Program-made: the position numbers and the translations under genes
In this document: positions 1 to 64,000 of the stretch, piece by piece
Position numbering within the stretch: position 1 is the stretch's first letter
How the letters are laid out: each line of letters begins with the position of its first letter
IMG/VR virus record: IMGVR_UViG_3300029760_000001
DNA length: 64,000 bases
Strand: one strand, 5' to 3'
DNA from: a virus
Notes under the pieces: generated by a model
Databases searched by the model: none
Seen by the model: the letters and a program-made list of their open reading frames with translations, nothing else
Told to the model about the DNA's origin: nothing

Positions 1-434
1 GTATATATAAAGAAAATCAGAATCTTGAAGAGCTTATTAATCTGTTAAAGGAAAAGGCAGCATACTTATCTTATCCAATTGATGGGCTTGTTGCTGCATA
101 TAATGATATTGCTTATGGATTATCACTTGGAGTCACAGATAAGTATCCACGTCATTCTCTGGCATACAAGTTTTATAATGAAGAATATATTACGACACTT
201 ATTAATATTGAATGGCAAGTTGGTAAAACCGGAATTATTTCTCCGATAGCCGTATTTGAACCTATCGAAATAGAAGGAAGTATTATAACAAAAGCTAGTT
301 TATTTAATCTTTCTATATTAAAAGAAAAATTGGGGCATCCTTATGTTGGACAAAAATTATGGATAATTAAAGCAAACCAAGTAATTCCATATATTACAAA
401 AGCAGAAATGGTGGATGATAAATGGATAATATAA
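1..434 (+). CDS. ligA: NAD-dependent DNA ligase, N-terminal fragment (end of adenylation/OB-fold region), truncated by the window start; ends with its own stop at 432-434
   Basis: The frame from nt 3 translates to ...GLVAAYNDIAYGLSLGVTDKYPRHSLAYKF...EWQVGKTGIISPIAVFEPIEIEG...KLWIIKANQVIPYITKAEM. This is collinear with host LigA (55937-57895) residues ...DGLVALYDDIAYGDSLGRTAKFPRNAFAFKW...VYKANMIIPQIAENL. The stop TAA falls right after the OB domain. Confidence 0.75.
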   Translation, partial: IYKENQNLEELINLLKEKAAYLSYPIDGLVAAYNDIAYGLSLGVTDKYPRHSLAYKFYNEEYITTLINIEWQVGKTGIISPIAVFEPIEIEGSIITKASLFNLSILKEKLGHPYVGQKLWIIKANQVIPYITKAEMVDDKWII

Positions 435-982
435 AAATAGAAATATGGAAAGATATAATAGGATATGAGGGGTATTATCAAATAAGTAATTTAGGTAATG
501 TTAAAAGTTTGAATAGAATTGTAAAAAATAAAAATGGTTATAGAAATACTGGCGAAAGATTATTAAAAATTTATTTACCTAAAGATAGTCAGCATTATCC
601 ATTTGTTATTTTATGCAAGAATGGAAAAACTGAAAACAAATTAATACATCGTTTAGTAGCCACAGCATTTGTAACTAATGACGATCCTATACATAAAACA
701 CAGGTAAATCATATAGATGAAAATAAAATGAATAATAGTTCTGATAATTTAGAATGGTGTACTCCTAAATATAATGCAGAATATGGAACAAGAATAGAAC
801 GTACTAAAAAATCTACAACAAATAATCAATCGTGGAAGCGCGTTTTATGCGAAGAAACAGGTAAGACATACAGGTCTATTCGTTCAGCGTCTATGGATAC
901 AGGTGATTGCGAACACACCATTGCAAGAATGTGTAACGGATTAAAAACTAAAAATCTAAAATACCATTGGAGGTATGTATAA
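422..982 (+). CDS. Free-standing HNH homing endonuclease (NUMOD4 + HNH_3-like) inserted inside the phage ligase gene
   Basis: The N-terminus WKDIIGYEGYYQISNLGNVKSL is a NUMOD4-type motif and HIDENKMNNSSDNLEWCTPKYN is an HNH_3-like core. It has its own ATG and overlaps the ligase fragment stop by 13 nt. Confidence 0.7.
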   Translation: MDNIKIEIWKDIIGYEGYYQISNLGNVKSLNRIVKNKNGYRNTGERLLKIYLPKDSQHYPFVILCKNGKTENKLIHRLVATAFVTNDDPIHKTQVNHIDENKMNNSSDNLEWCTPKYNAEYGTRIERTKKSTTNNQSWKRVLCEETGKTYRSIRSASMDTGDCEHTIARMCNGLKTKNLKYHWRYV

Positions 983-1854
983 TGAACAATATAAAATTTA
1001 TTAAAATCCCTGAAGTATGCCCGATTTGTGGTAAGCCGGTGTCTGTCGTAAAAGAGAACGATTCTGAAGTATTGATGTGCATGAATGCTGGATGCAAAGG
1101 CAAGCTTCTGGGTGAATTAAATGCTTTTGTAGGGAAAAAGGCCCATGATATTAATGGATTATCTGAGGCCACATTGCAGCTATTGATTGATACTGGGCTT
1201 GTGACATCACCAATTTATCTGTATTATTTGAAGGATCATTCTACAGAATTGTCCAGATTACCTAGAATGGGAGCAAAGAAAATTGCGAATATTTTAGATT
1301 CTATTGAGTCTAGCAGGAATACTACCATAGAAAAATTTATTGTAGGATTAAATATTCCGTTAATTGGTGGTAGAGCTGCAAAGGATATTGCTAGATATGA
1401 AGAAATAAGAACCAGGGAATTAGGAATGCTCTATCCATTTGAAACATTTATTAAAGATGCTGCTTCTGATTTTAATTTTACCTGTATTGAAGGATTAGGG
1501 ACGGAGCGAAATATTTCTATCCATAGATATTTTAAGGAAAATTATGATTACGTTATTGCTTTGTCAGAACAGTTCATATTTTCGAAAATTAATAATGATA
1601 AAATATCTTCTGAAAGCGATTCATTGTCCGGAAAGAAATTCTGTATCACTGGGAAGTTACATATTTTTGCTAACCGGGATGAACTTGTGGCGGATATAGA
1701 ATCAAAAGGAGGGAAAGTTGTGTCCGGAGTTACAAAGGCAACTGATTATCTAATTACCAATGATAAAAACAGTGGATCTAGTAAAAATAAGAAAGCTTCT
1801 GAGTTGAATATTCCCATTATCAGTGAAGAAGAATACAAAAACAAATTAAATTAA
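967..1854 (+). CDS. ligA: NAD-dependent DNA ligase, C-terminal fragment (Zn-finger, HhH, BRCT)
   Basis: CPICGKPVSV...CMNAGC is a Cys4 zinc finger aligning to host CPACGHGTQ...CTNPDC. The C-terminal BRCT (GKKFCITGKL...ITNDKNSGSSKNKKASELNIPIISEEEY) matches host FVITGSVEHF...NSSKNKKAKELGIPILSEEDF. The true start may be ATG 982. Confidence 0.75.
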   Translation: MEVCIMNNIKFIKIPEVCPICGKPVSVVKENDSEVLMCMNAGCKGKLLGELNAFVGKKAHDINGLSEATLQLLIDTGLVTSPIYLYYLKDHSTELSRLPRMGAKKIANILDSIESSRNTTIEKFIVGLNIPLIGGRAAKDIARYEEIRTRELGMLYPFETFIKDAASDFNFTCIEGLGTERNISIHRYFKENYDYVIALSEQFIFSKINNDKISSESDSLSGKKFCITGKLHIFANRDELVADIESKGGKVVSGVTKATDYLITNDKNSGSSKNKKASELNIPIISEEEYKNKLN

Positions 1855-1863
1855 CTTTTGCTA

Positions 1864-1892
1864 TTGACAAATATGGTTATAAGTGATATAGT
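1864..1892 (+). promoter_or_regulatory. Sigma-A-type promoter (TTGACA, 17 nt spacer, TATAGT) preceded by conserved AAATTAAATTAACTTT box (1844-1859)
   Basis: Exact -35 hexamer, 17 nt spacer and a near-consensus -10. The same architecture recurs at 10555 and 28094. Confidence 0.5.
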
Positions 1893-1940
1893 TGACCTAT
1901 CAAAACGAATTAGATTAACTCAATCAGAAAGGCATGAACA

Positions 1941-2573
1941 ATGATATGTTACTATTTAAAAGGGAAAAATGGAGAGTACATCGCAAGAGATTCAACAGGA
2001 AGAATCAAATTAGTATCTGATCTTGCTGATGCACTCTTGGTTCCTGAAATTGAAAAGAAAAAGATTAAGGCAATTCAAGCAAATAATATTCCAGACGTAT
2101 TAAAAAAATTTGGACCATATGAAATTTGTGAAACCGATTATAATGGAGTTGAAGCAATTACAACAGATGATATAGTTGGTGAAATTATCGGTAGTATAAA
2201 TGAATTTTCAAGTAAGATGAATGAAATTACTGATTATTCAAAAGAACTTAATTCTATTATTTCATATACTGATTCACAAATTTCAGACATTTTGCATTAT
2301 ATTGAATTTCATAAGTTTTCTGCGGCAGAAGGATATAAATTATGCAAAAAGCTGCAAGAGATTTGTGATAGACGAAGAGAAGCTAAGAATAAGATGCAAA
2401 TTATAAATACAATGAAAATTCAATCATGTGCGAGCGTTTTATCTGGAAGTGCTACTAAAAGAATAGAAAAAATTGTGCCAGATAAAAAGTATACTCCAAG
2501 AGTATTTGATGAATTGTTCAAAAAGAATCAGTCTCGAATAAGAAAAGAAAAATCAGTGAAAATAAAAATTTAA
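1941..2573 (+). CDS. hypothetical protein
   Basis: 210 aa ORF with an RBS-like aaaggcatg context and no recognisable motif. Confidence 0.45.
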   Translation: MICYYLKGKNGEYIARDSTGRIKLVSDLADALLVPEIEKKKIKAIQANNIPDVLKKFGPYEICETDYNGVEAITTDDIVGEIIGSINEFSSKMNEITDYSKELNSIISYTDSQISDILHYIEFHKFSAAEGYKLCKKLQEICDRRREAKNKMQIINTMKIQSCASVLSGSATKRIEKIVPDKKYTPRVFDELFKKNQSRIRKEKSVKIKI

Positions 2574-2596
2574 TTAAACAATAAGGAGATAAAAAT

Positions 2597-4666
2597 ATGT
2601 TTAGAGATTTTGTAAAGGCAATCCAGAAAAATTTACAGCAGATGTCTAAAGATTCTTCAAGATTATTCACAGTAAATGTGGACACCGAGGAGCTTTATAA
2701 TTTATATCTGGATTCGTTTCCGGCAGGTACAAATGAAATTTACAGAGAAAGAAGAGAATATGACTGTAGTTGTTGTAGACATTTTATCAGAGACGTTGGT
2801 AACGTCGTATCTATTAAAAATGGTGAGTTACATACCATTTGGGGAATTAATCCAGTATCAGATGATAAATATAATGTAGTCGCAGCTGCGCTTGATGCCT
2901 ATGTAAAACAGAAAGCGGTATTAGGGGTATTCCTCAAAAAAGAGAAACGAATTGGTACTCCTGAAAATAGAGAAATGCTCCCGACAGGAAAAATTAATAA
3001 ATACGAGCATTTCTTCGTAGATCTGCCAGAAATTTGTATCTTTAAGGAATGTTATGGACATACACTTGAAGGTGATTTAAGTCAATTCAGAGATGTCCGT
3101 AATGTATTTAAACGTTCTCTTGATGAAATTAGTAAAGAAGCTGTAGATACTGTACTTGAACTGATTGCTCAAAATTCTTTATATAAAGGTGCCGAATGGA
3201 AAAAGCAACTTACTGAATTTAAGAATTATCAGAAAGAATATGGAAAGCTTACGGATGAACAGAAAGAACTTTGGATCTGGGAAAAGTCAATTGCTGCAGG
3301 TGCCGTTATTGGCAAGATTCGCAACCATAGCATAGGAACATTGCTGGTGAATATTTCCGAAGGAATGGATCTTGACCTTGCCGTTAGAAAGTATGAGCAG
3401 ATTGTAGCCCCTGTAAATTATAAACGTCCAAAGGCAATCTTTACAAAGAAGATGCTTGAAGATGCAAAGAAGACTATTACAGAACTTGGTTATATGGATT
3501 CATTACAGAGAAGATTTGCTACCTTGGATGATATCACAGTAAACAATATACTTTTCTCCAATAAAGACGCAGCAAAGAGAATTACCGGTGCTATGGATTT
3601 GTTTGATGAAATGGAACAGGATGTTGCAATTGATCCAAAACGATTCTCTAAGGTAGAGGAAATAAGTGCAGAAGATTTCATTAAGAATGTTCTGCCTGTA
3701 GCGAAAGAATTGGAAGTATATTTGGAGAATAAACATATTCAGAATATGGTATCTCTGATTGCTCCAGAAGTTGCTGCCGCGAAAACAATGTTCAAATGGA
3801 ACAATGGAATGTCTTGGGCATATACCGGTAATATTACAGATTCAGATATCAAAGAGAATGTAAAAGCTGCTGGTGGTTCAGTCACAGGTATTGTAAGATT
3901 CTCCATTCAATGGAATGACAAAGATGGAAAGGATAATTCTGACCTTGACGCACATTGTATTGAACCAAAAGGTGGAGATCATATTTATTTTGGTTGTGTA
4001 AAATCACGACGTACTAGAGGAGAATTGGATATAGACATTACTAATCCAATCGAACAGTGCAGAAATAGTAATGGAGTTGCTGTTGAAAATATTACATTTC
4101 CATCTAAAGAACACATGATTCCTGGTACATATAAGTTTTTTGTAAATCAGTTCGCATACAGAGGATCTCAGGGATTTAAAGCTGAAATTGAAGTAAATGG
4201 AGAAATTCATTCTTACGAATACAATACTCCAGTACGTGGAAATGTAGATGTTGCAGAAGTAATCCTTGATCAGTCAGGAAATTTCAAAGTAGTGGACAAA
4301 CTTCCAGGAAATTGTGCAACAATCAGTAAAGATGTCTGGGGAATTAAAACTTTGCAGTTTACACCGGTATCAGTTGTATGTTACTCACCAAATTACTGGG
4401 ACGAACAGAAGGGAATTGGTCATCAGCACTTATTCTTTATGCTGAAGGATTGCATCAATCCAGAAGAACCAAATGGATATTACAATGAATTTTTGAAACC
4501 GGAACTTGAGCAGCACCGAAGAGTATTTGAAGCGCTTGGAGCAAAAGCACATGTAAAAGATGTTGATGATCAGCTTTCAGGAGTAGGATTTTCACTTACA
4601 AAGAGAAATGATCTGATTATTAAAGTAAAAGGCGCTACAGAGCGAGTATTAAAAGTAAAATTTTAA
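2597..4666 (+). CDS. large hypothetical protein (689 aa), unknown function
   Basis: Good RBS (AAGGAGAT N6 ATG) and a long uninterrupted ORF. I recognise no motif. The C-terminal half contains FSIQWNDKDGKDNSDLDAHCIEP...GELDIDITNP. Confidence 0.55.
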   Translation: MFRDFVKAIQKNLQQMSKDSSRLFTVNVDTEELYNLYLDSFPAGTNEIYRERREYDCSCCRHFIRDVGNVVSIKNGELHTIWGINPVSDDKYNVVAAALDAYVKQKAVLGVFLKKEKRIGTPENREMLPTGKINKYEHFFVDLPEICIFKECYGHTLEGDLSQFRDVRNVFKRSLDEISKEAVDTVLELIAQNSLYKGAEWKKQLTEFKNYQKEYGKLTDEQKELWIWEKSIAAGAVIGKIRNHSIGTLLVNISEGMDLDLAVRKYEQIVAPVNYKRPKAIFTKKMLEDAKKTITELGYMDSLQRRFATLDDITVNNILFSNKDAAKRITGAMDLFDEMEQDVAIDPKRFSKVEEISAEDFIKNVLPVAKELEVYLENKHIQNMVSLIAPEVAAAKTMFKWNNGMSWAYTGNITDSDIKENVKAAGGSVTGIVRFSIQWNDKDGKDNSDLDAHCIEPKGGDHIYFGCVKSRRTRGELDIDITNPIEQCRNSNGVAVENITFPSKEHMIPGTYKFFVNQFAYRGSQGFKAEIEVNGEIHSYEYNTPVRGNVDVAEVILDQSGNFKVVDKLPGNCATISKDVWGIKTLQFTPVSVVCYSPNYWDEQKGIGHQHLFFMLKDCINPEEPNGYYNEFLKPELEQHRRVFEALGAKAHVKDVDDQLSGVGFSLTKRNDLIIKVKGATERVLKVKF

Positions 4667-4706
4667 TATAATTAAATTAAACAAATAGAAAGAGAGGAAT
4701 AAAAAC

Positions 4707-5087
4707 ATGGAACTTACAAATATTTTTGAGGCGGCAACAAGATATAAATACAGATTCCCGTTCAAAGGAATGATTTCAGTAGAGGATTTATGGGACCTGA
4801 AATTACAGGATCTGGATTCAGTATTTAAACTGCTGAATAAAGAGAAAAAACAGAGTGATGAAGAAAGTCTGTTACAGGTTAAATCTGAAGCAGACCAGGA
4901 GCTGGAAAATAAAATTCAGATTGTAAAGTTTATCGTACAGGTGAAACAGGCAGAAACTGCAGAGAGACTAGCTGCAAAAGATAAGAAAGAGCGCAATCAG
5001 AAGATTATGAGAATCATTGAAAGAAAGCAGAACGAAGCTCTGGAAGGCAAGAGTCTTGAAGAACTGACAGCCATGTTAGAGGAGTAA
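4707..5087 (+). CDS. hypothetical protein (charged, coiled-coil-like)
   Basis: 126 aa ORF with an AGAGAGGAAT RBS and the conserved AATTAAATTAAAC box just upstream. Confidence 0.45.
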   Translation: MELTNIFEAATRYKYRFPFKGMISVEDLWDLKLQDLDSVFKLLNKEKKQSDEESLLQVKSEADQELENKIQIVKFIVQVKQAETAERLAAKDKKERNQKIMRIIERKQNEALEGKSLEELTAMLEE

Positions 5088-5090
5088 TAT

Positions 5091-5264
5091 ATGGGAATAC
5101 TTGGAAATATTGCAGGGTTTCTGTTTATGGTGATTGTGATATTGATTTTACTACTAATTTTGTGTTTTATATGTGCTGCGGTGTTAGCTGTAATTGTAGA
5201 GGCTATATACGAGGAAACCGGAAAATTAGAAGCTTTGTATAATATTTTACGCAATCTTCTTTAA
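5091..5264 (+). CDS. small hydrophobic membrane peptide (57 aa)
   Basis: ATG follows a GGAG; the product MGILGNIAGFLFMVIVILILLLILCFICAAVLAVIV... is one predicted TM helix. It is absent from the ORF track only because it is shorter than 60 aa. Confidence 0.35.
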   Translation: MGILGNIAGFLFMVIVILILLLILCFICAAVLAVIVEAIYEETGKLEALYNILRNLL

Positions 5265-5274
5265 GGGAAATAAA

Positions 5275-6021
5275 ATGAAAACATTTACAAAAAGAATTCT
5301 TTTACTTGCTTCGATACTCCTTATTTGGAGTATCGCTGCAAGACACGTAAATCCCTTGTTCGTTCCGGAACCAGTTACGGTATTTGATGATCTGATAGGC
5401 ATGATACGTACAGGACAGTTGATTAAGGCAATTGAATATTCGTTTCTAAGAATAACTGCTGCTACATTTATATCTGGAGCAATAGCATTTCCTATAGCGA
5501 TTCTGGTTTATAATTCCAGAATTGCTAAGGATATTCTTAATCCGATAATCAGTGTTATGCGATATATTCCGGTGACTGCATTTTATCCATTGCTTATTAT
5601 GTGGTTCGGGATAGATGAAATGATGAAAATTGTATTTTTGTTTATCGCAACATTCGTATATATGATGCCGTCAGTTGTATTATGCCTGGAGGAAGTAAAC
5701 AACGATCTAATAGATACCGGACTTACAATTGGAATGAGCAAATTACAAACGATATGGAGAATTCAGATTCCGGCATCATTGCCAGGAGTATTAAATAGCT
5801 ACATTATGATGTATGGAATTGGATTTACATATATTGCAGTAGCTGAAACAATAAATGCTCAATATGGACTTGGATATATAATCCAGCAATCATCTTCCAG
5901 AGGAAGAACAGATTTAGTATTTATGGCAATCATTGTGATTATGATCATCAGTGTTATATTTGATTATGTATCTAAATGGTTAGTAAGGAAAATTTTTAAG
6001 TGGAGGTATATAAATGATTGA
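5275..6021 (+). CDS. ABC transporter permease, SsuC/TauC/NrtB family (BPD_transp_1)
   Basis: Six hydrophobic segments with an EAA-like loop region ([22 protein letters not shown]). The overall pattern is typical of sulfonate/nitrate/taurine-type permeases. Confidence 0.7.
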
Positions 6022-6625
6022 AATTCATAATTTATACACAGGATACAGTAGAGATAAACCACTTTTATCTGGGTTTAATTATAATTTTGATAATAAGATC
6101 TACGGGATCCTTGGAGAATCTGGATGCGGCAAGACAACTTTGTTAAGGACGGTTGCAGGATTAATCAAACCGTTATCTGGAGAAATTATCATAGATAATA
6201 ATCCGGTTACAAAAGCAAGTAAAAATGAAGTATATATGATGCATCAGAACTATACTTCTTTTGATTGGTTAAATTGTCTTGACAATATACTAATTGCTAA
6301 AAAAGTTAAAGGCCATGTAGAACCAGAAGATATAGAAGCAGCTAAGAAGATGCTTTATTTAGTTGGTCTGAATGGAAACGAAAATAAATATCCTAAGCAG
6401 CTATCTGGAGGTATGAAACAACGGCTTGCGTTAGCCAGGACGTTATTTGCAAAACCAAAGATTCTTTTAATGGATGAACCATTGTCAGCACTGGATGCTG
6501 AGACACGAAGTAATATGCAATTGTTAATTATGGATTTGCATAGGTTACTTGATAATACTGTAATCATGGTCACACACAGTGAATCAGAAGCAAAGATAAT
6601 GTGTGATGAAATATTGAAATTTTAG
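6014..6625 (+). CDS. ABC transporter ATP-binding protein (short, SsuB/TauB-like)
   Basis: Walker [10 protein letters not shown], signature [13 protein letters not shown], Walker [13 protein letters not shown] and H-loop VTHS are all present. The start overlaps the permease stop. Confidence 0.75.
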
Positions 6626-6637
6626 GAAGGACATACA

Positions 6638-7171
6638 ATGGGAATTTTAAAAAACTTATTTGTGGAAGAAGTACCGGATGAGACACCTGATATTCCAGAT
6701 ATAGATACTGATTTTGATACAACCGAGACTAACGCAGAGCTTGATTCAGTCAATACTGACACTTTGATTGATGATATTTACAGCCAGAATAATCTGGCAG
6801 ATAAAACACAGTCAATTTTTAAAGTGGAAGAGTTAATAAAATCATTTCCAAAGGAAATGACGACAGAAACAAAAAGAAATTCAGTATTGGCAACACTTGG
6901 TGTATTTGGCTTGACAGTGACTGATGTTGAGGCAGACGGAGAAAAAAGAGTTGATGTTTTAAGCGACATTCTCTCAAAGATTATTTGTGATTCTGAAACT
7001 GTTGTTACTGAAAAAGAAAATGCCATTGAAGAACACAAAATGGAAATCGAGCGCCTGGAAAAGGAAATTGCTGATCAGAGGGCTGAAACAAAAACATCTG
7101 ATGAAACTATTACTACTGAAATTGATAGAATCAAAAATTTAATTAACTTTACTATTGGAGGAAATGCATAA
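6638..7171 (+). CDS. hypothetical acidic protein
   Basis: 177 aa, D/E-rich N-terminus and coiled-coil C-terminus. It sits inside the ABC cassette. Confidence 0.4.
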   Translation: MGILKNLFVEEVPDETPDIPDIDTDFDTTETNAELDSVNTDTLIDDIYSQNNLADKTQSIFKVEELIKSFPKEMTTETKRNSVLATLGVFGLTVTDVEADGEKRVDVLSDILSKIICDSETVVTEKENAIEEHKMEIERLEKEIADQRAETKTSDETITTEIDRIKNLINFTIGGNA

Positions 7172-7908
7172 TGGAACTTGGTAAACTAATTTTTATTGTT
7201 GCAGTGGTTGTTATTGTATTGATACTGATCCTGTTTCCGGAAGCAAGAAAATTACTGTCTGGATTTACTAGATTATTTATCAAAGATATGGCAACCACAC
7301 CAGAAGGAGCAGAGGCTATCTACGAAGAAAAAATTGACCAGGCTCAGGAATCTTATAATAAAGCGGATAATGCATATAAGATTGCTGCTGGAAAATTAAG
7401 CAATGCACAGAAAGATCTCGATAGGAAAAGAAAAAGACTTATTAATGTTGAAGCAGAGTGTGAATCTCTGGTTAAAACTAATCAGATCGAGCTTGCACAG
7501 TTAAAGGCAGAGGAAAGAGAAGAGATTCTTTCAGATATTCGCAGAGTTACTGGATTGGTAAATGCTTATAAAGAAGCTACAGACGCAGCAAAAGAGACGC
7601 AGGAAAGATGTGAAAAGAATCTGAGAAGTCTGAAGCGTGAGAGCAAAGAAGTTGTGGAGAATATGAAAGTAAAGAAGCAGCTTCAGGAAGTCTATGATGA
7701 TATGGATGAATTGAAAAATGTCACGGCAACAGATAAATTGCTTGATTCTGTTCGAGATAAAAACAGAGATCTGGATGCTATTGTGGAAGGATCTAAAGTA
7801 GTACACAATAATAAGATGTCTACCAAACTTGAAAAGGCTGAAGCGGAAGCAAAAAAGAATAACAGCAATGATTATCTGAACAGCTTGAAAAAGAAATATA
7901 ATAAATAA
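7171..7908 (+). CDS. hypothetical membrane-anchored coiled-coil protein
   Basis: N-terminal TM helix (LIFIVAVVVIVLILILF) followed by a long charged helical region. Confidence 0.4.
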   Translation: MELGKLIFIVAVVVIVLILILFPEARKLLSGFTRLFIKDMATTPEGAEAIYEEKIDQAQESYNKADNAYKIAAGKLSNAQKDLDRKRKRLINVEAECESLVKTNQIELAQLKAEEREEILSDIRRVTGLVNAYKEATDAAKETQERCEKNLRSLKRESKEVVENMKVKKQLQEVYDDMDELKNVTATDKLLDSVRDKNRDLDAIVEGSKVVHNNKMSTKLEKAEAEAKKNNSNDYLNSLKKKYNK

Positions 7909-7919
7909 GGAGTAGTAAA

Positions 7920-9518
7920 ATGAAGAAAGCAAAAAGATTTAGATTAACTAAAGCAGCAAAAATTCTGATTATGGTTCTGATTGTAGCTTTAATTGGTGGA
8001 GGTATTTTTGCAGGAGTACAAACCGGAGTAATTCAGACGAAGAAAGATAAAAAGGAATCAATCGTAGCAAAGACAGATGATACCGATACAAATAAAGAAA
8101 ACAGTGCGAACAAAGATAATAAAACTGCAGATGATGATACAACCATCAATTTATCATTAGATGAATGGATCGGTTGGAAATCCATTATTGACGCTAATGG
8201 CGGCTTAACAACTCAGTCAGGTTCCATCTATGATAAACTTGGCGTAAAAGTAAATATTAATGTTATTAACGACGCAACACAATCAAGTAATGCTCTGATT
8301 AAAGGAGATCTGAACGCTGCAGGTTATACAATCAACAGAACTGCATTCTTATCTAAGAAATTCACTGATGCCGGAAAAGAAGTGGTGATGCCGTATATTA
8401 CAAATTACTCAAATGGTGGTGACGGTATTATTGCGAAGTCTTCTATTCAGAATGTAAATGATCTTGTAAATGCTAAAATTGGTGTACCAGAATTCTCTGA
8501 AGCTCAAACACTTGTAGTATGGTTTGTAAATAATTCTGATCTTTCTAATAAAGCCAAAGCAAAGATTATTGATAATCTTGTATTGTTCTCAACACCAGAT
8601 GATGCAGCAAAAGCATTTTTTGCCGGTCAGATTGATGTTGCAGCAACCTGGGAACCATACCTGACTCAGGCAAAGAATATGACAGACGCACATGTATTAT
8701 TTAGCACTGCAAGTTCTTCAAATCTTGTTATGGATGGAATTCTGTTTGATAAGAAATTTGCAGAAGCACATGCAGATGTAGTAGAGAAATTTATCCAGGG
8801 ATCTCTGGAAGCTGCAGATATGTATAATACAGAATTTAATGCAATCCGTGAAGTAATGCCTATGTTTAACACTGCATCAGATGAAGATATTGTAGCAAAT
8901 ACGGAGTCTGCAAAACTGACAACATGGAAAGATAATTTAGATCTATTAAATGGAACTGCAAAGACAATTTATTCAGATATGTGTAACGTATGGACATCAA
9001 TTGGTGAGTCTGTAAATGCTGATCTTGTTAATAGTATTTTTGATGATACATATATTAATGCTATTTCAGATAAATTTAGTGCAACGGAAGTGTCTAATAC
9101 AAATACTGTAAAGGTTACAGAGGATAATAAAAAGGAAATTCAGGATACTGAAGCTTTATTACAGGGTAAAGCATCTGTTACATTTATTCAGAATACGGCA
9201 AAATTCTCTGATTCTGCTGCAGCATCTAAAGAACTTAATAAGTTTATTGACATTGCAAAGGTGCTTGACGGTGCAATCATTGAAATTGCAGGAAATACAG
9301 ACCCTAATCCGGAATCAGATCCTGAAGACGAGTATAATCAGAAGTTGTCCTTACAAAGAGCAGAAGCTGTTAAAAACTATTTTGTTATGAATGGAATTTC
9401 TAACGGACGTATTGTAGTAGTTGGAAATGGATCCAGCAATCCTGTTGTTGATAATGATACTGATGAACATCGCGCAATGAATAGACGTACTGATGTATCA
9501 TTTAAGATCATTGAGTAA
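7920..9518 (+). CDS. Membrane-anchored NMT1/SsuA-like substrate-binding domain fused to a C-terminal OmpA-like peptidoglycan-binding domain
   Basis: N-terminal TM helix. The middle region (KVNINVINDATQSS...GYTINRTAF...KIGVPEFSEAQTLVVW...IDVAATWEPYLTQA) resembles SsuA/NMT1-type SBPs. The C-terminus (LSLQRAEAVKNYF...NRRTDVSF) matches the OmpA_C motif. Confidence 0.55.
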   Translation: MKKAKRFRLTKAAKILIMVLIVALIGGGIFAGVQTGVIQTKKDKKESIVAKTDDTDTNKENSANKDNKTADDDTTINLSLDEWIGWKSIIDANGGLTTQSGSIYDKLGVKVNINVINDATQSSNALIKGDLNAAGYTINRTAFLSKKFTDAGKEVVMPYITNYSNGGDGIIAKSSIQNVNDLVNAKIGVPEFSEAQTLVVWFVNNSDLSNKAKAKIIDNLVLFSTPDDAAKAFFAGQIDVAATWEPYLTQAKNMTDAHVLFSTASSSNLVMDGILFDKKFAEAHADVVEKFIQGSLEAADMYNTEFNAIREVMPMFNTASDEDIVANTESAKLTTWKDNLDLLNGTAKTIYSDMCNVWTSIGESVNADLVNSIFDDTYINAISDKFSATEVSNTNTVKVTEDNKKEIQDTEALLQGKASVTFIQNTAKFSDSAAASKELNKFIDIAKVLDGAIIEIAGNTDPNPESDPEDEYNQKLSLQRAEAVKNYFVMNGISNGRIVVVGNGSSNPVVDNDTDEHRAMNRRTDVSFKIIE

Positions 9519-9631
9519 GGAGTAATTATGGTTGCTTTAAATATAGAAACATTTGTTGTATGCCTTGTCATTGCTTTTCTGGCAGGCGTGGTGGTAAAAA
9601 CTATTATATCGAGAAAATAAAGGTGTGCAAT

Positions 9632-10015
9632 ATGTTGATAAGAAAAGAAATTATTCCAATAGATGAGGTATATTCAGCAGTAAAAGATGTATTGTTCGAA
9701 CCAAATAGAAAGAAATCCTTTGTTAATATTCGTGGGGATTTAATTAAAGGAAATAGTCAGCGATTTCAGACGTTTTTTACAAAAGGATTGAAATGCGTCT
9801 CTTGTGGAATAGAAGGCAAATATTTCGCAAAGGAAAAAACAAAGGGAGATAAGAGATATCATTTAAATCTATATGCTATAGATGGTAATGGAAAAGAGGT
9901 ATTAATGACAAAAGATCATATTTTTCCTCATAATAAAGGCGGAAAGAATAATATCTCTAATTATCAAACTATGTGTGTGAAATGCAATGTAGCAAAAGGA
10001 AGTAGGATATTATAG
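9632..10015 (+). CDS. HNH endonuclease (free-standing)
   Basis: HIFPHNKGGKNNISNYQTMCVKCNVAKG is an HNH core with the zinc-ligand cysteine pairs CVSCG and CVKCN. ATG 9632 has an AAAGGTG RBS; the track ORF 9560 start is probably over-extended. Confidence 0.6.
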   Translation: MLIRKEIIPIDEVYSAVKDVLFEPNRKKSFVNIRGDLIKGNSQRFQTFFTKGLKCVSCGIEGKYFAKEKTKGDKRYHLNLYAIDGNGKEVLMTKDHIFPHNKGGKNNISNYQTMCVKCNVAKGSRIL

Positions 10016-10027
10016 GAGGAGACAATT

Positions 10028-10540
10028 ATGAGTTTTGTTGTAAAAGGTAGTTTTGGAGAGATTGAAGTGGATTGTATTATAAATGGATTGATAACACCTA
10101 ATAAGATGATTATGTTTAATGCTATGCTTGTGGATGGCAGGAAGATATTTGTAGGGATTGCCCCAATAAACAAAGGTTATCAAGAAGCATTAGAGCAGAT
10201 TCAAGAAATCAATAAGATACTTGAAGGGGCAAATTGTAAAAAAGAAAAAGCAGCACCAGCCCATAAACCTAAATATAAATGGGGAGACTGGACAGAAGGT
10301 TACACTTATTTTATGGATCCATTTTCTCGTAGAGAAAAACTATTAGTATATAATGTTAGAACTAATGGTAAGAGAGTGCAGGTAGAATTTGACGGTGTAA
10401 AAGCTATGGCTTCTTGTAATATTGAAGCGGGAGATCAATTTAATTATCAGTTTGGTAAAAAATTAGCAGAACGAAGATTGATTGCGAAGTTAACTGAGAA
10501 ACTTGCAAATGATACAAGTAAAATCAACAAAACAAATTAA
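10028..10540 (+). CDS. hypothetical protein
   Basis: 170 aa ORF with a GGAGGAG RBS. Confidence 0.45.
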   Translation: MSFVVKGSFGEIEVDCIINGLITPNKMIMFNAMLVDGRKIFVGIAPINKGYQEALEQIQEINKILEGANCKKEKAAPAHKPKYKWGDWTEGYTYFMDPFSRREKLLVYNVRTNGKRVQVEFDGVKAMASCNIEAGDQFNYQFGKKLAERRLIAKLTEKLANDTSKINKTN

Positions 10541-10554
10541 ATTAACTTTGTATA

Positions 10555-10583
10555 TTGACAAACACAACTCGATATGCTATACT
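10555..10583 (+). promoter_or_regulatory. Sigma-A-type promoter (TTGACA, 17 nt spacer, TATACT) preceded by AAATTAAATTAACTTT box; drives the tRNA cluster
   Basis: Consensus -35, 17 nt spacer and a -10 one base off consensus. A stem-loop (AGCACAG...CTGTGCT, 10600-10636) and the first tRNA follow. Confidence 0.5.
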
Positions 10584-10680
10584 AAATACATAGTCAAGGA
10601 TGACAACAGCACAGTGGAGTGAAAGCTCCCTGTGCTAAATAAAAAGAAGAAAGAAATTTAATTATACAAACAATGAATGT

Positions 10681-10765
10681 AGCGGTATGATGAAATTGGC
10701 TAGACATAATAGACTTTGACTCTATTGAGCAGTAGCTCGTGTGGGTTCGAATCCCACTACCGCCG
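10681..10765 (+). tRNA. Type II (long variable arm) tRNA with anticodon UUG. The body is Leu/Ser-like, discriminator G, and pair 1:72 is an A:C mismatch
   Basis: Hand-folded. Acceptor AGCGGTA/TACCGCC; 3-bp D-stem ATG/CAT; anticodon stem ATAGA/TCTAT with loop CTTTGAC; 15-nt variable arm with GAGC/GCTC hairpin; T-arm GTGGG-TTCGAAT-CCCAC. Confidence 0.55.
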
Positions 10766-10844
10766 TTTGGCAAGTATTTTATAAAAATATACTCCAGCCG
10801 AATTGCAGAGAAATATAATTTAATTATACAAAAAGGAGATAAAA

Positions 10845-11963
10845 ATGAGTAAAATTATTAGTACAGGTTCCACTTTTAGAATCTACGGAGATGATCTTGT
10901 AACACATAATCAACTTCCGGCACAAATTTATTCTATCAGATGTTCAAAGATGACAGGATTTTATTTAGAGAAACATGCTGATATTGAGATCAATGAAGAT
11001 AAAATATACGGTGTGCACATGGAAAAAGTAAATAAAGTATTAAATGCTTTTCCAAATTTCAATAAAAATCTTGGCGTGATCTTATCTGGAGCCAAAGGAA
11101 TTGGCAAATCTTTATTTTCTAAGATTCTTGCTGTAGAAGCTGTAAAAAAAGGATTGCCAGTAATTATTGTTGATACATATATCCCTGGAATTGCTAATTT
11201 TATTGAAGAAATTGAACAGGAAGTATTAGTAATGTTTGATGAGTTTGATAAAACATTTGGTAATATTAAAGCTGCTGATGGTATGGCTAATCCGCAAACA
11301 GAGTTGCTTACATTATTTGATGGATTAGCTCAAGGGAAAAAGTTATATGTTATTACTTGTAATAATCTTAATACTCTGAGTGATTATTTGGTAAATAGAC
11401 CTGGAAGATTTCATTATCATTTTAGATTTGATTATCCGACAGATTCTGAAATCACAGAATATATGAGAGACAAGTTACATAAAGAGTATTATGGAGAAAT
11501 TAGTAAGGTAATTGCATTTTCTAAAAGAGTCAGCTTGAATTATGATTGTTTAAGAGCTATCGCATTTGAGCTTAATACAGGATTACAATTTCAAGAGGCA
11601 ATTAAAGATATGAATATCCTTCATATAAATAATACCGTTTATATAGCTACTTTGTATACTAAAGATGGGAAAAAAGATACAGAAGAAAAAACTCTTGACT
11701 TGTTTGATAAGACTTCTAATCATAGTTTATATTTTACAATAGATGGAAAATGGTTCTATACAAAATTTTCTGGTGTTGATGTAAGATATGATTTTGACAG
11801 ACACATTGATTTTGTTGATGGAAAAGATGTTGAAATTATTCCGGATGAAGACTATGCGGATCTTACAAAAGAAGAAAAGAAAAAATACGAAAATATTAAA
11901 ATTGATCGTATCGTTTTTGCAAGAAAAGAAGAAAAGGGACTTCATTATAATCTTGCTGCATAA
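10845..11963 (+). CDS. AAA-family ATPase
   Basis: Walker A GVILSGAKGIGKS and Walker B VLVMFDEFDK are present. The gene lies inside the tRNA cluster. Confidence 0.6.
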   Translation: MSKIISTGSTFRIYGDDLVTHNQLPAQIYSIRCSKMTGFYLEKHADIEINEDKIYGVHMEKVNKVLNAFPNFNKNLGVILSGAKGIGKSLFSKILAVEAVKKGLPVIIVDTYIPGIANFIEEIEQEVLVMFDEFDKTFGNIKAADGMANPQTELLTLFDGLAQGKKLYVITCNNLNTLSDYLVNRPGRFHYHFRFDYPTDSEITEYMRDKLHKEYYGEISKVIAFSKRVSLNYDCLRAIAFELNTGLQFQEAIKDMNILHINNTVYIATLYTKDGKKDTEEKTLDLFDKTSNHSLYFTIDGKWFYTKFSGVDVRYDFDRHIDFVDGKDVEIIPDEDYADLTKEEKKKYENIKIDRIVFARKEEKGLHYNLAA

Positions 11964-12130
11964 AAATTAAATTAAACATTCCGATAAATAAAAACTTTAA
12001 ATATGCAGAAGTTCGGTTATAAGCATATGTCTTTCATTTTACTTTTTACCTCTTATAACTCGTTTGAAGCAGGTCTTACGAGTATAAATAAACTGTATAA
12101 GGGTAAGCCGGTAGTAACCTTATACAACAA

Positions 12131-12210
12131 GCGGATATGGCGGAATTGGCAGACGTAGAAGGCTCAAACCCTTCGGAGAAATCGTGTGGGTTCGAATCCC
12201 ACTATCCGTA
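12131..12210 (+). tRNA. tRNA-Leu (anticodon CAA)
   Basis: Acceptor GCGGATA/TATCCGT (G1:U72 wobble); anticodon stem GAAGG/CCTTC with loop CTCAAAC; T-arm identical to the 10681 tRNA; 11-nt variable region; discriminator A. Confidence 0.6.
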
Positions 12211-12646
12211 TTCGGACTATTCTTACGGATTTACTTGATGGCCTAAATAGTAATGAGGAGAAATAAGTCCGAGAGGTTAACCTTTATATTATATAGCGTC
12301 TATAGGACATTAAAGAAGATTGAAAAGTTGGTGGAATACTGGAACCCAGTGATGAGGAAGCTGCGAATGTGTTGGTTGTATGGTTTGGACGCATTGAAAG
12401 GAAACATTTATATAGATGTGCTTTGTGCTAATGAGGTTGTGAGTGGGCGTTGGAGGAGGATCTGGTAGCAGATGTGTAATTAGTTACGAAGCGAAAAGTA
12501 ATTGAGTCAGTGAGGTAGAAATAATGTGGGAGGGCTTTTGAGAGTGATGACGATCGTTCGTGTAACTGACACGATTGCATAAGCAAGTTTTTTACAGATA
12601 TTGTTACATTTCTATATTGTGGGTGTAATTATAACGCCCACTACAT

Positions 12647-12720
12647 GGAAACTTAGCTCAGTTGGTTAGAGCAACCGGCTCATAACCGGTCGGTCCTGGG
12701 TTCGAGTCCCAGAGTTTCCA
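12647..12720 (+). tRNA. tRNA-Met (or Ile2-lysidine) anticodon CAT, elongator type
   Basis: Perfect cloverleaf: acceptor GGAAACT/AGTTTCC; D-arm GCTC-AGTTGGTTA-GAGC; anticodon stem ACCGG/CCGGT with loop CTCATAA; T-arm CTGGG-TTCGAGT-CCCAG. Confidence 0.8.
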
Positions 12721-12925
12721 TTTCTCCTGACGAAGGAGTGACTTTTATAGGCTGTAGAGTTCCAATAAGAAACAAGCCGTTTCTAGTTAGGGCGTGAAAC
12801 TGGTGTTTTTTTGAGATGTTTTATAAGTAAAAATATCCAGCTTTAGAGAAAATGTAGTGAATTGAGCTGATCAAAGAACACATAATCCTGTTAGGACTGC
12901 AGCACGACAGGTCATGCATGAAAAG

Positions 12926-12998
12926 TGATAAGTAGCTCAGTTGGGAGAAAGAGCGCACTACAAAAGTGAGGTCGGTGGTTCGAGTCCACTCTTATCAC
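12926..12998 (+). tRNA. tRNA-like gene with aberrant anticodon arm (possibly degenerate or non-canonical)
   Basis: Good acceptor (TGATAAG/CTTATCA) and T-arm (GGTGG-TTCGAGT-CCACT). The D-loop is 12 nt, and the anticodon region CACT-ACAAA-AGTG forms only a 4-bp stem with a 5-nt loop. Confidence 0.35.
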
Positions 12999-13075
12999 AT
13001 TTGTAATGATGACGCGCGGATCGTTACAAAAGAAAATAGTAACTACTGAAATGTATATTTAAGGAGGCAGTAAAC

Positions 13076-13447
13076 ATGACAAAATATGATTTATGTACGG
13101 GTGATATCGTTCTTTCTACAAAGGGAAGCTACGGTATTGTGCTAATCGGAACTAATGGAGATGATCAAATCAAATGGTACAGTAATAATAAAGGACAGGT
13201 TATTAACAGATTTAGATCTTTTTCTATGATTAACGAAGATCTTACATTTAAATATGATTTAGGTAATCGTATTATTAAGGTATGGAGAACGAAAGACAAA
13301 CATTATCTTGGTGATAAAGCAATTACAGAATATAATGCAGCAGAATGTCATGGATTTGAATGCATCTATGAAGAGTTAATTAAGGAAGTAACTATGGCTG
13401 AAGTTGAAGAAAAGTTTGGCTGCAAAGTAAAAATTGTAAAGAAATAA
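13076..13447 (+). CDS. hypothetical protein
   Basis: 123 aa ORF with a AAGGAGG RBS. Confidence 0.5.
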   Translation: MTKYDLCTGDIVLSTKGSYGIVLIGTNGDDQIKWYSNNKGQVINRFRSFSMINEDLTFKYDLGNRIIKVWRTKDKHYLGDKAITEYNAAECHGFECIYEELIKEVTMAEVEEKFGCKVKIVKK

Positions 13448-13582
13448 AATTTAATTATACAGGCACGTATAAATGAGAAATAGGAAATAATATTTGAAGC
13501 ACTATCTTAAAAGATCAGTGCATAGATGTCAGTGTGACAATAAACTGCAAGGTTATTCCACTTCGGAAAGCGAGGTGAAATA

Positions 13583-14503
13583 ATGGAGCAGAAGAAATTT
13601 ATGGATATTCAACGTCTGAAAGAAGGATATGCAGATGGATTTGTACCGGGTGACTTAATTGTTATCCAGGAAAAATTCGACGGATCCAATGCAGCAGCTA
13701 GATATGATGCAGAGACTGGCAAAATGGTAGCTTTTTCCAGAAGACATACGTTGGATCAGAACAATACATTAAATGGTTTTTATAATTATGTGCAGGAGTT
13801 AAATCCTGAAGATTATAAAGACGTTCCGGACTATGTAATATTTGGAGAATGGTCTGGAGCAAGAAATGCGATTATTTATTATCCAGAAAATACTAAGAAA
13901 TGGTACGTATTTGATATTTATGATGTAAGGGAAGAAAAATATCTTCCTCAGTCAGAAGTAAAGGCATTTGCAGAAACGCATGGACTTACATATATCAATA
14001 CATTTTATGTTGGACCGTTTGTCAGTTGGGAACATGTACAAAGTTTTATGGATCATCCGGGATATGGAGAAATTCAAGAAGGTATTGTTATAAAGAACCA
14101 AACAAGATTAAACGATCCGAATAGCAGATTACCATTTGTAGTGAAAATCGTTGGAGATAAATTTCATGAAGTCGCAAAAATGAATCATGTTAAAAAGATT
14201 CAAGATCCACAAAAGTTGCAAGAACGAACAGAAGCACAGGAACTTGTAAAATCTGTCGTGACGCGGCGTAGAGTTGAAAAAGAGTTATATAAAATGCGTG
14301 ATGAAGGAATCATCCCAACAGAGTGGTGTGAACAGGATATGAAAACTGTTGCAAGGAATCTTCCAAACAGAATTTATACAGATTGTGTAAAAGAAGAACC
14401 GGAAGTAGTTCGAGCAGCAGGACAATATTTTGGAAAATTCTGTTCCGTTATTTCGATGAATTACGCACGAGAGATTATTCTCGGTCCGACTGGAGCAAAG
14501 TAA
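13583..14503 (+). CDS. ATP-dependent RNA ligase (Rnl2/RNA_ligase family nucleotidyltransferase)
   Basis: Motif I IQEKFDGSNAA (KxDGxN, RNA-ligase type) and motif III-like FGEWSG. The size and neighbourhood (tRNA cluster) fit a phage tRNA-repair ligase. Confidence 0.55.
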   Translation: MEQKKFMDIQRLKEGYADGFVPGDLIVIQEKFDGSNAAARYDAETGKMVAFSRRHTLDQNNTLNGFYNYVQELNPEDYKDVPDYVIFGEWSGARNAIIYYPENTKKWYVFDIYDVREEKYLPQSEVKAFAETHGLTYINTFYVGPFVSWEHVQSFMDHPGYGEIQEGIVIKNQTRLNDPNSRLPFVVKIVGDKFHEVAKMNHVKKIQDPQKLQERTEAQELVKSVVTRRRVEKELYKMRDEGIIPTEWCEQDMKTVARNLPNRIYTDCVKEEPEVVRAAGQYFGKFCSVISMNYAREIILGPTGAK

Positions 14504-14521
14504 GGCGAAAGGAGGACACGA

Positions 14522-14737
14522 ATGGTGGCAACAGCATTTAGTAGATTATGTACTTCTTGTAAAAAAAGATTTGCATACAAACAAACAGACGCCATCTTTG
14601 ATGAGAATGGATATGGATATTCAACCAAGCTTGTGAGATGCAAACATTGTGGGCGATTAAATGTGATTCGATATTTTGAAGATGACTCGATGAAATTAAA
14701 CAATGATAGAAAATATTATGATTATGACATGGTATAG
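14522..14737 (+). CDS. small zinc-ribbon protein
   Basis: CTSCKK...CKHCGR forms two CxxC pairs. Confidence 0.35.
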   Translation: MVATAFSRLCTSCKKRFAYKQTDAIFDENGYGYSTKLVRCKHCGRLNVIRYFEDDSMKLNNDRKYYDYDMV

Positions 14738-14756
14738 AATAGGAGAATAATAAATA

Positions 14757-15974
14757 ATGGCAAAACAGAAAGAAAAAAAACCGTTAGATAAAAAAGGCTG
14801 GGTTCAGACATTTGAATTGATTGGAAAGGCATGTATTAAAGATTACACATTCAAAATTGATGAACATTCTAAGAAAAGCGACTGGATTTACAATTCTATT
14901 AACCTGAATGTTGACTGCGGTGATAAATACGGAAAAGTTGGCTGCGAATTAATGGGTGGTTATGGAGCTGGCAGAAACAATGTTATTTATGTTCATGGCA
15001 AAGATGAGAATGGCGGAGATGATTTTGATAACAGATATCAGATTGATTTTGATGATCGATTTGACGAGGATATTCTAAAAGATATCGGAGAGCTTTGCTT
15101 TATCAAAATTGGTATTGAGAAGGATACAAAAGGTGAAGTTGTTATCAATAAATTCTTACATGCATATGATGCAATTAAATATCTGTCTGAAGCATTGCAG
15201 GATGGTATGGAGATTAAGGTAAGAGGGCAATTAAAATATACTGTATATGACAAACATATACAAGTAAGAAAAGAAATTAACAGTATTTATCTTCCAAGAG
15301 AGAAGGAATTGAATACTTATGAAGCAGCATTTACTCAGTCGATGCTTCTTGACAAGTATTCAATCGGAAAAGCAGATAAAGATAAATGTGCGTTCCCGAT
15401 AACGGCATACATTCTGGAGAAATTCAAAGAATATAATGGTAACGACTTGACTGAAGGTGGCGCTGTAAAAGGCGGAAAGTTTGTACCTTTAAGAAAAACA
15501 TTTGAATATGCTTATGATCCGGAAGATGAAAAATCTATTGAGCGCGCAGGAAAACTTTTCAAAGTTAAGAAAAACGTGACATTGATTACTTGTCAAGGAG
15601 TATTTGTTGAAGGCGGTGCAGTGATCCAGACAACTGAAGACGATTTACCAGACGATATTAAAGAACTGGTAGAAATGGGAGCTTACAGTTTGGAAGAAGC
15701 ATTAGCACTTTGTACAGAAAATGCTAGTAAAGAACGCAGGATGTTACTTACTAGACCAGTTATTAAGTTAGTTGGAGAAGACGGATCTAAGATTCCACAG
15801 ATTCAGAAATTCGATTCTATGTATTCAGAAGATGATCTTGTATTAGATTATCTGATTGAAGCAGATGATGACGAAGAAGTGGATGAAGTAGAGGAAGATT
15901 CAGAAACTGATACAACGGAGCAGGATGAAGAAATTGATTATGACTCAATGTTAGATTCGTTGCTTGATGATTAA
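14757..15974 (+). CDS. hypothetical protein with strongly acidic C-terminal tail (possible ssDNA-binding/recombination mediator)
   Basis: 405 aa; the last ~45 residues are D/E-rich (DDDEEVDEVEEDSETD...) as in SSB-type tails. It lies directly upstream of the AAA_24 recombination ATPase. Confidence 0.4.
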   Translation: MAKQKEKKPLDKKGWVQTFELIGKACIKDYTFKIDEHSKKSDWIYNSINLNVDCGDKYGKVGCELMGGYGAGRNNVIYVHGKDENGGDDFDNRYQIDFDDRFDEDILKDIGELCFIKIGIEKDTKGEVVINKFLHAYDAIKYLSEALQDGMEIKVRGQLKYTVYDKHIQVRKEINSIYLPREKELNTYEAAFTQSMLLDKYSIGKADKDKCAFPITAYILEKFKEYNGNDLTEGGAVKGGKFVPLRKTFEYAYDPEDEKSIERAGKLFKVKKNVTLITCQGVFVEGGAVIQTTEDDLPDDIKELVEMGAYSLEEALALCTENASKERRMLLTRPVIKLVGEDGSKIPQIQKFDSMYSEDDLVLDYLIEADDDEEVDEVEEDSETDTTEQDEEIDYDSMLDSLLDD

Positions 15975-16020
15975 CTATAAATAATTAAATTATACAAAGT
16001 ACAGAAAGGAAACAAATACT

Positions 16021-17169
16021 ATGGGATACGGAAAAAAGAATACAATTAAAATTGATCCTTTATCATATAATATTGGACTTATTGGGGAAAGTGGTATCGG
16101 AAAAACAACAATTATTAAAGAGATGTGCGAGAAACTTGTAGGTGAAGATGGATATCGTTTTCTTGAGTGTGGTAAAGAAGATGGCGCTGACGGTATTAAT
16201 GGAATCAACTATTTAAATTGTCCGGAATGGTCAATGGATTATGATGAAGAAACAAACAGTATTGGATTTGAAGATTTTGTGGATGATGTCGTTGAGAATA
16301 AATCCACAGAATATCCTGATCTAAAGACAGTTGTTATTGATACATATGATCAGCTTGTAGAAATTGCAAAGCCAGAAGTCATTCGTATGCATAATGCGGA
16401 GAATCCTGAGAAACCGGTAAAATCTATCAAAGCAGCTTTTGGTGGTTATATGGCCGGAGAGGATAAGGCAACAGAAATTGTTCTGAATAAGTTATGGGAA
16501 CTGAAATCGGTTGGTGTTCATTTCATTATTATTGGACACGTTAAGCAGCGTACACAAGATGATGTAACGACGGGACAGACATATACTTCTCTAACAACTA
16601 ATATGTCAATGAGAGATTTTAATGCAATCAAAACAAAATTACATTTTCTTGGTGTTGCTTCTATTGATAGAGAAATCGTGCAGGAAAAGACTGGCAAGAC
16701 TAAAAAGGAAGGTAAAAAAGATGTAGATATTATGAAAGGTGTAATTACAAGCGAAAGCCGTAAAATTACATTCCGTGATGATTCTTATTCTATCGATTCC
16801 AAATCAAGATTTGCTGACATTGTTCCGGAAATTGAATTTAGTTCAGATGCATTAATCAAGGCTCTTACAGATGCTATCAAAGCCGAAGCATCTAAAGGGA
16901 GTAAATCTGTTGATGAATTAAAGAAAGAACAGGATTCAGCTGCAGAAAAAAGAGCTGAAAAGATTGCGGAAGCTGAGGCAGAAGCTAAAATACAGAAAGA
17001 ACTTAGTGAAATCACAGAAAAGATTAAGGCGTTCTGTATTGCTAATAAAGGTAAAACAGCAAAATTAAAACCACTTGTAGCTGCAGCTAAAGAAATGGGT
17101 TATGACAATCCGATGAAAGTAACAAATATTGATGACGCAAAAAAGATTCTTGAACTTACTGTTGCGTAA
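16021..17169 (+). CDS. AAA_24-family (Sak4-like) RecA-fold ATPase
   Basis: N-terminal KIDPLSYNIGLIGESGIGKTT Walker A, VVIDTYDQL Walker B and HFIIIGHVKQ, typical of the phage AAA_24/Sak4 family. Confidence 0.55.
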   Translation: MGYGKKNTIKIDPLSYNIGLIGESGIGKTTIIKEMCEKLVGEDGYRFLECGKEDGADGINGINYLNCPEWSMDYDEETNSIGFEDFVDDVVENKSTEYPDLKTVVIDTYDQLVEIAKPEVIRMHNAENPEKPVKSIKAAFGGYMAGEDKATEIVLNKLWELKSVGVHFIIIGHVKQRTQDDVTTGQTYTSLTTNMSMRDFNAIKTKLHFLGVASIDREIVQEKTGKTKKEGKKDVDIMKGVITSESRKITFRDDSYSIDSKSRFADIVPEIEFSSDALIKALTDAIKAEASKGSKSVDELKKEQDSAAEKRAEKIAEAEAEAKIQKELSEITEKIKAFCIANKGKTAKLKPLVAAAKEMGYDNPMKVTNIDDAKKILELTVA

Positions 17170-17196
17170 ATAAATATTGATCCCAGGGCTTTTGCC

Positions 17197-17691
17197 TTGG
17201 GATTTCTAAGGAGAATAACATTGAGTAAGGAAAATAAAAAGGACACAACTGGTTGGAAAAATGAAGACTTCTTACAAATGTGTAATTGGGTTGAAAGAGA
17301 ATTGATGGGGTATTCTGGGACGCAGCGTTTGCATAAGAACGCATGTCTAAGATTGCAGGGGCTAAGAAAAGGACAAAGTATGGCAAATAATTCTCATGAA
17401 ATGTATGGAGAATATCCTATTGATGTTATTTTTAATACTTTTAAAGCGAATAAATATGTCATTTTAAAAGCAATAAAAGGAAAAACATTTAACAGCGAAG
17501 ATCAGAAAATGGCTTACATTTGTGCTATTGTAAGCAGTCGAATTAATGATATGTACACCAGAATGAAAAATGCAAAGAAAAGCGAAGAGAAGTCTGAAAA
17601 GATTGATATAGGAGCGCAAAATAGTGAAGCCGCTAAATATCAACGTCAGACGGAAGAGGTCATAAATTCTACATTCGAGGGGATTTGGTAA
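17197..17691 (+). CDS. hypothetical protein
   Basis: 164 aa ORF. Confidence 0.4.
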   Translation: MGFLRRITLSKENKKDTTGWKNEDFLQMCNWVERELMGYSGTQRLHKNACLRLQGLRKGQSMANNSHEMYGEYPIDVIFNTFKANKYVILKAIKGKTFNSEDQKMAYICAIVSSRINDMYTRMKNAKKSEEKSEKIDIGAQNSEAAKYQRQTEEVINSTFEGIW

Positions 17692-19215
17692 TTGACATCT
17701 GTCACTACTAAGACGAAGGATCGCAGTAGTGCGAAAACAATGTCTCCTTTTGAAAAGGAATGTATTGAGACTATTAAAAAGGTAAATGAATATAAGTTAA
17801 TTGCAGAAGCAAATGCAGTGTCTTCTATTTACAAGAACCCGGATTTAGTCAGAGACACTTCTTTGAAACTGGAAGATATAACAAATAATGCTTGGAGAGT
17901 ATATTTTTCAATTGCGAACGATATCATCAATGTAGAACAAAAAAATACATTAGATGAAATTACAATCAATATGTATCTATCGAAACATTCAAAATTAAGT
18001 AAGAAATACGATGAATATGGTGGATATGGGAAGATTGAAAGTTCATTTACATACATCGAAGAGGCTAATTTCGATTCTTATGTGAATGAGGTAAAAAAGT
18101 GGAATGCTGTAATGAAATTAGCCCGAATGGGCTTTCCTGTAAAAGAAAAGTTAAGTAAATATGTCGATGCTAAAGCTGAAGATATATATAACGAACTTGA
18201 GGCACTTTTGAATCACACATTTATTAATGTGGAATCTGAAGTTAAAACTTATAATGCCTGCGACGGATTATTTGATTTGATTGATAAATTAAATGCTGGA
18301 AGTCAGGTAGGAATGCCACTTAAACATTGTGATATTTTGAATAGAGAAATTGGCGGCATTAATTTTAATGGAAACATTTATGGTCTAGGTGCCAATTCAG
18401 GTGTTGGAAAATCAACAACAGCAATCAACTACTTAATGCCTTCAGTATTAGAACATAATGAAAAAATGGTCATTATGATTAATGAAGAAGATCAGGACAA
18501 AGTAAAGAAAGAGTTGCTTGTCTGGGTTGCAAATAATTTATATAGTGCTGGACTACATAAATATATTTTGCGCGACGGCCATTTTAGTAAAGATGTTTTA
18601 GATAAGCTTCGTAAAGCAGCAAAATATCTTGAAGAGTTAAAAGAACGCAGAAATATTACAATCGTTCCCTTTGAAAAATATACTGTCAAAGCAGCAATCA
18701 AAGTAATAAAAAAATACTCTAGCATGGGAGTAAGGCTGTTTGTTCTGGATACATTAAAAGAATCATCTGATTCAAGAGACACAGAAACATGGAAATCTAT
18801 GGAACGAGATATGGTTGATCTTTATGATGTTGTGAAACCAGCTGCTAAAAATGTAGCATTATTTGTTACATATCAGTTAGGGAAAGCTTCAGTAAAGATG
18901 AGGTATCTTACAAATAATGAAATTGGACAAGCAAAGAATATATTGGATGTATTTAGTGTGAATTTAATGATGCGTAAACCATTTGAAGATGAGTTTCCTG
19001 GTGGTTCACATGAGATTAAAGCTTATAAGTTGGCGGGGAAAAATAATTCCTCAAAGATTCCATATCATCTGGATCCGGATAAACATTATATGATCACATT
19101 TATTACTAAAAATAGATTTGGTGCTACAGACCAATTTCAGATAATCTCAGAGTATGATCTGAGTACAAATATGCATAAAGATGTTGCAATTTGTAATATA
19201 GCACAAGATTTTTAA
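17692..19215 (+). CDS. DnaB-like replicative helicase (TTG or internal ATG start)
   Basis: C-terminal RecA-like core GLGANSGVGKSTTAINY (Walker A) and FVLDTLKES. The N-terminal domain is consistent with DnaB_N. Confidence 0.5.
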   Translation: MTSVTTKTKDRSSAKTMSPFEKECIETIKKVNEYKLIAEANAVSSIYKNPDLVRDTSLKLEDITNNAWRVYFSIANDIINVEQKNTLDEITINMYLSKHSKLSKKYDEYGGYGKIESSFTYIEEANFDSYVNEVKKWNAVMKLARMGFPVKEKLSKYVDAKAEDIYNELEALLNHTFINVESEVKTYNACDGLFDLIDKLNAGSQVGMPLKHCDILNREIGGINFNGNIYGLGANSGVGKSTTAINYLMPSVLEHNEKMVIMINEEDQDKVKKELLVWVANNLYSAGLHKYILRDGHFSKDVLDKLRKAAKYLEELKERRNITIVPFEKYTVKAAIKVIKKYSSMGVRLFVLDTLKESSDSRDTETWKSMERDMVDLYDVVKPAAKNVALFVTYQLGKASVKMRYLTNNEIGQAKNILDVFSVNLMMRKPFEDEFPGGSHEIKAYKLAGKNNSSKIPYHLDPDKHYMITFITKNRFGATDQFQIISEYDLSTNMHKDVAICNIAQDF

Positions 19216-19228
19216 TCGGAGAATAATT

Positions 19229-20308
19229 ATGACTGCATTAGAGATTAAGGAATACATTCAGAAAAATGGAAAAATACCTTATGTCTTAGAAAGCATTGGG
19301 TGTAGCAATATAGTATATCATGATAACAAGGATTATTATAGCTGCTCTAATGCGGTGGGTGGTGACTGTAACAATCCAGCCGCCATCAATATAAGAAATA
19401 ATAAATATCTGAATTATCGAAATTATACCAGAGGAGTTGAATATGACGATGGTAAGGATTTAATTTCTTTAGTTCAGTATAATAAAAATATTGATTTTGC
19501 AAATGCAATGAAATATCTTCATAAACTTTTAGGATTGAAAAATTTATACAAAGTAAAAGAGGAGAAGAAAAAGCCGGATGATTCATGGTTCGTGTTCTCA
19601 AGATTTGTGGTTAAGCGTAGGAAATGTGTCGTAAATGATTTTGATCCTATGAGTGAAGATATTTTAAATGATTTTGTTCCATATATTCATATTGATTTAT
19701 TTCGCGAAGGGATTGTAAAACGAACAATTAAAAAATTTGGACTTGGATATTCGTATAGATGGAAGAGAACAATATTTCCAATTAGATATTGGCTAGATGG
19801 AACTCTGATGGGATATAATGCCAGAAGTTCTATCGAAAATTGTTCTGAATTTGGAATATCAAAGTACTTTATAACACCTGGGATGCGAAAAGAAATTAAT
19901 ATATATGGATTGTGGGAAAATTATAAAGATATTCAGAAAGCAGGATATATTGTTATATTCGAAGCCGAGAAATCTGTTCTTAAAAGAGATAGCAGAATGG
20001 ATCCAACCGGCGGTGCAATTGAAGGCCATGTACTTTCAGATGAGCAGGTGCGAATTATACTTGGCATCGGAGTAGAAGAAGTTATTATCGCGATGGATAA
20101 TGATGTTCCAATAGAAGAGGTCTGGAATATGTGTGAGAAGTTTTACGGACTACGCAAAGTTAGCTACATTCGTGATAAATGGAAACTGCTTGGCCCAAAG
20201 GACTCACCTGCAGATGCGCCAAATAAGATATACAACTTCCTATTTAAATGGAGAATTCCTTATGATGAAAGTAAACACAGAGAATATTTAAAGAGTTTGA
20301 AAAAATAG
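19229..20308 (+). CDS. DNA primase (zinc-binding + TOPRIM)
   Basis: N-terminal Cys/His cluster CSNIVYHDNKDYYSCSNAVGGDC. The TOPRIM region is IVIFEAEKSVLK...IIAMDNDVP (E...DxD). Confidence 0.55.
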   Translation: MTALEIKEYIQKNGKIPYVLESIGCSNIVYHDNKDYYSCSNAVGGDCNNPAAINIRNNKYLNYRNYTRGVEYDDGKDLISLVQYNKNIDFANAMKYLHKLLGLKNLYKVKEEKKKPDDSWFVFSRFVVKRRKCVVNDFDPMSEDILNDFVPYIHIDLFREGIVKRTIKKFGLGYSYRWKRTIFPIRYWLDGTLMGYNARSSIENCSEFGISKYFITPGMRKEINIYGLWENYKDIQKAGYIVIFEAEKSVLKRDSRMDPTGGAIEGHVLSDEQVRIILGIGVEEVIIAMDNDVPIEEVWNMCEKFYGLRKVSYIRDKWKLLGPKDSPADAPNKIYNFLFKWRIPYDESKHREYLKSLKK

Positions 20309-21490
20309 TTGAGATTAAGCTATGAAGAACTGCAGAAGATGTGCGAGGCACTTGGAGTCGATAGACTCAATTCATGGAGCCGTGTAAACTGCGTACACAA
20401 TGGTCTCTATGAGTATTTTTTGAAGTATGTATTACATAAAAAAGAGGATCGTGATGATTCTATTTATAAAGTAACTGGCGGTATTAGTCATGATATTATA
20501 GAGCGATTTTATACTGAAGAATTATCTTATGAAAAAATGGCTGAAGAGTTTGACGAAGGATGGATGATGGCATTTGATATTGCTGATCTAAAATTTGTTC
20601 GTGGAGATGGTGCCAGAAACAATAGTATTGCAACTAAGTATTATTATGATTTGAAAAATTTCTTTGAGACACACGAGAAGATTACTGATCATATTGATAT
20701 TGAAAAGTTTGTAACCGTAAAGGTTGGTGATGAATATTACCAGGGGTATATTGACGCTCTGGTGACAGATGAAAATGGTAATTATACTATATTAGATTGG
20801 AAGACAAGCAGCATATATAAAGGAGATAAAGCGAAAAATGAATGTGGGCAGTTGGTAATGTACTCTCTGGCTTTACATCAGATGGGAATTCCGTTTGAAA
20901 AGATCAAAATTGCATGGAACTTCCTTAAATATCAGTGTGTAACTGTTCAATCTAAAAAAGGCGTAAAGAAAGTAAGAGAAATCGAACGCTTTGAGCTTGG
21001 GGAGAAGCTACAGGCAAATGCAAAGATGTGGTTAAAAGAATTCGGATATGAAGAAAACATGTTGGAGTATCTGGATAAATTAGCTCAAACAAATGATATT
21101 ACCTGTCTTCCACCGGAAGTACAGGAGAAATATGAATTGCATGATTGTTATGTATATGTTGACTTAACTCCGGAGCTGATTCAGTATTGGGAAAATTTTA
21201 TTATCAATACTATGAAAATGATTCGTGATAAAGAAGCTACATATGCGGAACTAAAGGCAGCAGGAAAATATGATGAAGCAGATAAACTTTGGTGGGAAGA
21301 TGAAGAGAGTCTAAAAAAGCAAAGTTATTATCTTACGAATTTGTGTGGTTATTCCACTAAACTTTATAAACCGTTAAAAGCTTATCTTGATGCTCAAGAT
21401 GCAAAGAAAAATGGAGATATTTTGGGTACGAAAAATAAGCAGGATGAAGAATACGACATTGATAACTTAGATTGGCTTAACGATTTATAA
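20309..21490 (+). CDS. PD-(D/E)xK family exonuclease (Cas4/RecB-like fold)
   Basis: YIDALVTDENGNYTILDWKTS is a D...D/E-x-K nuclease core. Apparent TTG start. Confidence 0.45.
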   Translation: MRLSYEELQKMCEALGVDRLNSWSRVNCVHNGLYEYFLKYVLHKKEDRDDSIYKVTGGISHDIIERFYTEELSYEKMAEEFDEGWMMAFDIADLKFVRGDGARNNSIATKYYYDLKNFFETHEKITDHIDIEKFVTVKVGDEYYQGYIDALVTDENGNYTILDWKTSSIYKGDKAKNECGQLVMYSLALHQMGIPFEKIKIAWNFLKYQCVTVQSKKGVKKVREIERFELGEKLQANAKMWLKEFGYEENMLEYLDKLAQTNDITCLPPEVQEKYELHDCYVYVDLTPELIQYWENFIINTMKMIRDKEATYAELKAAGKYDEADKLWWEDEESLKKQSYYLTNLCGYSTKLYKPLKAYLDAQDAKKNGDILGTKNKQDEEYDIDNLDWLNDL

Positions 21491-21499
21491 GGAGATAAA

Positions 21500-24400
21500 A
21501 TGGGACAGTATACTATTTATCATTGCCACTCAAACCGTTCTCTTCTTGATAGTTGTACTGGTTATAAAGAATATGCAGACCGTGTATCGGAGCTAGGGTA
21601 TAAAGCCTTAGCTCTGACGGAACATGGTAATGCCTACAATTGGGTTGAAAAAAAGATGTATATCAATTCAAAAGGATTGAAATACATACACGGAGTTGAG
21701 TGTTATTTAACAGCTTCACTAGAAGAGAAGGTGAGGGACAATTATCATACAATTCTTTTGGCTAAAAACTATGAAGGTGTAAAAGAAATCAATCTTTTGA
21801 TTGATAAATCTACACAACCGGATCATAGATATTATAAACCACGTATTACATTTGAAGAATTTTTTAATATTTCAGATAATGTAATCAAGATTTCTGCTTG
21901 TTTGGCATCACCTTTGAATAAATACCCAAAGGATATCCAAAAGCAAATAGCGGAAAAGTCTGCAGCATTAAAGCAGGAACTGGCAAATAAAGTAGCTGAA
22001 CTTGAAAAACAGAAGAATGATCAAAAAGCCATGATAAAATGGTTTAAACAGTTTGATAACTTTGAAGAAGAGGAGTTACCGTGGGTAATAAACGGATGTA
22101 TTCCAGGGGATTCATATTTGCATTATATCGAAGCTCAAATTGATAAGTTGAAGCAATATTATGATAATCTGCTTGAAGAAGTTCAGCTTATGAATGTGAC
22201 AGCGAGAGAGACTTTTTATAAGTTACTGGAAACATATGATTACTATGAAATTCAGCCGCATGATTTTCCAGAGCAGAAACGATATAACGAATTTTTATAT
22301 GCTGCATCAAAACAAACAGGGAAACCTTTAATCGCCGGAACAGATACACATAGCATTGATTATTATAAAGCTGAATGCAGAAGCATTTTACAGAAAGCAA
22401 AACGTATCGAATATGCTGATGAAGATAAATTTGATCTGACATTAAAGACTTACGAAGAGTTGGTTGAAATGTTCCGTATTCAGAATTGCGATATTCCATT
22501 TGATGTGATTCTGCAGGCAATAGAGAATACAAATGTGATGGCCGATTCTGTTACTGATTTCGAACTTGATACTTCTGTAAAATATCCAAAATTATACGAC
22601 AATGAAGAGGAAGTATTAAAGAAAAGAATTTTTGATAAATTGCATGAGAAAATTGATGCAGGAATTATCAAAAAGGAAAAAATTCCAGAATACGTGAAGC
22701 GTATCAAAGAGGAAATGCGTGTATTTAAAAAGATTAATATGATTGGATTTATGCTCTTTATGTCCGAACTGGTATGTTGGTGTTGGGAAAATGGTATACC
22801 AGTTGGGCCATGTAGAGGATCTGTAGGTGGTTCTACTGTTGCATACATAACAGATATCATTGATGTTGATCCAGTTATCTGGAATACAATTTTCTCACGA
22901 TTTGCAAATGAAGATCGTGAAGAGGTTGGAGATATCGATCTTGATATTTCACCAGATCAGCGAGAATTAGTTTACAATCACATCATTGAGTCATTTGGAT
23001 ATGATAAGACAGCGTATATTCTTGCTATCGGAACCGTATCTGATAAAGGCACTATTGATGAGATCGGGCGAGCTTTAGATATCCCGCTTGATGAGGTTGC
23101 GCATATCAAGGAGATGTATAGTGCCTATAAAGATACAATTGAATCAACCGGAAAAAGAATCAAAGAAATCGAGGATATGATTCATTTCGATGAAATTAAA
23201 CAGGCAGATAAAGAATCAGAATATTATGGCTTACGTCGTGATTATGAAAATAAGATAACTGAGCATGATAAGGCTATAAAACATATGAATGATCTAAAAA
23301 ATAATCAATATAGACAGTTGTTCTATTATTTTGATGGAATTAATGGCACTCCGGTTTCTCAGTCAATTCATCCGGCAGGCATTGTAGTTTCTCCGGTAAC
23401 ACTTCCAGACAACTATGGAACGTTTTGGAATGATGGAAAACGTATTATGTGTATTAATATGGAAGAAATTCATGATGGTGCCGGTCTTGTTAAATACGAT
23501 TTACTTGGCCTAAAGAATCTGGAAATTATTCGAAAGTGCTATGAATATGCCGGACTTCCATATCCAAAATCACATCAGATTAACTGGAATGATAAGAAGG
23601 TATGGAATGATATTGTTCTTTGTCCTGCTGGCGTATTTCAGTTCGAATCGCCATATGCATATGAAATGCTCAAGAATTACGGCCCACAATGTATCAACGA
23701 TTTATCAATGATAAATGCGTCACTAAGACCATCTGGGGCTTCATATCGAGATAGGCTACTGGCAGGTGAAACAAATAAAAATCCATCACCACTTATTGAT
23801 GAATTGCTGAAAGATAATAGAGGATTTCTTATTTTTCAGGAGGATGTAATTGCATTTCTTCAAAAGATATGTGGTTTAAGTGGATCTGAAGCAGATAATG
23901 TAAGACGTGCGATTGGTCGTAAGCAAATGGGTCGATTACAAAAAGCACTTCCGAGTATTCTGAAGGGATATTGTAAAATGTCTCCGCAGCCTCAAGATGT
24001 CGCAGAGGAAGAAGCTAAGACGTTCCTTAAAATCATTGAAGATTCATCTAATTATATGTTTGGATACAACCATTCAACAGGCTATTCTATGATTGGTTAC
24101 ATGTGTGCATTCTGTAGGTATTATTATCCAGAAGAATTCATTGCTGCATATTTAAACTGTGCAAACAATACAGACGATATTCTGATGGGGACTGAATTGG
24201 CGAAGATAAAGAACATTGAGATAAAAAATATCAAGTTCCGAAAATCCGGCGCCGAATATACCGTAGATAAAGCGAATCATGCATTATATAAGGGTATTGC
24301 ATCAATTAAATTCTGTAATGCTCAAATAGCAGATGATCTTCTTGAGCTAGCAACGAATCGATATAACAATTTTACAGAAGTTCTGGCGGATGTAAATACA

Positions 24401-25009
24401 AAAACATCTGTGAATTCAAGACAGTTAACGATTCTTATTGGATTAAATTATTTCGAGGAGTTTGGAAAAAATCAGTATTTGATGCAAGTAACGGATCTTT
24501 ATAATAAATTTGCTACATGCAAAATTATCAGTAAAAAGAAATTGGAAGATCTTGGACTGACTGAGTATCTGATGAAAAAATATGCCGGAAAAGAAACTGC
24601 TTCTCAATATAGGGATTTGGATAATACAGGGCTTATAGCTGAGTTATCTAGTCGTTTAGAAAATAAAGCAATGTCTGTCATTGATCAGGTAAAATTCGAA
24701 AAGGAATATCTTCAGTATATTGTATATGTAAATCCAAAAGTAAATCAATGTTTTTACGTCGTGACAGATTATAAAACATTCAAGGAAGTCAGAAAACCAT
24801 ATTGTGTATTACATAATATTAAAACCGGAGAGGATGTAAAAGCAAGAGTAACCAGTATAAAAGTATATCAGGATAATCCATTTGGTGAATTTTCTATTTT
24901 GAAAGTTCCACACTTTACAAAGAAAAAGAAGAAAAAATGTGTGAATGGAACATGGCAGGAAACAGACGAACTTGAAAATATACTTGATGAATATGAAGTA
25001 ATTAAATAG
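21500..25009 (+). CDS. dnaE: DNA polymerase III alpha subunit (DnaE/PolC-type, N-terminal PHP domain)
   Basis: The PHP motif YTIYHCHSNRSLLDSC...ALTEHGN and the Pol III alpha core (GPCRGSVGGSTVAYITDIIDVDP, FESPYAYEML) in 1169 aa. Confidence 0.85.
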   Translation: MGQYTIYHCHSNRSLLDSCTGYKEYADRVSELGYKALALTEHGNAYNWVEKKMYINSKGLKYIHGVECYLTASLEEKVRDNYHTILLAKNYEGVKEINLLIDKSTQPDHRYYKPRITFEEFFNISDNVIKISACLASPLNKYPKDIQKQIAEKSAALKQELANKVAELEKQKNDQKAMIKWFKQFDNFEEEELPWVINGCIPGDSYLHYIEAQIDKLKQYYDNLLEEVQLMNVTARETFYKLLETYDYYEIQPHDFPEQKRYNEFLYAASKQTGKPLIAGTDTHSIDYYKAECRSILQKAKRIEYADEDKFDLTLKTYEELVEMFRIQNCDIPFDVILQAIENTNVMADSVTDFELDTSVKYPKLYDNEEEVLKKRIFDKLHEKIDAGIIKKEKIPEYVKRIKEEMRVFKKINMIGFMLFMSELVCWCWENGIPVGPCRGSVGGSTVAYITDIIDVDPVIWNTIFSRFANEDREEVGDIDLDISPDQRELVYNHIIESFGYDKTAYILAIGTVSDKGTIDEIGRALDIPLDEVAHIKEMYSAYKDTIESTGKRIKEIEDMIHFDEIKQADKESEYYGLRRDYENKITEHDKAIKHMNDLKNNQYRQLFYYFDGINGTPVSQSIHPAGIVVSPVTLPDNYGTFWNDGKRIMCINMEEIHDGAGLVKYDLLGLKNLEIIRKCYEYAGLPYPKSHQINWNDKKVWNDIVLCPAGVFQFESPYAYEMLKNYGPQCINDLSMINASLRPSGASYRDRLLAGETNKNPSPLIDELLKDNRGFLIFQEDVIAFLQKICGLSGSEADNVRRAIGRKQMGRLQKALPSILKGYCKMSPQPQDVAEEEAKTFLKIIEDSSNYMFGYNHSTGYSMIGYMCAFCRYYYPEEFIAAYLNCANNTDDILMGTELAKIKNIEIKNIKFRKSGAEYTVDKANHALYKGIASIKFCNAQIADDLLELATNRYNNFTEVLADVNTKTSVNSRQLTILIGLNYFEEFGKNQYLMQVTDLYNKFATCKIISKKKLEDLGLTEYLMKKYAGKETASQYRDLDNTGLIAELSSRLENKAMSVIDQVKFEKEYLQYIVYVNPKVNQCFYVVTDYKTFKEVRKPYCVLHNIKTGEDVKARVTSIKVYQDNPFGEFSILKVPHFTKKKKKKCVNGTWQETDELENILDEYEVIK

Positions 25010-25017
25010 GTGTAAAT

Positions 25018-27315
25018 ATGAGTAAAAAAGAAGTGAAATTTAATTGTAAAATCGTAAAGCGTATGTATAATTCAGAGAATTACAAGATTTATGCTACATA
25101 CGTAGATAAAAAAGAGTTTCCTAATATTAAGCATAATAAATATGATAACGTCACTATTTATGGAGACGTACATAATTTGGTAGTTTCACAGTCGTATGAA
25201 GTTACGGCTGTGGAGCAGCTTGATAATAAGTATGGATATGGATACGATATTGTAAATATACGGATGGATAAACCCAAGAATGAGGAAGAAGTCTATATGT
25301 TCTTAAGAGAAATTTTAACTGAGAACCAGGCAGGAGTACTTTGGCAGCATTATCCGGATATTATTGATATTATTTTAAGAGGAGAAGCAGATACCGTTGA
25401 TTTGGATAAATTAAAAGGTATTGGCGAAAAAACGTTTGAAACTATTAAGACAAAAATAATTGAGAATTATTGTATCTATGACTTAGTAGTTGAATTTGGT
25501 GGAATTCTTACAATGTCTATGCTGAAAAAACTATACGATGAATTTAAATCAATTCCCAAAATGAAACAGGAATTGAGAAAACGACCATATAAATCATTAA
25601 CCAAAATATCTGGGGTAGGTTTTATTAAGGCAGATAGTATTCTTTTAGAATTGCAGCGATTGGGTAAAATTGATTTTCCTTTTGAATTAAAATCATCCGC
25701 TCAAAGATGTGCTGCTTGTATGGAGTATTATTTGGAGGAGAATCAAAAAGAAGGAAATACTAAAATGGATCTGCGCGATCTCAGAAAACAGGTTGTAAGA
25801 CTTGTTCCTGCTTGTTCATCACATTATGTTGAATGTTTAAAGGATCCAGATATTTATTATAACAAAGATACTTTTGAAGTAGCATTAAAAATCACACATG
25901 ATACTGAATGTCAAATAGCAGCTTCATTATTCGTAGCAAACTTAAAACCTAAAATATGGGATTTTGATTGGAAAAGTTACCAGACAGCAGGAGAATATCA
26001 TTTAACTGACGAACAAACCAGTGCATTGGAATGTATATGTAACAATAATATTATGATATTAAATGGCTTTGCAGGATCTGGTAAAAGTGCTACTTCTGCA
26101 ATGATCATCAAAATGCTAGAGGATAATAGTATCTCATATACCTTGATGGCTCCAACAGGACGCGCTGCAAAAGTATTGAGTGATTATACTGGCAGGCCAG
26201 CGGCTACAATTCATCGTGGATTAGGATATATGCCAAAGAATAGATGGGGATATAATAGCGAATACCAATTACCATTTGATGTTGTTCTTGTAGATGAATT
26301 TTCAATGACAGATATATTCCTGTTCTTACATTTATGTGAAGCAATTGATTTTAGTAGAACAAAACTTATTGTTGTAGGAGATTCCGCACAGCTTCCATCC
26401 GTTGGGCCAGGAAATTTGCTTTATGATATGATTAATTCATTTGTTATACCTACAATAACTTTAAATCAGATTTTTAGATACGCTGAAGGCGGATTGATGA
26501 AAGTCGCTACGGATGTTAGAAATATGAAACCATATTTATACGATTTGAATAATGGTATAGCAAAATTTGGGAACGATTATACATTCATTAATGCAAATAA
26601 TGAACAATCAATAAAATGTGCAATTAGTTTGTACCAAAAACTTCTTACCAAATATTCTTCCGAAGACATTCTTGTTTTATCTGCTTTTAATAAAGGAGAT
26701 TGTGGCACTATTGTAATTAATAATTCGATTCAAAAAATTGCAAATCCAAATTATGGGTCAGAAAAATGTATCAAATCTGGAGACACGACATATTATGTTA
26801 GAGATATAGTTATTCAGATAAAAAACAATTATGAAGCAGAAGTAGATATGGGTGATATGAAGATAGAAAATGCTAATCCTAGAGAATATTCTGTTGATAC
26901 AACATTTATTCCTAATGGTATGTTAGGAAAGATCGTTGATATTTATGACGAAACTATCCCATATACAAACGAACATAAAACTGGTGCGATTATTGATTTT
27001 GACGGTGTTAGAGTAAAATATGAAAAATCAGAAATGTCAATGTTATTATTGGGATATGCAATTTCTATTCATAAAAGCCAGGGAGGAAGTGCTAAAGTGA
27101 CAATTACACTTACGCCATCTTGTCATGCATACATGATGAATTCTAATTTATTATATGTGGCATTGACACGTACAAAAGAAAAAAGTTTTCATATTGGCGA
27201 TAAAGATACTGTAAACAGAGCAACTAAAAAGAAGGAGAACTTTAAGAGGAACACTTTCTTATTAGATGTATTAAAGAAAATAAAAATTAAATTAAACAAA
27301 AAGGAGAACAAATGA
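25018..27315 (+). CDS. RecD-like SF1 DNA helicase
   Basis: Walker A GFAGSGKSATSAM, Walker B VLVDEFSMTD, and C-terminal ISIHKSQGGSAKVTI...LYVALTRTKEK (UvrD_C_2). Confidence 0.8.
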   Translation: MSKKEVKFNCKIVKRMYNSENYKIYATYVDKKEFPNIKHNKYDNVTIYGDVHNLVVSQSYEVTAVEQLDNKYGYGYDIVNIRMDKPKNEEEVYMFLREILTENQAGVLWQHYPDIIDIILRGEADTVDLDKLKGIGEKTFETIKTKIIENYCIYDLVVEFGGILTMSMLKKLYDEFKSIPKMKQELRKRPYKSLTKISGVGFIKADSILLELQRLGKIDFPFELKSSAQRCAACMEYYLEENQKEGNTKMDLRDLRKQVVRLVPACSSHYVECLKDPDIYYNKDTFEVALKITHDTECQIAASLFVANLKPKIWDFDWKSYQTAGEYHLTDEQTSALECICNNNIMILNGFAGSGKSATSAMIIKMLEDNSISYTLMAPTGRAAKVLSDYTGRPAATIHRGLGYMPKNRWGYNSEYQLPFDVVLVDEFSMTDIFLFLHLCEAIDFSRTKLIVVGDSAQLPSVGPGNLLYDMINSFVIPTITLNQIFRYAEGGLMKVATDVRNMKPYLYDLNNGIAKFGNDYTFINANNEQSIKCAISLYQKLLTKYSSEDILVLSAFNKGDCGTIVINNSIQKIANPNYGSEKCIKSGDTTYYVRDIVIQIKNNYEAEVDMGDMKIENANPREYSVDTTFIPNGMLGKIVDIYDETIPYTNEHKTGAIIDFDGVRVKYEKSEMSMLLLGYAISIHKSQGGSAKVTITLTPSCHAYMMNSNLLYVALTRTKEKSFHIGDKDTVNRATKKKENFKRNTFLLDVLKKIKIKLNKKENK

Positions 27316-28079
27316 AGTCAGAATTATTTCAGAATGAATTAAAAACGATTCAATCAGACGATATCCGTGATTTTGCAAAAGTTGTCTTGGATGATGCTCC
27401 TGACTATTTTTTCAAGGTTGCGGCGAGTTCTACAGGTAAATATCACCCGGCATATGCGCTGGGTGATGGAGGTCTTATGCGGCACACGAAAGCAGTATTA
27501 AGAATCTATAATTATATTGTAGGGTTAGAGCAGTATCCATTTGGAGAAAGAGTAATAGATTTAGGTCGAGTCGCATGTTTAGCACATGATATTCAAAAAT
27601 CCGGGACAGAAGAATATTATAATGAAAAGTTAAAAGATGGGAAAAAAGTATTCACTGTATTTAACCATCCTTTATTGGCAGCAGAATATATTCGTAATTA
27701 TAAAGGAATGTATTTAGAAGATGATGATCTGGAAGATATTGCCAGACTTATCGAAACGCATATGGGGCAGTGGAATACTGATAAGCGTGAAAATATTATC
27801 TTGCCTAAACCCAAAAGCGAAGTAGAGAAGATTGTGCATTTAGCAGATTATCTGGCTTCTAGAAAGGATATTGATATTTCTTTTAAAGAGGATGTTAATG
27901 CATATGACTTGCCGGATATTGAAACATATAAATGTCCGTATAAGAAACATAAGGATGAATTACTGGTAGACGTTGCAAAGACAGACCCTGAATATCTGGA
28001 ATGGTTATCTGAGAATGTTAATATGAGAGAACCTATGAAAACATTTGTAAATGAACTTTTAAAAAGCAAAACAAATTAA
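27312..28079 (+). CDS. HD-domain phosphohydrolase
   Basis: H...HD pattern (KYHPAYALGD...CLAHDIQKSG...HLADYLAS). Confidence 0.6.
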   Translation: MKSELFQNELKTIQSDDIRDFAKVVLDDAPDYFFKVAASSTGKYHPAYALGDGGLMRHTKAVLRIYNYIVGLEQYPFGERVIDLGRVACLAHDIQKSGTEEYYNEKLKDGKKVFTVFNHPLLAAEYIRNYKGMYLEDDDLEDIARLIETHMGQWNTDKRENIILPKPKSEVEKIVHLADYLASRKDIDISFKEDVNAYDLPDIETYKCPYKKHKDELLVDVAKTDPEYLEWLSENVNMREPMKTFVNELLKSKTN

Positions 28080-28093
28080 ATTAACTTTTACTA

Positions 28094-28122
28094 TTGACAT
28101 CATAAGCCTATGGTGCTATTAT
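28094..28122 (+). promoter_or_regulatory. Sigma-A-type promoter (TTGACA, 17 nt spacer, TATTAT/TATAAT) preceded by AAATTAAATTAACTTT box
   Basis: Third copy of the box-plus-promoter arrangement. A second box (28138-28152) and an RBS follow. Confidence 0.5.
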
Positions 28123-28170
28123 AATGACACAGGGAAAACAAATTAAATTAACTCAAGGAGACATGTAGAC

Positions 28171-28923
28171 ATGAAAGTAACCCTTACAGAAATGCACTCA
28201 ATTAGAGATGCAATCAGAACAATGTACATGAGCAAAAGAACATGGAATGAAGAGATAGAGCAGCAGCTCAAAGAAATGGTAGATCATTGCACAGATCGTT
28301 ATGGAAGGCCATTAGATCTGCCAGAGGATGATGAATTAAAAATTAAATTCGACAAAGAAGTAGCAAAACTTCTTAAATGGGGACAAAAGCATATCACAAT
28401 GCTGCGATTTGAAGATATTTCAGTTGTTGTAGAAGGTCTTCATAGAGGAGCAACTGACGATCTTGATTCCCACGCAAAGAGAATGGATAACAGAATTATT
28501 CGTAGCAGTACAAGGCTTGCAGATTACCATGAAGGAGAAGTTTCTGAATGGTACGAAGATAAAATTATCACATGGGATGAAGTATTAAAATATCTTGGTA
28601 CGAAAATTCCTGGTGAGATTAGTTATTATGGTGATACTTATGTAAGGTCAAATAATGGTTTCATTAAAAAAGGATTAGAAAATAATAAAGATGTAAAACG
28701 TGGTTTATATCCACTGGCGATTCCCATGAATTTTACTTTCAAAATAAATATTACTGAATTAGCGCATATTTATGTTGAGAGAGGATCAAAAGATGGTGGC
28801 GCTCATGGAACAGCTGCTCCGGAGCTTCAAATCATGATTGAAGATTTAATTAATCAGATTGAGTCTTGGTATCCGGGAATTAATAGAGAATTACTTTTAA
28901 AGATTGCGAGCAATAATGTATGA
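28171..28923 (+). CDS. hypothetical protein, possibly divergent ThyX-like (weak)
   Basis: LHRGATDDLDSHAKR...IIRSSTRLADY loosely resembles the ThyX RHRx7S...S.R motif. It sits in the nucleotide-metabolism block. Confidence 0.3.
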   Translation: MKVTLTEMHSIRDAIRTMYMSKRTWNEEIEQQLKEMVDHCTDRYGRPLDLPEDDELKIKFDKEVAKLLKWGQKHITMLRFEDISVVVEGLHRGATDDLDSHAKRMDNRIIRSSTRLADYHEGEVSEWYEDKIITWDEVLKYLGTKIPGEISYYGDTYVRSNNGFIKKGLENNKDVKRGLYPLAIPMNFTFKINITELAHIYVERGSKDGGAHGTAAPELQIMIEDLINQIESWYPGINRELLLKIASNNV

Positions 28924-29150
28924 ATGTATATTTTGCAAACGGAACTAATATTGTAGTTGGATGCGATAATGAAAAAGATAGTTATTATTTTTGCCAGAAA
29001 GATGGTAATGAGTGCTGCAAGAAAGATACTTGCAAAAGATTTCTTGATTCAGATGGCAATGTAAGCACAAGACTTTTTAAGATTATGTGTAATGATGAAA
29101 ATCATCACATCTTATATATACCGGAAAGGAATGAAACAAATAATGCATAA
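28920..29150 (+). CDS. small Cys-rich protein
   Basis: 76 aa with CDNEKDSYYFCQKDGNECCKKDTCKRF. Confidence 0.3.
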   Translation: MNVYFANGTNIVVGCDNEKDSYYFCQKDGNECCKKDTCKRFLDSDGNVSTRLFKIMCNDENHHILYIPERNETNNA

Positions 29151-29715
29151 AAAGTTAGTATTTTTATTTATTGGAAGAACCGCTTCTGGTAAATCATCAC
29201 TTGCAAGATATATATGCGAGACATTAGGACTTCGACAGGTAAAAAGCATTACAACAAGACTGCCGCGCAAAGATGAAATAACAGGATATGAAGATCATTA
29301 CTTTGTATCTGAGAGTGAATTCGATGAAATTAAATTTAAAGAAGGCTTTGTAGCGTATACTGAAATTAACGGAATTAAATATGGCACTACATATAATGAA
29401 ATTGTGAATTCCGATATTTATGTAATTGATCCGAACGGAGCAAAGTATTTGAAAGAACATTGCAAAGATGAATTTAAATTTATCGAGATTTATTTTTCTT
29501 CACCATTTGAATTAGCAAAAGACAGGTTCCTTAAAAGAGATGGATCAGAAGAAGAATTTTACTCCAGATATAACAGTGAAGATGAACAATTCACTAAATA
29601 TGAAGAAGCTGAAGGGTATGACCACTTATTTGTGAATGATATGAGCTTTTCGAAAGCTTCAGAAGCATTACGTGACTTACTTAAGAGTGAAATGGAAAAG
29701 GAGAAATCGTTATGA
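29131..29715 (+). CDS. P-loop nucleotide/nucleoside (dNMP) kinase-like protein
   Basis: Walker A FIGRTASGKSS in a protein of about 195 aa, which fits guanylate or dNMP-kinase size. The start is ambiguous (ATG at 29092, 29131 or 29143). Confidence 0.5.
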   Translation: MKQIMHKKLVFLFIGRTASGKSSLARYICETLGLRQVKSITTRLPRKDEITGYEDHYFVSESEFDEIKFKEGFVAYTEINGIKYGTTYNEIVNSDIYVIDPNGAKYLKEHCKDEFKFIEIYFSSPFELAKDRFLKRDGSEEEFYSRYNSEDEQFTKYEEAEGYDHLFVNDMSFSKASEALRDLLKSEMEKEKSL

Positions 29716-31955
29716 ATGTACAGGAATGGCTAGGACATGATAATCAATTAGGCATAGATATTTGGGAAAGAAAATATAGATATAATAATGAGTCATTTGA
29801 CGAATGGATCACCCGTGTTTCTGGCAAGAACATAGCAATAGCAGAATTAATAAAAGAGAAAAAGTTCTTATTTGGAGGTCGCATTCTTGCTAATAGAGGT
29901 CTTGAGAATAAAGGACGTAAAATTAGTCTCAGTAATTGCTATGTAATTGAACCACCGGAAGATAACATTGAAAGCATCTTTGATTGTGCTAAGAAACTGG
30001 CACGTACATATAGCTATGGTGGTGGATGTGGAGTTGATATTAGTAAGTTAGCTCCAAAAGGCGCGCGAGTAAATAATGCTGCTAAAGAAACAACCGGTTC
30101 TGTATCATTTATGGATCTTTATTCTATGGTTACTGGATTAATTGGACAAAACGGTCGAAGAGGGGCTTTAATGCTCAGTATTTCATGTGAGCATCCAGAT
30201 TTAGAAGAATTTATTGGTATAAAATCAGATCTCGATAGAGTTACAAAAGCGAATATTTCTATTAGAATTACAGATAAGTTTATGGCTGCTGTAAAGAATA
30301 GAACTCCATTTACTCTGTCATTCACAAGATTGGAAACAAAAGAAACGATTACTAAAGAAATAGATGCGTATGCAATGTTTCATAAAATGTGTGAAATGAA
30401 CTGGGATTATGCTGAACCTGGAATGCTTTTCTGGGACAGAATCAATAATTGGAACTTGCTTAGTTGTGATGATGAGTTCGAATATGCAGGAACAAATCCT
30501 TGCGCAGAAGAACCTTTGCCAGCGGGAGGTTCGTGCCTTCTTGGTAGTATCAACCTAGCTGAATTTGCATGTGATACAGGATTTGATTTTGAGAGCTTCA
30601 AGCATTGTGTCAAATCGTCTGTTATTGCATTAAATGAAGTATTAGATGAAGGACTTCCACTCCATCCATTAAAAGAACAAAGAGAATCTGTATATGATTG
30701 GAGACAGATTGGACTTGGAATCTTTGGTCTTGCCGATTTGCTTATTAAACTGGGAATTAAATATGGTAGTCCAGAAGCCATTGATTTATGTGACATGATT
30801 GGACATACTATGGCAGATATGGCGATTAAAACATCTGCTGTGTTAGCAAAAGAATATGGTGTATATCCTAAATATAAACCAGAAGCGGTAGAACAATCAG
30901 CGTTTTATAGTAAAAATGCATTAGGAGAAACAAAAGAATTAGTAGAATCATTTGGACTTAGAAACTCTCAGTTACTTACAATTGCACCAACTGGATCTCT
31001 TTCAACTATGATTGGTGTATCTGGTGGCATTGAACCTATTTTTGCAAACTACTATACAAGAAAAACAGAGTCTCTTAAAGGTCATGATGAATATTATAAA
31101 GTCTACACTCCAATTGTAAAAGAATATATGGATAAACATGAATTAAAAGATGATTCTGAATTACCAGATTACTTTGTAACTGCGCAGACACTGGATTATA
31201 AGAACAGAATCTATATGCAAAGTATTTGGCAGTCACACATTGATGCATCTATTAGTTCTACTGTTAATGTTCCAAATGATTTTACAGTTGAACAGGTTGA
31301 AGATTTATATATGACAGCGTGGGATGCAGGATTAAAAGGTGTAACTATCTTTAGAGACGGATGTAAACGTGCAGGTATTTTAACGACAACTATTAAAGAG
31401 AAAGATACAAAGCCAGCTGATGTCAAACCTCATACTTTAGAAAGAGGAATGATTATTAAAGCAGATGATAATTGCATTGGCAAGAAAAGGACACTTACAA
31501 CTGGATGTGGAACATTACATTGTGAAGCATTTTTTGATCCAGAAACCGGACAGCTTCTTGAAACATATTTCAGTAAAGGATCTTCCGGTGGTTGCCAGAA
31601 TTTTATGATTGGCTTATCCAGAGCTATTTCACTTGCTGCTAGAGGCGGAATTGATATTTATTCTATTGTCGATCAGCTTGCATCATCTGGAACTTGCCCG
31701 TCATATGCAGTGCGAAGAGCAACAAAACATGACACATCAAAAGGAAGCAGTTGTCCAGTTGCAATCGGAAATGCATTAATAGATATGTACAATGAAATGC
31801 AAAATGATCTATTTGATGATGGAGATGGTGATGAATTTATAGAAAGTACTAATAAACAGATAAATAAAGCTAAGTGTCCTCAATGTGGAGGAGAGTTAAT
31901 TTTTGAAGGTGGATGTAACACATGTAAATCATGTGGATGGAGTAAATGTGATTGA
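29712..31955 (+). CDS. nrdJ: Class II (adenosylcobalamin-dependent) ribonucleotide reductase NrdJ-like, with C-terminal Zn ribbon
   Basis: Thiyl-radical loop NPCAEEPLPAGGSCLLGSINL (NPCGE-type), 747 aa, C-terminal CPQCGG...CNTCKSCGW. Confidence 0.75.
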   Translation: MNVQEWLGHDNQLGIDIWERKYRYNNESFDEWITRVSGKNIAIAELIKEKKFLFGGRILANRGLENKGRKISLSNCYVIEPPEDNIESIFDCAKKLARTYSYGGGCGVDISKLAPKGARVNNAAKETTGSVSFMDLYSMVTGLIGQNGRRGALMLSISCEHPDLEEFIGIKSDLDRVTKANISIRITDKFMAAVKNRTPFTLSFTRLETKETITKEIDAYAMFHKMCEMNWDYAEPGMLFWDRINNWNLLSCDDEFEYAGTNPCAEEPLPAGGSCLLGSINLAEFACDTGFDFESFKHCVKSSVIALNEVLDEGLPLHPLKEQRESVYDWRQIGLGIFGLADLLIKLGIKYGSPEAIDLCDMIGHTMADMAIKTSAVLAKEYGVYPKYKPEAVEQSAFYSKNALGETKELVESFGLRNSQLLTIAPTGSLSTMIGVSGGIEPIFANYYTRKTESLKGHDEYYKVYTPIVKEYMDKHELKDDSELPDYFVTAQTLDYKNRIYMQSIWQSHIDASISSTVNVPNDFTVEQVEDLYMTAWDAGLKGVTIFRDGCKRAGILTTTIKEKDTKPADVKPHTLERGMIIKADDNCIGKKRTLTTGCGTLHCEAFFDPETGQLLETYFSKGSSGGCQNFMIGLSRAISLAARGGIDIYSIVDQLASSGTCPSYAVRRATKHDTSKGSSCPVAIGNALIDMYNEMQNDLFDDGDGDEFIESTNKQINKAKCPQCGGELIFEGGCNTCKSCGWSKCD

Positions 31956-32023
31956 TAAGCTATTATAGCTTTGATATAAAAATTTAATTAAACAAAACAC
32001 AGAGAAAAAGGAGAACTAAAAAC

Positions 32024-33004
32024 ATGGCAGAAATTACAATGAAATCAACAAAGGCAGAAATTATGGAAGCGTATAAGGCAGCAGTGGAGAAACTTGATAC
32101 AAGAGACCGAATGATTGATGATCCTGCAAAAGAAGCAGCGAAGGCTAAAAAGGTAGAAGTTATCGAATCTGCAGATAAAACAGCTAAAGAAGATATTTTT
32201 AATCCGGAGATTATCAAGAAGTACAATGATCTTACAGAAGCAATTACAATGAAGCAGATTGAACTGGATGATCTTTATGGAATTGAAGCAAAAGCCAATG
32301 CTATGGCAGCTATGATCAATGCTTATAAAGAGAAAAATGAAGAATTAAAAGAGGCTCAGGCAGCGAAAGAAGCAGAGATTGAAGCTGAATTAGGAGAGAA
32401 AAAAGACACACTGAGAGCTGAAATTGAGTCGCTGAAGCAGCAGAAACAGGAAATTATTGATTCTATCAATGCAGAAGCTAAAGCAAGAGAAAATGAAATT
32501 AAATTAACTCGTAGTCGTGAGGAAGATGAATACACCTATAATCTGAAACGCAGTCGTAAAGCTGAAAATGATAAATGGGAAGATGAGAAAGCTGCTAGAG
32601 AAAAGATTTTGGAACTTAGAGAAACAGCGGCTCTTGAGAAAGAAACAGAACTGAATGCAAAAGCTGATCATGTAAAGGAATTAGAAGCAAAAGTAGAAGA
32701 GATTCCGACATTGATTGCAGCAGCAACAGAGGAAGGTATTAAAAAAGGTAAAGCCGATGCTGATAAATCAAATGCTTTTGAAGTTAGAGCACTTAAGAAA
32801 GATGCTGAATATCAGAAACAGCTTCTGGAAGATAAAAATGAAAGACTTGCAGAGGATCTGGCTAATGCGAGAGCAGAAAAAGTTGAATTACAGCAGAAAC
32901 TTGACGATGCATATGCTCAGATGAGAGAACTTGCTGCTAAGACTGTAGAATCTACCGGTGGAGTTAAAATTCTGAACGGTCAGACTCAGCAGAATAATAA
33001 ATGA
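32024..33004 (+). CDS. coiled-coil protein (A/E/K-rich)
   Basis: 326 aa with a heptad-rich, low-complexity helical composition. Upstream of the SPFH gene. Confidence 0.45.
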   Translation: MAEITMKSTKAEIMEAYKAAVEKLDTRDRMIDDPAKEAAKAKKVEVIESADKTAKEDIFNPEIIKKYNDLTEAITMKQIELDDLYGIEAKANAMAAMINAYKEKNEELKEAQAAKEAEIEAELGEKKDTLRAEIESLKQQKQEIIDSINAEAKARENEIKLTRSREEDEYTYNLKRSRKAENDKWEDEKAAREKILELRETAALEKETELNAKADHVKELEAKVEEIPTLIAAATEEGIKKGKADADKSNAFEVRALKKDAEYQKQLLEDKNERLAEDLANARAEKVELQQKLDDAYAQMRELAAKTVESTGGVKILNGQTQQNNK

Positions 33005-33059
33005 TAATTTAATTATACGGTATGCGTAAGAACACGCATACCGTAGTAAGGAGAATTAT

Positions 33060-33227
33060 ATGAATCCGGTATTTATATTTTTAGTATTAGTTGGAGCTGT
33101 AGTTTTATGGTTTCTATTATCTGCACTGTTTTATCCATTTGGGAGATTCTTACATAGAATCTGGAAAGATGCAGCAGATGAAATAAATAGAGAAGAAAAT
33201 AAAGAAAAAGATAAGGAGAATGAGTAA
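33060..33227 (+). CDS. small membrane protein (55 aa)
   Basis: MNPVFIFLVLVGAVVLWFLLSALFYPF... is one predicted TM helix. The stop overlaps the SPFH start. Confidence 0.35.
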   Translation: MNPVFIFLVLVGAVVLWFLLSALFYPFGRFLHRIWKDAADEINREENKEKDKENE

Positions 33228-34189
33228 TGAGAAAAGGATTTTTAGGTGGGGTTGGATTAGCAGTAATAATTGTAGCAGGATTAATTTGTGTAGCAAAGTG
33301 TACGGTAAGAGTTCCTGCTGGTTATGTAGCTGTAGAATACAAGATGAACGGCGGAATTTCAAATGATACTCTTCCACAGGGATGGCATTTGATTTCACCT
33401 ACAGTAAAAACATCACTGTATTCAATTGGTATTGAACAGTCTTATCTGACTTCAGAAGATAAAGGTGATTCACCAAAAGATGAGAGTTTTAAAACACCTA
33501 CTGCTGATGGAAAACAGCTTCTTGTTGATTTGGAATTCTCTTATAAGTTCGATCAGGATCAAGTTGCTGATGTATTTACAAGATTTAAAGGTCAGTCCGG
33601 TGAAAGTGTAAAAAATACTTTCATTAAACCAAAGATGAAAGCGTGGACACAGGAAGTAACTGCTAAGTATCCGGTAACAGATGTATTTGGTGATAAACGC
33701 CAGGAACTGAATGAAGCACTTGACAAATACTTGAAAAAGAAATTTGAGCCATATGGAATTATCATTGATACTGTAAACTTTACTTCGATTTCAACCGATG
33801 ATGAAACTCAGGCAGCTATTCAGAAGAAAGTAAATGCACAGCAGGAACTGGAACTTGCAAATATTGAAGCTAAGACTGCAAAGGTACAGGCAGATAAAGA
33901 TAAAGAAGTTGCTCTTATTGCAGCAGAACAGGATAAAGAAAAGGCCGCTATTGAGGCTGAACAGGCGAAGATCACTGCTGAAGGTAAAGCGGAAGCAACA
34001 AGAATTAAAGCGGATGCTGAAGCAGAAGCAAATAAAAAGATCGCTGAGTCACTTACTCCAGAACTTATTGAGAAACAGAAGATTGATAAGTGGAATGGTG
34101 ATGTGCCGAAGGTACAAGGTGGAAATGCTGCAACAATTGTTGATGCAGGTGATTTAACATCAGGAACAGCAAGTGTAAAAGGAGAATAA
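33227..34189 (+). CDS. SPFH/band-7 (prohibitin/HflK-like) domain membrane protein
   Basis: N-terminal TM helix, SPFH core (VRVPAGYVAVEYKMNGGI...), and a C-terminal A/E/K coiled coil. Confidence 0.65.
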   Translation: MRKGFLGGVGLAVIIVAGLICVAKCTVRVPAGYVAVEYKMNGGISNDTLPQGWHLISPTVKTSLYSIGIEQSYLTSEDKGDSPKDESFKTPTADGKQLLVDLEFSYKFDQDQVADVFTRFKGQSGESVKNTFIKPKMKAWTQEVTAKYPVTDVFGDKRQELNEALDKYLKKKFEPYGIIIDTVNFTSISTDDETQAAIQKKVNAQQELELANIEAKTAKVQADKDKEVALIAAEQDKEKAAIEAEQAKITAEGKAEATRIKADAEAEANKKIAESLTPELIEKQKIDKWNGDVPKVQGGNAATIVDAGDLTSGTASVKGE

Positions 34190-34190
34190 T

Positions 34191-34364
34191 ATGAGGGGAA
34201 TGTTACTTATTATTATGTCATTATTGGCATTAGCTTTCAGTTGGATCGTAACATGTGGAATTATAAAATTAATCACATTATGTTTCGGGGTCGCTTTCAG
34301 CTGGTTGATTGCTACAGGAATTTGGCTTGTAATCTTATTACTGAAATCAGTATTTGGGAAATAA
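34191..34364 (+). CDS. small two-TM membrane peptide (57 aa)
   Basis: MRGMLLIIMSLLALAFSWIVTCGIIKLITLCFGVAFSWLIATGIWLVILLL. Confidence 0.3.
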   Translation: MRGMLLIIMSLLALAFSWIVTCGIIKLITLCFGVAFSWLIATGIWLVILLLKSVFGK

Positions 34365-34367
34365 ACT

Positions 34368-34988
34368 ATGATTAGATGGAAAATAGAAAAATTTATTGTT
34401 GGCGATTATGTAAAATTAACCAATCTCCCTCAAGGTTACGAACGCCTTGAGGGAACTGAGGGAATCATCACGAACATTAATTGCGAATTATATACAGTAC
34501 ATAATTCTGATTCTATGATTTTTGAAGTAGAAAAACAATATTTGACGCATTTATATAAATCAGAAGAGGAGAATGGACAAATGGCAAAATTAACAGGATA
34601 TTATGCAGTAGCAGTAATTGAAGAAGTAACTTGTTGTTGTAAGAAAGACTATTATTATGCAGTCTTTGACGATGGCAATACATATAAAGCCGGAGACCAG
34701 GTTTTAGTAAGTGGTTGTAACAAAGATGTTCTGACAATTAAAGAAATTTTAACTGTGTCGGAAGCAGAAGTAAAATGCGCCAAGAATATTACTGCAGAAA
34801 TTATCTGTAGAGTTGATACATCTGCATATGACCAGCGTGTTGAAAATAGAAAGAAAGCTGAGAAGCTTAAAAAAGATATGGATGCAGTTATTAAGCAGAT
34901 GGATGTAACAAAGAAATATGAAATGTATGCGGCTGAGAATCCGGAACTGGCGACCTTGCTTGATCAGTATAAGGAGTTAACGAAATAA
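34368..34988 (+). CDS. hypothetical protein
   Basis: 206 aa ORF. Confidence 0.45.
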   Translation: MIRWKIEKFIVGDYVKLTNLPQGYERLEGTEGIITNINCELYTVHNSDSMIFEVEKQYLTHLYKSEEENGQMAKLTGYYAVAVIEEVTCCCKKDYYYAVFDDGNTYKAGDQVLVSGCNKDVLTIKEILTVSEAEVKCAKNITAEIICRVDTSAYDQRVENRKKAEKLKKDMDAVIKQMDVTKKYEMYAAENPELATLLDQYKELTK

Positions 34989-35142
34989 TGATTAAAACGA
35001 TATTAAAAAATATTGTGTTTTTCATTATCAGTGTGATATGCATGAGCATTGTTCTGAATAATGTTGTTCCGGGTGGTTATTGGCCTTCTGCAATATCATT
35101 ATTTATTTTAAGTGTTAACTACTTCATTTGGGGATCACGGAC

Positions 35143-35880
35143 ATGATTTGGGTAACTGGAGATACGCATGGGGATTGGATCCATAGAGTTAATATGGATT
35201 CTTTTCCCGAACAGCGTGAGATGTCGAAGGACGATTATGTGATAATTCTTGGAGATTTTGGGATATGGAGAGATTCACCGCAGCAAAGGTGGTACCTGAA
35301 TTGGCTTGAAGAGAAACATTTCACAACACTCTTTATTGACGGAAATCATGAGAATTACGATATATTAGATTCTTATCCGGTAGAAGAATGGCATGGTGGT
35401 AAGGTGCATTTTATTAAACCATCAGTAATTCATCTTATGAGAGGACAGGTATTTGATATAGACGATTTAAAATTCTTTACCTTTGGAGGGGCTGCAAGTC
35501 ATGATATTTCAGATGGAGTATTAGAGATTGACGATCCAAGAGTAAAGGAATGGAGGGATGATCCGGATAAAATGTACCGAATCAATCATATTTCATGGTG
35601 GGAACGAGAAATGCCAAATCAAGAAGAGATGGATGAGGGTATAAAGAATCTGGCAGAACATAATAATAAGGTAGATTTTATCTTAACACATTGTACAGCT
35701 TCTTCTACAGCAGCATTATTATCACATGGACTATATAAGCCGGATAAGTTAACAAATTATCTGGAAGAAATAAGGCGCAATGTTGATTATAAGCGTTGGT
35801 TGTGTGGACATTACCACGACAATAAAGCAATAACAATAAAAGATATAGTTATATATGAACAGATTGTGAGGATCGCATAA
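35143..35880 (+). CDS. Calcineurin-like metallophosphoesterase
   Basis: MIWVTGDTHGD, ILGDFG and IDGNHENYD motifs. The ATG at 35143 is preferred over the TTG at 35128. Confidence 0.65.
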   Translation: MIWVTGDTHGDWIHRVNMDSFPEQREMSKDDYVIILGDFGIWRDSPQQRWYLNWLEEKHFTTLFIDGNHENYDILDSYPVEEWHGGKVHFIKPSVIHLMRGQVFDIDDLKFFTFGGAASHDISDGVLEIDDPRVKEWRDDPDKMYRINHISWWEREMPNQEEMDEGIKNLAEHNNKVDFILTHCTASSTAALLSHGLYKPDKLTNYLEEIRRNVDYKRWLCGHYHDNKAITIKDIVIYEQIVRIA

Positions 35881-36338
35881 TGGTAGATATATCAGAACTT
35901 ACAGAAAGTGTTAAGGGTTACATTGAAGGATTGCAAGCTGTATTACAAAGAAAATATCAAATTTCAGAAGAGAAGGCTTTAAATATGATTACTTCTTCTT
36001 ATATTATGGATTCTCTTATAGATTACCCAGAAGAGACGTTACATGATGATATTGAAGCACATGCAGATAATATATATGAAGACCAAGTATCAAAAACAGA
36101 ACGGTTATTGTTAGAGGCCGGATACGAGGGAACGATATTTTTTACAAATCCATCTTATGAAGATGCGTTTCTTGGTATTTCTTCTGATGATAGAGCAATA
36201 TATGATTACGAAAAAATGGTTGAATCTTTAGTTAACAATGAGGATATGACAGAAGATGAGGCTAGAGAATTTATAGATTACAATGCGACGTTCTATATTG
36301 AAGGTGGACCAATTATTTTGTATAGACTGGAGGAATAG
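35880..36338 (+). CDS. hypothetical acidic protein
   Basis: 152 aa ORF. Confidence 0.4.
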   Translation: MVDISELTESVKGYIEGLQAVLQRKYQISEEKALNMITSSYIMDSLIDYPEETLHDDIEAHADNIYEDQVSKTERLLLEAGYEGTIFFTNPSYEDAFLGISSDDRAIYDYEKMVESLVNNEDMTEDEAREFIDYNATFYIEGGPIILYRLEE

Positions 36339-36340
36339 TC

Positions 36341-36700
36341 ATGCCGGAACGTAACAGAGGATATTTGAGAGAACAAAGGTTAAAAAGTATTAAAAAGAGA
36401 CGCAGATTAATTAAGGGCCAAAAATATTCCGGAAGATATCTTGGAGAATGGATTGATGAACCTGAATTTAAATCTGGTGTATTAGCAAAAGGTCATAATG
36501 GTTTGCTTGGTCGAGGTGGCACTGCAGTAAAAACTAATACTCGTAAAGGACATGCTTCATATCGACATAAAGGTGCTTATGGTCCGGCAGACAACTATTC
36601 AAAACATGATAAGCAGCAAGTTGAAGATGGATCACAGCAAATTAAAGAATGGGAGAACAGAGATGGAAAAAGAGAAAAAGAAAGTCTTGATTGTGATTGA
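36341..36700 (+). CDS. hypothetical basic protein
   Basis: 119 aa, R/K-rich. Confidence 0.35.
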   Translation: MPERNRGYLREQRLKSIKKRRRLIKGQKYSGRYLGEWIDEPEFKSGVLAKGHNGLLGRGGTAVKTNTRKGHASYRHKGAYGPADNYSKHDKQQVEDGSQQIKEWENRDGKREKESLDCD

Positions 36701-37217
36701 TGTACAGAATGATTTTGTAACCGGTTCACTTGGTACGCCGGAAGCTCAAGCTATTATTCCGAATGTAAAAAAGAAATTTGATGAATATAAGAATAATAAG
36801 AACTATGTAATTCTTACAAAGGATACTCATCATTCAGATTACGCAGATACTTCAGAGGGCAGAAAACTTCCTGAACATTGTATGTATGGTACTAAAGGTT
36901 GGGAAATTGTTGATGAACTTGATTATAAAAATCTCGATAGTTTTATGGTATGTTGTAAATCTACTTTTGGATTTGATGACTGGGATTGGGAAGAAACATT
37001 TGATATCGTATATGATTCTTCTTTATTAGATATTGAAATTATTGGCATATGCACAGATATCTGTGTTATTACGAACGCTCTTTTGATTAAAACTTATTAT
37101 CCAGAGGCAAAAATCACAGTTGATGCATCATGCTGCGCAGGATCAACACCGGAAAAGCATAAAGCGGCTCTTGATGTAATGGAAAGCTGCCAGATTAATG
37201 TAATCAATAGAAATTAA
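36663..37217 (+). CDS. pncA: Isochorismatase-family cysteine hydrolase, nicotinamidase (PncA)-like
   Basis: VLIVIDVQNDF (Asp), the K in ILTKDTHH, and the GICTDICV catalytic Cys form the nicotinamidase triad pattern. Confidence 0.65.
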   Translation: MEKEKKKVLIVIDVQNDFVTGSLGTPEAQAIIPNVKKKFDEYKNNKNYVILTKDTHHSDYADTSEGRKLPEHCMYGTKGWEIVDELDYKNLDSFMVCCKSTFGFDDWDWEETFDIVYDSSLLDIEIIGICTDICVITNALLIKTYYPEAKITVDASCCAGSTPEKHKAALDVMESCQINVINRN

Positions 37218-37225
37218 ATTAAACA

Positions 37226-37858
37226 ATGGAGGGAATTAAAATGATGAATAATTTTATGAATGGAATGTTTGGAAAAATTGGTAGTGGAATGTGCAAGTTA
37301 TCCATGAGCGGTAATATTGCAGTAAAAACTTCCAATGGATATAAGAGTTACAATGTTAAATCCGGAAAGCTCACAAACTGCGGTAATTTTGTATTTCCTG
37401 GAGTAGATGAGAACTTCTTCTTCGTCATTCCGACAAATAAGGTGGCTAAGGGAGACATCATCCTTGTAAATGGCAAACCTAAGTGCGTCATCGAAGCAGA
37501 TAAAACAAAGATCACTGTAATTAATTATGAGGACTCTACAGTTGAAACAATCCTGCCGGAACGTCATGTATTTATGGGCAATACTTATTTCTATGGAAAA
37601 ATTGTATCTATGTTCGGAAGTAATCTTGGAAAAGATAAGAATAGTGCAAATAAAATCTTTAAATATATGATGATGTCCCAGATGATGAATGGAGCGGCCG
37701 GTACCGGAACTGGAACAGACAGTAATCCAATGAGTGCTATGATGCCATTTATGATGATGAATGGTGGTATTGGTGATGTATTTGACGGTATGTTTGATTT
37801 TAGCATGGATGATACAGACACAGAAGATAGTGAAGATGATTTAGAGGAGGATGAATAA
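37226..37858 (+). CDS. hypothetical protein with Met-rich, acidic C-terminus
   Basis: 210 aa; C-terminus reads MMMSQMMNGAAGTGTGT...MMPFMMMNGG...DDTDTEDSEDDLEEDE. Confidence 0.4.
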   Translation: MEGIKMMNNFMNGMFGKIGSGMCKLSMSGNIAVKTSNGYKSYNVKSGKLTNCGNFVFPGVDENFFFVIPTNKVAKGDIILVNGKPKCVIEADKTKITVINYEDSTVETILPERHVFMGNTYFYGKIVSMFGSNLGKDKNSANKIFKYMMMSQMMNGAAGTGTGTDSNPMSAMMPFMMMNGGIGDVFDGMFDFSMDDTDTEDSEDDLEEDE

Positions 37859-37860
37859 TT

Positions 37861-38757
37861 ATGGGAAGCGGAAGTTGGACAACGGCAAGTTTTGTAAATT
37901 ATGCAACAACAAGAGGATATGACACTGATTCACGAGGAGTAGTCACAACAAACTATTCTAATCAGGAAATGTTTAAATCAAAAGAACTTGATTCATCACT
38001 CAATCCTAAAAATGTTGTAAGAGAATGTTGTGATAGTAAAGAACATCCAAATACAGTTCCAGTTATTTTAGCTTTAGATGTTACCGGATCTATGGGGCAG
38101 GCAGCTGTTGAAATATCTAAAAAACTTAATAATATTATGACGAAATTATATGAACAAGTTGAAGATATTGAATTTATGGTAATGGGTATTGGCGATTTGT
38201 CATATGATAGGTTTCCAATACAGGCATCTCAGTTTGAATCCGATATTCGAATTGCAGAACAGCTTGAGAAAGTTTATTTTGAGTTTGGTGGTGGTGGTAA
38301 TTCTTATGAATCTTACACTGCTGCATGGTATTTTGGTGCCAGACATACAAAGCTTGATTGTTGGAATAGAGGTAAAAAAGGAATAATTATCACAATTGGT
38401 GATGAGAGACTTAATCCTTATCTTCCAAGGACAGCATATTATTGTGGCTTATTAAATGCTACAGGAGATTCACTTCAGGCTGATGTAGAAACAAAAGACT
38501 TGTATACAGAAACTGCTGAGAAATTTGATATCTATCATATTAATGTAAATCATCGTGGTGGGTATGACCAAGAGCAAATTAAAAAATCATTTTTAGAATA
38601 TCTTGATGATAAGCATTTTTGTACAATTAATAAACTTGATGATATTACAGATACAATTGTAGAAATTATTACTTCTGCAAATGAAAGCAACAACATCCCA
38701 GAAGTAACACCATTAGTTCAGGCAGAGACAGATGAATCAGGAGCTATTGTTTGGTAA
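37861..38757 (+). CDS. von Willebrand factor A (vWA) domain protein
   Basis: MIDAS-like ILALDVTGSMG (DxSxS) at the start of a ~200 aa alpha/beta domain. Confidence 0.5.
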   Translation: MGSGSWTTASFVNYATTRGYDTDSRGVVTTNYSNQEMFKSKELDSSLNPKNVVRECCDSKEHPNTVPVILALDVTGSMGQAAVEISKKLNNIMTKLYEQVEDIEFMVMGIGDLSYDRFPIQASQFESDIRIAEQLEKVYFEFGGGGNSYESYTAAWYFGARHTKLDCWNRGKKGIIITIGDERLNPYLPRTAYYCGLLNATGDSLQADVETKDLYTETAEKFDIYHINVNHRGGYDQEQIKKSFLEYLDDKHFCTINKLDDITDTIVEIITSANESNNIPEVTPLVQAETDESGAIVW

Positions 38758-38769
38758 GGAGAATAACTT

Positions 38770-39876
38770 ATGAAAGATATAAAAATTGTCATCGGAGCAA
38801 ACTTTGGTGACGAGGGCAAGGGTAAATTAACAGATTATTATACTAAAAATGCAGATAACTGTATCGTTGTGTGTTCAAATGGCGGCGCTCAAAGAGGACA
38901 CACAGTATTAAAATCAGACGGAACCCGGCATGTCTTTCATCATTTCGGCTCTGGAACATTAAACGGAGCAGATACTTATTTACCGGAGGATTTTATTTTA
39001 AATCCTCTGGTATTTAAGGAAGAATGGGAAGAATTGAAAAATTTAGGATGGGAACCTTATGTGTATATTCATGAAAAATGCATGATTACAAATCCTCTTG
39101 ATATGATGGCAAATCAAATTATTGAACGAAGTCGTGGTAACAATAAACACGGAAGCTGTGGAATGGGGATTTATAATACAATTCAACGCTATAAAAAACA
39201 GATTTATATGTTCACATCGTCATGGTCATATTATATGAATATATTCAAAAGCATGGGAATTACGTTATCTGAGCAGGAAGAAGAATTATTTAATCCATTC
39301 AAAAATCCTGGGCTTCAAGACCATTACAATGAAGATCTTGATTTTATGATGTCACACGTACATGTCGTAAATGATGATCAATTACTTAACGGATACGACA
39401 CCATAGTATTTGAAAATGGGCAGGGGCTTCTTTTGGATCAAAACAATATGGAATATTTTCCGCATTTAACACCATCAAATACTGGTATTAAGAATCCTGC
39501 CAGAATTATAAAGTCTGTAAATTGGACTGATGAGATTAATATAGAAGCTTGTTATGTGACACGTACATATATGACTAGACATGGAGCCGGTGCATTTCCA
39601 ACTGAATGTAATAAGGAAGAAATTAATCCAAACATGGAAGATTTAACCAATGTTCCAAATCCACATCAGGATACTTTAAGATATGGGAAGTTAAATGTGG
39701 AAGAATTACATGAAAGATGTCAAGCAGATATAAAAACCTCTGGAATCCCATGTCGGAAGACATTGGCTATGACTCATATGAATGAATATTGTGAGTCTAA
39801 TATATCTCTTTATGAAATACATAAAATATTCAAAGATAACTGGAAATTAAAATTGTTTGAACGTGAGGAGAACTAA
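38770..39876 (+). CDS. Short adenylosuccinate-synthetase family protein (PurA-like / candidate PurZ-like)
   Basis: The P-loop GANFGDEGKGKLTD, GGAQRGHT, FENGQGLLLD and TRHGAGAFPTE align to E. coli PurA GTQWGDEGKGK, GGHNAGHT, FEGAQGTLLD and TRVGAGPFPTE. It is only 368 aa (PurA is ~430) and lacks the GATTGRRRR segment. Confidence 0.6.
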   Translation: MKDIKIVIGANFGDEGKGKLTDYYTKNADNCIVVCSNGGAQRGHTVLKSDGTRHVFHHFGSGTLNGADTYLPEDFILNPLVFKEEWEELKNLGWEPYVYIHEKCMITNPLDMMANQIIERSRGNNKHGSCGMGIYNTIQRYKKQIYMFTSSWSYYMNIFKSMGITLSEQEEELFNPFKNPGLQDHYNEDLDFMMSHVHVVNDDQLLNGYDTIVFENGQGLLLDQNNMEYFPHLTPSNTGIKNPARIIKSVNWTDEINIEACYVTRTYMTRHGAGAFPTECNKEEINPNMEDLTNVPNPHQDTLRYGKLNVEELHERCQADIKTSGIPCRKTLAMTHMNEYCESNISLYEIHKIFKDNWKLKLFEREEN

Positions 39877-40674
39877 ATGATTAAATTAAACGACGTAGAA
39901 ATCAAACTTAATAAATATCCGGATGGAACATTCTTATTTAAGGATATTCCTCCTATTGGACCCAAAAACCTTATTGAATGGTTTTTTGAGTCAATGGAAG
40001 AAATGTCAGCAATTATTTATCTTACTCAATATTGTAAAGATCAGGGTACTAAAATTTATTTAGATATGCCATATATTCCTGATGCACGTATGGATAGAGT
40101 AAAAAAGAGAAAAGAAATCTTTACACTAAAATATTTTGCTCAAATTATTAACTTGTTAAATTTTGAACAGGTAGAAGTTTTAGATCCTCACTCTGATGTA
40201 TCTGCCGCATTATTTAATAAAGTACATGTAGGAACCCCGAATCGAATGATTGAAACTGCTGTTAAGAAGATTGCGAGTAATAATCTTATGATGTTTTATC
40301 CGGATGCGGGATCTATGAAAAGATATTCTTCAGCAGTACATCTTCCATATGCTTTCGGTATTAAGAATAGAGATTGGGAAACAGGAGAGATTAAAGGTTT
40401 AGATTTATCTGGTGAAATTGATCAATTACCAGGTAAAGACATTCTTATTGTAGATGACATTTGCAGCAGAGGTGGTACTTTTTATTATAGTGCTAAAAAG
40501 CTGAAAGAGGCCGGTGTAGGTAAGATTTATCTTTATATTACTCATTGTGAGAATACTATTTATGAAGGAGAACTTCTGAAAAATAATGGATTGATTGAGA
40601 AGATTTATACGACAGATACGATTCTGACAAATCTGGAAAGTCCTAAGATTGAACTGGTTGAGAGATTTAGATAA
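39877..40674 (+). CDS. Prs-like phosphoribosyl pyrophosphokinase-family enzyme (candidate ADP-ribose pyrophosphokinase Adps / PRPP synthetase)
   Basis: The type I PRTase PRPP-binding loop ILIVDDICSRGGT is present, and the architecture is Prs-like. It lies immediately upstream of the NAMPT-like gene. Confidence 0.5.
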   Translation: MIKLNDVEIKLNKYPDGTFLFKDIPPIGPKNLIEWFFESMEEMSAIIYLTQYCKDQGTKIYLDMPYIPDARMDRVKKRKEIFTLKYFAQIINLLNFEQVEVLDPHSDVSAALFNKVHVGTPNRMIETAVKKIASNNLMMFYPDAGSMKRYSSAVHLPYAFGIKNRDWETGEIKGLDLSGEIDQLPGKDILIVDDICSRGGTFYYSAKKLKEAGVGKIYLYITHCENTIYEGELLKNNGLIEKIYTTDTILTNLESPKIELVERFR

Positions 40675-40683
40675 GGAGGCATT

Positions 40684-41052
40684 ATGAAACCGATTGTTAG
40701 TCCTTGGACGATTTATTTTGCTAGTAGAGCAGATTCTTTGAAGATTCTTGCTGGATGTATTTTAATATGCTGCATAATTGCGATATGTATAGCATTCATT
40801 GAGGGTGACATAGACTATGGATCTGTATTAACTCATAAAAGTTTTATGAAGAAATGTGCGATAGTATCTGTCATCAGCGCAGTTACTTTGGTTATCACTC
40901 CAAGTACAGAAACAATATATACGATGGCAGTTGTAAAGGAAATTACACCTGACAACATTCAAGCAATTGGGAAAACCGGCAAGGATGTTATTGATTACAT
41001 TACAGATCAGATTGATAAAGTTATAAATGATAAAGAGGAGAATAAAAAATAA
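40684..41052 (+). CDS. small membrane protein
   Basis: 122 aa with two predicted TM helices. Confidence 0.4.
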   Translation: MKPIVSPWTIYFASRADSLKILAGCILICCIIAICIAFIEGDIDYGSVLTHKSFMKKCAIVSVISAVTLVITPSTETIYTMAVVKEITPDNIQAIGKTGKDVIDYITDQIDKVINDKEENKK

Positions 41053-42524
41053 TGAATACAATGGCAATTTTACTCTCAGACACATATAAACAGATACATA
41101 ATAAAATCTATCCGAAAGGACTGGATCAATTAGTATCTTACTGGACCCCACGAAGATCAATGCTTAAGAATCAGAACAAAATGGTATTCTTTGGTCTACA
41201 GGCATTTATTGAAGAGTATCTGGTCGATTATTTTAATAAAAACTTTTTTGAATTAACAGCAGCAGAAGTTGAGCATACATATAAATACAGTATGGATATA
41301 CAGTTAGGAAATAGTTATGACCTAAAGCCTATTATGAAACTTCATAAATTAGGTTATCTTCCAATTCGGATACGTGCTATTCCGGAGGGAACATTAGTAC
41401 CAATGGGCATCCCATGCATCGAAATTACAAATACACATCCAGATTTTGCCTGGGTAGTACAGTGGATCGAATGTATTCTGCAGGTTGAACTCTGGAAACC
41501 ATGTGCTCATGCAACAATTGGTCATATGTATAGAGAACTTGCAAACGACTACTATAAAATGACCTGTGATGACTTTTTAAGACCTGAAATGGCCTGCTCA
41601 GACTTTGGTATGAGAGGAATGTCTTGTATGGAAGAGGCTATTAGATGCTCGTCTGCTTGGTTATTGTCATTTGATAAAACAAGTACAATTCCTGCTATTG
41701 ATTATATAGATACATATTATGATGCTTGTTGCTGGACTGAAAAGATTGGAATTGGGGCTGTATCAACAGAGCATAGCTGCATGGCTTCAAACTTTGCAGT
41801 AGACGGTGATGAAATCACATTTGTAAAAAGACTACTTACAGAACTATATCCTAATGCATCTTTTAGTATGGTATCTGATACATATGATTACTGGAACATG
41901 ATTGATAATATTCTTCCGGCTTGTAAAAAAGAAATCATGCAGCATAATGGTAAACTTCTGGTTCGTCCAGATTCCGGAGATATGGTAGAAATTGCTGTAG
42001 AGACAATTGAAAAGCTTTGGAATACATTCGGCGGAACAGTAAATAGCAAGGGATATAAAGTGCTTGATCCGCACATTGGAATTATCTATGGAGACGGATG
42101 TACTCTCAACAATGTAGAACAGGTATGGGAAGAACTTAAAGAAAAAGGATTCGCTGCAAACAATATCGTATTCGGGGTCGGAGCATTTTGCTTCTCAGCA
42201 GTTATAGAACCCGATGGACATATAGTTGTTGTAACTAGGGATATGTTTGGTATTGCTATGAAAGCTACATATGGAATTGTTAATGGCGAGCCAATTATGA
42301 TTTATAAAGATCCAAAAACCGACACGAGTCATTTGAAAAAGTCTCATAAAGGGTGTTGTTGTATATATCACGATGACAATGGAGAGTTGCAATGCATGGA
42401 TGGATTTAATGATGTATTTCGTGACGGAGTATTAAGAACTGTATTTAAAGACGGTGAAATGTATCATAAAGAAACATTTGAAGACATTAGAGAAAGATTA
42501 AACAGAGGAAACAAAGATGAGTAA
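41052..42524 (+). CDS. nadV: Nicotinamide phosphoribosyltransferase family (NadV / candidate Namat)
   Basis: The N-terminal LLSDTYKQIHNKIYP matches the NAMPT DSYK.H motif. At 490 aa with GDGCTL...GVGAF, it is type II PRTase (NAPRTase family)-like. Confidence 0.65.
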   Translation: MNTMAILLSDTYKQIHNKIYPKGLDQLVSYWTPRRSMLKNQNKMVFFGLQAFIEEYLVDYFNKNFFELTAAEVEHTYKYSMDIQLGNSYDLKPIMKLHKLGYLPIRIRAIPEGTLVPMGIPCIEITNTHPDFAWVVQWIECILQVELWKPCAHATIGHMYRELANDYYKMTCDDFLRPEMACSDFGMRGMSCMEEAIRCSSAWLLSFDKTSTIPAIDYIDTYYDACCWTEKIGIGAVSTEHSCMASNFAVDGDEITFVKRLLTELYPNASFSMVSDTYDYWNMIDNILPACKKEIMQHNGKLLVRPDSGDMVEIAVETIEKLWNTFGGTVNSKGYKVLDPHIGIIYGDGCTLNNVEQVWEELKEKGFAANNIVFGVGAFCFSAVIEPDGHIVVVTRDMFGIAMKATYGIVNGEPIMIYKDPKTDTSHLKKSHKGCCCIYHDDNGELQCMDGFNDVFRDGVLRTVFKDGEMYHKETFEDIRERLNRGNKDE

Positions 42525-42990
42525 AATTACAGATTATTTATTAAAAGATGATGTGATTGTAGTAATGGATGTAGATGGAGTACTTGCTCCGTATGAGTTC
42601 TCTGAATTAAGTCATAGTATGACTGATGATGAATGGGATAGACTTGTAGCTTCCGGTGAGAATCCGTATAAAGATGTACGTCCGATTAAATTAATGCAAG
42701 AGTTCATTCAGAAGAAAGGTATTGACAAAGTATATGCTTGTTCAAAGAGTCCTTCTAGTGAGATCCCCGGCAAAAGAGCTTTTATCAAAGATAATTACGG
42801 CCTTCCGGATGATAATATCTATTTTACTTTAGAAAAGACAGAAAAACTTACTGTGCTTCAGACGCTGCAACAAAAGCTTGGGCTTAAGCCGTCTCAGATT
42901 GCAATTGTAGAGGATACAGTAAAAACTTTGGATTATATTCGTGCACATAGTGATTTTGTAACTGTACACGTTTCATCATTTATGGAGTAA
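42517..42990 (+). CDS. HAD-superfamily 5'(3')-deoxyribonucleotidase-like protein
   Basis: HAD motif I VVMDVDGVL (DxDGV) in a 157 aa protein, NT5C-like in size. Confidence 0.45.
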   Translation: MSKITDYLLKDDVIVVMDVDGVLAPYEFSELSHSMTDDEWDRLVASGENPYKDVRPIKLMQEFIQKKGIDKVYACSKSPSSEIPGKRAFIKDNYGLPDDNIYFTLEKTEKLTVLQTLQQKLGLKPSQIAIVEDTVKTLDYIRAHSDFVTVHVSSFME

Positions 42991-43005
42991 AGAGGAGTAA
43001 AGAGA

Positions 43006-43545
43006 ATGAATTTACAAAGTATTAGTAGATATATAAGTCTTATATTAAGACATAAGCCTGAAGTTATTGGTATTACTATAGATGAACATGGTTGGGCGAA
43101 TGTAGAAGAACTGATTCAGGGTATCGCTAAAAACAATCCCAGATTCAACAAAGAATTTTTAGAGGAAATTGTACGGACTGACAATAAGCAGCGATATTCT
43201 TTCAATGACGACAAGACATTGATCAGAGCGAATCAGGGACATTCAATTCCGGTAGATGTAGAACTGGAAGAGAAAGAGCCACCTAAAATTCTTTATCATG
43301 GAACTGGCGAGAAATATATAGCGTCTATTGATCAGAATGGACTGATTCCTAAAAGTCGTTTATATGTTCATTTGTCAAAAGATGTTGAAACCGCCAAAGC
43401 TGTCGGCAAGAGACATGGTAAAGAAGTTGTTTATTCTATCAATAGTGAACAGATGTACAAAGATGGATACAAATTTTACTTATCTAAAAATGGAGTTTGG
43501 CTGACTAAAAGGGTTCCAGTGAAATATTTAATGAAGGAGGTATAA
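43006..43545 (+). CDS. kptA: RNA 2'-phosphotransferase Tpt1/KptA family (NAD+-dependent)
   Basis: [32 protein letters not shown]...LYHGT...LYVHLS matches the KptA/Tpt1 (PTS_2-RNA) family. Confidence 0.65.
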
Positions 43546-43547
43546 AA

Positions 43548-43955
43548 ATGAGTAGTACATATTTTACGGATTCAGTTTCAGATCTTTGTCAGGGGATTGT
43601 TGATAAAGCAGATACTTATGAAAAACGAATTAAATACTTAGAAGAAGAAAACAAGAAGCTCAAAGATGAGCATTATAAAGATTCTGAAATGCAGAGAATG
43701 GAAGCAGAATTGAAAAAAGCGAAAGAGGATCTGTACAGAGGATTTCCAATTTCAGAAAAAGAACAAGAGAAAATCAGAGAGTGGGAATTAAAACATGATG
43801 CTGAGAAACATGGTTTGAAAACTATGGAACAGAGGGCAATGGGACATGGTTGCATAGGCGGCTCTCTTACATGGTGCTTTACACCAACATCAATCGGAAC
43901 TATTGGAGAAGTGATTTGCTCCTGTGGCGAGAAGTTTACATTTCAGGATTTATAG
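43548..43955 (+). CDS. hypothetical protein (coiled coil + Cys cluster)
   Basis: 135 aa ORF. Confidence 0.4.
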   Translation: MSSTYFTDSVSDLCQGIVDKADTYEKRIKYLEEENKKLKDEHYKDSEMQRMEAELKKAKEDLYRGFPISEKEQEKIREWELKHDAEKHGLKTMEQRAMGHGCIGGSLTWCFTPTSIGTIGEVICSCGEKFTFQDL

Positions 43956-43965
43956 GAAAAGATTT

Positions 43966-44466
43966 ATGATTAAAATTATTGAAGGTAATATTGTTAATGC
44001 AAAGACAGATTTTATAATTCATCAGGTTAACTGCCAGGGTGTTATGGGATCTGGAGTTGCTAAAGCATTAAGAGATTATGATGAAGGCATTTATAAACAC
44101 TATAGAAAGTTTTGTGAATTTTGTAAGTTCGAGCCGGAAGAACTACTCGGAACATGTGATGCATATTTATTGAAAGATAGAGGTCAAATTGTATTGTCTT
44201 TATTCGCACAAAATAACTATGGATATGATGGTAAACAGTATACAGATCTTGAAGCTTTTAGAGATGGTTTAAGATATATTTCGCAACATTTTGGAGTATG
44301 GCGTGAAAAAAATGGACTAGAAGGAAAAGATCTTTGTAGAACCTCAGTAGCACTTCCGTATAAGATTGGTTGTGTAAGAGGGGGAGCAGACTGGGAAGTG
44401 GTTTATAAAATCATTGAAGAGGAACTTAAAGATTATGATGTGGAATTATGGAGGCTGGATGAATGA
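43966..44466 (+). CDS. Macro domain protein (ADP-ribose binding / ADP-ribosyl hydrolase)
   Basis: IIHQVNCQGVMGSGVAKAL matches the macrodomain VNAAN...GGGV core. ATG 43966 with an AGGAAAAG RBS is preferred over the 43924 start. Confidence 0.6.
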   Translation: MIKIIEGNIVNAKTDFIIHQVNCQGVMGSGVAKALRDYDEGIYKHYRKFCEFCKFEPEELLGTCDAYLLKDRGQIVLSLFAQNNYGYDGKQYTDLEAFRDGLRYISQHFGVWREKNGLEGKDLCRTSVALPYKIGCVRGGADWEVVYKIIEEELKDYDVELWRLDE

Positions 44467-44747
44467 ACAGAAAAGATAATACATTAGAAGGAATAGGTGC
44501 GTTTACAGTAATCATCCTTGCGATTTTCACTCTTGTTATTAGTCCGGCATTATCATTTATGTTTGCTTACATAGGTGGATGTATACTGAAATTTTTTGTA
44601 GGGGACGCATTGGTTAATGGACTAAATATCATATTTAATACAACTAGATTTACGAAACCAATGATCCCTGTTATTTGTGCAACAATTGCAACAATTGGTA
44701 AATATTTTAAAACAACAGTCGATATGTCAAGACATAAAGGACAGTAG
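44463..44747 (+). CDS. small membrane protein
   Basis: 94 aa with two TM helices. Confidence 0.35.
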   Translation: MNRKDNTLEGIGAFTVIILAIFTLVISPALSFMFAYIGGCILKFFVGDALVNGLNIIFNTTRFTKPMIPVICATIATIGKYFKTTVDMSRHKGQ

Positions 44748-44756
44748 GAGTTTTAT

Positions 44757-45332
44757 ATGAGAGAGTACCATATTTATATACAACATACAAAATGTGTAGA
44801 AGCTCATTTTAATTACATTATATACAGATGGCTCCCATGGGAATATGTAGGATGTGTAGAAGGGACTAAAGAACTGTATACATACTTTAAGTCAAAGTTC
44901 CCATACAGCATGAGAAGTATCAATTTATATCATTCATTCAACTATTTTGATGATGAATATTTAAAAATAGATAATAATTGGGATTTTATGTGTACTTGTC
45001 CGCGTGAATATCACAGATATTTGATTATTGATGATTATGGTAATGTACGAGACTTTCATCAGCTTACTAAGAAATATAAAAAGAAATACTATCGTACATA
45101 TCATAAGCATCATGGTTGGAATATTCATTGGGCTTCAACAGTGCCGGATCAGCGTAAAAGTATTACACCAGAAGAGATTGTAGAGGTAAGAAATGAATAT
45201 GGTATTACGCTCAAACCTATAAAACCAAAAAGAAAAACAGATTCATGGGATCATGTGAGAGGATTAAAAGTGTCGGGTTGGAAAATGCAGAGTAAAAGGA
45301 GAAAACAGTGGAAACCAATGGAGGGCATTTAA
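44757..45332 (+). CDS. hypothetical protein (basic, His/Tyr-rich)
   Basis: 191 aa ORF. Confidence 0.4.
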   Translation: MREYHIYIQHTKCVEAHFNYIIYRWLPWEYVGCVEGTKELYTYFKSKFPYSMRSINLYHSFNYFDDEYLKIDNNWDFMCTCPREYHRYLIIDDYGNVRDFHQLTKKYKKKYYRTYHKHHGWNIHWASTVPDQRKSITPEEIVEVRNEYGITLKPIKPKRKTDSWDHVRGLKVSGWKMQSKRRKQWKPMEGI

Positions 45333-45333
45333 A

Positions 45334-45762
45334 ATGATTAATAGTTTTACTGGAGATTATTACTTTTTAAGTAACTTTTATATGGCACCGGTAAATTACA
45401 ACGGATGGGACTATACAAATAATGAAGCAGCTTTTCAAGCGCAGAAAACAAAGAATCGTAGACTAAGATTCCAGTTATTTTCTGAAGCTAACCCATCAGA
45501 AGCAAAAGCAGCAGGCAGAAAGATTGATTTAAGATCTGATTGGGAAGAAGTGAAAGATAAAGTAATGTATGAAATCGTACTGGCTAAATTCACTCAGAAT
45601 CCAGACCTTAAGGAAAAGTTACTTGCTACAGGTGATGAACATTTGGAAGAAGGAAATACATGGGGAGATACAACTTGGGGAACTGTTAATGGTATTGGAG
45701 AAAACAGGCTTGGTATAATTCTTATGAAAGTAAGAAAGGAACTGCAGGAGGAATCAAAATGA
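45334..45762 (+). CDS. NADAR / YbiA-like (DUF1768) domain protein
   Basis: GDYYFLSNFY...EAAFQAQKT...W...G matches the YbiA/NADAR family. That family includes N-glycosidases and the guanine de-ADP-ribosylating NADAR antitoxins. Confidence 0.6.
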   Translation: MINSFTGDYYFLSNFYMAPVNYNGWDYTNNEAAFQAQKTKNRRLRFQLFSEANPSEAKAAGRKIDLRSDWEEVKDKVMYEIVLAKFTQNPDLKEKLLATGDEHLEEGNTWGDTTWGTVNGIGENRLGIILMKVRKELQEESK

Positions 45763-45977
45763 AAAAAGCAGTATCTATATTAATTCTTCTGTTTATCAGT
45801 GTATTTATGTTGACTGGATGCGCTAAATGTATTGATAAGAAAGAAGAAAGTGTAAAAGTCAAAATTGTTAATGAATACTATAAGCCGGAAGAAACTCATT
45901 TAATAGGTATAATTAATCATGTTCCGCAATTTCGGACAGATTATGCCGAGTATGAAATTACGGTAAACTATAACTGA
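45759..45977 (+). CDS. small lipoprotein
   Basis: Signal peptide plus lipobox LTGCAKC. Confidence 0.4.
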   Translation: MKKAVSILILLFISVFMLTGCAKCIDKKEESVKVKIVNEYYKPEETHLIGIINHVPQFRTDYAEYEITVNYN

Positions 45978-46119
45978 GTGGAATATTCACTTAGTGATGA
46001 AAGTACATATCGTAAATATCATGGAAGAATAGGACAAACAGTGTCTGCAGTATTAGTTACTAAAACATATGATGATGGTGAGGTTAGGCAGTATATTAAT
46101 CGTTTGGGAGGATTATAAG

Positions 46120-46881
46120 ATGAAATATTACAATGGATACTTTAAAGAACTTAAGAATGAAATTGTACAGTGGATCAGAGACTGGTTTGATCAAAATGGC
46201 CCAGGCTGCAATGCAATAGTAGGAATCTCTGGTGGAAAAGATTCTTCTGTTGTAGCAGCATTATGTGTTGAAGCATTAGGAAAAGACAGAGTAATTGGTG
46301 TGCTTATGCCACAGGGTCAGCAGAAAGATATTTATGCTGCGTACAAGCTTTGTGAATTTCTTGATATTAAATCATACGAAATCAACATTGGCGACACAGT
46401 TCGAAGTGTATTGTCAAGACTCGAAAGCTCAGGAATCGAGATCAGCGAACAGACAAAAATAAATCTTCCGGCACGTATTAGAATGTCTACATTATATGCT
46501 GTCTCTCAGTCTTGTAATGGAAGAGTAGCAAATACATGTAATCTTTCAGAATCATATGTCGGTTATGAAACCAGGTATGGTGATTCGGCAGGTGATTTTA
46601 GTCCGTTAGGAAAATTAACTGTATATGAAGTTAAAAAACTTGGATATGAATTATTGCTTCCTACAGAACTTATTGAAAAGATCCCGATAGATGGCTTGTG
46701 TGAAAAGACAGATGAGGACAATTTAGGATTCCCATATGAAGTTCTGGACAGATATCTTCGTACAGGAGAGATTGACGATCTGGATGTAAAAGCTAAGATT
46801 GATTTAATGCATAAACGATGCCTTTTTAAATCAGAGAAGATCCCGGTATTTAATCCTGGATTAAAAGTAGAGGTAGCATAA
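46120..46881 (+). CDS. nadE: NH3-dependent NAD+ synthetase
   Basis: PP-loop GISGGKDSS, 253 aa from the MKYYNGYF start, with a GGAGGA RBS 7 nt upstream. Confidence 0.75.
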   Translation: MKYYNGYFKELKNEIVQWIRDWFDQNGPGCNAIVGISGGKDSSVVAALCVEALGKDRVIGVLMPQGQQKDIYAAYKLCEFLDIKSYEINIGDTVRSVLSRLESSGIEISEQTKINLPARIRMSTLYAVSQSCNGRVANTCNLSESYVGYETRYGDSAGDFSPLGKLTVYEVKKLGYELLLPTELIEKIPIDGLCEKTDEDNLGFPYEVLDRYLRTGEIDDLDVKAKIDLMHKRCLFKSEKIPVFNPGLKVEVA

Positions 46882-47141
46882 TGGAAAATGTACTTATATC
46901 AATTTTTTTGTTCGAACTTTTCTTTACAATGCTTTTAGTAATAAACTGTGCAGTAGATGAATTATTACCAATAGAAGAATATAAAATGTTGGTCCAAAAT
47001 AGAAATTGGTTCGGTAAGATATATATATTTATTACAATTATATTTACTATTCCTTCAGCAATTATTATATATATCGCTTTGTTAATTGTGTTATTAATAA
47101 CATTTATTTATACACTTGGAATTAAAGAGGAGAAGAAATAA
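46881..47141 (+). CDS. small membrane protein
   Basis: 86 aa with two TM helices. Confidence 0.35.
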   Translation: MENVLISIFLFELFFTMLLVINCAVDELLPIEEYKMLVQNRNWFGKIYIFITIIFTIPSAIIIYIALLIVLLITFIYTLGIKEEKK

Positions 47142-47142
47142 C

Positions 47143-47691
47143 ATGAAACCATATGATGTTGGGCTTGTTTGCGGGCGTTTTCAAACGTTCCACAAAGGCC
47201 ATGAAAAACTTATTGATACTGGGTTATTACTTTGTGATCGAATGCTTATTCTCGTCGGTAGCGCTCAAGAATGCGGGACAGAACGTAATCCTTTGAATGT
47301 CAATACTAGAATCAAGATGATACGTGAAGTGTATGGTGATGATCCAAACATTATGATTTATGCATTATCAGATCTCACTGATGAAAATGATATTACTCCA
47401 GATTGGGGTAGATATCTTCTTCAAAATGTGGATCGGTATATTTATAAAAATCCAGATGTAATGATTTATGGTAATGATGATAGCCGGAGCGGATGGTTTG
47501 ATAAGAAAGATTTAAAGAACACAACCGAATTAATCATTAATCGTGAAGAATTACCCATCTCTGGGACCATGTTGAGAGCACTTATGATACAGGATAAACG
47601 GCGAGAATGGATGACTTTTGTTAATCCTAAGTTACATAAAATGTATGATGAAATTCGTAGTGAACTTATGGAAAGCATAAGGGAGAATTAA
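47143..47691 (+). CDS. Nicotinamide/nicotinate mononucleotide adenylyltransferase (NadM/NadR-type cytidylyltransferase fold)
   Basis: VCGRFQTFHKGHEKLI is the (H/T)xGH nucleotidyltransferase motif in its GRFQPFHxGH NMNAT form. 182 aa. Confidence 0.7.
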   Translation: MKPYDVGLVCGRFQTFHKGHEKLIDTGLLLCDRMLILVGSAQECGTERNPLNVNTRIKMIREVYGDDPNIMIYALSDLTDENDITPDWGRYLLQNVDRYIYKNPDVMIYGNDDSRSGWFDKKDLKNTTELIINREELPISGTMLRALMIQDKRREWMTFVNPKLHKMYDEIRSELMESIREN

Positions 47692-47875
47692 TATATGGAA
47701 TTTGCAAAAGCAATAGCATGGATTTCAACTGCAGTAGCAGTAATAATAGGCATGAAAATTACAGAATCGCCATGGTGCTTGTGGGCGTTTTTGTTACCAT
47801 TATCAATGAGTTAAAGTTACATGATAATGTAGATGTGGAATTTGAAATTTTAGCAGAGGAGTTTAAAAGATAAAC

Positions 47876-48082
47876 ATGAATAATATTTATTTGGTTATGA
47901 GAGAAAAAGACAATGTAGTTGTGTCTATTATGCTGAATAAATCAGATCATACATATTCTTTTGTAAATCTTACAAAAGGACATATTTGTACTTGCAAATT
48001 TGCTACATTTGAAGATGCTATAAAAGATATGGAGGAGAAGAAAGACAATGGAGAAGTCATAGATTATATAAAATTACTATGA
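47876..48082 (+). CDS. hypothetical protein
   Basis: 68 aa. Confidence 0.3.
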   Translation: MNNIYLVMREKDNVVVSIMLNKSDHTYSFVNLTKGHICTCKFATFEDAIKDMEEKKDNGEVIDYIKLL

Positions 48083-48118
48083 ATTATAAAGAAAGAACTG
48101 ATTCTAAAGAGGTTTTAA

Positions 48119-48826
48119 ATGGCAAAATATTTAATGAAATATAAAGGTACTTACAGACTAAAAGCTGCAATAGATCAAAGTACCAATGATTATCCCAGAG
48201 ATGATTCTGGAGGAATAGATCCAAGTTTTGATGATATTTATATTAAGTGTTATGGTGGTGCTCAAATATATCATTATGGTTTTTCTACTCTTGTAGCTTA
48301 TATCCCATCTATAGGAAGAGGACACAATATTTTAAAAGCTATAGCTAATGATATTGGGTTACCGGAATATGAAACTTATGAAGAATTATATAAGGCACTT
48401 GAAGATGAAGGAACTGTACGAAGTATCATGGAAAACGACAAAGAAATAGAGTTTAAGTTCCATGCTCGTAAGTTAGAATACATAGCACTTTTTCTTAAAC
48501 CTGCGATTGCAGGAGCTGATATTAGTCCTTTCTCGACTAAGAACTTACCCAAATGTGATTACCCTATTCCTGAGGAAGATTTAGCAGAATACAACGCTAT
48601 TTTGGATTCTATGGACAGTAAGGATTACTTGTTAGTCTCTAGGGTAACCGATGCTTTTTTGACCAATAAACTTCAAAAAAGTAAGCAGTATAGGACAATT
48701 GATTTGAAAAAAGATATGAAGAAAAAATGTTTAAAAACTAAAGAATATATCCATTCATTAGGCGAATGGAATGAATATATTGAATATTTAAAAAAGGAGA
48801 TTTGTAAATGCGGATCGAAAGATTAA
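48119..48826 (+). CDS. hypothetical protein
   Basis: 235 aa. Confidence 0.45.
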   Translation: MAKYLMKYKGTYRLKAAIDQSTNDYPRDDSGGIDPSFDDIYIKCYGGAQIYHYGFSTLVAYIPSIGRGHNILKAIANDIGLPEYETYEELYKALEDEGTVRSIMENDKEIEFKFHARKLEYIALFLKPAIAGADISPFSTKNLPKCDYPIPEEDLAEYNAILDSMDSKDYLLVSRVTDAFLTNKLQKSKQYRTIDLKKDMKKKCLKTKEYIHSLGEWNEYIEYLKKEICKCGSKD

Positions 48827-49260
48827 CTTACGTTACTGAAAATGGAGAGATTTTGTTCCACCCAGACGGTTATCCATCTGATAAAGGACTTACAATTAAG
48901 CAACTTGCAAAAAACAAAAGATGGAAAATTCTTAATAAAATTGCTCGTCAATTAGCAAATTATGAACAATCTGACAATATTAAACAATCAATAAAATTAA
49001 GTAACGATATAATACTTTATTATATTGATTTTATATGGTCGAAATGTCATAAAGGAATAGAACACGATGGATATAGTGATGAATGTAACCATTGTAACGA
49101 CTATGGATGTAGTAGTAAGAAAGAATACTATATAGACACGATTAACCTTATTAGTCACTTGGATTATATTTCTAAAAAGGATATTGGTAAAAAATACTTT
49201 TTTACGTATGAAGAAGCACAAACTAAACTAAAAGAATTGCAAAATGCTCATTTAATATAA
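48808..49260 (+). CDS. hypothetical Cys/His-containing protein
   Basis: 150 aa. Confidence 0.4.
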   Translation: MRIERLTYVTENGEILFHPDGYPSDKGLTIKQLAKNKRWKILNKIARQLANYEQSDNIKQSIKLSNDIILYYIDFIWSKCHKGIEHDGYSDECNHCNDYGCSSKKEYYIDTINLISHLDYISKKDIGKKYFFTYEEAQTKLKELQNAHLI

Positions 49261-49315
49261 AGTTATACTCAGATAATATATACATTAAATTACATACAAA
49301 AAGGAGATTAATAAT

Positions 49316-49846
49316 ATGGCAAAAAGAGTAGCAAGATTTGAGAAAGTTACATACAGACAGTTTGAAAAAGATTGGATTGATGCATTTAATGTTCCTGAAC
49401 TAAATATGTCAACTAGGCGAAATATTAAGGATATTTATGATGCAATTACGTTACCTAAAAGAGCAACAAAAGGCAGCGCAGGATATGACTTTGTAAGTCC
49501 TTTGACATTTACTTTAAAGCCGGGTGAAACCATTAAAATTCCTACAGGGATCAGATGTGAAATGAACATAGATTGGGTCCTAATGTTATATCCTAGAAGT
49601 GGATTAGGATGCAAATATGGGTTAAATCTCATGAATCAAACAGGTATTGTGGATTCAGATTTTTATTACAGTGATAACGAAGGACATATCTTTGTTAAAC
49701 TGAAAAATAATGGTGATAAAGAATGTACAATTAGAGAAGGTGACAATGTTGTACAGGGAGTATTTTTAGAATATGGTATTACTATTGATGATGAAGTAAC
49801 AGGCATAAGAAATGGTGGATTTGGAAGTACAACAAAGAATAAGTAG
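49316..49846 (+). CDS. dut: dUTP diphosphatase (trimeric dUTPase family)
   Basis: KGSAGYDF (motif I), RSGLG (motif II), GIVDSDFYYSDNEG (motif III) and the C-terminal RNGGFGST (motif V). Confidence 0.65.
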   Translation: MAKRVARFEKVTYRQFEKDWIDAFNVPELNMSTRRNIKDIYDAITLPKRATKGSAGYDFVSPLTFTLKPGETIKIPTGIRCEMNIDWVLMLYPRSGLGCKYGLNLMNQTGIVDSDFYYSDNEGHIFVKLKNNGDKECTIREGDNVVQGVFLEYGITIDDEVTGIRNGGFGSTTKNK

Positions 49847-49860
49847 AGGTGTAAACGCTT

Positions 49861-50337
49861 ATGAAGAATAGAGAGAAATTTGCTAAAGAGATTTTGGATA
49901 TTGCTTGTAATGGTAGGAGTATAGCAGTAACAAAAGAAAATAAAATCGCTTATTGTAGTAATATATCATGTGAATCATGCATGTTTGATGATTGTGGTAA
50001 ACATATTGGACGTTCACAGGCATGCTCCGATCGATTACGTGAATGGGCTGAATCAGAATATGTAGAGAAACCTACAATTACATCAAGAGAAAAGAACTTC
50101 CTTGATGCCCTTCTGTCTAATTGTAAATATATTGCAAGAGATATCAATAATGATCTTTATATTTACTATAATAAACCAAGACGTAATTCTATGAATGAAT
50201 TGTGGATAACTGAAGATAGTAATTATTTTTATGTATCAAGAGATATGTATGGTAATATGTTTAACTTCATTAAATGGGAGGATGAAGCACCTTGGGGCAT
50301 TGAAGACTTGAAAAAATTAGAGGTGAGAGACGAATAA
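49861..50337 (+). CDS. hypothetical Cys-rich protein
   Basis: 158 aa. Confidence 0.4.
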   Translation: MKNREKFAKEILDIACNGRSIAVTKENKIAYCSNISCESCMFDDCGKHIGRSQACSDRLREWAESEYVEKPTITSREKNFLDALLSNCKYIARDINNDLYIYYNKPRRNSMNELWITEDSNYFYVSRDMYGNMFNFIKWEDEAPWGIEDLKKLEVRDE

Positions 50338-50532
50338 CATATGATTACAACAGACAGAGAAAAAGCTATATGCGAAAAATATAGCGCATATGATAAAAAT
50401 AATCGTGTCCATTGTAATGAGTGTCCACTTAGTAAAGGGAATCCTACTCAATATGACTTCCGGTGCAAAGCGAACAGTCATTATAATAGACACACTCGTG
50501 CATGGGAATATGATGATTAAGAAAGGATAATT

Positions 50533-50775
50533 ATGAAGATTCGTTTAAACAATTCTACAGATGCTAAAACTGTAGTATCTATTGCAAATAAATTTAAAGA
50601 TTGTGATATTGATGGTAGTATAGGACGATGCATTATAGATTTGAAATCTATATTAGGAGTATTATCATTTGGCCTTCCGAAAGTAATTGATGTTACAGTA
50701 AGAAGCGATGATAAAGCTTTAGTTAAAGAATTTGAAGATAGTGTAATGTTCTGGAGGTGCGATGACGATGGATGA
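50533..50775 (+). CDS. HPr/Crh-like phosphocarrier-fold protein lacking the His15 site
   Basis: ANKFKDCDI...GRCIIDLKSILGVLSFGLPKVIDVTVRSDDKAL aligns to HPr ASKYDADV...[36 protein letters not shown]. The Ser46 region is conserved, but the His15 position is occupied by TDAKT. Confidence 0.5.
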   Translation: MKIRLNNSTDAKTVVSIANKFKDCDIDGSIGRCIIDLKSILGVLSFGLPKVIDVTVRSDDKALVKEFEDSVMFWRCDDDG

Positions 50776-50950
50776 AATGTTAACTCCAACAGATATACAA
50801 AAACATCTTAAAATAGGACGTAACAAGACATATCAGCTTATTCAATTAAGTTCTTTCCCTAAAATAAAGATAGGAAATACATACAGGATTCCTAAAGAAA
50901 AGTATCTTAAATGGATATCTGATAATATACGTAAAACAATATTTTTATAG
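50762..50950 (+). CDS. xis: Excisionase / HTH_17 DNA-binding protein
   Basis: 62 aa; LTPTDIQKHLKIGRNKTYQLIQ...IKIGNTYRIPKE is an Xis-type winged helix. It is convergent with int. Confidence 0.6.
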   Translation: MTMDEMLTPTDIQKHLKIGRNKTYQLIQLSSFPKIKIGNTYRIPKEKYLKWISDNIRKTIFL

Positions 50951-50959
50951 TAAAAAAAT

Positions 50960-50996
50960 GGGAGCTATATCGAAATGATATAACTCCCTTATTTTT
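50960..50996. terminator. Bidirectional rho-independent terminator between xis (+) and int (-)
   Basis: GGGAGCTATATC-gaaatg-GATATAACTCCC stem (one mismatch) followed by TTATTTTT. Confidence 0.55.
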
Positions 50997-52188
50997 AATC
51001 AAGTAAATTTATGACTTCTGATTTATGTTTATTCATGATATGCATATATATGTTATAAGTTGTGGAAACATCTTCATGTCCGAGTATCTCTGATATCACC
51101 TTAATATCTACAGGCTGGTTCTGTTCCCATCCTTTCTGCAGCAGCATGGACCCAAATGAATGTCTGAGATCATGTAAGCCGAAGCCATTAGATTCAATAT
51201 CAGCTCTCTTGAGGATCGCTTTAAGCGTCCTAGTAAGAGTTGACTGTGATGGTGGAATATTATTTTCAGTTACGAATATGTGATCATCTCCGGATGCTTT
51301 TAAGCCAGGAGAGACAGTTTTAAGCCAGAGCAGCTGTTCCTTTGCACGATTTGCCAGAGGAATGACTCTGATTGACTTAGGACGCTTTGGTGTATCTATG
51401 AGCCACTGATATTTGCCATCTACTTTGATACGCTCCATTGTCTTATCTATGTTAATGGTATTATTCTTAAAATCTATATCTTTCCATGTGAGAGCATAAG
51501 CTTCTCCTATACGCATGCCAGTATAAAGAACTAACAGACAGAACCTGGCATTACGTCCATAGATGTAATCACCTGTCCTTACGCCGGGCAAAGCAGAATC
51601 TGCTTTCATAAGAGCCGTCTTATAAAACTTCTCAGCTTCTTCTAAAGATAAGAAAGAATGTTCTTTCTTCTGTACTGCATATTTTGACTTATGCGGCATC
51701 TTAATCCCTTTTGCAGGATTCTCTGTGATAATATTACAGGATACAAGATAGTCGAAAACAATATTGAAAAGAGTGCGTGTCTTTTTAACAGTGCTCTCAG
51801 AATATTTCTTCGACATATTTGTATAGTATGTTTGAATGACAATCTTGTCTATAGCAGCCATCTGGACATCAGCAATCGGATTAGTTTTAATATAGCAGCG
51901 ATTTGTAGACTGAAGAGTAGCATAGTTGTTCGTCTTGAAGGTTGGCTCCAATGTCTGCAGGATATTATCTATGCATTCCCCAAGAGTCATCTTACGATAA
52001 TCTTTTTGGTTAACCCTCATACTCTTAGCTTCAAATTCTTGTATCTTGCGTCTTACATCAGCTTTTGTCCTTCCTACAAATTCTTTCCGGCTTGTCATAC
52101 CATCATATTTCTTACGGTACCTATAGTATGTAATGTCATTCTTTGTTACAGTATCCCATGATCCTGAACCTTTTTCCCTTCTTGCCAT
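50995..52188 (-). CDS. int: Tyrosine-type site-specific integrase (phage integrase family, N-terminal arm-binding domain)
   Basis: C-terminal catalytic HDLRHSFGSMLL...Y; N-terminal MARREKGSGSW arm-binding motif. ATG 52188 has a GGAGGG RBS, so the track start at 52257 is over-extended. Confidence 0.85.
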   Translation of the reverse strand: MARREKGSGSWDTVTKNDITYYRYRKKYDGMTSRKEFVGRTKADVRRKIQEFEAKSMRVNQKDYRKMTLGECIDNILQTLEPTFKTNNYATLQSTNRCYIKTNPIADVQMAAIDKIVIQTYYTNMSKKYSESTVKKTRTLFNIVFDYLVSCNIITENPAKGIKMPHKSKYAVQKKEHSFLSLEEAEKFYKTALMKADSALPGVRTGDYIYGRNARFCLLVLYTGMRIGEAYALTWKDIDFKNNTINIDKTMERIKVDGKYQWLIDTPKRPKSIRVIPLANRAKEQLLWLKTVSPGLKASGDDHIFVTENNIPPSQSTLTRTLKAILKRADIESNGFGLHDLRHSFGSMLLQKGWEQNQPVDIKVISEILGHEDVSTTYNIYMHIMNKHKSEVINLLD

Positions 52189-52299
52189 ATACATCCCTCC
52201 GTTGTGTAAATTTACACTAATTTTACTTACAAAATAAAAAACTTTACTTTTTTCCAAAATTATGATAATATGAATTATGTGTTAAGTAAATTATAGCAT

Positions 52300-52400
52300 A
52301 CGGATAAGGATGAAGCAATAATTATTTCCCCCTTATCAATGCGGGAAATGAAATATTCCCCCTTATTTCACCCTTATGAATTAAATTTAATAGGGTGAAA
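52300..52400. repeat. Cluster of direct/inverted CC(C)TTAT repeats (TTATTTCCCCCTTAT, TATTCCCCCTTATTTCACCCTTAT, inverted TAGGGTGAAA) - candidate integrase arm-type binding sites / att region
   Basis: Seen directly in sequence, between int and tRNA-Arg. The phage-to-host compositional shift occurs near 52.4-52.6 kb. Confidence 0.45.
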
Positions 52401-52530
52401 GAGGTACAAACTAACACGATTAGGTATCAAGTTTGACAACTGAATATCTCTTATAAAATTGTTTTAAAGCCAGTAAAATCAATACTTTCCAGTATTTACA
52501 AGGGTTTTAAAAGATTGATTTTCAAGATAC

Positions 52531-52602
52531 GCGCCTGTAGCTCAGTGGATAGAGCAGTGGTTTCCGGTACCATGTGCGGGGGTTCGATTCCCTTCAGGCG
52601 TG
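52531..52602 (+). tRNA. tRNA-Arg (anticodon CCG), likely the integration target
   Basis: Acceptor GCGCCTG/CAGGCGT (G1:U72); D-arm GCTC-AGTGGATA-GAGC; anticodon stem GTGGT/ACCAT with loop TTCCGGT; T-arm GGGGG-TTCGATT-CCCTT; no encoded CCA. Confidence 0.7.
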
Positions 52603-52725
52603 CTGCCTGGGACGTATGTACAGTTCCGGTGCGTTGTATCACAGGAGTTATCAGAATCGGGAACTGTCAGAAATCGTATGCGGCAGTGAACGGAGCAAAC
52701 GGTAACTCATAAGGAGGACAAGAAC

Positions 52726-53631
52726 TTGGATGATTTTAGAGAATGGTTATCAGATAATCTCCGGTATTTTATGCTGGGTGGAGCTATTCTGATAATTGTG
52801 GTTGTCCTGTTTTGCGGCATTCGAGCCTGTTCCGGAAGTAATAAGGGGAATTCCGGAGATGAACAGAAAACCACATCCGAAGACCAGGGAAATGTTCCTT
52901 CTTCTCCGATAAGTGAAGGGGAGTCTGACGAGAAGAAAGAAGACGCCAATCCCATGGAAACAGCAGATGCAGATGTTACTGCATTGATCACGAGCTATTA
53001 TCAGGCTCTGGGGGAAAAAGATATTGCAACGCTGAAGACTCTGGAAGATGATTTTACACCGTCTGACGAGTCAAAAGTCACAAATTTGAAAGATTATATC
53101 GAAGGGTATGAAGTAGGCGATGTGTACACGAAGAAAGGTATGACAGATGATTCTTACGTGGTTTACGCCTGTTTCTCGTATATCTGTCAGGGCGTTGAGA
53201 CCAAGGCCCCTGCACTGACTCAGTTCTATGTATATAAGAACAGCGAAGGAAACTGGGTGATCAATAACGGAGCTTTACAGGATTCTGAGATTTCCGCATA
53301 TATGGAAAAACAGTTATCAGACAGTGATGTTTCAGCTCTTATAAAGAAGGTGCAGAATGAACTGGATCAGGCACAGCAATCTGATCCGTCTCTTGAAGAA
53401 TTCCTGAATGGTCTTGGGGAGGAAGCAGGTGTGTCAACAGAGGCAGAAGATGGCACGATGCTTACTGCTTCGGAGGAATGTAATGTACGCGCAGAAGCCA
53501 GCACAGATGCTGATATCCTTGGCGTGATCTCAGCAGGTGATCAGGTTCAGAAGACAGGTACTGATGGTGAATGGGTTCAGATCGACTACGACGGTCAGAC
53601 CGGATACATCAGAGGAGATTTACTTGAATAA
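52726..53631 (+). CDS. membrane protein with C-terminal bacterial SH3 (SH3_3) domain
   Basis: N-terminal TM helix, a Ser/Glu-rich linker, and a C-terminal ECNVRAEASTDADILGVISAGDQVQKTG..GEWVQIDYDGQTGYIRGDLL SH3b motif. Host-like GC content. Confidence 0.6.
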   Translation: MDDFREWLSDNLRYFMLGGAILIIVVVLFCGIRACSGSNKGNSGDEQKTTSEDQGNVPSSPISEGESDEKKEDANPMETADADVTALITSYYQALGEKDIATLKTLEDDFTPSDESKVTNLKDYIEGYEVGDVYTKKGMTDDSYVVYACFSYICQGVETKAPALTQFYVYKNSEGNWVINNGALQDSEISAYMEKQLSDSDVSALIKKVQNELDQAQQSDPSLEEFLNGLGEEAGVSTEAEDGTMLTASEECNVRAEASTDADILGVISAGDQVQKTGTDGEWVQIDYDGQTGYIRGDLLE

Positions 53632-53641
53632 AATTGAATAT

Positions 53642-53700
53642 GGAACGTAAAAAATACAGGCGGTTATCCTTGTGGTAACTGCCTGTATTTTTTACGTTCC
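53642..53700. terminator. Bidirectional intrinsic terminator (26-bp perfect stem flanked by A- and T-runs)
   Basis: GGAACGTAAAAAATACAGGCGGTTA-tccttgtgg-TAACTGCCTGTATTTTTTACGTTCC, lying between convergent genes. Confidence 0.7.
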
Positions 53701-53779
53701 GTTTTTCTGACATTGTTCTTGTCAGCTTCTGCCGGAGATTTTGCTGTTCTTATTACTTTTCGCAACTTCCGCAAGGGAC

Positions 53780-55024
53780 TTACTTGATTCGATTAAATTC
53801 ACCGTATGTAACTCCTGTCGATAATTTTGTCTGATGCAGGGAAGCCAGTTCGTGCACTGTTACAAGCTGATAGCCTTCTTCGATAAGCTGCGGAATCAGG
53901 ATCTCGGCTGCATCTACAGAGGTGCTGAAGATATCGTGCATCAGAATAATGGAACCATCTTTTACATTATTCATGACTTCCTCAACCGTAGATTCCACAT
54001 CCTGCGTTTTCCAGTCCAGAGTGTCAATGGACCACAGAATCATCGGGGTTCCCACAGTTGATTTTACCGTATCATTAACAGATCCATATGGCGGGCGGAC
54101 CACCGAAGCTCCCTCACCTGTAAGATTTACAAGCTGTTCATCCACTCTTGCAATTTCTGAACTGATCTCATCCGAAGAAAGAGTCGCCAGATCCTTATGG
54201 TCATAAGTGTGGTTTCCAAGTTCACAGCCCAGTTTTTTCATGCGTTTTACTTCGTCCGGAAAACTGGCAATCTCAGTACCCACCATAAAGAAAGTTGCCT
54301 TTGCATTATTTTCTTCCAGACAGTCCAGAAGACGGTCTGTAAAAGAACTGGGACCATCATCAAAAGTAAGGGCGACCGACTTCTTTGCCGTAGATGTACC
54401 GGACTTGTCAGAGGTGTCTGACTTACCTGAAGATTTCTTCTTCGAGGATTTTTTCTTTGGTGTATAATCTTTCAGAGAACCATCTGTATCCAGTTCATAA
54501 GTTTTCTTATCTATTATCACAGTCCCTGTCTGCAGAATGCCATCCATATCAAAATAATACCGCTTCTTTCCGATATCTGTCCAGCCTGTCTGCATAATAC
54601 CGGTCTCATCCATATAGTACTGTTTCCCGTCTGTATCTGTGAACCATCCTGTGTATGGCTTATCATCTACCAGAAACATCCAGTTACTTCCACTGGAAGC
54701 CCAGCTGCCCTCTGATGCCTCAGGCGAGATATCGGTGCTTAATGCAGGACCGCCCGGAGAAGCTTCAGATGAATCTGAAGAAGTGCGTCCAAACAGTTTC
54801 CCGGAAGAAGAATCCGTAAAATTATCATTGCTATCAGTCAATGTTTCCTCAGAAGTAAACTCCGCAGAATCCTGATCTTCTGACACGAAAGCTCCGGTAT
54901 CGCTGATGGCATCTGCCTGTGAAGTCACAGCGGAAGAACGGGTGAAAATTCCTCCAAGTATCAGACACAGAATAACAGAAAGTGCGATCAGCCACCGGTT
55001 TGTACGTGGTAAATGATCTGACAT
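53780..55024 (-). CDS. Polysaccharide/peptidoglycan deacetylase (NodB homology domain) with N-terminal cell-wall-binding repeats
   Basis: LTFDDGPS...HTYDHKD form the NodB motifs. Choline-binding-like repeats (GWFTDTDGKQYYMDETGIMQTGWTDIGKKRYYFDMDGILQTG). Signal/TM at the N-terminus. Confidence 0.7.
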   Translation of the reverse strand: MSDHLPRTNRWLIALSVILCLILGGIFTRSSAVTSQADAISDTGAFVSEDQDSAEFTSEETLTDSNDNFTDSSSGKLFGRTSSDSSEASPGGPALSTDISPEASEGSWASSGSNWMFLVDDKPYTGWFTDTDGKQYYMDETGIMQTGWTDIGKKRYYFDMDGILQTGTVIIDKKTYELDTDGSLKDYTPKKKSSKKKSSGKSDTSDKSGTSTAKKSVALTFDDGPSSFTDRLLDCLEENNAKATFFMVGTEIASFPDEVKRMKKLGCELGNHTYDHKDLATLSSDEISSEIARVDEQLVNLTGEGASVVRPPYGSVNDTVKSTVGTPMILWSIDTLDWKTQDVESTVEEVMNNVKDGSIILMHDIFSTSVDAAEILIPQLIEEGYQLVTVHELASLHQTKLSTGVTYGEFNRIK

Positions 55025-55167
55025 GAAAGCCTCCTTTTTGATAAAATCAATGACAAAAAAGATATCCTGTCATTCGATATCATACAATAAAATCTGACAA
55101 AATACAAGGCGATTCCCCATTCCTGCCCTTTTGAAAAAAATTCCAGAAAAATTTCACCGTTGATAAG

Positions 55168-56139
55168 ATGTACAAAAAATTATATAATAGAACAATGGAC
55201 GAAAAAATCAGAATAAACAAATATTTAAGCGAGGCAGGCATATGCTCCAGACGGGAAGCCGACCGGATGATCGAAGAGGGAAGGATTACGGTAAACGGAA
55301 AAAAAGCAGAAAGCGGTCAGAAAGTCAGCCTGGAAGATGAGGTCTGTGCAGACAATATACCTGTCCATAAAAATGAAAAAAAAGTACTGCTTCTTTTTAA
55401 CAAACCCAGAGGGATCGTGTGCAGTACAAAGCAGCAGTTTGATGAGACAACGGTAACAGATTATCTGGATTATCCTCTGCGTGTTTATCCTGTGGGCAGA
55501 CTGGATAAAGAATCACAGGGCCTTCTCCTTCTGACAAATGAAGGAGATCTGGTCAATAAGATCATGCGCGCCGGAAACTATCATGAGAAAGAATATTTTG
55601 TGACAGTGAATAAGCCGGTGGACAGGGAATTTGTCCGAAGGATGAGCAAGGGAGTCCCTGTTCTTGATACAGTGACCAGACCATGCAGAGTGGTGCAGAC
55701 AGGAGAATGCAGCTTTCGGATCATTCTGACACAGGGACTGAACCGGCAGATCCGCAGAATGTGCCGGTATCTGGGATATGAGGTACAGAAGCTGAAAAGG
55801 ATCAGGATCATGAATCTGACTCTGGACGGGATCAGAGAAGGCGAATACAGAGAGATCACAGCACAGGAATGGGAAGAACTGAACCATTTACTGGAATCTT
55901 CCACAAGTGAAACAGTGATCAGAACAGGAGAACAGAATGGAAACAGCAGCGATCATGCGAATGAAAGAGCTGGTGCAAAAGCTGGACAGGGCAGCAAAGG
56001 CGTATTACCAGCAGGATACAGAGATCATAAGCAACAGAGAGTACGATCAGATGTACGACGAGCTTCAGGCTCTGGAGAAAGAGACAGGCACTGTTCTGGC
56101 AAACAGCCCAACCATAAGCGTAGGGTACGAGGCAGTTGA
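55168..56139 (+). CDS. rluF: Pseudouridine synthase RluF/RsuA family (S4 domain + catalytic domain). The ORF as read runs ~200 nt into ligA in another frame
   Basis: S4 motif INKYLSEAGICSRREADRMIEEGRITVNG and catalytic VGRLDKESQGLLLLTNEGDL. The recognisable domain ends near 55920; the low-complexity R/G-rich tail beyond that is probably a read-through artefact. Confidence 0.6.
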   Translation: MYKKLYNRTMDEKIRINKYLSEAGICSRREADRMIEEGRITVNGKKAESGQKVSLEDEVCADNIPVHKNEKKVLLLFNKPRGIVCSTKQQFDETTVTDYLDYPLRVYPVGRLDKESQGLLLLTNEGDLVNKIMRAGNYHEKEYFVTVNKPVDREFVRRMSKGVPVLDTVTRPCRVVQTGECSFRIILTQGLNRQIRRMCRYLGYEVQKLKRIRIMNLTLDGIREGEYREITAQEWEELNHLLESSTSETVIRTGEQNGNSSDHANERAGAKAGQGSKGVLPAGYRDHKQQRVRSDVRRASGSGERDRHCSGKQPNHKRRVRGS

Positions 56140-57895
56140 CCAGCTTCCAAAAGAAGAACACGAATCCCCCATGCTGTCTCTGGACAAGACTAAGGACAGA
56201 GAAGTTCTGAGGGAATTTATCGGGGAACACAAAACGCTTCTGTCATGGAAGCTGGACGGACTGACGATCGTTCTTACCTACGAGAATGGAGGACTTGCCA
56301 AAGCAGTTACACGTGGAAACGGTGTGACAGGAGAGGTTGTCACCAATAATGCCAGAGTATTTAAGAACGTTCCTCTTAAAATCCCGTATCAGGGAAGACT
56401 GGTGTTACGCGGGGAAGCGATCATTACCTATTCAGACTTTGAACGGATCAATGAATCCATAGAAGACGTTGATGCGAAATACAAGAATCCGAGAAACTTA
56501 TGCAGCGGTTCTGTCCGCCAGTTAAACAATGAGATCACAGCCCGCAGGAATGTGCGTTTCTACGCATTTACGCTGGTAAGCGCCGACGGGGTTGATTTCC
56601 ATAATTCAAGAGCCCGGCAGTTTGAATGGCTGAAAGAACAGGGATTTGATGTAGTGGAATACAGGACAGTCACAGCTTCAACGCTGGATGAAGCCATGGA
56701 ATATTTTTCAACTGCGATCACTGAGAATGATTTTCCGTCGGACGGACTGGTTGCTCTTTATGATGATATTGCATACGGAGATTCCCTTGGAAGAACGGCG
56801 AAATTTCCCAGAAATGCTTTTGCATTCAAATGGGCAGATGAGATCAGAGAAACCCATCTTCTGGAGATCGAATGGAGCCCGTCAAGAACAGGGCTGATCA
56901 ATCCGGTGGCTGTTTTTGAACCGGTTGAGCTGGAGGGAACCACTGTGAGCCGCGCCAGCGTACACAATGTGAGCATTCTAAAAGAATTGCAGCTTGGTAT
57001 CGGGGATACGATCACTGTATATAAAGCAAATATGATCATTCCGCAGATTGCAGAAAACCTCACACGCAGCAGTAAACTGGAAATTCCGGATACCTGCCCT
57101 GCATGTGGCCATGGAACACAGATACAGAAGGTAAATGATGTGGAGGCACTTTACTGTACAAATCCTGACTGTGCCGCAAAGAAGATCAAATCCTTTGCAC
57201 TTTTTGCAAGCAGGGATGCCATGAACATTGACGGACTGTCAGAAGCAACACTGGAGAAATTCATTGCAAGAGGCTTTATTCATGATTTCGGAGATATTTT
57301 TGAGATTGGAAAGCATCGTGATGAGATTGTGGAGATGGACGGATTCGGGGAGAAATCCTTTGAGAACCTGATGACCAGCCTTGATAAAGCTAAGGAGACT
57401 ACTCTTGCGAAGGTGATCTACAGCCTTGGAATCGCCAATATCGGTCTTGCCAATGCAAAAGTGATCTGCAGGCATTTTGATGATGATCTGGAGAAGATCC
57501 GTCATGCAGATAAAGAGGAAATCAGCTCTATTGATACCATCGGACCGGTAATTGCCGGAAGTCTGACTGATTATTTTTCAAACGAGGATAATAACAGAAA
57601 ACTGGATCATCTGATGAGCCATCTGACTGTTAAGAAAGAAGAAAAGACAGGTGAGCAGATTTTCCGGAACATGAATTTCGTTATCACAGGAAGTGTGGAG
57701 CACTTTGCAAACAGAGCACAGGCAAAGGAATTTATTGAGTCTCTGGGAGGCAAGGTGACCGGATCAGTAACATCGAAGACGAACTACCTGATCAATAATG
57801 ACACAACTTCCAATTCTTCAAAGAATAAAAAAGCCAAAGAACTGGGAATTCCGATCCTTTCTGAAGAAGATTTCCTGAAGATGGCACAACAATAA
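55937..57895 (+). CDS. ligA: NAD-dependent DNA ligase LigA (host, intact)
   Basis: 652 aa: Ia domain, adenylation domain, OB fold, CPACGHG...CTNPDC zinc finger, HhH and C-terminal BRCT. AGGAGA RBS. Confidence 0.9.
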   Translation: METAAIMRMKELVQKLDRAAKAYYQQDTEIISNREYDQMYDELQALEKETGTVLANSPTISVGYEAVDQLPKEEHESPMLSLDKTKDREVLREFIGEHKTLLSWKLDGLTIVLTYENGGLAKAVTRGNGVTGEVVTNNARVFKNVPLKIPYQGRLVLRGEAIITYSDFERINESIEDVDAKYKNPRNLCSGSVRQLNNEITARRNVRFYAFTLVSADGVDFHNSRARQFEWLKEQGFDVVEYRTVTASTLDEAMEYFSTAITENDFPSDGLVALYDDIAYGDSLGRTAKFPRNAFAFKWADEIRETHLLEIEWSPSRTGLINPVAVFEPVELEGTTVSRASVHNVSILKELQLGIGDTITVYKANMIIPQIAENLTRSSKLEIPDTCPACGHGTQIQKVNDVEALYCTNPDCAAKKIKSFALFASRDAMNIDGLSEATLEKFIARGFIHDFGDIFEIGKHRDEIVEMDGFGEKSFENLMTSLDKAKETTLAKVIYSLGIANIGLANAKVICRHFDDDLEKIRHADKEEISSIDTIGPVIAGSLTDYFSNEDNNRKLDHLMSHLTVKKEEKTGEQIFRNMNFVITGSVEHFANRAQAKEFIESLGGKVTGSVTSKTNYLINNDTTSNSSKNKKAKELGIPILSEEDFLKMAQQ

Positions 57896-57920
57896 AATAA
57901 TAAGAACAGGAGATAAGATA

Positions 57921-58853
57921 ATGCCAATTAAAATACAGAGCGATCTGCCAGTAAAAGAGATTCTGGAAAAAGAAAATATTTTCGTGATGGATGAGTCACG
58001 TGCATCCCATCAGGATATCCGCCCCATTCAGATCCTCATTCTGAACCTGATGCCTCTGAAAGAGGAGACAGAGCTTCAGCTTCTGCGTTCCCTTTCCAAC
58101 ACACCGCTGCAGGTAGATGTCACCTTTATGGCAGTACAGAGCCATGAAGCGAAGAATACATCTGTGAGTCATCTGAATAAATTTTATCAGACATTTCCGG
58201 AACTGAAAAATAACAAATATGATGGAATGATCATCACAGGTGCTCCTGTAGAGCAGATGGAATTCGAAGAGGTAGACTACTGGAAGGAACTGGTAGAAAT
58301 CATGGACTGGACAAACACCCATGTTACCTCCACCATTTATCTGTGCTGGGCTGCACAGGCAGGACTCTACCACCACTATGGACTGAAAAAGCGCAAACTT
58401 GATAAGAAGATGTTCGGTCTTTTCTGGCATAAAGTGATGAACCGTAAGATTCCGCTGGTACGCGGATTCGACGATATGTTCCTTGCACCTCATTCCAGAC
58501 ATACGGAAGTTCCCATCGAGGATATCCATAACTGTAAAGAGCTGACAGTGCTTGCTGAATCCGATGAAGCAGGGCTTTTCCTTGCAATGGCAGACGGCGG
58601 CCGCAAGATCTTTGTAATGGGACATCCGGAATATGATCGTGTGACTCTTGATGGTGAGTACAAACGTGATGTCAGCAAAAACCTGCCCATCGAAATCCCG
58701 GAGAATTATTACAAAGACAACAACCCGGAAAACAGACCGCTCCTTATGTGGAGAGCACATGCGAACAACCTGTATACAAACTGGCTGAATTACTATGTCT
58801 ACCAGTCAACTCCGTTCGACCTGTATGGAACACCGGATTTCAGCGAGATTTAA
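57921..58853 (+). CDS. metA: Homoserine O-acyltransferase (MetA/MetAA)
   Basis: MPIKIQSDLP...ILILNLMP..., catalytic Cys in IYLCWAAQ, 310 aa. Confidence 0.85.
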   Translation: MPIKIQSDLPVKEILEKENIFVMDESRASHQDIRPIQILILNLMPLKEETELQLLRSLSNTPLQVDVTFMAVQSHEAKNTSVSHLNKFYQTFPELKNNKYDGMIITGAPVEQMEFEEVDYWKELVEIMDWTNTHVTSTIYLCWAAQAGLYHHYGLKKRKLDKKMFGLFWHKVMNRKIPLVRGFDDMFLAPHSRHTEVPIEDIHNCKELTVLAESDEAGLFLAMADGGRKIFVMGHPEYDRVTLDGEYKRDVSKNLPIEIPENYYKDNNPENRPLLMWRAHANNLYTNWLNYYVYQSTPFDLYGTPDFSEI

Positions 58854-58911
58854 AAGGTTTGCGAGAAGTTCAATTTCACTATCTTACCGTATTTTTACGC
58901 ATCTTTATGAA

Positions 58912-58958
58912 AAATGGTGTCAAAATGGTGTCAAAACTGTGAGAAAATGGTGTCAAAA
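58912..58958. repeat. Three direct copies of AAAATGGTGTCAAAA(C) in the metA-Uma2 intergenic region
   Basis: Seen directly: ATGGTGTCAAAA at 58914, 58925 and 58947. Confidence 0.5.
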
Positions 58959-59072
58959 CTGAACAGTAACCGGATATCTATATTCGTTTTGTCAGAATCA
59001 AAAACAGGTTGCTGAACAGACATAACCTATATTATAATGTACATATAACCAAACTCACTTGGAGGTGATAAT

Positions 59073-59630
59073 ATGCCATTACTTGAAGAGGAATATAGAA
59101 AAGAAGAGAAGATTAATGGTGTAATCTATGATATGTCACCATCACCAAATTATCAGCATGGGCTTGTAGATGGTAATATTTATCGAATCATATCAACCGG
59201 TTTACAGGGAACACTGTGTTTAGCATTCATGGAGAATCTGGATTATAAATATCATGCACAGGAGAATAATGATTATGTGATACCAGATGTGATGATTATA
59301 TGTGATCGTAAGCATTTGAAAGGTGGTTCCTATACTGGTACACCCAGATTTATTGTGGAAACTCTTAGCCCGGCAACAGCATTAAGAGATATGACTGTGA
59401 AGAAAGAAATTTACCAGGCAGCAGGTGTAGAAGAGTATTGGATCATCTCACCGAAAGAAAGAGCAGTACAGATTTATTATCTTGAGGATGGTAAATATGA
59501 TTTGAAGTATAGCTATATCTTGCAGGATGATCCAGAAGAAGAACATTATAATGCAGATACAGTGGTGACACTGAAAGATTTTCCGAAAATCTCCATGACA
59601 TTGGCAGAGATGTTTGAGAATGTAGAATAA
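59073..59630 (+). CDS. Uma2-family (DUF820) putative restriction-endonuclease-like protein
   Basis: YEIIDGV...-like N-terminus and YWIISPKERAVQIY, the Uma2 signature. 185 aa. Confidence 0.6.
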   Translation: MPLLEEEYRKEEKINGVIYDMSPSPNYQHGLVDGNIYRIISTGLQGTLCLAFMENLDYKYHAQENNDYVIPDVMIICDRKHLKGGSYTGTPRFIVETLSPATALRDMTVKKEIYQAAGVEEYWIISPKERAVQIYYLEDGKYDLKYSYILQDDPEEEHYNADTVVTLKDFPKISMTLAEMFENVE

Positions 59631-59769
59631 TATGAGCAGCATGAAAGCCCTCGGGAGTTAATCCTGGGGGGCTTTTGGTATAGCCAAATCCGTTGAAGTA
59701 TGTTATTATATGCATCAGTTCTCAGAATCGGGAATATTCAGTTGAGATAAGAAAGGACACAACAATCAT

Positions 59770-60009
59770 ATGAACATAGGAAACAATATAGGAAATATCA
59801 TGAAGATCACAGGCGCATGGAACACCTTTAAGAGCAATCATCCCAAGTTCCCGGCATTCTGTCAGGCAGTTTCACGCAAAGGGCTTAAAGAAGGAAGCAT
59901 CATTGAAATTGCGATCACCACTCCTGAGGGAGAGAAGATTGAGACAAACCTGAAAGTAAAGGACAGTGACCTGGAATTACTGAAACAGTTGTCTGACCTG
60001 AAAATGTGA
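59770..60009 (+). CDS. hypothetical small protein
   Basis: 79 aa. Confidence 0.35.
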   Translation: MNIGNNIGNIMKITGAWNTFKSNHPKFPAFCQAVSRKGLKEGSIIEIAITTPEGEKIETNLKVKDSDLELLKQLSDLKM

Positions 60010-60140
60010 AAAAGTTTACAAAAATTTTATTTGAATAACAGGTATAAATCTGCTATAGTATTCTATGTTGGTTAAGTTGATTATTATTCGTTCCCATATA
60101 TAAGAATGATAGGTTCTCAAAAGAAAGAAGAGGAAGAAAA

Positions 60141-60731
60141 TTGCGTAAAAAATCACATATTTTATTAGCAAGATACCTTGCGGATCAGATGCAGACCACA
60201 GCAAGCCTGCAGTCTCACAGAAAGGCTTTCTGTCTGGGCAGCATTCTGCCGGATATCAAACCGTCCTTTATCACCAGAAGGCACGAGTTCTACGGAACAT
60301 TTGAAGATGTCAAGAACCGGATGAAAGAACTGGCAGATATCAGACCGGATGAGAGTAACCAGAGAGTTTACTGGCGGCGGTTCGGCGAAGTGATCCACTA
60401 TATGGCGGATTATTTTACCTTTCCTCATAACAAAACATATACAGGAAGCTTCAGCCAGCATAATCATTATGAGAAAGTACTTAAGAACAGACTGAAAGAA
60501 TGTATACAGCAGGGAGAAGCATATGCATATCTGGAACCGGCCATCCGCTTCGCTGATTTCTCCACCCTGATCGATTATATCGAAGCTACTCATGAGAAAT
60601 ACCTCAACAAGCTCCGCAGCGTGGAAGAGGATATCCGCTTTATCCTGAATATGTGTTTTCAGGTAGTGCAGGGACTGATACAGATCTGTATTGGTAATAA
60701 GAACTTTGCAGGAGCCATTCAGGCAGCCTGA
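60141..60731 (+). CDS. hypothetical protein, possibly zinc-dependent phospholipase C-like family
   Basis: HILLARYLADQ...CLGSILPDIKPSF...H pattern. The fully overlapping antisense ORF was judged spurious. Confidence 0.35.
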   Translation: MRKKSHILLARYLADQMQTTASLQSHRKAFCLGSILPDIKPSFITRRHEFYGTFEDVKNRMKELADIRPDESNQRVYWRRFGEVIHYMADYFTFPHNKTYTGSFSQHNHYEKVLKNRLKECIQQGEAYAYLEPAIRFADFSTLIDYIEATHEKYLNKLRSVEEDIRFILNMCFQVVQGLIQICIGNKNFAGAIQAA

Positions 60732-61048
60732 CAGAGATACGCTAAGAATACAGGAAGGCTGTGTGGAAATCATATCCGCACAGCCTTCCTGCATTCTGAA
60801 ACATATCTTCCTCACTGCTTGTTGCTTTTCGCAACTTCTGCAGGGGGACTTACTTGATTCGGTTAAAATGTGACAAAAAAATGAATTTTGGTCAAATCTG
60901 GAATTTACCTGCCCTGAGCTGTTGATTTCAAAAAATGATTATGCTAGAATAAAACAGGTTAATATTTCGGGATAATTCACTTATGAAATAACATAATAAT
61001 GTGAAAAGTAATTTAGACAGTATGCCCTTATAAACAGGGGGTAAGGAC

Positions 61049-62956
61049 ATGCTCACAGTAAGAAGGGAGCAATTTAGATATATGAAAAACAAGTATCTTA
61101 CCAGATTCTTATGTCTGACATTGATGTCAGGAATGGTATTATCCGGTCCTGCGTCCGTACTTGCAGCAGAGGATACTGCTGCGTATACAGCAGACGGTTC
61201 TGATTTCAGCGATTCCGGTGATTTTGATTCAGGATCAGAGGATCCGGCGCCGGCAGATCCGACTCCTGCAGAGCCAACACCTGCGCCGGTAGATCCGACA
61301 CCTGCAGACCCGACACCTGCACCGGTAGATCCGACACCAACACCTGCAGAGCCAACACCTGCACCGGCAGATCCGACTCCGACACCAACAGATCCTACTC
61401 CGACACCTGCGAATCCTACACCAACACCGTCTTCACAGATTACGAAGGCAGCCCAGGATGTGATCGACAGAATCAAAGAGTTGAACGCACAGACCATCAC
61501 GCTGGAGAAGAAAGCCACTGTTCAGAGCATCCGCACTGCATATAATGCCCTGTCTGATACAGAGAAGGCACAGGTTTCTAATTATAATCTGCTGGTTCAG
61601 GCAGAAGCGACTATTGCTCAGCTGGAAGCGCAGAAGAACAATGCGAATACGAATAATCCATTTACGAGTAATACCAGTGCTGCACAGACCGGAACTCCGG
61701 TATATTATGCGTCCAATATCCACGCAGGTAAGGATTTCTATCTGGACAGCCTGAAGAATAACTACAATCTGACCTTCTCAGATGATTTCGCTTCTGTTAT
61801 GGATGAGATCGAGAAGGAATATAAAGAGAAGAACAAAGTAGCAGATGCCAGCGATGTAAACGGCAGCAAGACCACCACATCTGCAGACAGTCTTCTGGTA
61901 AGAAACTGGCAGGATATCCTTGCAGTCTATGTATATCAGCAGAGCCAGGACGGAAAAACAGAATTTACCCTGGATTCTTCCTGCAAGAAAGACCTTGCGA
62001 AAATCTTTGCAGAGATGAACCCGATCGTAAGGGACAAGCAGGATATCACTCACGTTACATACGCTAATCGTAAAATCAACTACTATATTAAGAAAAATAA
62101 AATCGCAAAAAAGGATCGTACGATCCTTAAGAAATATGTGGAGACAGACTGCAAACTCCTCTGCGCGGTAGTAACAGCTGCCAACGGTTTTGTCCGCGAG
62201 AGTGTAGGGGATGATGTTTCCGAGGAAAGAGTAAATGTTATTTCCGCAGCCTATTCACTGGTTGGTAAAGTCGGTTACTTCTGGGGCGGCAAATCCACAG
62301 TGATCGGTGAAGATCCAGGCTGGGGAACCAGCGAGAAGGTATCAGCCGAGGGAAGCAAGAGCACCGGAACCATCCGCGCATACGGACTGGACTGCAGTGG
62401 TTTTGTCACCTGGGCAGTGATCAACGGATATCAGGATAAAGCAATGCAGGAAGCTGTAGGTGACGGAACTTCCGATCAGTGGGAGAAAGCAAACGTGGTA
62501 ACTGAGGCAGATGCACAGCCCGGAGATCTGGTGTTCCAGAAAGGACCGGAAGCAGGAAGCGATAATCATGTAGGTATTCTCTGCGGTAAAACAGACGCAG
62601 GTGACTGGATCGCAGTACACTGCTCCTCCGGCAAGAATGGAGTAACAGTAGGCGAAGCATACAGTGCAAGCTTCCGTTACATCCGCCAGCCATCCTTCTA
62701 CCCGACACAGGAACAGGTTCAGGAAATGCAGAGCAGCAGTACGGTAAGCACAACAACAGGTGATGCAGCAGCTTCCACAGGAACAGATATCTTTTCTGCA
62801 AATGTGACAGTAAGCAATACTCTGCAGGATGCGATGAAGTCAAATACTTCCGACTCAACAGGATTCACAACATTGGAATCCACTGAGAAGACTTCCATCC
62901 TTCCGGATAAGATTGATCTGTCAAAAGAGAAAGTCGCTGTATTTAAGGCAAAATAA
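61049..62956 (+). CDS. Secreted NlpC/P60-family cell-wall hydrolase with N-terminal Pro/Thr-rich tandem repeats
   Basis: Signal peptide; (DPTP[AT]P) repeats; C-terminal NlpC/P60 core GLDCSGFVTWAV...H(DNHVGIL). Confidence 0.7.
   Translation: MLTVRREQFRYMKNKYLTRFLCLTLMSGMVLSGPASVLAAEDTAAYTADGSDFSDSGDFDSGSEDPAPADPTPAEPTPAPVDPTPADPTPAPVDPTPTPAEPTPAPADPTPTPTDPTPTPANPTPTPSSQITKAAQDVIDRIKELNAQTITLEKKATVQSIRTAYNALSDTEKAQVSNYNLLVQAEATIAQLEAQKNNANTNNPFTSNTSAAQTGTPVYYASNIHAGKDFYLDSLKNNYNLTFSDDFASVMDEIEKEYKEKNKVADASDVNGSKTTTSADSLLVRNWQDILAVYVYQQSQDGKTEFTLDSSCKKDLAKIFAEMNPIVRDKQDITHVTYANRKINYYIKKNKIAKKDRTILKKYVETDCKLLCAVVTAANGFVRESVGDDVSEERVNVISAAYSLVGKVGYFWGGKSTVIGEDPGWGTSEKVSAEGSKSTGTIRAYGLDCSGFVTWAVINGYQDKAMQEAVGDGTSDQWEKANVVTEADAQPGDLVFQKGPEAGSDNHVGILCGKTDAGDWIAVHCSSGKNGVTVGEAYSASFRYIRQPSFYPTQEQVQEMQSSSTVSTTTGDAAASTGTDIFSANVTVSNTLQDAMKSNTSDSTGFTTLESTEKTSILPDKIDLSKEKVAVFKAK
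61246..61430 (+). repeat. Tandem ~21-27 bp repeats encoding PTPA(E/D)PTP units
   Basis: Repeated gatccgac(t/a)cctgca(g/c)c(g/c)g... units are seen directly. They encode a low-complexity linker in the NlpC/P60 protein. Confidence 0.6.
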
Positions 62957-63241
62957 AATGTATAAAAGAAGAGAAAGTCATACAAAAAAGTCTGGCTTTC
63001 CCTTCTTTTTTCGTGTATAAACTTTTTTATCTGTTAACTTAAACGGTTAAGTAAAACTGACGAATTTGCTTATTGGTCTGCGGAATATGCTTCAAAAACG
63101 AAAAAAATATTCAAAAATATGGAAACCCCTGGAGAGTACAAAAACCTGTGAGTAGATGGATATTTATATCATCAAAAGCATATTCGTTGAAGTAGGAATG
63201 GAACATAAAAGTTTATAATTTTTTATAAGTTTTCAGTAACG

Positions 63242-63454
63242 GTGTCATTAATCTATATGAAGGGATTTGAGAGAGATACGATCATGTATGAAAAAGGTCA
63301 GGAAGCTGAACGCAAAAATACAGAAAGGGAACGTCAGAGAGCGGATTTTGCTGAAAAAGAAAAAATAAAGGCCCCAAAAGAGACAACAGAAGCACTTAAA
63401 AGAGTAGCTGAACTGGAGAAGATTTTGCAATGTAAAACTACGGAGGGTAAATAA
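63242..63454 (+). CDS. hypothetical small charged protein
   Basis: 70 aa; may be non-coding. Confidence 0.25.
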   Translation: MSLIYMKGFERDTIMYEKGQEAERKNTERERQRADFAEKEKIKAPKETTEALKRVAELEKILQCKTTEGK

Positions 63455-63943
63455 GATTATCTTAAGATAGCCACAGACTGGCACCCATCCAGCCTGCGGC
63501 TTTTTCACCCACTATTTTTGAGTTGACTTTTTGGCACATTGCGCATATACTAACAGTAGCTAAGGAATGTGGTGAGATTCCTTGAAGCAAAACAAAAACC
63601 CTCAGAGTGCCAGCTCTGGGGGCTTTCTTGCTCGTTACGGTGAGCTATTCCGTTTAGACTGTTGCTGTCTATCGTCTGCTGTCCAGCCATTTGCATATGT
63701 AGTAGCTAACTACGCCTGCTATAACAGAGACAAGAAATGTGGTGAGAATTTCTTCCATGGAGTCCACCTCTTTTCTGCTGGAGGTTCGACAGCTTTTTGA
63801 GTATAACATGTTTTAGAACAAATTGGAATAGTAAAACCTGGCATGAGTTAACTGATAGAGGCAGTTAGGGGAGAACCCTCTGCCGGGACTGGTATTAATA
63901 CTGAACAGATCTGGCGGGGTCGCACCCCAATGTGGTCAACTTA

Positions 63944-63996
63944 AGCCCAGAATGCTGAAAATTCAACGATTCTGGGCTTATATTCTGGATTTTTTT
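63944..63996 (+). terminator. Intrinsic terminator (10-bp perfect stem AGCCCAGAAT/ATTCTGGGCT then T-run); an ATTCTGG duplicate suggests alternative pairing
   Basis: Seen directly, at the window end. Possibly the expression platform of a leader RNA. Confidence 0.5.
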
Positions 63997-64000
63997 ATAT

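What the first reader, a model, noticed from the sequence alone, without database searches (positions are those of the whole stretch)
1..1854. Phage NAD-dependent DNA ligase split into two ORFs by an inserted free-standing HNH homing endonuclease
The ligase N-fragment ends with a stop immediately after the OB-fold. An HNH (NUMOD4+HNH_3) gene with its own start follows, and the ligase resumes exactly at the zinc-finger/HhH/BRCT portion. The arrangement is collinear with the intact host LigA (55937-57895). This is not an intein: there are stop codons and no in-frame fusion. It is a T4-like split gene. Either the two fragments reassemble into a working ligase or the phage ligase is inactive. The window start truncates the N-terminal part.
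Basis: seen in the sequence. Interest (0 to 1): 0.6.

Follow-up and report, generated by a model that had tools for sequence, protein, structure and literature searches.

The report
Prophage DNA ligase split by mobile endonuclease
A gut-bacterium prophage carries an NAD-dependent DNA ligase gene cut into two genes by a mobile HNH endonuclease gene that is still spreading between related phages, at the same domain boundary where phage T5's ligase is permanently two-piece. This is a clean natural example of a known phenomenon, not a new kind of system.

Summary
Window 3-434 encodes the end of the adenylation domain plus the OB fold of a LigA-type ligase. Window 422-982 is a NUMOD4+HNH endonuclease gene, and 982-1854 encodes the zinc finger, HhH and BRCT domains. 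The full 383-aa N-fragment was recovered from an identical metagenome contig. Close relatives settle the history. Phages whose ligase backbone is 97-99% identical carry an uninterrupted 665-aa ligase. A roughly 880-bp cassette (window ~165-1043) is 97-100% identical in at least three ligase backbones that differ by up to 33%. The cassette holds a foreign OB-fold segment, the HNH gene, and the ribosome-binding site and start codon of the C-fragment. This is the gene-conversion signature of "intronless homing". There is no intron, no intein and no sequencing error. Both ligase halves are intact in 25 of 25 loci, and they keep 139 of 143 residues that are invariant in uninterrupted relatives. Other mobile elements occupy the same linker elsewhere. 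T5-family phages keep a ligA/ligB split at the same position under strong purifying selection. Whether the two halves reassemble is inferred, not shown, and reliance on the host LigA remains a live alternative. I rate it a new member of a known kind, of moderate interest.

The parts
1..434 (+). 3' part of the ligase N-fragment gene, in frame 3 with its stop codon at 432-434. The complete gene is 1152 nt (383 aa: Ia, adenylation and OB domains) and starts 718 nt upstream of the window.
   Evidence: Pfam DNA_ligase_aden and DNA_ligase_OB hits. 50% identity to host LigA residues 266-373. The full gene is L003:8862-10013, and that locus is 100% identical to window 1-4700. The KMDG adenylation motif is present.
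165..1043 (+). Mobile cassette (gene-conversion tract). It contains a foreign OB-fold coding segment, the N-fragment tail and stop, the HNH gene, and the ribosome-binding site, ATG and first ~20 codons of the C-fragment.
   Evidence: This stretch is 97-100% identical between ligase lineages whose backbones are only 60-77% identical. It is 54-76% identical, or absent, in uninterrupted alleles whose backbones are 97-99% identical. The crossover points map to window 161-173 and 1039-1047 in two lineages.
422..982 (+). Free-standing NUMOD4-HNH homing endonuclease gene (186 aa).
   Evidence: Pfam NUMOD4 and HNH_3 hits. Match to I-HmuI (1U3E), E=7e-14, with the VNH..N..N motif conserved. Full length in 25 loci. 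The closest relatives, at 65% and 44% identity, also sit between ligase halves.
969..973 (+). GGAGG ribosome-binding site for the C-fragment. It lies inside the last codons of the HNH gene (H-W-R-Y-V), 8 nt before ATG 982.
   Evidence: Read directly from the sequence. The same YHWRY end is conserved in the diverged HNH of L062 and in the decayed copy in L061.
982..1854 (+). Ligase C-fragment gene (290 aa: Cys4 zinc finger, HhH, BRCT).
   Evidence: Aligns to host LigA residues 381-646. Pfam BRCT hit. No terminator lies upstream, and the next promoter-like site is at 1864-1892.
55937..57895 (+). Host chromosomal LigA (652 aa, uninterrupted). It serves as the comparison sequence and is a possible functional backup for the phage ligase.
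   Evidence: Pfam domains from Ia to BRCT. It lies in the 41-45% GC host region beyond the integrase and tRNA-Arg.

Best explanation
A free-standing NUMOD4-HNH homing endonuclease gene of the I-HmuI type has converted this prophage's NAD+-dependent ligase gene by intronless homing.

The proposed steps are as follows.

1. The endonuclease presumably cuts or nicks uninterrupted ligase alleles when two related phages meet in one cell.
2. The break is repaired from the endonuclease-carrying allele.
3. Repair copies in an ~880-bp cassette. The cassette replaces the OB-fold coding segment and the OB-Zn linker with a diverged OB segment, a new stop codon, the HNH gene, and a ribosome-binding site plus ATG for the remainder of the ligase.

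The result is a three-gene operon: N-fragment (Ia, adenylation, OB; 383 aa), HNH (186 aa) and C-fragment (Zn, HhH, BRCT; 290 aa).

I consider it most likely that the two ligase polypeptides assemble non-covalently around nicked DNA into a working two-subunit ligase, as is assumed for T5 LigA/LigB.

What is shown: the anatomy, the presence/absence polymorphism, the cassette boundaries and the horizontal spread into at least three backbones. What is inferred: the endonuclease activity and its target, expression of both halves, and their reassembly.

My confidence in the structural and evolutionary part is about 0.9. My confidence in functional reassembly is about 0.55.
For: **Presence/absence polymorphism**
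- Uninterrupted 665-aa ligases have 99% (lineage A) or 97% (lineage B) nucleotide identity to the split alleles over ligase nt 1-840.

**Cassette**
- Sliding identity between the window type and the lineage-B split allele (L011/L052) is 60-77% in the backbone. It is 92-100% from ligase nt ~850 to ~1705.
- The crossover points coincide in both lineages.
- A third backbone (P0004, whose closest uninterrupted partner is P0060 at 95%) carries the same OB segment with a longer upstream tract.
- The cassette OB is only about 53% identical at the protein level to any uninterrupted OB.
- In IMG/VR the cassette OB occurs only on HNH-carrying contigs, 16 of 16.

**Frequency**
- Among the IMG/VR relatives there are about 19 uninterrupted loci, 2 damaged loci and 16-17 HNH-bearing loci.

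**Endonuclease**
- The catalytic motif is intact and the gene is full length in 25 loci.

**Support for a working split ligase**
- The N and C ORFs are intact in 25 of 25 loci.
- 139 of 143 residues invariant in 33 uninterrupted LigAs are kept.
- dN/dS is 0.11 for the N backbone, 0.14-0.21 for the cassette OB and 0.13-0.19 for the C-fragment.
- The cassette supplies GGAGG plus ATG for the C-fragment, and no terminator lies inside the operon.
- In L061 the HNH gene has decayed but both ligase ORFs are kept.
- The T5 family is split at the same residue position, with dN/dS of 0.05-0.08 for both halves.
- The break lies in a coil between the last OB strand and the zinc finger in the AlphaFold model of an uninterrupted relative.

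**Literature**
- Free-standing endonucleases cut hundreds of bp from their insertion site, and split genes can stay functional (PMC2988022).
Against: - No biochemical evidence exists for cleavage, for the target site or for reassembly of the two halves.
- A fragment of another NAD+ ligase equivalent to the N-fragment (LigN residues 1-417) adenylates itself but cannot ligate (PMC1684257). The split enzyme is therefore dead unless the halves associate.
- The cassette is young (dS about 0.01-0.04). The absence of decay in the ligase halves could reflect too little time. Low dN/dS in the backbones could be imported by recombination with uninterrupted alleles.
- The population contains apparently null ligase alleles: an IS66 insertion, a 1-nt indel and a 46-nt deletion. 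A host LigA is available. Together these suggest the phage ligase may be dispensable.
- Four of the 143 otherwise invariant residues are changed, all in the cassette OB, including H341F in the conserved LHN motif.
- The identical cassette ends in two lineages could reflect ordinary homologous recombination at conserved patches and need not mark endonuclease-defined ends.
Confidence: 0.7

Rival explanations
1. The insertion simply killed the phage ligase. The two ORFs are a young pseudogene pair, and the prophage relies on the host LigA (55937-57895) for nick sealing. The endonuclease persists as a purely selfish element.
For: - An N-fragment-equivalent truncation of another NAD+ ligase cannot ligate.
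- The host LigA is intact in the same window.
- Null-looking alleles circulate: an IS66 insertion in L012/L013 and an indel and a deletion in L033/L034.
- The cassette is recent (dS 0.01-0.04), so a lack of decay is weak evidence.
- The cassette OB changes 4 otherwise invariant residues.
Against: - 25 of 25 loci keep both ORFs, and 139 of 143 invariant residues are retained.
- Polymorphism that arose within the cassette OB has dN/dS of 0.14-0.21.
- A ribosome-binding site and start codon for the C-fragment are built into the cassette and conserved in diverged relatives.
- L061 lost the endonuclease but kept both halves.
- T5-family phages maintain the same split under strong purifying selection.
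- The phage also carries NAD+ synthesis genes.
Confidence: 0.27
2. A single full-length ligase is restored after transcription or translation, by group I/II intron splicing, protein splicing (intein or split intein) or programmed recoding.
For: HNH genes of the I-HmuI type are often intron-encoded (established knowledge; 1U3E match).
Against: - No Rfam family, including intron models, matches at E<=1 in window 1-2600.
- The HNH ORF fills essentially the whole insert (561 of ~570 extra nt), leaving no room for an intron core.
- The HNH gene is in a different frame and is flanked by stop codons.
- The fragment-specific ends are only 10 aa (AEMVDDKWII) and 6 aa (MNNIKF), too short for intein halves.
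Confidence: 0.02
3. The ligase was already an ancient two-gene enzyme in this phage lineage, as in T5, and the HNH gene later settled in the pre-existing intergenic gap.
For: Two-gene ligases without an endonuclease exist in T5-like phages. L061 has no functional HNH gene.
Against: - In this lineage, alleles with 97-99% identical backbones are uninterrupted single ORFs.
- No relative within it shows a gap without HNH sequence.
- The L061 gap still contains a recognisable HNH pseudogene.
Confidence: 0.01

Closest known systems
Phage T5 / Demerecviridae two-gene NAD+-dependent ligase (ligA T5.116, ligB T5.117)
   Same: - Same enzyme family and the same break point. T5-type LigA ends right after the OB fold (...GGVIPCIVERVYD*) and LigB starts at the zinc finger (MKIEIPTQCPSCG).
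- Both halves are conserved, with dN/dS of 0.05-0.08.
- The literature describes it as a split NAD+-dependent ligase (PMC1684257; PMC4319617).
   Different: - T5 has about 200 nt of spacer containing promoters and no endonuclease gene.
- The split is fixed in the whole family and no uninterrupted relatives are known.
- No HNH remnant is detectable in the Vibrio T5-like spacer ORFs.
- T5 LigA lacks a recognisable Ia domain hit.
- Sequence identity to the window ligase is only about 28-31%.
Aeromonas phage Aeh1 nrdA split by the free-standing HNH endonuclease mobE ('genes in pieces'). Also T4 gene 39/60 with mobA.
   Same: A free-standing HNH homing endonuclease gene lies inside a conserved DNA-metabolism gene and yields two polypeptides. 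The Aeh1 case was shown to give an active enzyme (PMC2988022; PMC7344957).
   Different: - The target gene differs (ribonucleotide reductase or topoisomerase), and so does the endonuclease subfamily.
- Here the insertion is polymorphic in natural populations and has a mapped conversion tract that swaps a whole domain-coding segment.
- Activity of the split ligase has not been tested.
Intronless homing by T4 seg/mob endonucleases (SegF, SegG, MobE)
   Same: A free-standing endonuclease gene is transmitted together with flanking markers by gene conversion. Cleavage sites lie at a distance from the insertion point (PMC2988022). The ~290-nt upstream co-converted segment seen here fits that pattern.
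   Different: The T4 cases were shown by genetic crosses and in vitro cleavage. Here only the population-genetic footprint is available.
I-HmuI (SPO1 DNA polymerase intron HNH nicking endonuclease, PDB 1U3E)
   Same: It is the best solved relative of the endonuclease, E=7e-14 over the NUMOD4-like N-terminus and the HNH motif.
   Different: I-HmuI is encoded in a group I intron. The window gene is free-standing, and its C-terminal DNA-binding part does not align.

Membership tests
NAD+-dependent DNA ligase (LigA) | Adenylation domain with the KxDG lysine, preceded by the Ia NMN-binding domain | tested here: met
   The full N-fragment (L003:8862-10013) contains CKMDGL. The precomputed Pfam hits are Nlig-Ia and DNA_ligase_aden. 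The window portion hits DNA_ligase_aden.
NAD+-dependent DNA ligase (LigA) | OB fold, Cys4 zinc finger, HhH and BRCT domains in that order | tested here: met
   DNA_ligase_OB has E=1e-17 and BRCT has E=3e-12. CPICG...C...C and the HhH region align to host LigA residues 381-646. 139 of 143 invariant residues are kept.
NAD+-dependent DNA ligase (LigA) | All domains on one polypeptide | tested here: not met
   There is a stop codon at 432-434 and a new start at 982. The arrangement is the same in 25 loci.
NAD+-dependent DNA ligase (LigA) | NAD+-dependent nick sealing | not testable with these tools
   This needs biochemistry or complementation.
Free-standing HNH homing endonuclease | HNH catalytic motif with a DNA-binding module (NUMOD) | tested here: met
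   NUMOD4 and HNH_3 hits. The VNHxDxNKxNNxxxNLEW...N motif is conserved with I-HmuI and with diverged relatives.
Free-standing HNH homing endonuclease | Own ORF, not inside an intron or intein | tested here: met
   It has its own ATG and stop in a different frame from the ligase. There is no Rfam match.
Free-standing HNH homing endonuclease | Presence/absence polymorphism among near-identical host alleles, with co-conversion of flanking sequence | tested here: met
   Backbones are 97-99% identical with and without the cassette. The cassette is 97-100% identical across backbones that are 67% identical.
Free-standing HNH homing endonuclease | Site-specific cleavage of the endonuclease-less allele and super-Mendelian inheritance | not testable with these tools
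   This needs a cleavage assay and phage crosses.
Genes-in-pieces (Aeh1 NrdA type) | A conserved gene split into two ORFs by an endonuclease gene, with both ORFs retained | tested here: met
Genes-in-pieces (Aeh1 NrdA type) | The two polypeptides assemble into an active enzyme | not testable with these tools
   Only indirect support is available.
T5-type two-subunit NAD+ ligase | Break between the OB fold and the zinc finger | tested here: met
   Alignment of the window fragments and the T5-type LigA/LigB to uninterrupted ligases.
T5-type two-subunit NAD+ ligase | Short non-coding or promoter spacer with no endonuclease gene between the halves | tested here: not met
   T5 has a ~200-nt spacer with promoters. 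The window has a 186-aa HNH gene.
Group I/II intron-encoded endonuclease | Structured intron RNA core around the ORF | tested here: not met
   No Rfam match at E<=1. The insert is almost entirely ORF.
Intein / split intein | In-frame intein blocks at the fragment ends | tested here: not met
   The fragment-specific ends are 10 and 6 residues. The HNH gene is in another frame and is flanked by stops.

The most novel reading that the evidence does not exclude
The OB-to-zinc-finger linker of phage NAD+ ligases is a recurrent landing site for mobile elements. Occupants seen here are at least three diverged NUMOD4-HNH genes of one lineage, a GIY-YIG-like gene and an IS66 element. Endonuclease-driven splitting followed by decay of the endonuclease, with L061 as an intermediate, would then be the route by which permanently two-subunit NAD+ ligases such as T5 LigA/LigB arose. 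On this reading the split enzyme works as a heterodimer, and homing here also swaps a whole OB domain (53% identical) between ligases.
Probability: 0.45. Interest if true: 0.6.

Novelty: new member of a known kind. Interest (0 to 1): 0.45.

Why it matters
It links two things that were known separately: homing endonucleases that break genes into pieces, and the unexplained two-gene NAD+ ligase of phage T5. The material has four useful properties:

- Split and uninterrupted alleles with 97-99% identical backbones coexist at roughly equal frequency in human-gut phage populations.
- The gene-conversion tract is mapped to within a few bases.
- Several stages of the endonuclease life cycle are represented: active, interrupted by an insertion sequence, and decayed.
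- There is a directly testable prediction that a LigA cut between the OB fold and the zinc finger still works.

If the halves do reassemble, this defines a natural split site for engineering two-part NAD+ ligases. It would also show that homing can exchange an entire protein domain between diverged enzymes. If they do not reassemble, it shows that a selfish element can reach about 45% frequency while inactivating a phage replication gene that the host can replace.

Tried and rejected
- **Megablast of window 1-4700 against GenBank phages:** no match. No isolate phage of this group is in that collection.
- **First tblastn with a wrong frame** was repeated with correct coordinates.
- **Search for an uninterrupted ligase carrying the cassette-type OB (the donor lineage).**
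  - Among the 120 best homologues, none exceeds 60% OB identity unless it is split.
  - A word-indexed search with the 78-aa OB segment returned only two short fragments and was uninformative.
  - An exact-pattern scan of IMG/VR found the cassette OB only on HNH-bearing contigs.
  - The donor lineage remains unknown.
- **HNH remnants in the spacer ORFs of Vibrio T5-like phages:** no Pfam hit at E<=1. An endonuclease origin of the T5 split is therefore conjecture.
- **CRISPRi-ART T5 paper, checked for ligA/ligB fitness data:** no mention in the main text.
- **Literature searches for an HNH-interrupted NAD+ ligase:** nothing relevant found.
- **Long-term dN/dS between diverged split alleles (L061, L062, L063):** low, at 0.1-0.29. 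I do not count it as proof of selection in the split state. The endonuclease region of L061 and L062 is more similar than their ligase backbones, so the splits may be younger than the backbones.
- **Prediction of the target site:** windows conserved among uninterrupted alleles but different in the cassette gave several candidates and no unique one.
- **Modelling the N+C complex:** not possible, because concatenated or paired inputs are not accepted.
Full report
**1. What is in the window**

Window 3-434 (+ strand) translates without a stop to 143 residues. These match the end of the Pfam NAD-ligase adenylation domain and the OB-fold domain (E=1e-17). They align to residues 266-373 of the uninterrupted LigA at 55937-57895 with 50% identity.

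An ATG at 422 opens a 186-codon gene with NUMOD4 and HNH_3 domains. It overlaps the N-fragment stop codon (432-434) by 13 nt.

Its stop codon (980-982) overlaps the ATG at 982-984 as TAATG. This opens a 290-codon ORF that aligns to residues 381-646 of the same LigA (34% identity). That ORF contains the CPICG...C...C zinc finger and a BRCT domain.

A GGAGG at 969-973 lies inside the last HNH codons, 8 nt before that ATG. No terminator-like site lies within the three genes. The best promoter-like site (11 of 12 matches) is at 1864-1892, after the C-fragment.

**2. Context**

- The window up to about 52 kb is phage DNA. It encodes a DnaB-like helicase, a primase, a 1169-aa DNA polymerase, an exonuclease, ribonucleotide reductase and NAMPT, at 31-36% GC.
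- An integrase (50995-52257, minus strand) abuts tRNA-Arg (52531-52603). Beyond it the GC content is 41-45%.
- The second LigA is therefore a genuine host gene.
- A related HNH-split copy lies in the genome of Ruminococcus sp. AM36-2AA.
- No isolate phage in GenBank matches at the DNA level.

**3. Completing the gene**

The exact HNH protein is indexed in 1837 blocks of the public assembly collection. All eight long contigs shown (200-280 kb, human gut metagenomes) have the same three genes.

L003 is 100% identical to window 1-4700. It supplies the missing 718 nt. The N-fragment is 383 aa and has the Ia, adenylation (CKMDGL) and OB domains.

**4. Relatives without the insertion**

A homology search with the N-fragment found dozens of 664-668-aa single-chain ligases at 85-89% overall identity. 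Their genomic context is the same as in the window: integrase, DndB-like, MrpR-like, a small ORF, then the ligase.

Among IMG/VR relatives I counted:

| State of the ligase locus | Loci |
|---|---|
| Uninterrupted | about 19 |
| Recent indel or deletion | 2 |
| HNH-bearing | 16-17 |

**5. The insertion is a cassette, not a bare gene**

Sliding-window identity gave the following:

| Comparison | Ligase nt 1-850 | Ligase nt ~856-1140 (OB fold) | HNH region |
|---|---|---|---|
| Window allele vs uninterrupted L009 | 99-100% | 54-76% | absent in L009 |
| Window allele vs HNH-bearing L011/L052 (second lineage) | 60-77% | 92-100% | 92-100%, up to nt ~1705 |

- That second backbone has its own uninterrupted counterpart, L036. 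It is 97% identical over nt 1-840 but only 69% identical in the OB segment.
- Base-level alignment puts the upstream crossover at ligase nt 879-891 (window 161-173). This lies in the conserved ...PRHSLAYKF... coding patch.
- The downstream crossover is at nt 1757-1765 (window 1039-1047), just after the CPICG codons. The crossover points coincide in both lineages.
- A third backbone (P0004, whose closest uninterrupted partner is P0060 at 95%) has the same OB segment. It is identical to the window allele from residue 252 onward, so its upstream tract is longer.
- The cassette OB is about 53% identical at the protein level to every uninterrupted OB among the 120 best homologues.
- In IMG/VR the cassette OB occurs only on HNH-bearing contigs, 16 of 16.

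The mobile unit is about 880 bp. It consists of a foreign OB segment, a 10-residue tail and stop codon, the HNH gene, and the ribosome-binding site, ATG and first codons of the C-fragment.

In uninterrupted alleles the linker reads ...IPQISRNMTRGYNTGEKFIIPKICPICG. In the split allele it reads ...IPYITKAEMVDDKWII* followed by MNNIKFIKIPEVCPICG.

One nearly identical cassette in at least three diverged backbones, each with an empty counterpart, is the footprint expected of intronless homing. In that process a free-standing endonuclease cuts at a distance from its own gene, and the interval is co-converted during repair (PMC2988022).

**6. The endonuclease**

- Its best solved relative is I-HmuI (1U3E, E=7e-14). 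The VNHxDxNK...NLEW...N motif is intact.
- Polymorphism is low: 6 synonymous-only and 10 amino-acid-changing codons of 186. dN/dS is 0.31-0.43.
- Its closest relatives outside the 99% cluster also sit between the two halves of an NAD+ ligase, in other phage types. These are P0128 (65% identity, locus L082) and the L062 gene (44% identity).
- A 48%-identical relative (P0140) does not sit in a ligase.
- This looks like a lineage of endonucleases that tracks this ligase site.

**7. Rivals that restore one polypeptide**

- No Rfam family matches at E<=1.
- The ORF fills the insert.
- The reading frames differ.
- The fragment-specific ends are too short for intein halves.

These rivals are rejected.

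**8. Is the split ligase functional?**

This step is inference.

*Evidence for function:*

- Both halves are full length in 25 of 25 loci.
- They keep 139 of 143 residues that are invariant in 33 uninterrupted LigAs, including the host enzyme.
- dN/dS is 0.11 for the N backbone, 0.14-0.21 for the cassette OB (whose polymorphism arose in the split state, though it rests on only 13 variable codons) and 0.13-0.19 for the C-fragment.
- The cassette provides the translation signals for the C-fragment. The same YHWRY end, which encodes GGAGG, is kept in the 44%-identical relative.
- L061 has a decayed HNH gene, with a 98-nt deletion and a stop after 40 codons. It still retains both ligase ORFs and the GGAGG before the C-fragment.
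- The break lies in a coil (residues 373-394) between the last OB strand and the first zinc-finger strand in an AlphaFold model of uninterrupted P0008 (mean pLDDT 80).
- T5-family phages are split at the same alignment position. This holds across the T5-like phages examined, from Escherichia, Salmonella, Klebsiella and Vibrio hosts. dN/dS is 0.05 for ligA and 0.08 for ligB between T5 and IrmaTschudi. A two-piece enzyme with this break point is therefore evolutionarily maintained.

*Evidence against function:*

- A fragment of Haloferax LigN equivalent to the N-fragment adenylates itself but cannot ligate (PMC1684257). The halves must associate for any activity.
- The cassette is young (dS 0.01-0.04). 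Backbone variation may be imported from uninterrupted alleles by recombination.
- Null-looking alleles exist (see section 9).
- The host LigA could substitute.
- The four lost invariant residues are all in the cassette OB, including H341F in the LHN motif.

I put functional reassembly at about 0.55 and a dead gene at about 0.27. The remainder is uncertainty.

**9. Other occupants of the same linker**

- L063 has a GIY-YIG-like gene with an I-HmuI-type NUMOD domain between a 385-aa half and a 279-aa half.
- L012 and L013 have an IS66 element with a 9-bp target duplication (GATTTCTCG) inside the linker of an otherwise uninterrupted-type allele. It lies two codons before a native Met.
- L033 and L034 differ from L019 only by a 1-nt indel and a 46-nt deletion, respectively.

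Recurrent occupation of one 15-residue linker suggests either a tolerated break point or a preferred target. The IS66 case has no obvious ribosome-binding site and may simply be a knockout.

**10. Comparison with what is known**

- The arrangement works like the Aeh1 nrdA/mobE and T4 39/60-mobA "genes in pieces".
- It spreads like T4 seg/mob intronless homing.
- It produces the gene structure that has been annotated in T5 since 2005 as ligA/ligB ("split NAD+-dependent DNA ligase").

I found no paper in the held library describing an endonuclease-split NAD+ ligase. That library is incomplete. I found no trace of an endonuclease in the T5-like spacers, so a common origin is a hypothesis only.

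**11. Verdict**

I rate it a new member of a known kind. It is well documented by natural polymorphism, of moderate interest, and comes with a clear experimental test.

Noticed in passing
L012:6177-9044 and L013 (relatives of window 1-1854): An IS66-family element on the opposite strand, with a 9-bp target duplication (GATTTCTCG). It is inserted in the same OB-Zn linker of an otherwise uninterrupted-type ligase, two codons before a native Met. It leaves a 373-aa ORF and a 294-aa ORF.
   Followed up: partly
L061:5143-5427: A decayed copy of a related NUMOD4-HNH gene between ligase halves. It has a 98-nt deletion and a stop after 40 codons. Both ligase ORFs and the GGAGG before the C-fragment are retained. 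This is a possible intermediate towards a T5-like two-gene ligase.
   Followed up: partly
L063:1441-2028, L062:3838-4347 and L082:4001-4564: Other endonuclease genes sit at the same ligase junction in different phage types. One is GIY-YIG-like with an I-HmuI-type NUMOD domain. Two are NUMOD4-HNH genes, 44% and 65% identical to the window gene.
   Followed up: partly
L042:4346-5600 (same sample as L054): An IS3-type element (two-ORF transposase, opposite strand) interrupts the HNH gene itself at about codon 67, while the ligase N-fragment stays intact.
   Followed up: no
L033 (ligase nt 1282) and L034 (ligase nt 1286-1331): Uninterrupted-type ligase alleles identical to L019 except for a 1-nt indel and a 46-nt deletion, respectively, in the same short stretch. 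They are either recent knockouts or assembly errors.
   Followed up: no
window 39877-46881: A cluster of NAD+-related genes: a PRPP-synthetase-like gene (39877-40674), NAMPT (41052-42524), a NADAR domain protein (45334-45762) and NAD synthase (46069-46881). Tpt1/KptA RNA 2'-phosphotransferase (43006-43545) lies among them. This could feed the NAD+ ligase or counter NAD+-depleting host defences.
   Followed up: no
window 38770-39876: A short (368-aa) adenylosuccinate-synthetase-like protein. It matches phrog_1211, the PurZ-type family annotated as '2-aminooxy adenylosuccinate synthetase', at E=2.6e-91. This raises the possibility of a modified-adenine genome. No DatZ or MazZ partners were looked for.
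   Followed up: no
window 50995-52603: The prophage end: a tyrosine integrase (50995-52257, minus strand) next to tRNA-Arg(CCG) at 52531-52603. GC content steps from about 33% to about 43%.
   Followed up: partly
window 5275-9518 versus L001, L004, L006 and L007 at 15200-20000: The cargo a few kb downstream of the ligase differs between near-identical phages. The window, L003, L005 and L008 have an ABC-transporter-like pair plus an OmpA-domain protein. The others have a P-type ATPase, vWA/TerF-like, TerD and PspA-like genes. L002 and L004 also carry a Tad2-like gene.
   Followed up: no
window 1040-1854 and the equivalent region in L009-L036: The C-terminal half of the ligase is itself mosaic. 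At least two allele types, about 55-80% identical in the HhH region, recombine among backbones independently of the HNH cassette.
   Followed up: partly
window 10680-12999: Four phage-encoded tRNA genes: Gln, Leu, Met and Cys.
   Followed up: no

Follow-up and report, generated by a model that had tools for sequence, protein, structure and literature searches.

The DNA analysed here, a stretch of 64,000 nucleotides that we refer to as the window, is a large integrated prophage of a gut Firmicute, and it carries a five-gene envelope cassette at positions 5275-9518. To judge by sequence and gene order, the genes for a permease, an ATPase, an acidic protein, a PspA-like protein and a substrate-binding protein fused to an OmpA domain (SBP-OmpA) constitute one conserved module. 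We propose, with a little less than even confidence, that this module of large Firmicute phages serves envelope maintenance or membrane remodelling, coupled to solute uptake, during the lytic programme, and that it does not serve nutrient scavenging.

Locus and conservation of the cassette

The five open reading frames all lie on the plus strand, densely packed and co-directional, in a region with a GC content of ∼0.34 in which every gene is on the plus strand up to the integrase (50995-52257, minus strand). A tRNA-Arg gene follows (52531-52603), and 3' of this pair lie host genes with a GC content of 0.41-0.45. By GC content, strand and the integrase and tRNA-Arg boundary, the cassette region belongs to the phage, and it sits ∼43 kb from the integrase, within a co-directional block of replication and early genes. 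The permease gene overlaps the ATPase gene by 8 nt at its 3' end, and the start codon of the PspA-like gene overlaps the stop codon of the acidic-protein gene; such start/stop overlaps between the genes of the module suggest translational coupling.

The motif AATT[T/A]AATTA[T/A]ACA is over-represented (18 copies, expectation 3.7), and most copies lie immediately 5' of start codons. The earlier note had described the cassette as flanked by a phage intergenic motif. The motif does exist, but its nearest copies lie at 4670-4683 and at 10655-10668 (both plus strand), the latter adjoining a tRNA-Gln gene, so that they bracket a block of nine genes rather than the cassette alone. The spaces that separate the cassette from its neighbours measure only 10 and 41 nt, and neither a separate promoter nor a separate terminator was detected for it; the copy at 4670-4683 may mark the start of its transcription unit. 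The open reading frame directly 5' of the permease gene (5091-5264, plus strand) encodes a hydrophobic protein of 57 aa; in loci L001-L031 the surroundings of the cassette contain no relative of it. This gene is probably co-transcribed with the cassette and is a doubtful member of the module.

Of the 80 best viral loci in IMG/VR (185 viral contigs matched in all), 68 have the five genes in unchanged order, the exceptions being mostly contig ends. Metagenome contigs show this order too, as do prophage-like regions in the genomes of Lachnospiraceae and Oscillospiraceae, and the neighbours are always phage genes, for example those for NAMPT, primase-helicase, DnaE, methylases and RNA repair; the importer core is also present in Lak megaphages. 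A relative of the SBP-OmpA fusion occurs in 18 of 50,697 phage records, and the view that complete ABC importers are rare in phages thus holds for isolates. Each of the five genes shows purifying selection: dN/dS was 0.05-0.32 in ten comparisons, saturation of dS having precluded an estimate in five others. The module is kept across about 50% protein divergence. Some variants have lost components. The ATPase is missing from two otherwise intact cassettes (L002 and L016), in partial-decay variants the PspA-like and SBP-OmpA genes are retained and the ATPase or the permease is lost, and truncated versions are seen on three viral contigs (L073, L076 and L104).

The encoded proteins

The permease (5275-6021, plus strand, 248 aa) belongs to the NitT/TauT family of type I fold importer permeases and is TauC/SsuC-like. 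It matches Pfam BPD_transp_1 (E=5e-23), and a hydropathy scan gives five transmembrane-like segments; residues 139-166 form an EAA coupling loop. The ATPase (6014-6625, plus strand, 203 aa; ABC_tran E=2e-29) consists of the nucleotide-binding domain only, with no C-terminal regulatory domain. As the earlier note had stated, this minimal protein has every catalytic motif: Walker A (GESGCGKT34), Q78, LSGG130, Walker B (ILLMDE150), the D-loop (SALD158) and H188. Permease and ATPase are thus predicted to form a type I ABC importer, and the complete importer that the note had seen in this phage is present as a NitT/TauT-type gene set. The description of this set as SsuABC/TauABC-like holds for the importer type, which is homologous, but not for orthology. 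The best NCBIfam matches of the permease (TauC 5e-32, SaoP 1e-30, SsuC 4e-23) all fall far under the equivalog cut-offs, as do all three components of the importer (scores of 111, 82 and 65 against cut-offs of 342, 347 and 163.5), and an SsuABC or TauABC orthologue was rejected. With TauABC and SsuABC of E. coli the cassette shares the permease fold, the EAA loop, the ATPase motifs and a homologous binding domain; it differs from them in the missing C-terminal domain of its ATPase, in its membrane-anchored, OmpA-fused binding protein and in having no TauD or SsuDE partner.

The SBP-OmpA protein (7920-9518, plus strand, 532 aa) is bitopic. An N-in transmembrane anchor (residues 15-33; nt 7962-8018) is followed by a low-complexity linker (residues 34-75), a binding domain of TauA/SsuA/NMT1 type (about residues 76-385; nt 8145-9074), a second linker and an OmpA/MotB-like peptidoglycan-binding domain (about residues 416-532; nt 9165-9515). 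With a membrane helix at its N-terminus and an OmpA/MotB-type domain at its C-terminus, the protein is therefore predicted to span the gap between membrane and wall. The binding domain matches SsuA_fam (E=5e-18) and NMT1_2 (E=7e-5), and a profile of this domain alone matches the solved structures of TauA (6ssy, E=1.2e-10) and SsuA (2x26, E=4.7e-8), placing it by homology among the type II periplasmic binding proteins. The OmpA domain scores 62.5 bits against a cut-off of 27.2 (E=5e-17), matches solved OmpA-like domains (best 1.2e-11) and contains the peptidoglycan-binding motifs GNTD458 and NQKLSLQRAEAV473. The membrane-anchored NMT1/SsuA-like protein with a fused OmpA domain is thus as originally described.

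The two proteins encoded between importer and SBP-OmpA had been listed simply as coiled-coil/acidic proteins. Both are indeed present, but they are not filler: both are fixed members of the module, and one of them resembles PspA/IM30. This second protein (7171-7908, plus strand, 245 aa) has a single N-terminal transmembrane segment (residues 3-21) followed by a coiled-coil body predicted to be cytoplasmic, and it appears to be a membrane-anchored PspA/IM30-like member of the ESCRT-III superfamily, to which its similarity is weak. The protein of the window matches PspA_IM30 over nearly its whole length (residues 36-242 against profile positions 13-217 of 220; E=1.4e-4), with a score of 22 bits that is below the Pfam gathering score of 33.9. 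The same profile is matched by 10 of 11 diverse members of the family (best E=3.9e-12), and in hhalign the family aligns colinearly with PspA plus Vipp1 (29-211 with 7-188; E=2e-4, probability 46%). Neither hhalign against the single E. coli PspA sequence nor the family profile against solved Vipp1/PspA sequences (E 0.25-3) reached significance. The AF2 model is a helical hairpin whose top Foldseek matches are Vipp1/PspA, not significant alone. The protein thus shares with PspA, Vipp1 (IM30) and LiaH a full-length colinear profile match, a predicted long helical hairpin and its size, and is unlike them in its weak similarity, in the lack of PspBCF or LiaIFSR partners and in having a true transmembrane segment, which would replace the usual amphipathic N-terminal helix.

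The acidic protein (6638-7171, plus strand, 177 aa) has 42 D+E against 18 K+R and no transmembrane segment, and is cytoplasmic. Its disordered, acidic N-terminus (12 D+E among the first 40 residues) leads to a small conserved helical core (DTLIxDIYxQN...SIFKxEE...PxEM) and a long C-terminal helix. It has 245 homologues and no family in Pfam, NCBIfam, PHROG or PADLOC; its all-helical AF2 model (pLDDT 64) gave no match in a fold search, and profile comparison gave no link to the PspA-like protein. We take it to be an orphan family, seen in this cassette only.

Relatives in phages and bacteria

Bacillus phage G (NC_023719) encodes orthologues of the five proteins in the same order, gp243 (permease, 48% identity), gp245 (ATPase, 48%), gp246 (acidic protein, 32%), gp247 (PspA-like protein, 41%) and gp249/gp250, two tandem paralogues of SBP-OmpA (48% and 43%). 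It differs in this duplication, in two extra small genes (gp244 and gp248) and in being a 498-kb Bacillus phage with no integrase context. In its record the genes are labelled 'ABC-like transporter permease', 'ABC transporter', 'OmpA/MotB domain' or unnamed gene products, and no published analysis of the phage G cassette was found in the literature.

In a computational study, Ravi et al. 2024 (mSystems, PMC11237479) described bacterial PspA/Snf7-linked ABC operons with a solute- and peptidoglycan-binding 'PBPB+OmpA' protein. In the operon of Candidatus Handelsmanbacteria (OGG56892.1) the order is PspA, PBPB+OmpA, permease, ABC ATPase, TM+Snf7 and AAA+. These operons resemble the phage module in their ABC ATPase, permease, OmpA-fused binding protein and membrane-anchored protein of the PspA/Snf7 superfamily, and in both the inferred function is to connect solute transport with the remodelling of membranes. 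They add two proteins that the phage module lacks, a soluble PspA separate from the anchored protein and a tandem AAA+ ATPase; the phage module has in turn the extra acidic orphan protein, a different gene order and an anchored protein that scores as PspA/IM30 and not as Snf7. The word 'prophage' does not occur in the text of that paper, nor 'phage G' or 'Caudovir' in one of its supplementary files. The bacterial operon has already been described (PMC11237479), and the phage-borne version appears to be new.

Further SBP-OmpA ABC loci lie on Clostridia chromosomes (L018, L019, L020 and L022), flanked by TelA genes and including a gene for a VWA protein. Their permease, ATPase and SBP-OmpA belong to the same families as those of the cassette (SBP-OmpA 44-48% identical), they have two SBP-OmpA copies as in phage G and, like the cassette, they are associated with helical membrane-stress proteins. 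By contrast, they sit among cellular genes (pyruvate kinase, a DNA polymerase III alpha-family gene, a ribosome hibernation factor), their ATPase is longer (280-300 aa against 203 aa), the VWA protein and flanking TelA genes are additions, and a transmembrane/coiled-coil protein of 230-244 aa, with no detectable homology to either, replaces the PspA-like and acidic proteins.

Possible roles of the module

One may regard the cassette as a plain auxiliary metabolic module, with which the phage would supply its own means of importing a nutrient that is in short supply; sulfonates, taurine, nitrate, thiamine or pyridine precursors and osmolytes are candidates. In that case the OmpA domain would merely hold the binding protein in the Gram-positive wall, and the helical proteins would be accessory or unrelated. 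The completeness of the importer, with its intact motifs and its strongly conserved binding domain homologous to TauA/SsuA, agrees with such a role, as do the NAD-salvage and nucleotide-metabolism genes nearby in related phages and the class 'moron, auxiliary metabolic gene' carried by the PHROG of the ATPase. However, no catabolic or utilisation enzyme for sulfonate or taurine (SsuD, TauD or similar) is linked to the cassette, which is far under every equivalog cut-off; the helical proteins are fixed in the 68 viral loci and in phage G; the two lineages without an ATPase retain the other four genes and others only the PspA-like and SBP-OmpA genes; and bacterial transporters of the same type associate with PspA/Snf7 or TelA. 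The constant linkage to PspA shifts weight away from plain nutrient acquisition, which we consider fairly unlikely. The suggestion that the cassette could be a pseudogenised moron, host-derived and functionless for the phage, finds some agreement in the few truncated versions on viral contigs. Against it, the five reading frames of the window are intact, dN/dS is low with saturated dS, phages of gut Clostridia share the gene order with phage G, and GC content and strand agree with the phage; the cassette is not decayed, and this reading is barely credible.

A superinfection-exclusion or envelope-defence system, acting for the lysogen or the infected cell, would have its wall-anchored complex and sub-membrane PspA-like layer block the entry of competitor DNA or tolerate membrane-active toxins, by analogy with the role proposed for TelA/Ter genes of jumbo phages. 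TelA/TerF-type sub-membrane structures in jumbo phages were proposed to bar superinfecting phages (Iyer et al. 2021, PMC7824862), and Jug gut phages have a pspA-like gene next to terD that is transcribed in the gut (PMC12880540). These are likewise large phages encoding sub-membrane stress-response scaffold proteins, but their systems have no ABC transporter or OmpA-fused binding protein, and the cassette has no TelA or TerD. Defence would also suit an integrated prophage and a bacterial counterpart flanked by TelA and VWA genes. On the other hand, PADLOC models were unmatched beyond generic ATPase and MotB similarity, and the cassette lies in the replication block, far from the integrase, and no separate promoter or terminator was detected for it. 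Lak phages and phage G, neither of them known to be temperate, moreover carry it. A defence role seems to us distinctly unlikely.

According to the envelope-maintenance explanation that we prefer, the module would be expressed alongside replication and early genes in lytic growth. The wall-stapled SBP-OmpA would capture a small solute, probably anionic or zwitterionic, in the wall zone and pass it to the permease. The anchored PspA-like protein would assemble beside the transporter on the cytoplasmic face and stabilise or remodel the host membrane, and the acidic protein may work with it or regulate it, or else may connect to the ATPase as an adaptor. As a net effect, the host membrane would stay energised and intact while a long infection runs its course or, in a related version, the envelope would be made refractory to further insult. 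Gene linkage is the basis for supposing that the transporter and the PspA-like protein are connected, physically or functionally.

A lytic role is suggested by the position in the replication block, the phage-like GC content, the lack of a detected promoter or terminator and the presence in phage G and Lak megaphages. Since phage G is virulent, its possession of the module argues, together with this position and lack of own signals, against a lysogenic-conversion moron. Two observations sit less easily with an envelope role, namely that the transporter has all the features of a working importer and that the AAA+ ATPase of the described bacterial operons is not in the phage module. In cellular genomes, the Handelsmanbacteria operon (PMC11237479) and the Clostridia TelA/VWA loci provide two independent links between PBP-OmpA ABC transporters and sub-membrane helical scaffolds.

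A complete ABC importer in a prophage

The five ORFs that an earlier note had placed at 5275-9518 lie exactly there, all on the + strand. They encode a permease (5275-6021), an ATPase (6014-6625), an acidic protein (6638-7171), a PspA-like protein (7171-7908) and SBP-OmpA, a 532-aa binding protein fused to an OmpA-like domain (7920-9518). Permease and ATPase genes share 8 nt, the acidic and PspA-like genes share 1 nt, and the remaining gaps are 11-12 nt, a tight packing that fits co-translation from a single transcript. A promoter and terminator scan of the cassette gave no signal exceeding shuffled expectation. The GC content of the cassette (~0.34) is like that of the remaining DNA up to 51 kb, where all genes are on the + strand. 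The window represents the right-hand portion of an integrated prophage, with a tyrosine integrase (50995-52257, - strand) at the prophage-host junction, an adjoining tRNA-Arg(CCG) (52531-52603) as the probable attachment site, and a GC step from 0.34 to 0.41-0.45. Past the junction the host genes begin, among them those for LigA, homoserine O-succinyltransferase and a cell-wall deacetylase that bears choline-binding repeats. On the phage side there are genes for replication (DnaE-like polymerase, RecD2-like helicase, PD-(D/E)XK nuclease, RNA ligase), four tRNAs and homing endonucleases.

The permease matches PF00528 (BPD_transp_1; E=5e-23, 82 bits against a Pfam cut-off of 26.4), carries an EAA-like coupling loop at residue 139 and has TauC, SaoP and SsuC as its closest families. 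The ATPase (PF00005, E=2e-29) is a bare nucleotide-binding domain of 203 aa in which all six motifs were located: Walker A, Q-loop, LSGG, Walker B with the catalytic Glu, D-loop and H-loop. SBP-OmpA is predicted to begin with an N-in TM anchor (residues 15-33, with seven K/R ahead of it), followed by a 40-residue low-complexity linker, the binding domain and the OmpA-like domain. The binding domain belongs to the NMT1/SsuA/TauA class by its match to TIGR01728 (E=5e-18 over residues 94-341), and a profile restricted to the binding region matched the solved structures of E. coli TauA (6ssy, E=1.2e-10), SsuA (2x26, 4.7e-8) and Xanthomonas SsuA (3e4r, 6.7e-8), indicating that this region is homologous to periplasmic binding proteins of type II. 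The OmpA-like domain (PF00691, 62.5 bits against a cut-off of 27.2) matches solved OmpA-like domains with E down to 1.2e-11. In the domains of Pal, OmpA and MotB, peptidoglycan is contacted through the motif GxTD plus NxxLSxxRAxxV. Here GNTD stands at 458 and NQKLSLQRAEAV at 473, making the domain a candidate peptidoglycan binder with its contact motif kept; in Bacillus phage G and in the related locus L002 the Asp of GxTD is substituted.

By these homologies, permease, ATPase and binding protein make up a type I ABC importer of the NitT/TauT family. The earlier note had described a complete phage-borne importer with a minimal ATPase bearing every ABC motif and a membrane-anchored, NMT1/SsuA-like SBP fused to OmpA, and had made a type II periplasmic binding fold its test; the inventory stands in full, and the fold is supported by homology to solved TauA and SsuA. 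Its likeness to SsuABC/TauABC extends to the family and no further. Against the NCBIfam equivalog cut-offs the permease scored 111 for TauC (cut-off 342) and 82 for SsuC (347), and the ATPase 151 for TauB (357) and 140 for SsuB (395); SBP-OmpA scored 65 against the 163.5 of SsuA_fam and 33 against the 304 of TauA. No TauD or SsuD/E was found among the scanned genes around the cassette, in related loci or in the gene annotations of related contigs. With all three components far below the equivalog cut-offs and the desulfonation enzymes unlinked, we reject orthology with TauABC or SsuABC.

The two helical proteins

Both of the coiled-coil/acidic proteins named in the earlier note are present, but it had missed that one of them resembles PspA/IM30 and is a defining partner of the transporter. 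The assignment of this 245-aa protein draws mostly on a per-member Pfam scan and on hhalign against PspA plus Vipp1, which were more informative than the PDB sequence search. Scanned singly, 10 of 11 diverse orthologues (to 23% identity) matched PspA_IM30 at E<=0.01, the best at 3.9e-12, and every other family matched at most three of the 11. The protein of the window itself matches PF04012 weakly, along the whole profile (E=1.4e-4; 22 bits against a cut-off of 33.9). The family profile aligned colinearly with that of E. coli PspA and Synechocystis Vipp1 (29-211 against 7-188; E=2e-4, probability 46%), setting the conserved FIxDxxxTPEGAxAIY motif against the 'KAEDPEK' start of PspA helix 1. 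Against E. coli PspA alone no significant match emerged, and neither the protein nor its family profiles significantly matched PspA or Vipp1 among PDB sequences. The amphipathic helix alpha0 of PspA/IM30 is absent, and a single, very hydrophobic N-terminal segment (residues 3-21) is found instead; since positive charges follow this segment, the coiled-coil body of the protein is predicted to be cytoplasmic. An AF2 model showed a helical hairpin, for which Vipp1 and PspA ranked first in Foldseek without reaching significance. We conclude with moderate confidence that this is a divergent PspA/IM30-like protein in which alpha0 has been swapped for a TM anchor.

The other helical protein, of 177 aa, is acidic and without a TM segment; its N-terminus is disordered, its small helical core is conserved, and a long helix forms the C-terminus. 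The AF2 model reached a pLDDT of 64 and gave no lead to a family. It had no match in Pfam, NCBIfam, PHROGs, PADLOC, a PDB profile search or Foldseek, and hhalign found no similarity to the PspA-like family. It is an orphan family, known only from the cassette.

Conservation and related systems

Phage G has orthologues of all five proteins in the same order (gp243, 245, 246, 247 and 249, plus the paralogue gp250), with identities, in gene order, of 48, 48, 32, 41 and 48/43%. Relatives of SBP-OmpA occur in at least 185 viral contigs of an IMG/VR scan, and 68 of the best 80 of the 185 carry all five genes in the same order; most of the other 12 are at contig ends or contain an acidic gene that has diverged. 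Contigs with the cassette reach 216 kb, many being 100-186 kb long. Metagenome contigs carry the module too, as do genomes of Acetatifactor muris, Faecalimonas, Lacrimispora amygdalina, Hominicoprocola, Dysosmobacter and other Oscillospiraceae, and in all of these its neighbours are phage-type genes (integrase, NAMPT, PRPP synthetase, primase-helicase, DnaE, methylases, RNA-repair enzymes). A single-protein scan of the genome contigs gave no match; an alignment query did find matches. In the flanks of L003-L006, L012 and L014-L015, loci of related phages, we observed full sets of NAD-salvage genes (NAMPT or NAPRTase, nicotinamidase-like, NadD-like, NAD synthase) together with SIR2, GmrSD-like, Band_7 and genes of RNA repair (RNA ligase, CCA-adding enzyme, RlaP, Tpt1), a neighbourhood rich in candidate counter-defence functions.

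All five genes are under purifying selection, with dN/dS of 0.05-0.32 in comparisons with relatives at 57-86% protein identity. Saturated dS with low dN excludes a decaying moron, a case in which the earlier note would have been refuted. Losses do occur. The ATPase gene is missing between the permease and acidic genes of L002 (1469-5528) and L016 (110-4121), with the other four intact; an ATPase encoded elsewhere may act there in trans, or these variants may do without transport. The acidic gene is missing from L017, and L073, L076 and L104 have lost the 5' parts and kept the SBP-OmpA gene with a whole or partial PspA-like gene. A search of 1.84 billion cluster representatives returned 98 clusters at 50% identity with E<=1e-30 for SBP-OmpA, and many further full-length fusions at 25-30% identity; by these counts the putatively wall-anchored binding protein constitutes a sizeable family.

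The cassette is a phage-borne version of an operon class that was described computationally. In Handelsmanbacteria, Ravi et al. 2024 (PMC11237479) reported a locus running PspA, PBPB+OmpA, permease, ABC ATPase, TM+Snf7 and AAA+, and suggested that membrane remodelling is linked to solute transport; their paper makes no mention of phages with operons of PspA/Snf7, ABC and PBP-OmpA genes. Like that class, the operon in the window joins an ABC ATPase, a permease, an OmpA-fused SBP and a TM-anchored protein of the PspA/Snf7 superfamily. Unlike it, the operon has no tandem (inactive plus active) AAA+ ATPase and, given that the acidic protein shows no PspA similarity, no separate soluble PspA. An AAA+ gene does lie at 10845-11963; no relative of it was found in the L001-L031 flanks examined (up to 10 kb on each side), and we rejected it as a Vps4-like partner because it is unlinked to the cassette in the other loci compared.

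Two further arrangements share the transporter. The Lak megaphages of Prevotella (Lak-B1, L030, 5299-12667; Lak-A1, L031; both records unannotated) encode, within a single cluster, an NMT1+OmpA fusion of 527 aa, a permease and an ABC ATPase of 329 aa, with three additional small paralogous proteins of 146-165 aa. Immediately upstream stand an acidic/coiled-coil protein and a TM/coiled-coil protein whose architecture is like that of the helical proteins of the module; our comparisons could not establish that the two are homologous to the acidic and PspA-like proteins. Chromosomes of Clostridia MAGs (L018, 7960-15018; L019, 523-7657; L020, 5957-13057) contain the same permease, ATPase and SBP-OmpA families in a differently arranged cluster: SBP-OmpA, permease, ATPase, a 230-244-aa TM/coiled-coil protein, SBP-OmpA and SBP_bac_11+VWA, with TelA genes on the flanks. 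This cluster adjoins pyruvate kinase, a DNA polymerase III alpha-family gene and a ribosome hibernation factor. We considered its TM/coiled-coil protein as a counterpart of the phage helical proteins and rejected it, having detected no homology to either. No literature description of a TelA/VWA context for this transporter family was found. For the TelA and Ter genes of jumbo phages, Iyer et al. 2021 (PMC7824862) proposed sub-membrane structures as a block to superinfection, and a 2026 paper on Jug gut phages describes a transcribed pspA-like gene adjoining terD. Our literature search found no paper on a phage cassette with SBP-OmpA or PspA, nor on an experimentally studied SBP-OmpA fusion.

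Possible role and genomic setting

PspA, Vipp1 and ESCRT-III proteins are universal machinery of membrane repair and remodelling. The defining feature of the cassette is its PspA-like partner, which we call obligatory. We tentatively favour a role in which the importer works with a sub-membrane scaffold, as an envelope-maintenance or membrane-remodelling module of the lytic cycle and not as a stand-alone nutrient pump. SBP-OmpA, held to the membrane by its anchor and to the wall by its OmpA domain, would staple the importer to peptidoglycan; the PspA-like protein, anchored beside the importer on the cytoplasmic face, would form a protective or remodelling assembly, and the acidic protein may partner it or serve as adaptor to the ATPase. 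The main argument for a coupling of transporter and scaffold lies in the independent links of PBP-OmpA transporters to PspA/Snf7 in the literature, to PspA-like proteins in phages and to TelA/VWA in Clostridia. The location of the cassette in the replication/early block, with no signals of its own detected, and its presence in phage G and Lak phages fit a lytic-cycle role. A plain nutrient importer we hold to be unlikely; as an importer only, the cassette would still be among the few ABC importers that are both complete and conserved in phages.

Less probable again is a role in exclusion or defence, of the kind proposed for TelA and Ter genes: PADLOC-DB 2.0 contained no specific defence model matching the cassette, the similarities being generic ones of the ATPase (mad3, AriA) and of MotB (ZorB). 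One may also speculate, with equally long odds, that the transporter, not primarily a nutrient pump, is the ATP-driven, wall-anchored organiser of a phage ESCRT-III-like membrane-repair machine. According to this speculation, SBP-OmpA would staple the complex between membrane and peptidoglycan, perhaps sensing their separation or a wall-derived ligand, and the ABC ATPase would replace a Vps4-like AAA+ in controlling how the TM-anchored PspA-like polymer assembles, by way of the acidic adaptor. Large phages would thereby keep the host membrane sealed and energised over a long replication cycle, against pore-forming abortive-infection effectors, premature holin lesions and superinfection. The cassette bears on how bacterial PspA/ESCRT-III members are controlled without an AAA+ partner, and in the favoured role of envelope maintenance it would add 'membrane maintenance' to the host functions that large phages supply. 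It keeps a membrane-anchored PspA-like protein in fixed genetic linkage with a putatively wall-tethered ABC transporter, and with phage G and Bacillus megaterium as a cultivable pair carrying it, the coupling is directly testable. SBP-OmpA points to a little-explored family of putatively peptidoglycan-anchored binding proteins.

The intergenic motif that the earlier note had seen flanking the cassette is real, with 18 copies of AATT[T/A]AATTA[T/A]ACA against 3.7 expected; it bounds a nine-gene block at ~4.67-10.66 kb and not the cassette itself. Almost all copies have + orientation and mark gene boundaries, and often they precede a start codon by 1-30 nt (among them copies at 2567-2580, 4670-4683, 10655-10668, 10817-10830, 11965-11978, 13448-13461, 15983-15996, 27285-27298, 31981-31994, 33006-33019 and 37212-37225). 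The motif probably serves as a promoter or regulatory element of the phage. Upstream of the cassette lie a 689-aa protein (2597-4666, phrog_1735), relatives of which in L004-L006 are annotated DUF8224, and a 126-aa protein (4707-5087, phrog_2018). In the L003-L006 phages this pair is directly downstream; it has moved across the cassette. Directly 3' of the cassette, an HNH_5 endonuclease gene (9560-10015) is likely a mobile insertion, being absent from the same position in related loci. A NUMOD4+HNH_3 homing endonuclease (422-982) overlaps the start of a 295-aa ORF with a BRCT domain only (967-1854). This ORF may once have been the C-terminal part of a phage NAD-dependent ligase that the endonuclease split; the host's own LigA is at 55937-57895. 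ARAGORN placed the clustered phage tRNAs at 10680 (Gln-UUG), 12131 (Leu-CAA), 12646 (Met-CAU) and 12925-12999, the last a tRNA-Cys with the anticodon ACA instead of the usual GCA.

What the first reader, a model, noticed from the sequence alone, without database searches (positions are those of the whole stretch)
10555..14503. tRNA cluster with Rnl-type RNA ligase (and Tpt1 at 43006): candidate tRNA repair/replacement module against anticodon nucleases
At least four tRNA or tRNA-like genes sit behind strong sigma-A promoters, next to an ATP-dependent RNA ligase (KxDGxN motif I). A Tpt1/KptA 2'-phosphotransferase is encoded elsewhere in the phage. This is the classic signature of phage countermeasures to anticodon nucleases (PrrC, RloC, colicin-like, PARIS/Retron-Eco7 tRNA cleavage). 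Tpt1 would be needed if ligation leaves a 2'-phosphate (plant/yeast-type healing), which is uncommon in phages.
Basis: partly seen in the sequence, partly recalled or inferred. Interest (0 to 1): 0.65.

Follow-up and report, generated by a model that had tools for sequence, protein, structure and literature searches.

The report
Phage tRNA array, RNA ligase, distant Tpt1
A large gut-bacterium prophage carries four real tRNA-type genes, a working-looking RNA ligase and a Tpt1 enzyme, but the tRNAs fit ordinary codon top-up and the three parts are not linked as a repair module; the unexpected part is that its glutamine tRNA is built on a leucine-type long-arm scaffold.

Summary
ARAGORN and Rfam both find four tRNA or tRNA-like genes at 10681-12998. 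A PF09414 RNA ligase sits at 13583-14503. A genuine Tpt1/KptA sits at 43006-43545.

The interpretation as one anti-anticodon-nuclease repair/replacement module is only partly supported.
- The four anticodons read CAA, UUG, AUA (if CAU is lysidinylated) and UGU. These rank 2nd, 4th, 6th and 7th of 61 codons for phage-over-host enrichment, which is classic codon compensation.
- The ligase is a stand-alone gene heading the replication block. Its catalytic domain is closest to the nick-sealing ligases Rnl5, Rnl2 and REL1, not to T4 Rnl1 or Trl1.
- More distant relatives keep the ligase without any tRNAs.
- No Pnkp, 2H or RtcB gene is present in the window.
- Tpt1 lies 28.5 kb away inside an NAD+/ADP-ribose island.

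Unexpected findings:
- The "Gln" tRNA has a Leu-type, long-variable-arm body with a UUG anticodon and G73.
- A related lineage independently added a long arm to a canonical tRNA-Gln.
- A tRNA-like element with a degenerate anticodon arm always precedes the ligase operon in the syntenic relatives where the site could be read.

The parts
10555..10583 (+). Near-consensus sigma-70/sigma-A type promoter-like site upstream of tRNA 1
   Evidence: TTGACA, 17 nt, TATACT with TG extension; 11 of 12 matches. Function is inferred.
10608..10636 (+). Very stable leader hairpin between the promoter and tRNA 1
   Evidence: The 10590-10679 stretch folds at -22.3 kcal/mol, z = -5.7, with 0 of 200 shuffles as stable. 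No U tract follows, so it is not a terminator.
10681..10765 (+). tRNA 1: class-II-like tRNA with a Leu-type body, a 4-bp/4-nt variable arm, anticodon UUG (Gln), G73, an A1.C72 mismatch and G2-C71
   Evidence: ARAGORN and Rfam at 49.1 bits. Its nearest database matches are phage tRNA-Leu genes. It occupies the position of a canonical 74-75 nt tRNA-Gln(UUG) in L028, L029 and L043.
10845..11963 (+). AAA+ ATPase (phrog_2376) lying between tRNA 1 and tRNA 2
   Evidence: PF00004 at E=3e-9 and phrog_2376 at E=2e-112. Homologues in Bacillus and Staphylococcus phages show no annotated tRNA among the features within 6 kb, so it is probably unrelated to the RNA genes.
12131..12210 (+). tRNA-Leu(CAA) with A73 and a shortened variable arm (80 nt)
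   Evidence: ARAGORN and Rfam at 52.7 bits. Conserved in relatives, as UAA in L030.
12211..12645 (+). Conserved non-coding spacer of about 435 nt between tRNA-Leu and tRNA(CAU)
   Evidence: A spacer of 380-500 nt is present in all syntenic relatives, with invariant blocks. RNAalifold predicts 37 pairs, 16 with compensatory changes. There is no Rfam match, and the MFE z-score is only -0.5.
12647..12720 (+). tRNA with anticodon CAU: elongator Met or, more likely, Ile2 (lysidine, reading AUA)
   Evidence: Rfam at 73.6 bits. G1-C72 argues against an initiator. The L030 orthologue, which has the same T arm, carries UAU.
12926..12998 (+). tRNA-Cys-derived tRNA-like element: anticodon ACA here and GCA in variants, with a weak 3-4 bp anticodon stem and an acceptor helix that can extend to 8 bp
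   Evidence: Rfam at 41.1 bits with 4 anticodon-stem positions deleted. Folds are and population variants.
13000..13030 (+). Conserved hairpin between the tRNA-like element and the ribosome-binding site of the ligase operon
   Evidence: An 11-bp hairpin. The sequence is conserved across window-type variants.
13076..13447 (+). 123-aa ORF of unknown function, always found upstream of the ligase in the syntenic relatives
   Evidence: 50-68% identical and in the same position in L028, L029, L030 and L043. No Pfam or PHROG match.
13583..14503 (+). ATP-dependent RNA ligase of the PF09414 superfamily (phrog_548): an N-terminal nucleotidyltransferase domain plus its own all-helical C-terminal domain
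14522..14737 (+). Small zinc-ribbon protein downstream of the ligase
   Evidence: Weak Zn_ribbon hits. Syntenic in relatives.
36552..37217 (+). Isochorismatase-family protein (candidate nicotinamidase), near the start of the NAD+ island
   Evidence: PF00857 at E=4e-23. The nicotinamidase role is inferred from context.
39877..40674 (+). Ribose-phosphate diphosphokinase-like protein (candidate Adps or Prs)
   Evidence: TIGR01251 at E=3e-27, below the cut-off, and weak Pfam hits. It lies directly upstream of the NAMPT-family gene.
41052..42524 (+). NAMPT/NadV-family phosphoribosyltransferase (candidate Nampt or Namat)
   Evidence: NF006629 at 469 bits, above the 405-bit cut-off. PF04095 and PF18127 also match.
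42517..42990 (+). HAD-superfamily hydrolase directly upstream of Tpt1
   Evidence: DVDGV motif and TIGR01509 at E=3e-6. There is only a faint hit (E=0.14) to the HAD domain of 'Swiss Army Knife' RNA repair proteins.
43006..43545 (+). Tpt1/KptA RNA 2'-phosphotransferase
   Evidence: PF01885 at E=3e-48 and NF002014 above its cut-off. R15, H16, R63 and R118 are present in the translation and correspond to the essential Arg16, His17, Arg64 and Arg119 of Runella Tpt1 (PMC6097658).
43966..44466 (+). Macro-domain protein (DarG-macro-like or Poa1p-like)
   Evidence: phrog_335 at E=7e-41. NCBIfam DarG at E=6e-15. PDB hits are DarG macrodomains at E=2e-6 and yeast ADP-ribose-1''-phosphate phosphatase at E=1.6e-3.
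45334..45762 (+). NADAR-domain protein
   Evidence: PF08719 at E=3e-28. It is also found near Tpt1 in the relative L089.
46069..46881 (+). NAD synthase (NadE)
   Evidence: PF02540 at E=1e-52.
47116..47691 (+). Nicotinamide-nucleotide adenylyltransferase-like protein
   Evidence: PF01467 at E=6e-11 and NF002243 at E=5e-17, below the cut-off.

Best explanation
These are three separate, individually ordinary phage features rather than one module.

1. The tRNA array. An early-region RNA-gene array of a low-GC (33%) prophage supplies decoders for A/U-rich codons. The relatives of this phage are 100-180 kb contigs in Lachnospiraceae-type hosts. The 43%-GC host rarely uses these codons. The decoders are UUG for CAA, CAA for UUG, CAU (probably lysidinylated) for AUA, and a Cys-derived element for UGU. 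The array is transcribed from a near-consensus promoter and is presumably cut into units by RNase P and RNase Z (inferred).

2. The RNA ligase. It is an independent, catalytically intact member of the PF09414 superfamily. It heads the replication/recombination block and most likely seals 3'-OH/5'-PO4 breaks in base-paired RNA, as Rnl2 and Rnl5 do (inferred from fold).

3. Tpt1. It belongs to an NAD+/ADP-ribose island made up of a Prs-like gene, a NAMPT-like gene, a HAD hydrolase, Tpt1, a macro-domain gene, a NADAR gene, NadE, an NMNAT-like gene and a candidate nicotinamidase. The job of this island is to rebuild NAD+ and to process ADP-ribose derivatives during infection.

The Gln decoder is a recombinant tRNA. 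It has a Leu-type class-II body, the Gln anticodon loop, G73 and a weak 1-72 pair, and it replaces the canonical tRNA-Gln that related phages carry at the same position.
For: Setting:
- GC content is 0.30-0.37 up to about 50 kb and 0.41-0.45 beyond that.
- An integrase lies at 50995-52257 next to a tRNA-Arg at 52531.
- Relatives are human-gut IMG/VR contigs of 100-180 kb and Lachnospiraceae/Blautia MAGs.

Codon test:
- In 15,188 phage codons against 2,813 host codons, the phage/host ratios are CAA 4.3x (rank 2), TTG 2.9x (rank 4), ATA 2.5x (rank 6) and TGT 2.2x (rank 7).
- The chance that three random codons all fall in the top 6 is 5.6e-4.
- Relatives keep the same anticodon set, and one carries Leu(UAA), which reads TTA (rank 3).

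Ligase:
- PF09414 is matched and all nucleotidyltransferase motif residues are invariant.
- The block orf13076, ligase, Zn-ribbon, phrog_2367 and AAA_24 is syntenic in relatives and is followed in the window by a helicase, a nuclease and Pol III alpha.
- Homologues occur in Staphylococcus, Listeria and Bacillus phages (G1 is Herelleviridae). Bacillus phage Thrax2 has this ligase in addition to a separate RNA ligase adjacent to a polynucleotide kinase.
- Relatives at 54-56% identity carry the ligase with no tRNAs.

Tpt1 island:
- The island members are identified.
- Macro-domain phosphatases are known additions to NARP1 operons (bioRxiv 10.64898/2026.01.28.702374).
- NADAR next to NAD+ salvage genes is a known phage arrangement (PMC9503650).

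Chimeric tRNA.
Against: - Codon compensation does not explain why the Gln tRNA has a long variable arm, nor why a second lineage (L030) independently inserted a stem-loop into the variable region of a canonical tRNA-Gln and of a tRNA-Ile.
- It also does not explain why a tRNA-like element without a usable anticodon loop is kept directly upstream of the ligase operon in the lineages where the site could be read.
- The host codon sample is small: 7 genes.
- The CAU tRNA has not been shown to be Ile2.
- Only about 50 kb of a phage that is probably 150-180 kb is in the window, so healing enzymes could lie outside it.
- No biochemical data exist for this ligase clade.
- Tpt1 has no known substrate in bacteria other than RNA 2'-phosphates and nucleic-acid ends, so an RNA role is not excluded.
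Confidence: 0.6

Rival explanations
1. The tRNAs, the ligase and Tpt1 act together against host anticodon nucleases: cleaved tRNAs are healed to 3'-OH/2'-PO4 and 5'-PO4 ends, sealed by the ligase and cleaned by Tpt1, while phage tRNAs replace the targets.
For: - All three parts are present and look active.
- The scheme has been proposed for large phages (PMC9503650).
- A bacterial HD-Pnk, ligase and Tpt1 gene cluster is a precedent (PMC6097658).
- A macro domain and a NADAR domain, which could dispose of the Tpt1 by-product, lie beside Tpt1.
- The unusual shape of the tRNA-Gln could reflect escape from a tRNA-targeting enzyme.
Against: - No kinase, 2H or RtcB gene is in the window.
- The ligase and Tpt1 are 28.5 kb apart and sit in different functional blocks.
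- The ligase fold is closer to Rnl2 and Rnl5 than to Rnl1 or Trl1.
- The ligase occurs without tRNAs, and Tpt1 occurs without a ligase within 5 kb, in the more distant relatives that were sampled.
- The tRNA set is fully predicted by codon bias.
Confidence: 0.15
2. The odd tRNAs are nuclease- or toxin-resistant replacement tRNAs. The long variable arm on tRNA-Gln, and on tRNA-Ile in L030, changes the tRNA shape so that a host tRNA-targeting defence cannot bind it, while decoding is preserved. The ligase and Tpt1 play no part.
For: - Two independent origins of a long arm on a UUG tRNA. In the window it is a Leu-type body; in L030 it is a Gln body with a 6-bp/GAAA insertion.
- Phage tRNAs that escape nucleases through sequence changes are documented (PMC10264068, listed; also cited in PMC13056530).
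Against: - No nuclease target or host tRNA sequences are available for comparison.
- Close relatives (L028, L029 and L043) manage with canonical tRNA-Gln.
- The published escape mutations are in anticodon loops, not variable arms.
Confidence: 0.12
3. The tRNA-like element, and perhaps the whole array, serves mainly as a set of RNA-processing signals. RNase P or RNase Z cleavage at the acceptor/T-arm module defines the 5' end of the orf13076-ligase mRNA, so only the top half of the cloverleaf is under selection.
For: - At the same site upstream of the operon, different lineages carry different tRNA-like bodies. Their anticodon arms have 4-10 nt loops or 7-8 bp stems, but their acceptor stems are kept by compensatory changes and their T arms are intact.
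- No good promoter-like site lies between the element and the ORF.
- The flanking sequences are conserved.
Against: - Variants with a normal Cys GCA anticodon loop exist, so the element may simply be a decaying or weak tRNA-Cys.
- Ligase genes in more distant relatives have no such element.
- There are no transcript data.
Confidence: 0.2
4. Tpt1 works inside the NAD+ island as part of a closed loop. It removes 2'-phosphates (or terminal phosphates) from an RNA or nucleotide substrate at the cost of NAD+. The macro domain and the HAD hydrolase then turn the ADP-ribose phosphate by-product back into ADP-ribose, and the Prs-like and NAMPT-like enzymes rebuild NAD+.
For: - The gene order is Prs-like, NAMPT-like, HAD, Tpt1, a small ORF, then macro, with overlapping or close-set reading frames.
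- Poa1p-like macro phosphatases convert ADPR-1''-phosphate to ADPR for NARP1.
- Poa1p is a PDB match of the window macro protein.
Against: - The best macro matches are DarG-type DNA de-ADP-ribosylases, not Poa1p.
- No cyclic phosphodiesterase was found to open ADPR-1'',2''-cyclic phosphate.
- The Adps and Namat identities were not tested.
- Tpt1 neighbours are not conserved in distant phages.
Confidence: 0.15

Closest known systems
Codon-compensating tRNA genes of large phages
   Same: A small cluster of tRNA genes in an AT-rich phage whose anticodons read the codons that the phage uses far more than its host does.
   Different: One member has a class-II (long-arm) Leu-type body with a Gln anticodon. 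Another member lacks a proper anticodon stem. A spacer of about 435 nt, conserved and non-coding, sits inside the array.
T4 Rnl1 + Pnkp tRNA repair against PrrC
   Same: A phage-encoded ATP-dependent RNA ligase with a lysine nucleophile, in a phage that also carries tRNAs.
T4 Rnl2, Naegleria Rnl5 and trypanosome REL1 nick-sealing RNA ligases (PF09414)
   Different: Scores are far below the NCBIfam equivalog cut-offs: Rnl2 25 bits against 197, and DRB0094 24 bits against 151. The C-terminal domain does not align with any solved ligase. No biochemistry is available.
KptA-2H-Macro(-NADAR) NAD+-dependent RNA repair proposed for large phages (Iyer et al. 2022), and the Runella HD-Pnk/ligase/Tpt1 cluster
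   Same: Tpt1, macro and NADAR are encoded close together in a large phage that also has an RNA ligase.
   Different: No 2H or HD-Pnk healing enzyme was found. The ligase is not clustered with Tpt1. The Tpt1 neighbours are NAD+ salvage genes.
NAD+ reconstitution pathways NARP1, NARP1-AP and NARP2 of phages
   Same: A Prs-like gene lies adjacent to a NAMPT-family gene, with a macro-domain protein, an NMNAT-like gene and NadE in the same island.
   Different: Tpt1, a HAD hydrolase and NADAR are interleaved with these genes. Whether the enzymes are Adps/Namat or Prs/Nampt was not determined.

Membership tests
tRNA (Rfam RF00005) | Cloverleaf scoring above the family gathering threshold | tested here: met
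   All four genes score 41-74 bits against a threshold of 29. ARAGORN agrees.
Class II tRNAs (Leu, Ser and Tyr in bacteria) | A long variable arm with its own stem | tested here: met
   tRNA 1 has U-GAGC-AGUA-GCUC-GU between the anticodon and T arms. Its nearest database matches are phage tRNA-Leu genes.
Class II tRNAs (Leu, Ser and Tyr in bacteria) | An anticodon of Leu, Ser or Tyr, and A73 for Leu | tested here: not met
   The anticodon is UUG (Gln) and the discriminator is G73. The neighbouring true tRNA-Leu has CAA and A73.
Canonical bacterial tRNA-Gln | A class-I body with a short variable loop, a U1-A72 pair and G73 | tested here: not met
   The window tRNA 1 has a long arm and A1.C72; only G73, G2-C71 and the anticodon loop agree. 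Relatives L028, L029 and L043 do carry the canonical form.
PF09414 RNA ligase superfamily | A Pfam match above the gathering score, plus motifs I, III, IIIa, IV and V | tested here: met
   93.1 bits against a threshold of 27. K31, D33, G34, E89, D111, E166, G167 and K188 are invariant in 46 sequences.
Rnl2 family (TIGR02307) | An equivalog-level sequence match | tested here: not met
T4 Rnl1 family (PF09511) | A family-level sequence match and the best structural match | tested here: not met
T4-type tRNA repair system | A polynucleotide kinase-phosphatase encoded with the ligase | tested here: not met
   None was found in the window, nor within 6 kb of the ligase in the relative neighbourhoods examined (L033 and L039 by Pfam; others by tblastn with window proteins). 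The rest of the phage genome could not be read.
Yeast/plant-type healing and sealing (Trl1 + Tpt1) | A cyclic phosphodiesterase and a 5' kinase that create 2'-PO4/3'-OH and 5'-PO4 ends | tested here: not met
   No 2H or CPDase domain and no Pnk-type P-loop kinase were found among the window ORFs.
Yeast/plant-type healing and sealing (Trl1 + Tpt1) | A ligase that requires a 2'-PO4 at the 3' end | not testable with these tools
Tpt1/KptA | A family match above the curated cut-off, plus the Arg-His-Arg-Arg active site | tested here: met
   NF002014 scores 261.6 against 239, and PF01885 matches at E=3e-48. R15, H16, R63 and R118 are read from the translation and compared with PMC6097658.
NARP1 / NARP1-AP | Adjacent Prs-like (Adps) and NAMPT-like (Namat) genes, optionally with a macro phosphatase | tested here: inconclusive
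   The adjacency and the macro gene are present. Adps and Namat specificity was not tested, and the best macro match is DarG.
Codon-compensating phage tRNAs | Anticodons that read codons enriched in the phage relative to the host | tested here: met
   Ranks 2, 4, 6 and 7 of 61. The host sample is only 2,813 codons.

The most novel reading that the evidence does not exclude
In this phage the decoder for CAA/CAG is a hybrid tRNA: a Leu-derived class-II scaffold with a Gln anticodon.

Compared with its Leu neighbour, it has exactly the acceptor-end changes that E. coli identity rules associate with a switch from Leu to Ser identity: A73 to G73, and C2-G71 to G2-C71 (PMC9976931). These same changes also fit Gln identity.

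There are two possibilities. Either it is the first class-II tRNA-Gln, or it is an ambiguous decoder that SerRS can charge, so that the phage inserts some Ser at Gln codons.

A second lineage independently added a long arm to a canonical tRNA-Gln. This suggests that the extra arm itself is selected, for example to escape a host tRNA-targeting defence.
Probability: 0.15. Interest if true: 0.75.

Novelty: new variant of a known kind. Interest (0 to 1): 0.42.

Why it matters
As first stated (tRNAs + Rnl + Tpt1 as an anti-nuclease repair kit), the finding would be one more unproven instance of an idea already in the literature. The evidence here points instead to codon top-up plus two unrelated accessory functions. 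That matters as a caution: finding an RNA ligase, Tpt1 and tRNAs in the same large phage does not by itself indicate tRNA repair.

Two things deserve follow-up.
- A class-II tRNA body carries a glutamine anticodon, with a convergent long-arm tRNA-Gln in a sister lineage. This bears on how tRNA identity and shape evolve under phage-host conflict, and it can be tested directly by charging assays.
- Tpt1 is placed inside an NAD+-rebuilding operon. This may point to what bacterial-type Tpt1 enzymes actually do, which remains an open question.

Tried and rejected
- **Rfam on the spacer.** Scans with relaxed thresholds over 10400-13700 and 12205-12650 found no known RNA family. The only hits were chance-level snoRNA-like matches caused by UGAUGA/CUGA motifs.
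- **Spacer as a large, highly stable structured RNA.** The MFE z-score is -0.5, so this is not supported by energy alone. A pattern search of IMG/VR found the spacer only in this phage clade, too few lineages for a sound covariation test.
- **AAA+ ATPase as part of an RNA module.** Rejected. Homologues in Bacillus and Staphylococcus phages sit among DNA-metabolism genes, with no tRNA annotated nearby.
- **'Strong promoters' in front of every tRNA.** Only one near-consensus site was found, and the overall count is no higher than in shuffles.
- **First ligase model.** The model from a shallow alignment was poor (pLDDT 67.5), and its Foldseek ranking was superseded by the pLDDT-90 model.
- **Searches for Pnkp, 2H or RtcB.** Pfam, PHROGs, NCBIfam and motif scans found none in the window. 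The guanylate-kinase-like P-loop protein at 29092-29715 sits among nucleotide-metabolism genes and was not taken as a polynucleotide kinase.
- **PurA-like gene as PurZ.** Rejected: 47 bits against a cut-off of 300.
- **Conserved Tpt1 neighbours in distant phages.** None were found apart from one NADAR.
- **GGA (CsrA-type) motif enrichment in the spacer.** Considered by eye and dropped, because the count is about what the base composition predicts. This was my own estimate, not a tool result.

Full report
**Observation**

ARAGORN finds four tRNA genes on the + strand between 10680 and 12999, and a fifth, tRNA-Arg(CCG), at 52531. Rfam's tRNA model independently scores all four above its gathering threshold: 49.1, 52.7, 73.6 and 41.1 bits against 29.

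The ORF at 13583-14503 (306 aa) matches PF09414 'RNA_ligase' at E=2.8e-26 and contains EKFDGSN. The ORF at 43006-43545 matches PF01885 (Tpt1/KptA) at E=3e-48 and passes the NCBIfam equivalog cut-off.

Only the 'strong promoters' claim is overstated. There is one near-consensus site at 10555-10583 and one 10-of-12 site at 12591-12618, and the region holds no more promoter-like sites than shuffled sequence does.

**Setting**

The window is 30-37% GC up to about 50 kb and 41-45% GC after that. A tyrosine integrase at 50995-52257 on the minus strand abuts tRNA-Arg at 52531.

The first 50 kb therefore look like the end of a prophage. They encode Pol III alpha, a RecD-like helicase, ribonucleotide reductase, a ThyX-like protein and dUTPase.

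The ligase protein finds 43 IMG/VR loci, mostly on human-gut contigs of 100-180 kb. It also finds Lachnospiraceae, Blautia and Hungatella assemblies.

**The tRNAs and codon usage**

Relatives whose ligase is 72-78% identical (L028, L029, L030 and L043) keep the same array in the same order. The order is a UUG tRNA just upstream of the AAA+ ATPase gene, then a Leu tRNA (CAA, or UAA in L030), a spacer of 380-500 nt, and then a CAU tRNA (UAU in L030).

I compared 15,188 codons from 53 phage ORFs with 2,813 codons from the 7 host ORFs in the window. By phage/host frequency ratio the top codons are:

| Rank | Codon | Ratio |
|---|---|---|
| 1 | CTA | 6.9 |
| 2 | CAA | 4.3 |
| 3 | TTA | 3.8 |
| 4 | TTG | 2.9 |
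| 5 | ATT | 2.7 |
| 6 | ATA | 2.5 |
| 7 | TGT | 2.2 |

.

The phage anticodons map onto this list as follows:
- UUG reads CAA.
- CAA reads UUG.
- CAU reads AUA if converted to lysidine.
- The fourth element (GCA or ACA) reads UGU.
- The Leu(UAA) of L030 reads UUA.

The chance that three random codons all fall in the top six is 5.6e-4.

The CAU tRNA has a G1-C72 pair, so it is not an initiator. Its L030 orthologue has the same T arm and carries UAU, which favours Ile over Met, but this is an inference.

The caveat is the small host sample.

**Unusual tRNA architecture**

tRNA 1 (10681-10765) is not a normal tRNA-Gln.
- It has a D arm and a T arm almost identical to those of the neighbouring tRNA-Leu.
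- It has a 4-bp/4-nt variable arm, which makes it a class-II shape.
- Its nearest matches in 50,697 phage records are tRNA-Leu genes.
- Its anticodon loop, CUUUGAC, is that of the canonical tRNA-Gln genes that occupy the same position in L028, L029 and L043.
- Relative to the Leu neighbour (G1.U72, C2-G71, A73), its acceptor end reads A1.C72, G2-C71, G73.

According to the identity rules compiled in PMC9976931:
- A73 is required by LeuRS.
- Replacing A73 with G73 switches Leu identity towards Ser.
- C2-G71 is an anti-SerRS element.
- SerRS ignores the anticodon.
- GlnRS reads the acceptor stem, the discriminator, U35 and G36.

The sequence is therefore compatible with Gln identity and, on paper, with Ser identity. 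Which one applies cannot be settled here.

Independently, the L030 lineage carries a canonical Gln body with a 6-bp/GAAA stem-loop inserted in its variable region (92 nt). It also carries a tRNA-Ile(UAU) with a 3-bp stem-loop at the same place (88 nt). Only the 5' half of the L030 Gln tRNA matches known phage tRNA-Gln genes.

So there are two separate origins of a long arm on the same decoder. Codon supply alone does not account for that.

**The fourth element**

In the window, 12926-12998 has a 3-4 bp anticodon stem and ACA at the anticodon position. Population variants have GCA with the loop CUGCAAA, and either U73 or C73, so the element derives from a tRNA-Cys.

Other lineages carry other tRNA-like bodies at the same site, directly upstream of the orf13076-ligase operon and flanked by conserved sequence. 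Their 'anticodon' arms vary:
- 4-nt loops in L026, L043 and L030.
- A 10-nt loop in L007.
- 7-8 bp stems in L028, L029 and L043.

In all of them the acceptor helix is maintained by compensatory changes and the T arm is intact. This points to selection on the acceptor/T-arm half, which is the part recognised by RNase P, RNase Z and the CCA-adding enzyme. I therefore regard an RNA-processing role for the downstream mRNA as a reasonable but untested idea.

**The ligase**

Sequence:
- All nucleotidyltransferase motif residues are invariant across 46 homologues of 39-81% identity.
- The ligase falls below the NCBIfam cut-offs for the archaeal RNA ligase family, Rnl2 and DRB0094.
- By sequence it hits only Rnl3-type structures, and weakly.

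Structure:
- A first AlphaFold model was poor.
- A model from a deeper alignment reached pLDDT 90.
- Foldseek gives the same set of families.

Homologues and context:
- Homologues at 28-40% identity are the 'RNA ligase' or 'lig' genes of Staphylococcus, Listeria and Bacillus phages; Staphylococcus phage G1 is a member of Herelleviridae.
- In phage G1 the gene lies beside PhoH and RNase H genes.
- In Bacillus phage Thrax2 it coexists with a separate RNA ligase adjacent to a polynucleotide kinase. That is what one would expect if this family is the 'second', Rnl2-like ligase rather than the tRNA-repair ligase.
- In the window and its closer relatives the gene belongs to a conserved block: orf13076, ligase, Zn-ribbon, phrog_2367 and AAA_24. 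In the window a helicase, a PD-(D/E)XK nuclease and Pol III alpha follow.
- In relatives at 54-56% identity the ligase sits among DNA methyltransferase, TnpB, integrase and nucleotidase genes, with no tRNA within 6 kb.

**Tpt1 and its neighbourhood**

Tpt1 has R15, H16, R63 and R118. These correspond to the four residues essential in Runella Tpt1 (PMC6097658).

| Coordinates | Gene |
|---|---|
| 36552-37217 | Isochorismatase-family protein |
| 38770-39876 | PurA-like protein |
| 39877-40674 | Prs-like protein |
| 41052-42524 | NAMPT-family enzyme, above its NCBIfam cut-off |
| 42517-42990 | HAD hydrolase |
| 43006-43545 | Tpt1 |
| 43966-44466 | Macro-domain protein |
| 45334-45762 | NADAR |
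| 46069-46881 | NadE |
| 47116-47691 | NMNAT-like protein |

The best matches of the macro protein are DarG macrodomains, followed by yeast ADP-ribose-1''-phosphate phosphatase.

This is an NAD+/ADP-ribose island of the kind described for phage NAD+ reconstitution. Macro-domain phosphatases are a known accessory of NARP1 operons, and NADAR next to salvage genes is a known arrangement.

Tpt1 relatives in more distant phages have no conserved neighbours, apart from a NADAR in L089.

**Linkage**

The ligase and Tpt1 are 28.5 kb apart and sit in different functional blocks. Pfam, PHROGs, NCBIfam and motif scans of the window ORFs found no Pnkp-type kinase/phosphatase, no 2H phosphoesterase and no RtcB.

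The only conceivable healing candidates are two:
- A generic calcineurin-like phosphoesterase at 35128-35880.
- The HAD hydrolase, which has a faint (E=0.14) resemblance to an RNA-repair HAD domain.

Neither counts as evidence.

Co-occurrence across relatives could not be tested rigorously, because the locus search finds only relatives that share exact peptide words, and because the rest of the phage genome lies outside the window.

**Synthesis**

The best-supported reading (confidence about 0.6) is that the finding merges three separate features:
- A codon-compensating tRNA array.
- A stand-alone PF09414 ligase that probably seals breaks in base-paired RNA.
- A Tpt1 that belongs to an NAD+/ADP-ribose island.

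Shown: the gene identities, the motif integrity, the codon ranks, the synteny, and the lack of healing genes in the window. Inferred: the processing by RNase P/Z, the ligase substrate, and the role of the island.

The integrated repair/replacement model (about 0.15) has been proposed in the literature for large phages (PMC9503650) and has a bacterial precedent in the Runella HD-Pnk/ligase/Tpt1 cluster. Here it lacks the healing enzymes, the clustering and the co-conservation.

The variable-arm tRNAs leave room for a 'shape-changed replacement tRNA' idea (about 0.12). The tRNA-like element leaves room for a processing-signal idea (about 0.2, not exclusive with the others). The Tpt1 context leaves room for an NAD+-recycling loop (about 0.15).

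**Novelty and score**

The parts are members of known kinds. The variants are the class-II-bodied tRNA with a Gln anticodon, with its convergent counterpart in a sister lineage, and Tpt1 interleaved with NAD+ reconstitution genes. I found no description of a long-arm tRNA-Gln in the papers searched, but that search was shallow.

I rate the finding as a new variant of a known kind, with an interest of about 0.4.

Noticed in passing
window 12211-12645: A conserved, purine-rich, non-coding spacer between tRNA-Leu and tRNA(CAU). It is present at 380-500 nt in all syntenic relatives and has invariant blocks, for example CATTTATATAGAT. RNAalifold predicts 37 pairs, 16 of them with compensatory changes. 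There is no Rfam match, and it was found only in this phage clade.
   Followed up: partly
window 12544-12572 and 13000-13030: Two hairpins share a UGAUGAC...CG(A)UCGUU motif, and the first is followed by CUGA. This resembles a C/D-box or kink-turn arrangement and explains the chance-level snoRNA hits in Rfam.
   Followed up: no
window 10608-10636: An unusually stable hairpin (z = -5.7) lies between the strong promoter-like site and tRNA 1. No U tract follows it.
   Followed up: no
L030 3920-4011 and 4569-4656: A related phage has a canonical tRNA-Gln(UUG) body with a 6-bp/GAAA stem-loop inserted in the variable region (92 nt). It also has a tRNA-Ile(UAU) with a 3-bp stem-loop at the same place (88 nt).
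   Followed up: partly
L026 3950-4729 (the blastn gap pattern suggests a similar insert in L015, L025 and L031): L026 carries an ADP-ribosylglycohydrolase gene (PF03747, E=2e-28), together with two small membrane-like ORFs, inserted inside the tRNA array between tRNA(CAU) and the tRNA-like element. Three other strain variants show a gap of similar size at the same site; their inserts were not read.
   Followed up: partly
L028 2760-2843, L029 2137-2220, L043 3902-3987; window 63126-63198: RAGATH-27 RNAs (90-97 bits) lie near the tRNA array in three relatives but are absent from the window: upstream of the tRNA-Gln in L028 and L029, and between the ATPase gene and tRNA-Leu in L043. A RAGATH-18 RNA (58 bits) lies in the host-like part of the window.
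   Followed up: no
window 50995-52603: A tyrosine integrase lies next to tRNA-Arg(CCG), at the point where GC content rises from about 33% to about 43%. This is probably the prophage/host junction, which would imply a very large temperate phage.
   Followed up: partly
window 38770-39876: An adenylosuccinate-synthetase-like gene (368 aa) sits inside the NAD+ island. It scores below the cut-offs for both PurA and PurZ, and its role is unclear.
   Followed up: partly
window 5275-9518: Phage-borne cargo that looks cellular: an ABC transporter permease and ATPase, a PspA/IM30-like protein, and a 532-aa protein with a substrate-binding-like domain plus an OmpA C-terminal domain.
   Followed up: no
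window 422-1854 and 9560-10015: Two HNH endonuclease genes are present, one with NUMOD4. A 295-aa BRCT-domain protein lies at the window start and may be part of a DNA ligase gene that has been interrupted or cut by the window edge.
   Followed up: no
L033 4423-5631 and 7868-9298: In a more distant relative, the ligase gene is flanked on both sides by TnpB/Cas12f-like (OrfB_IS605) genes.
   Followed up: no
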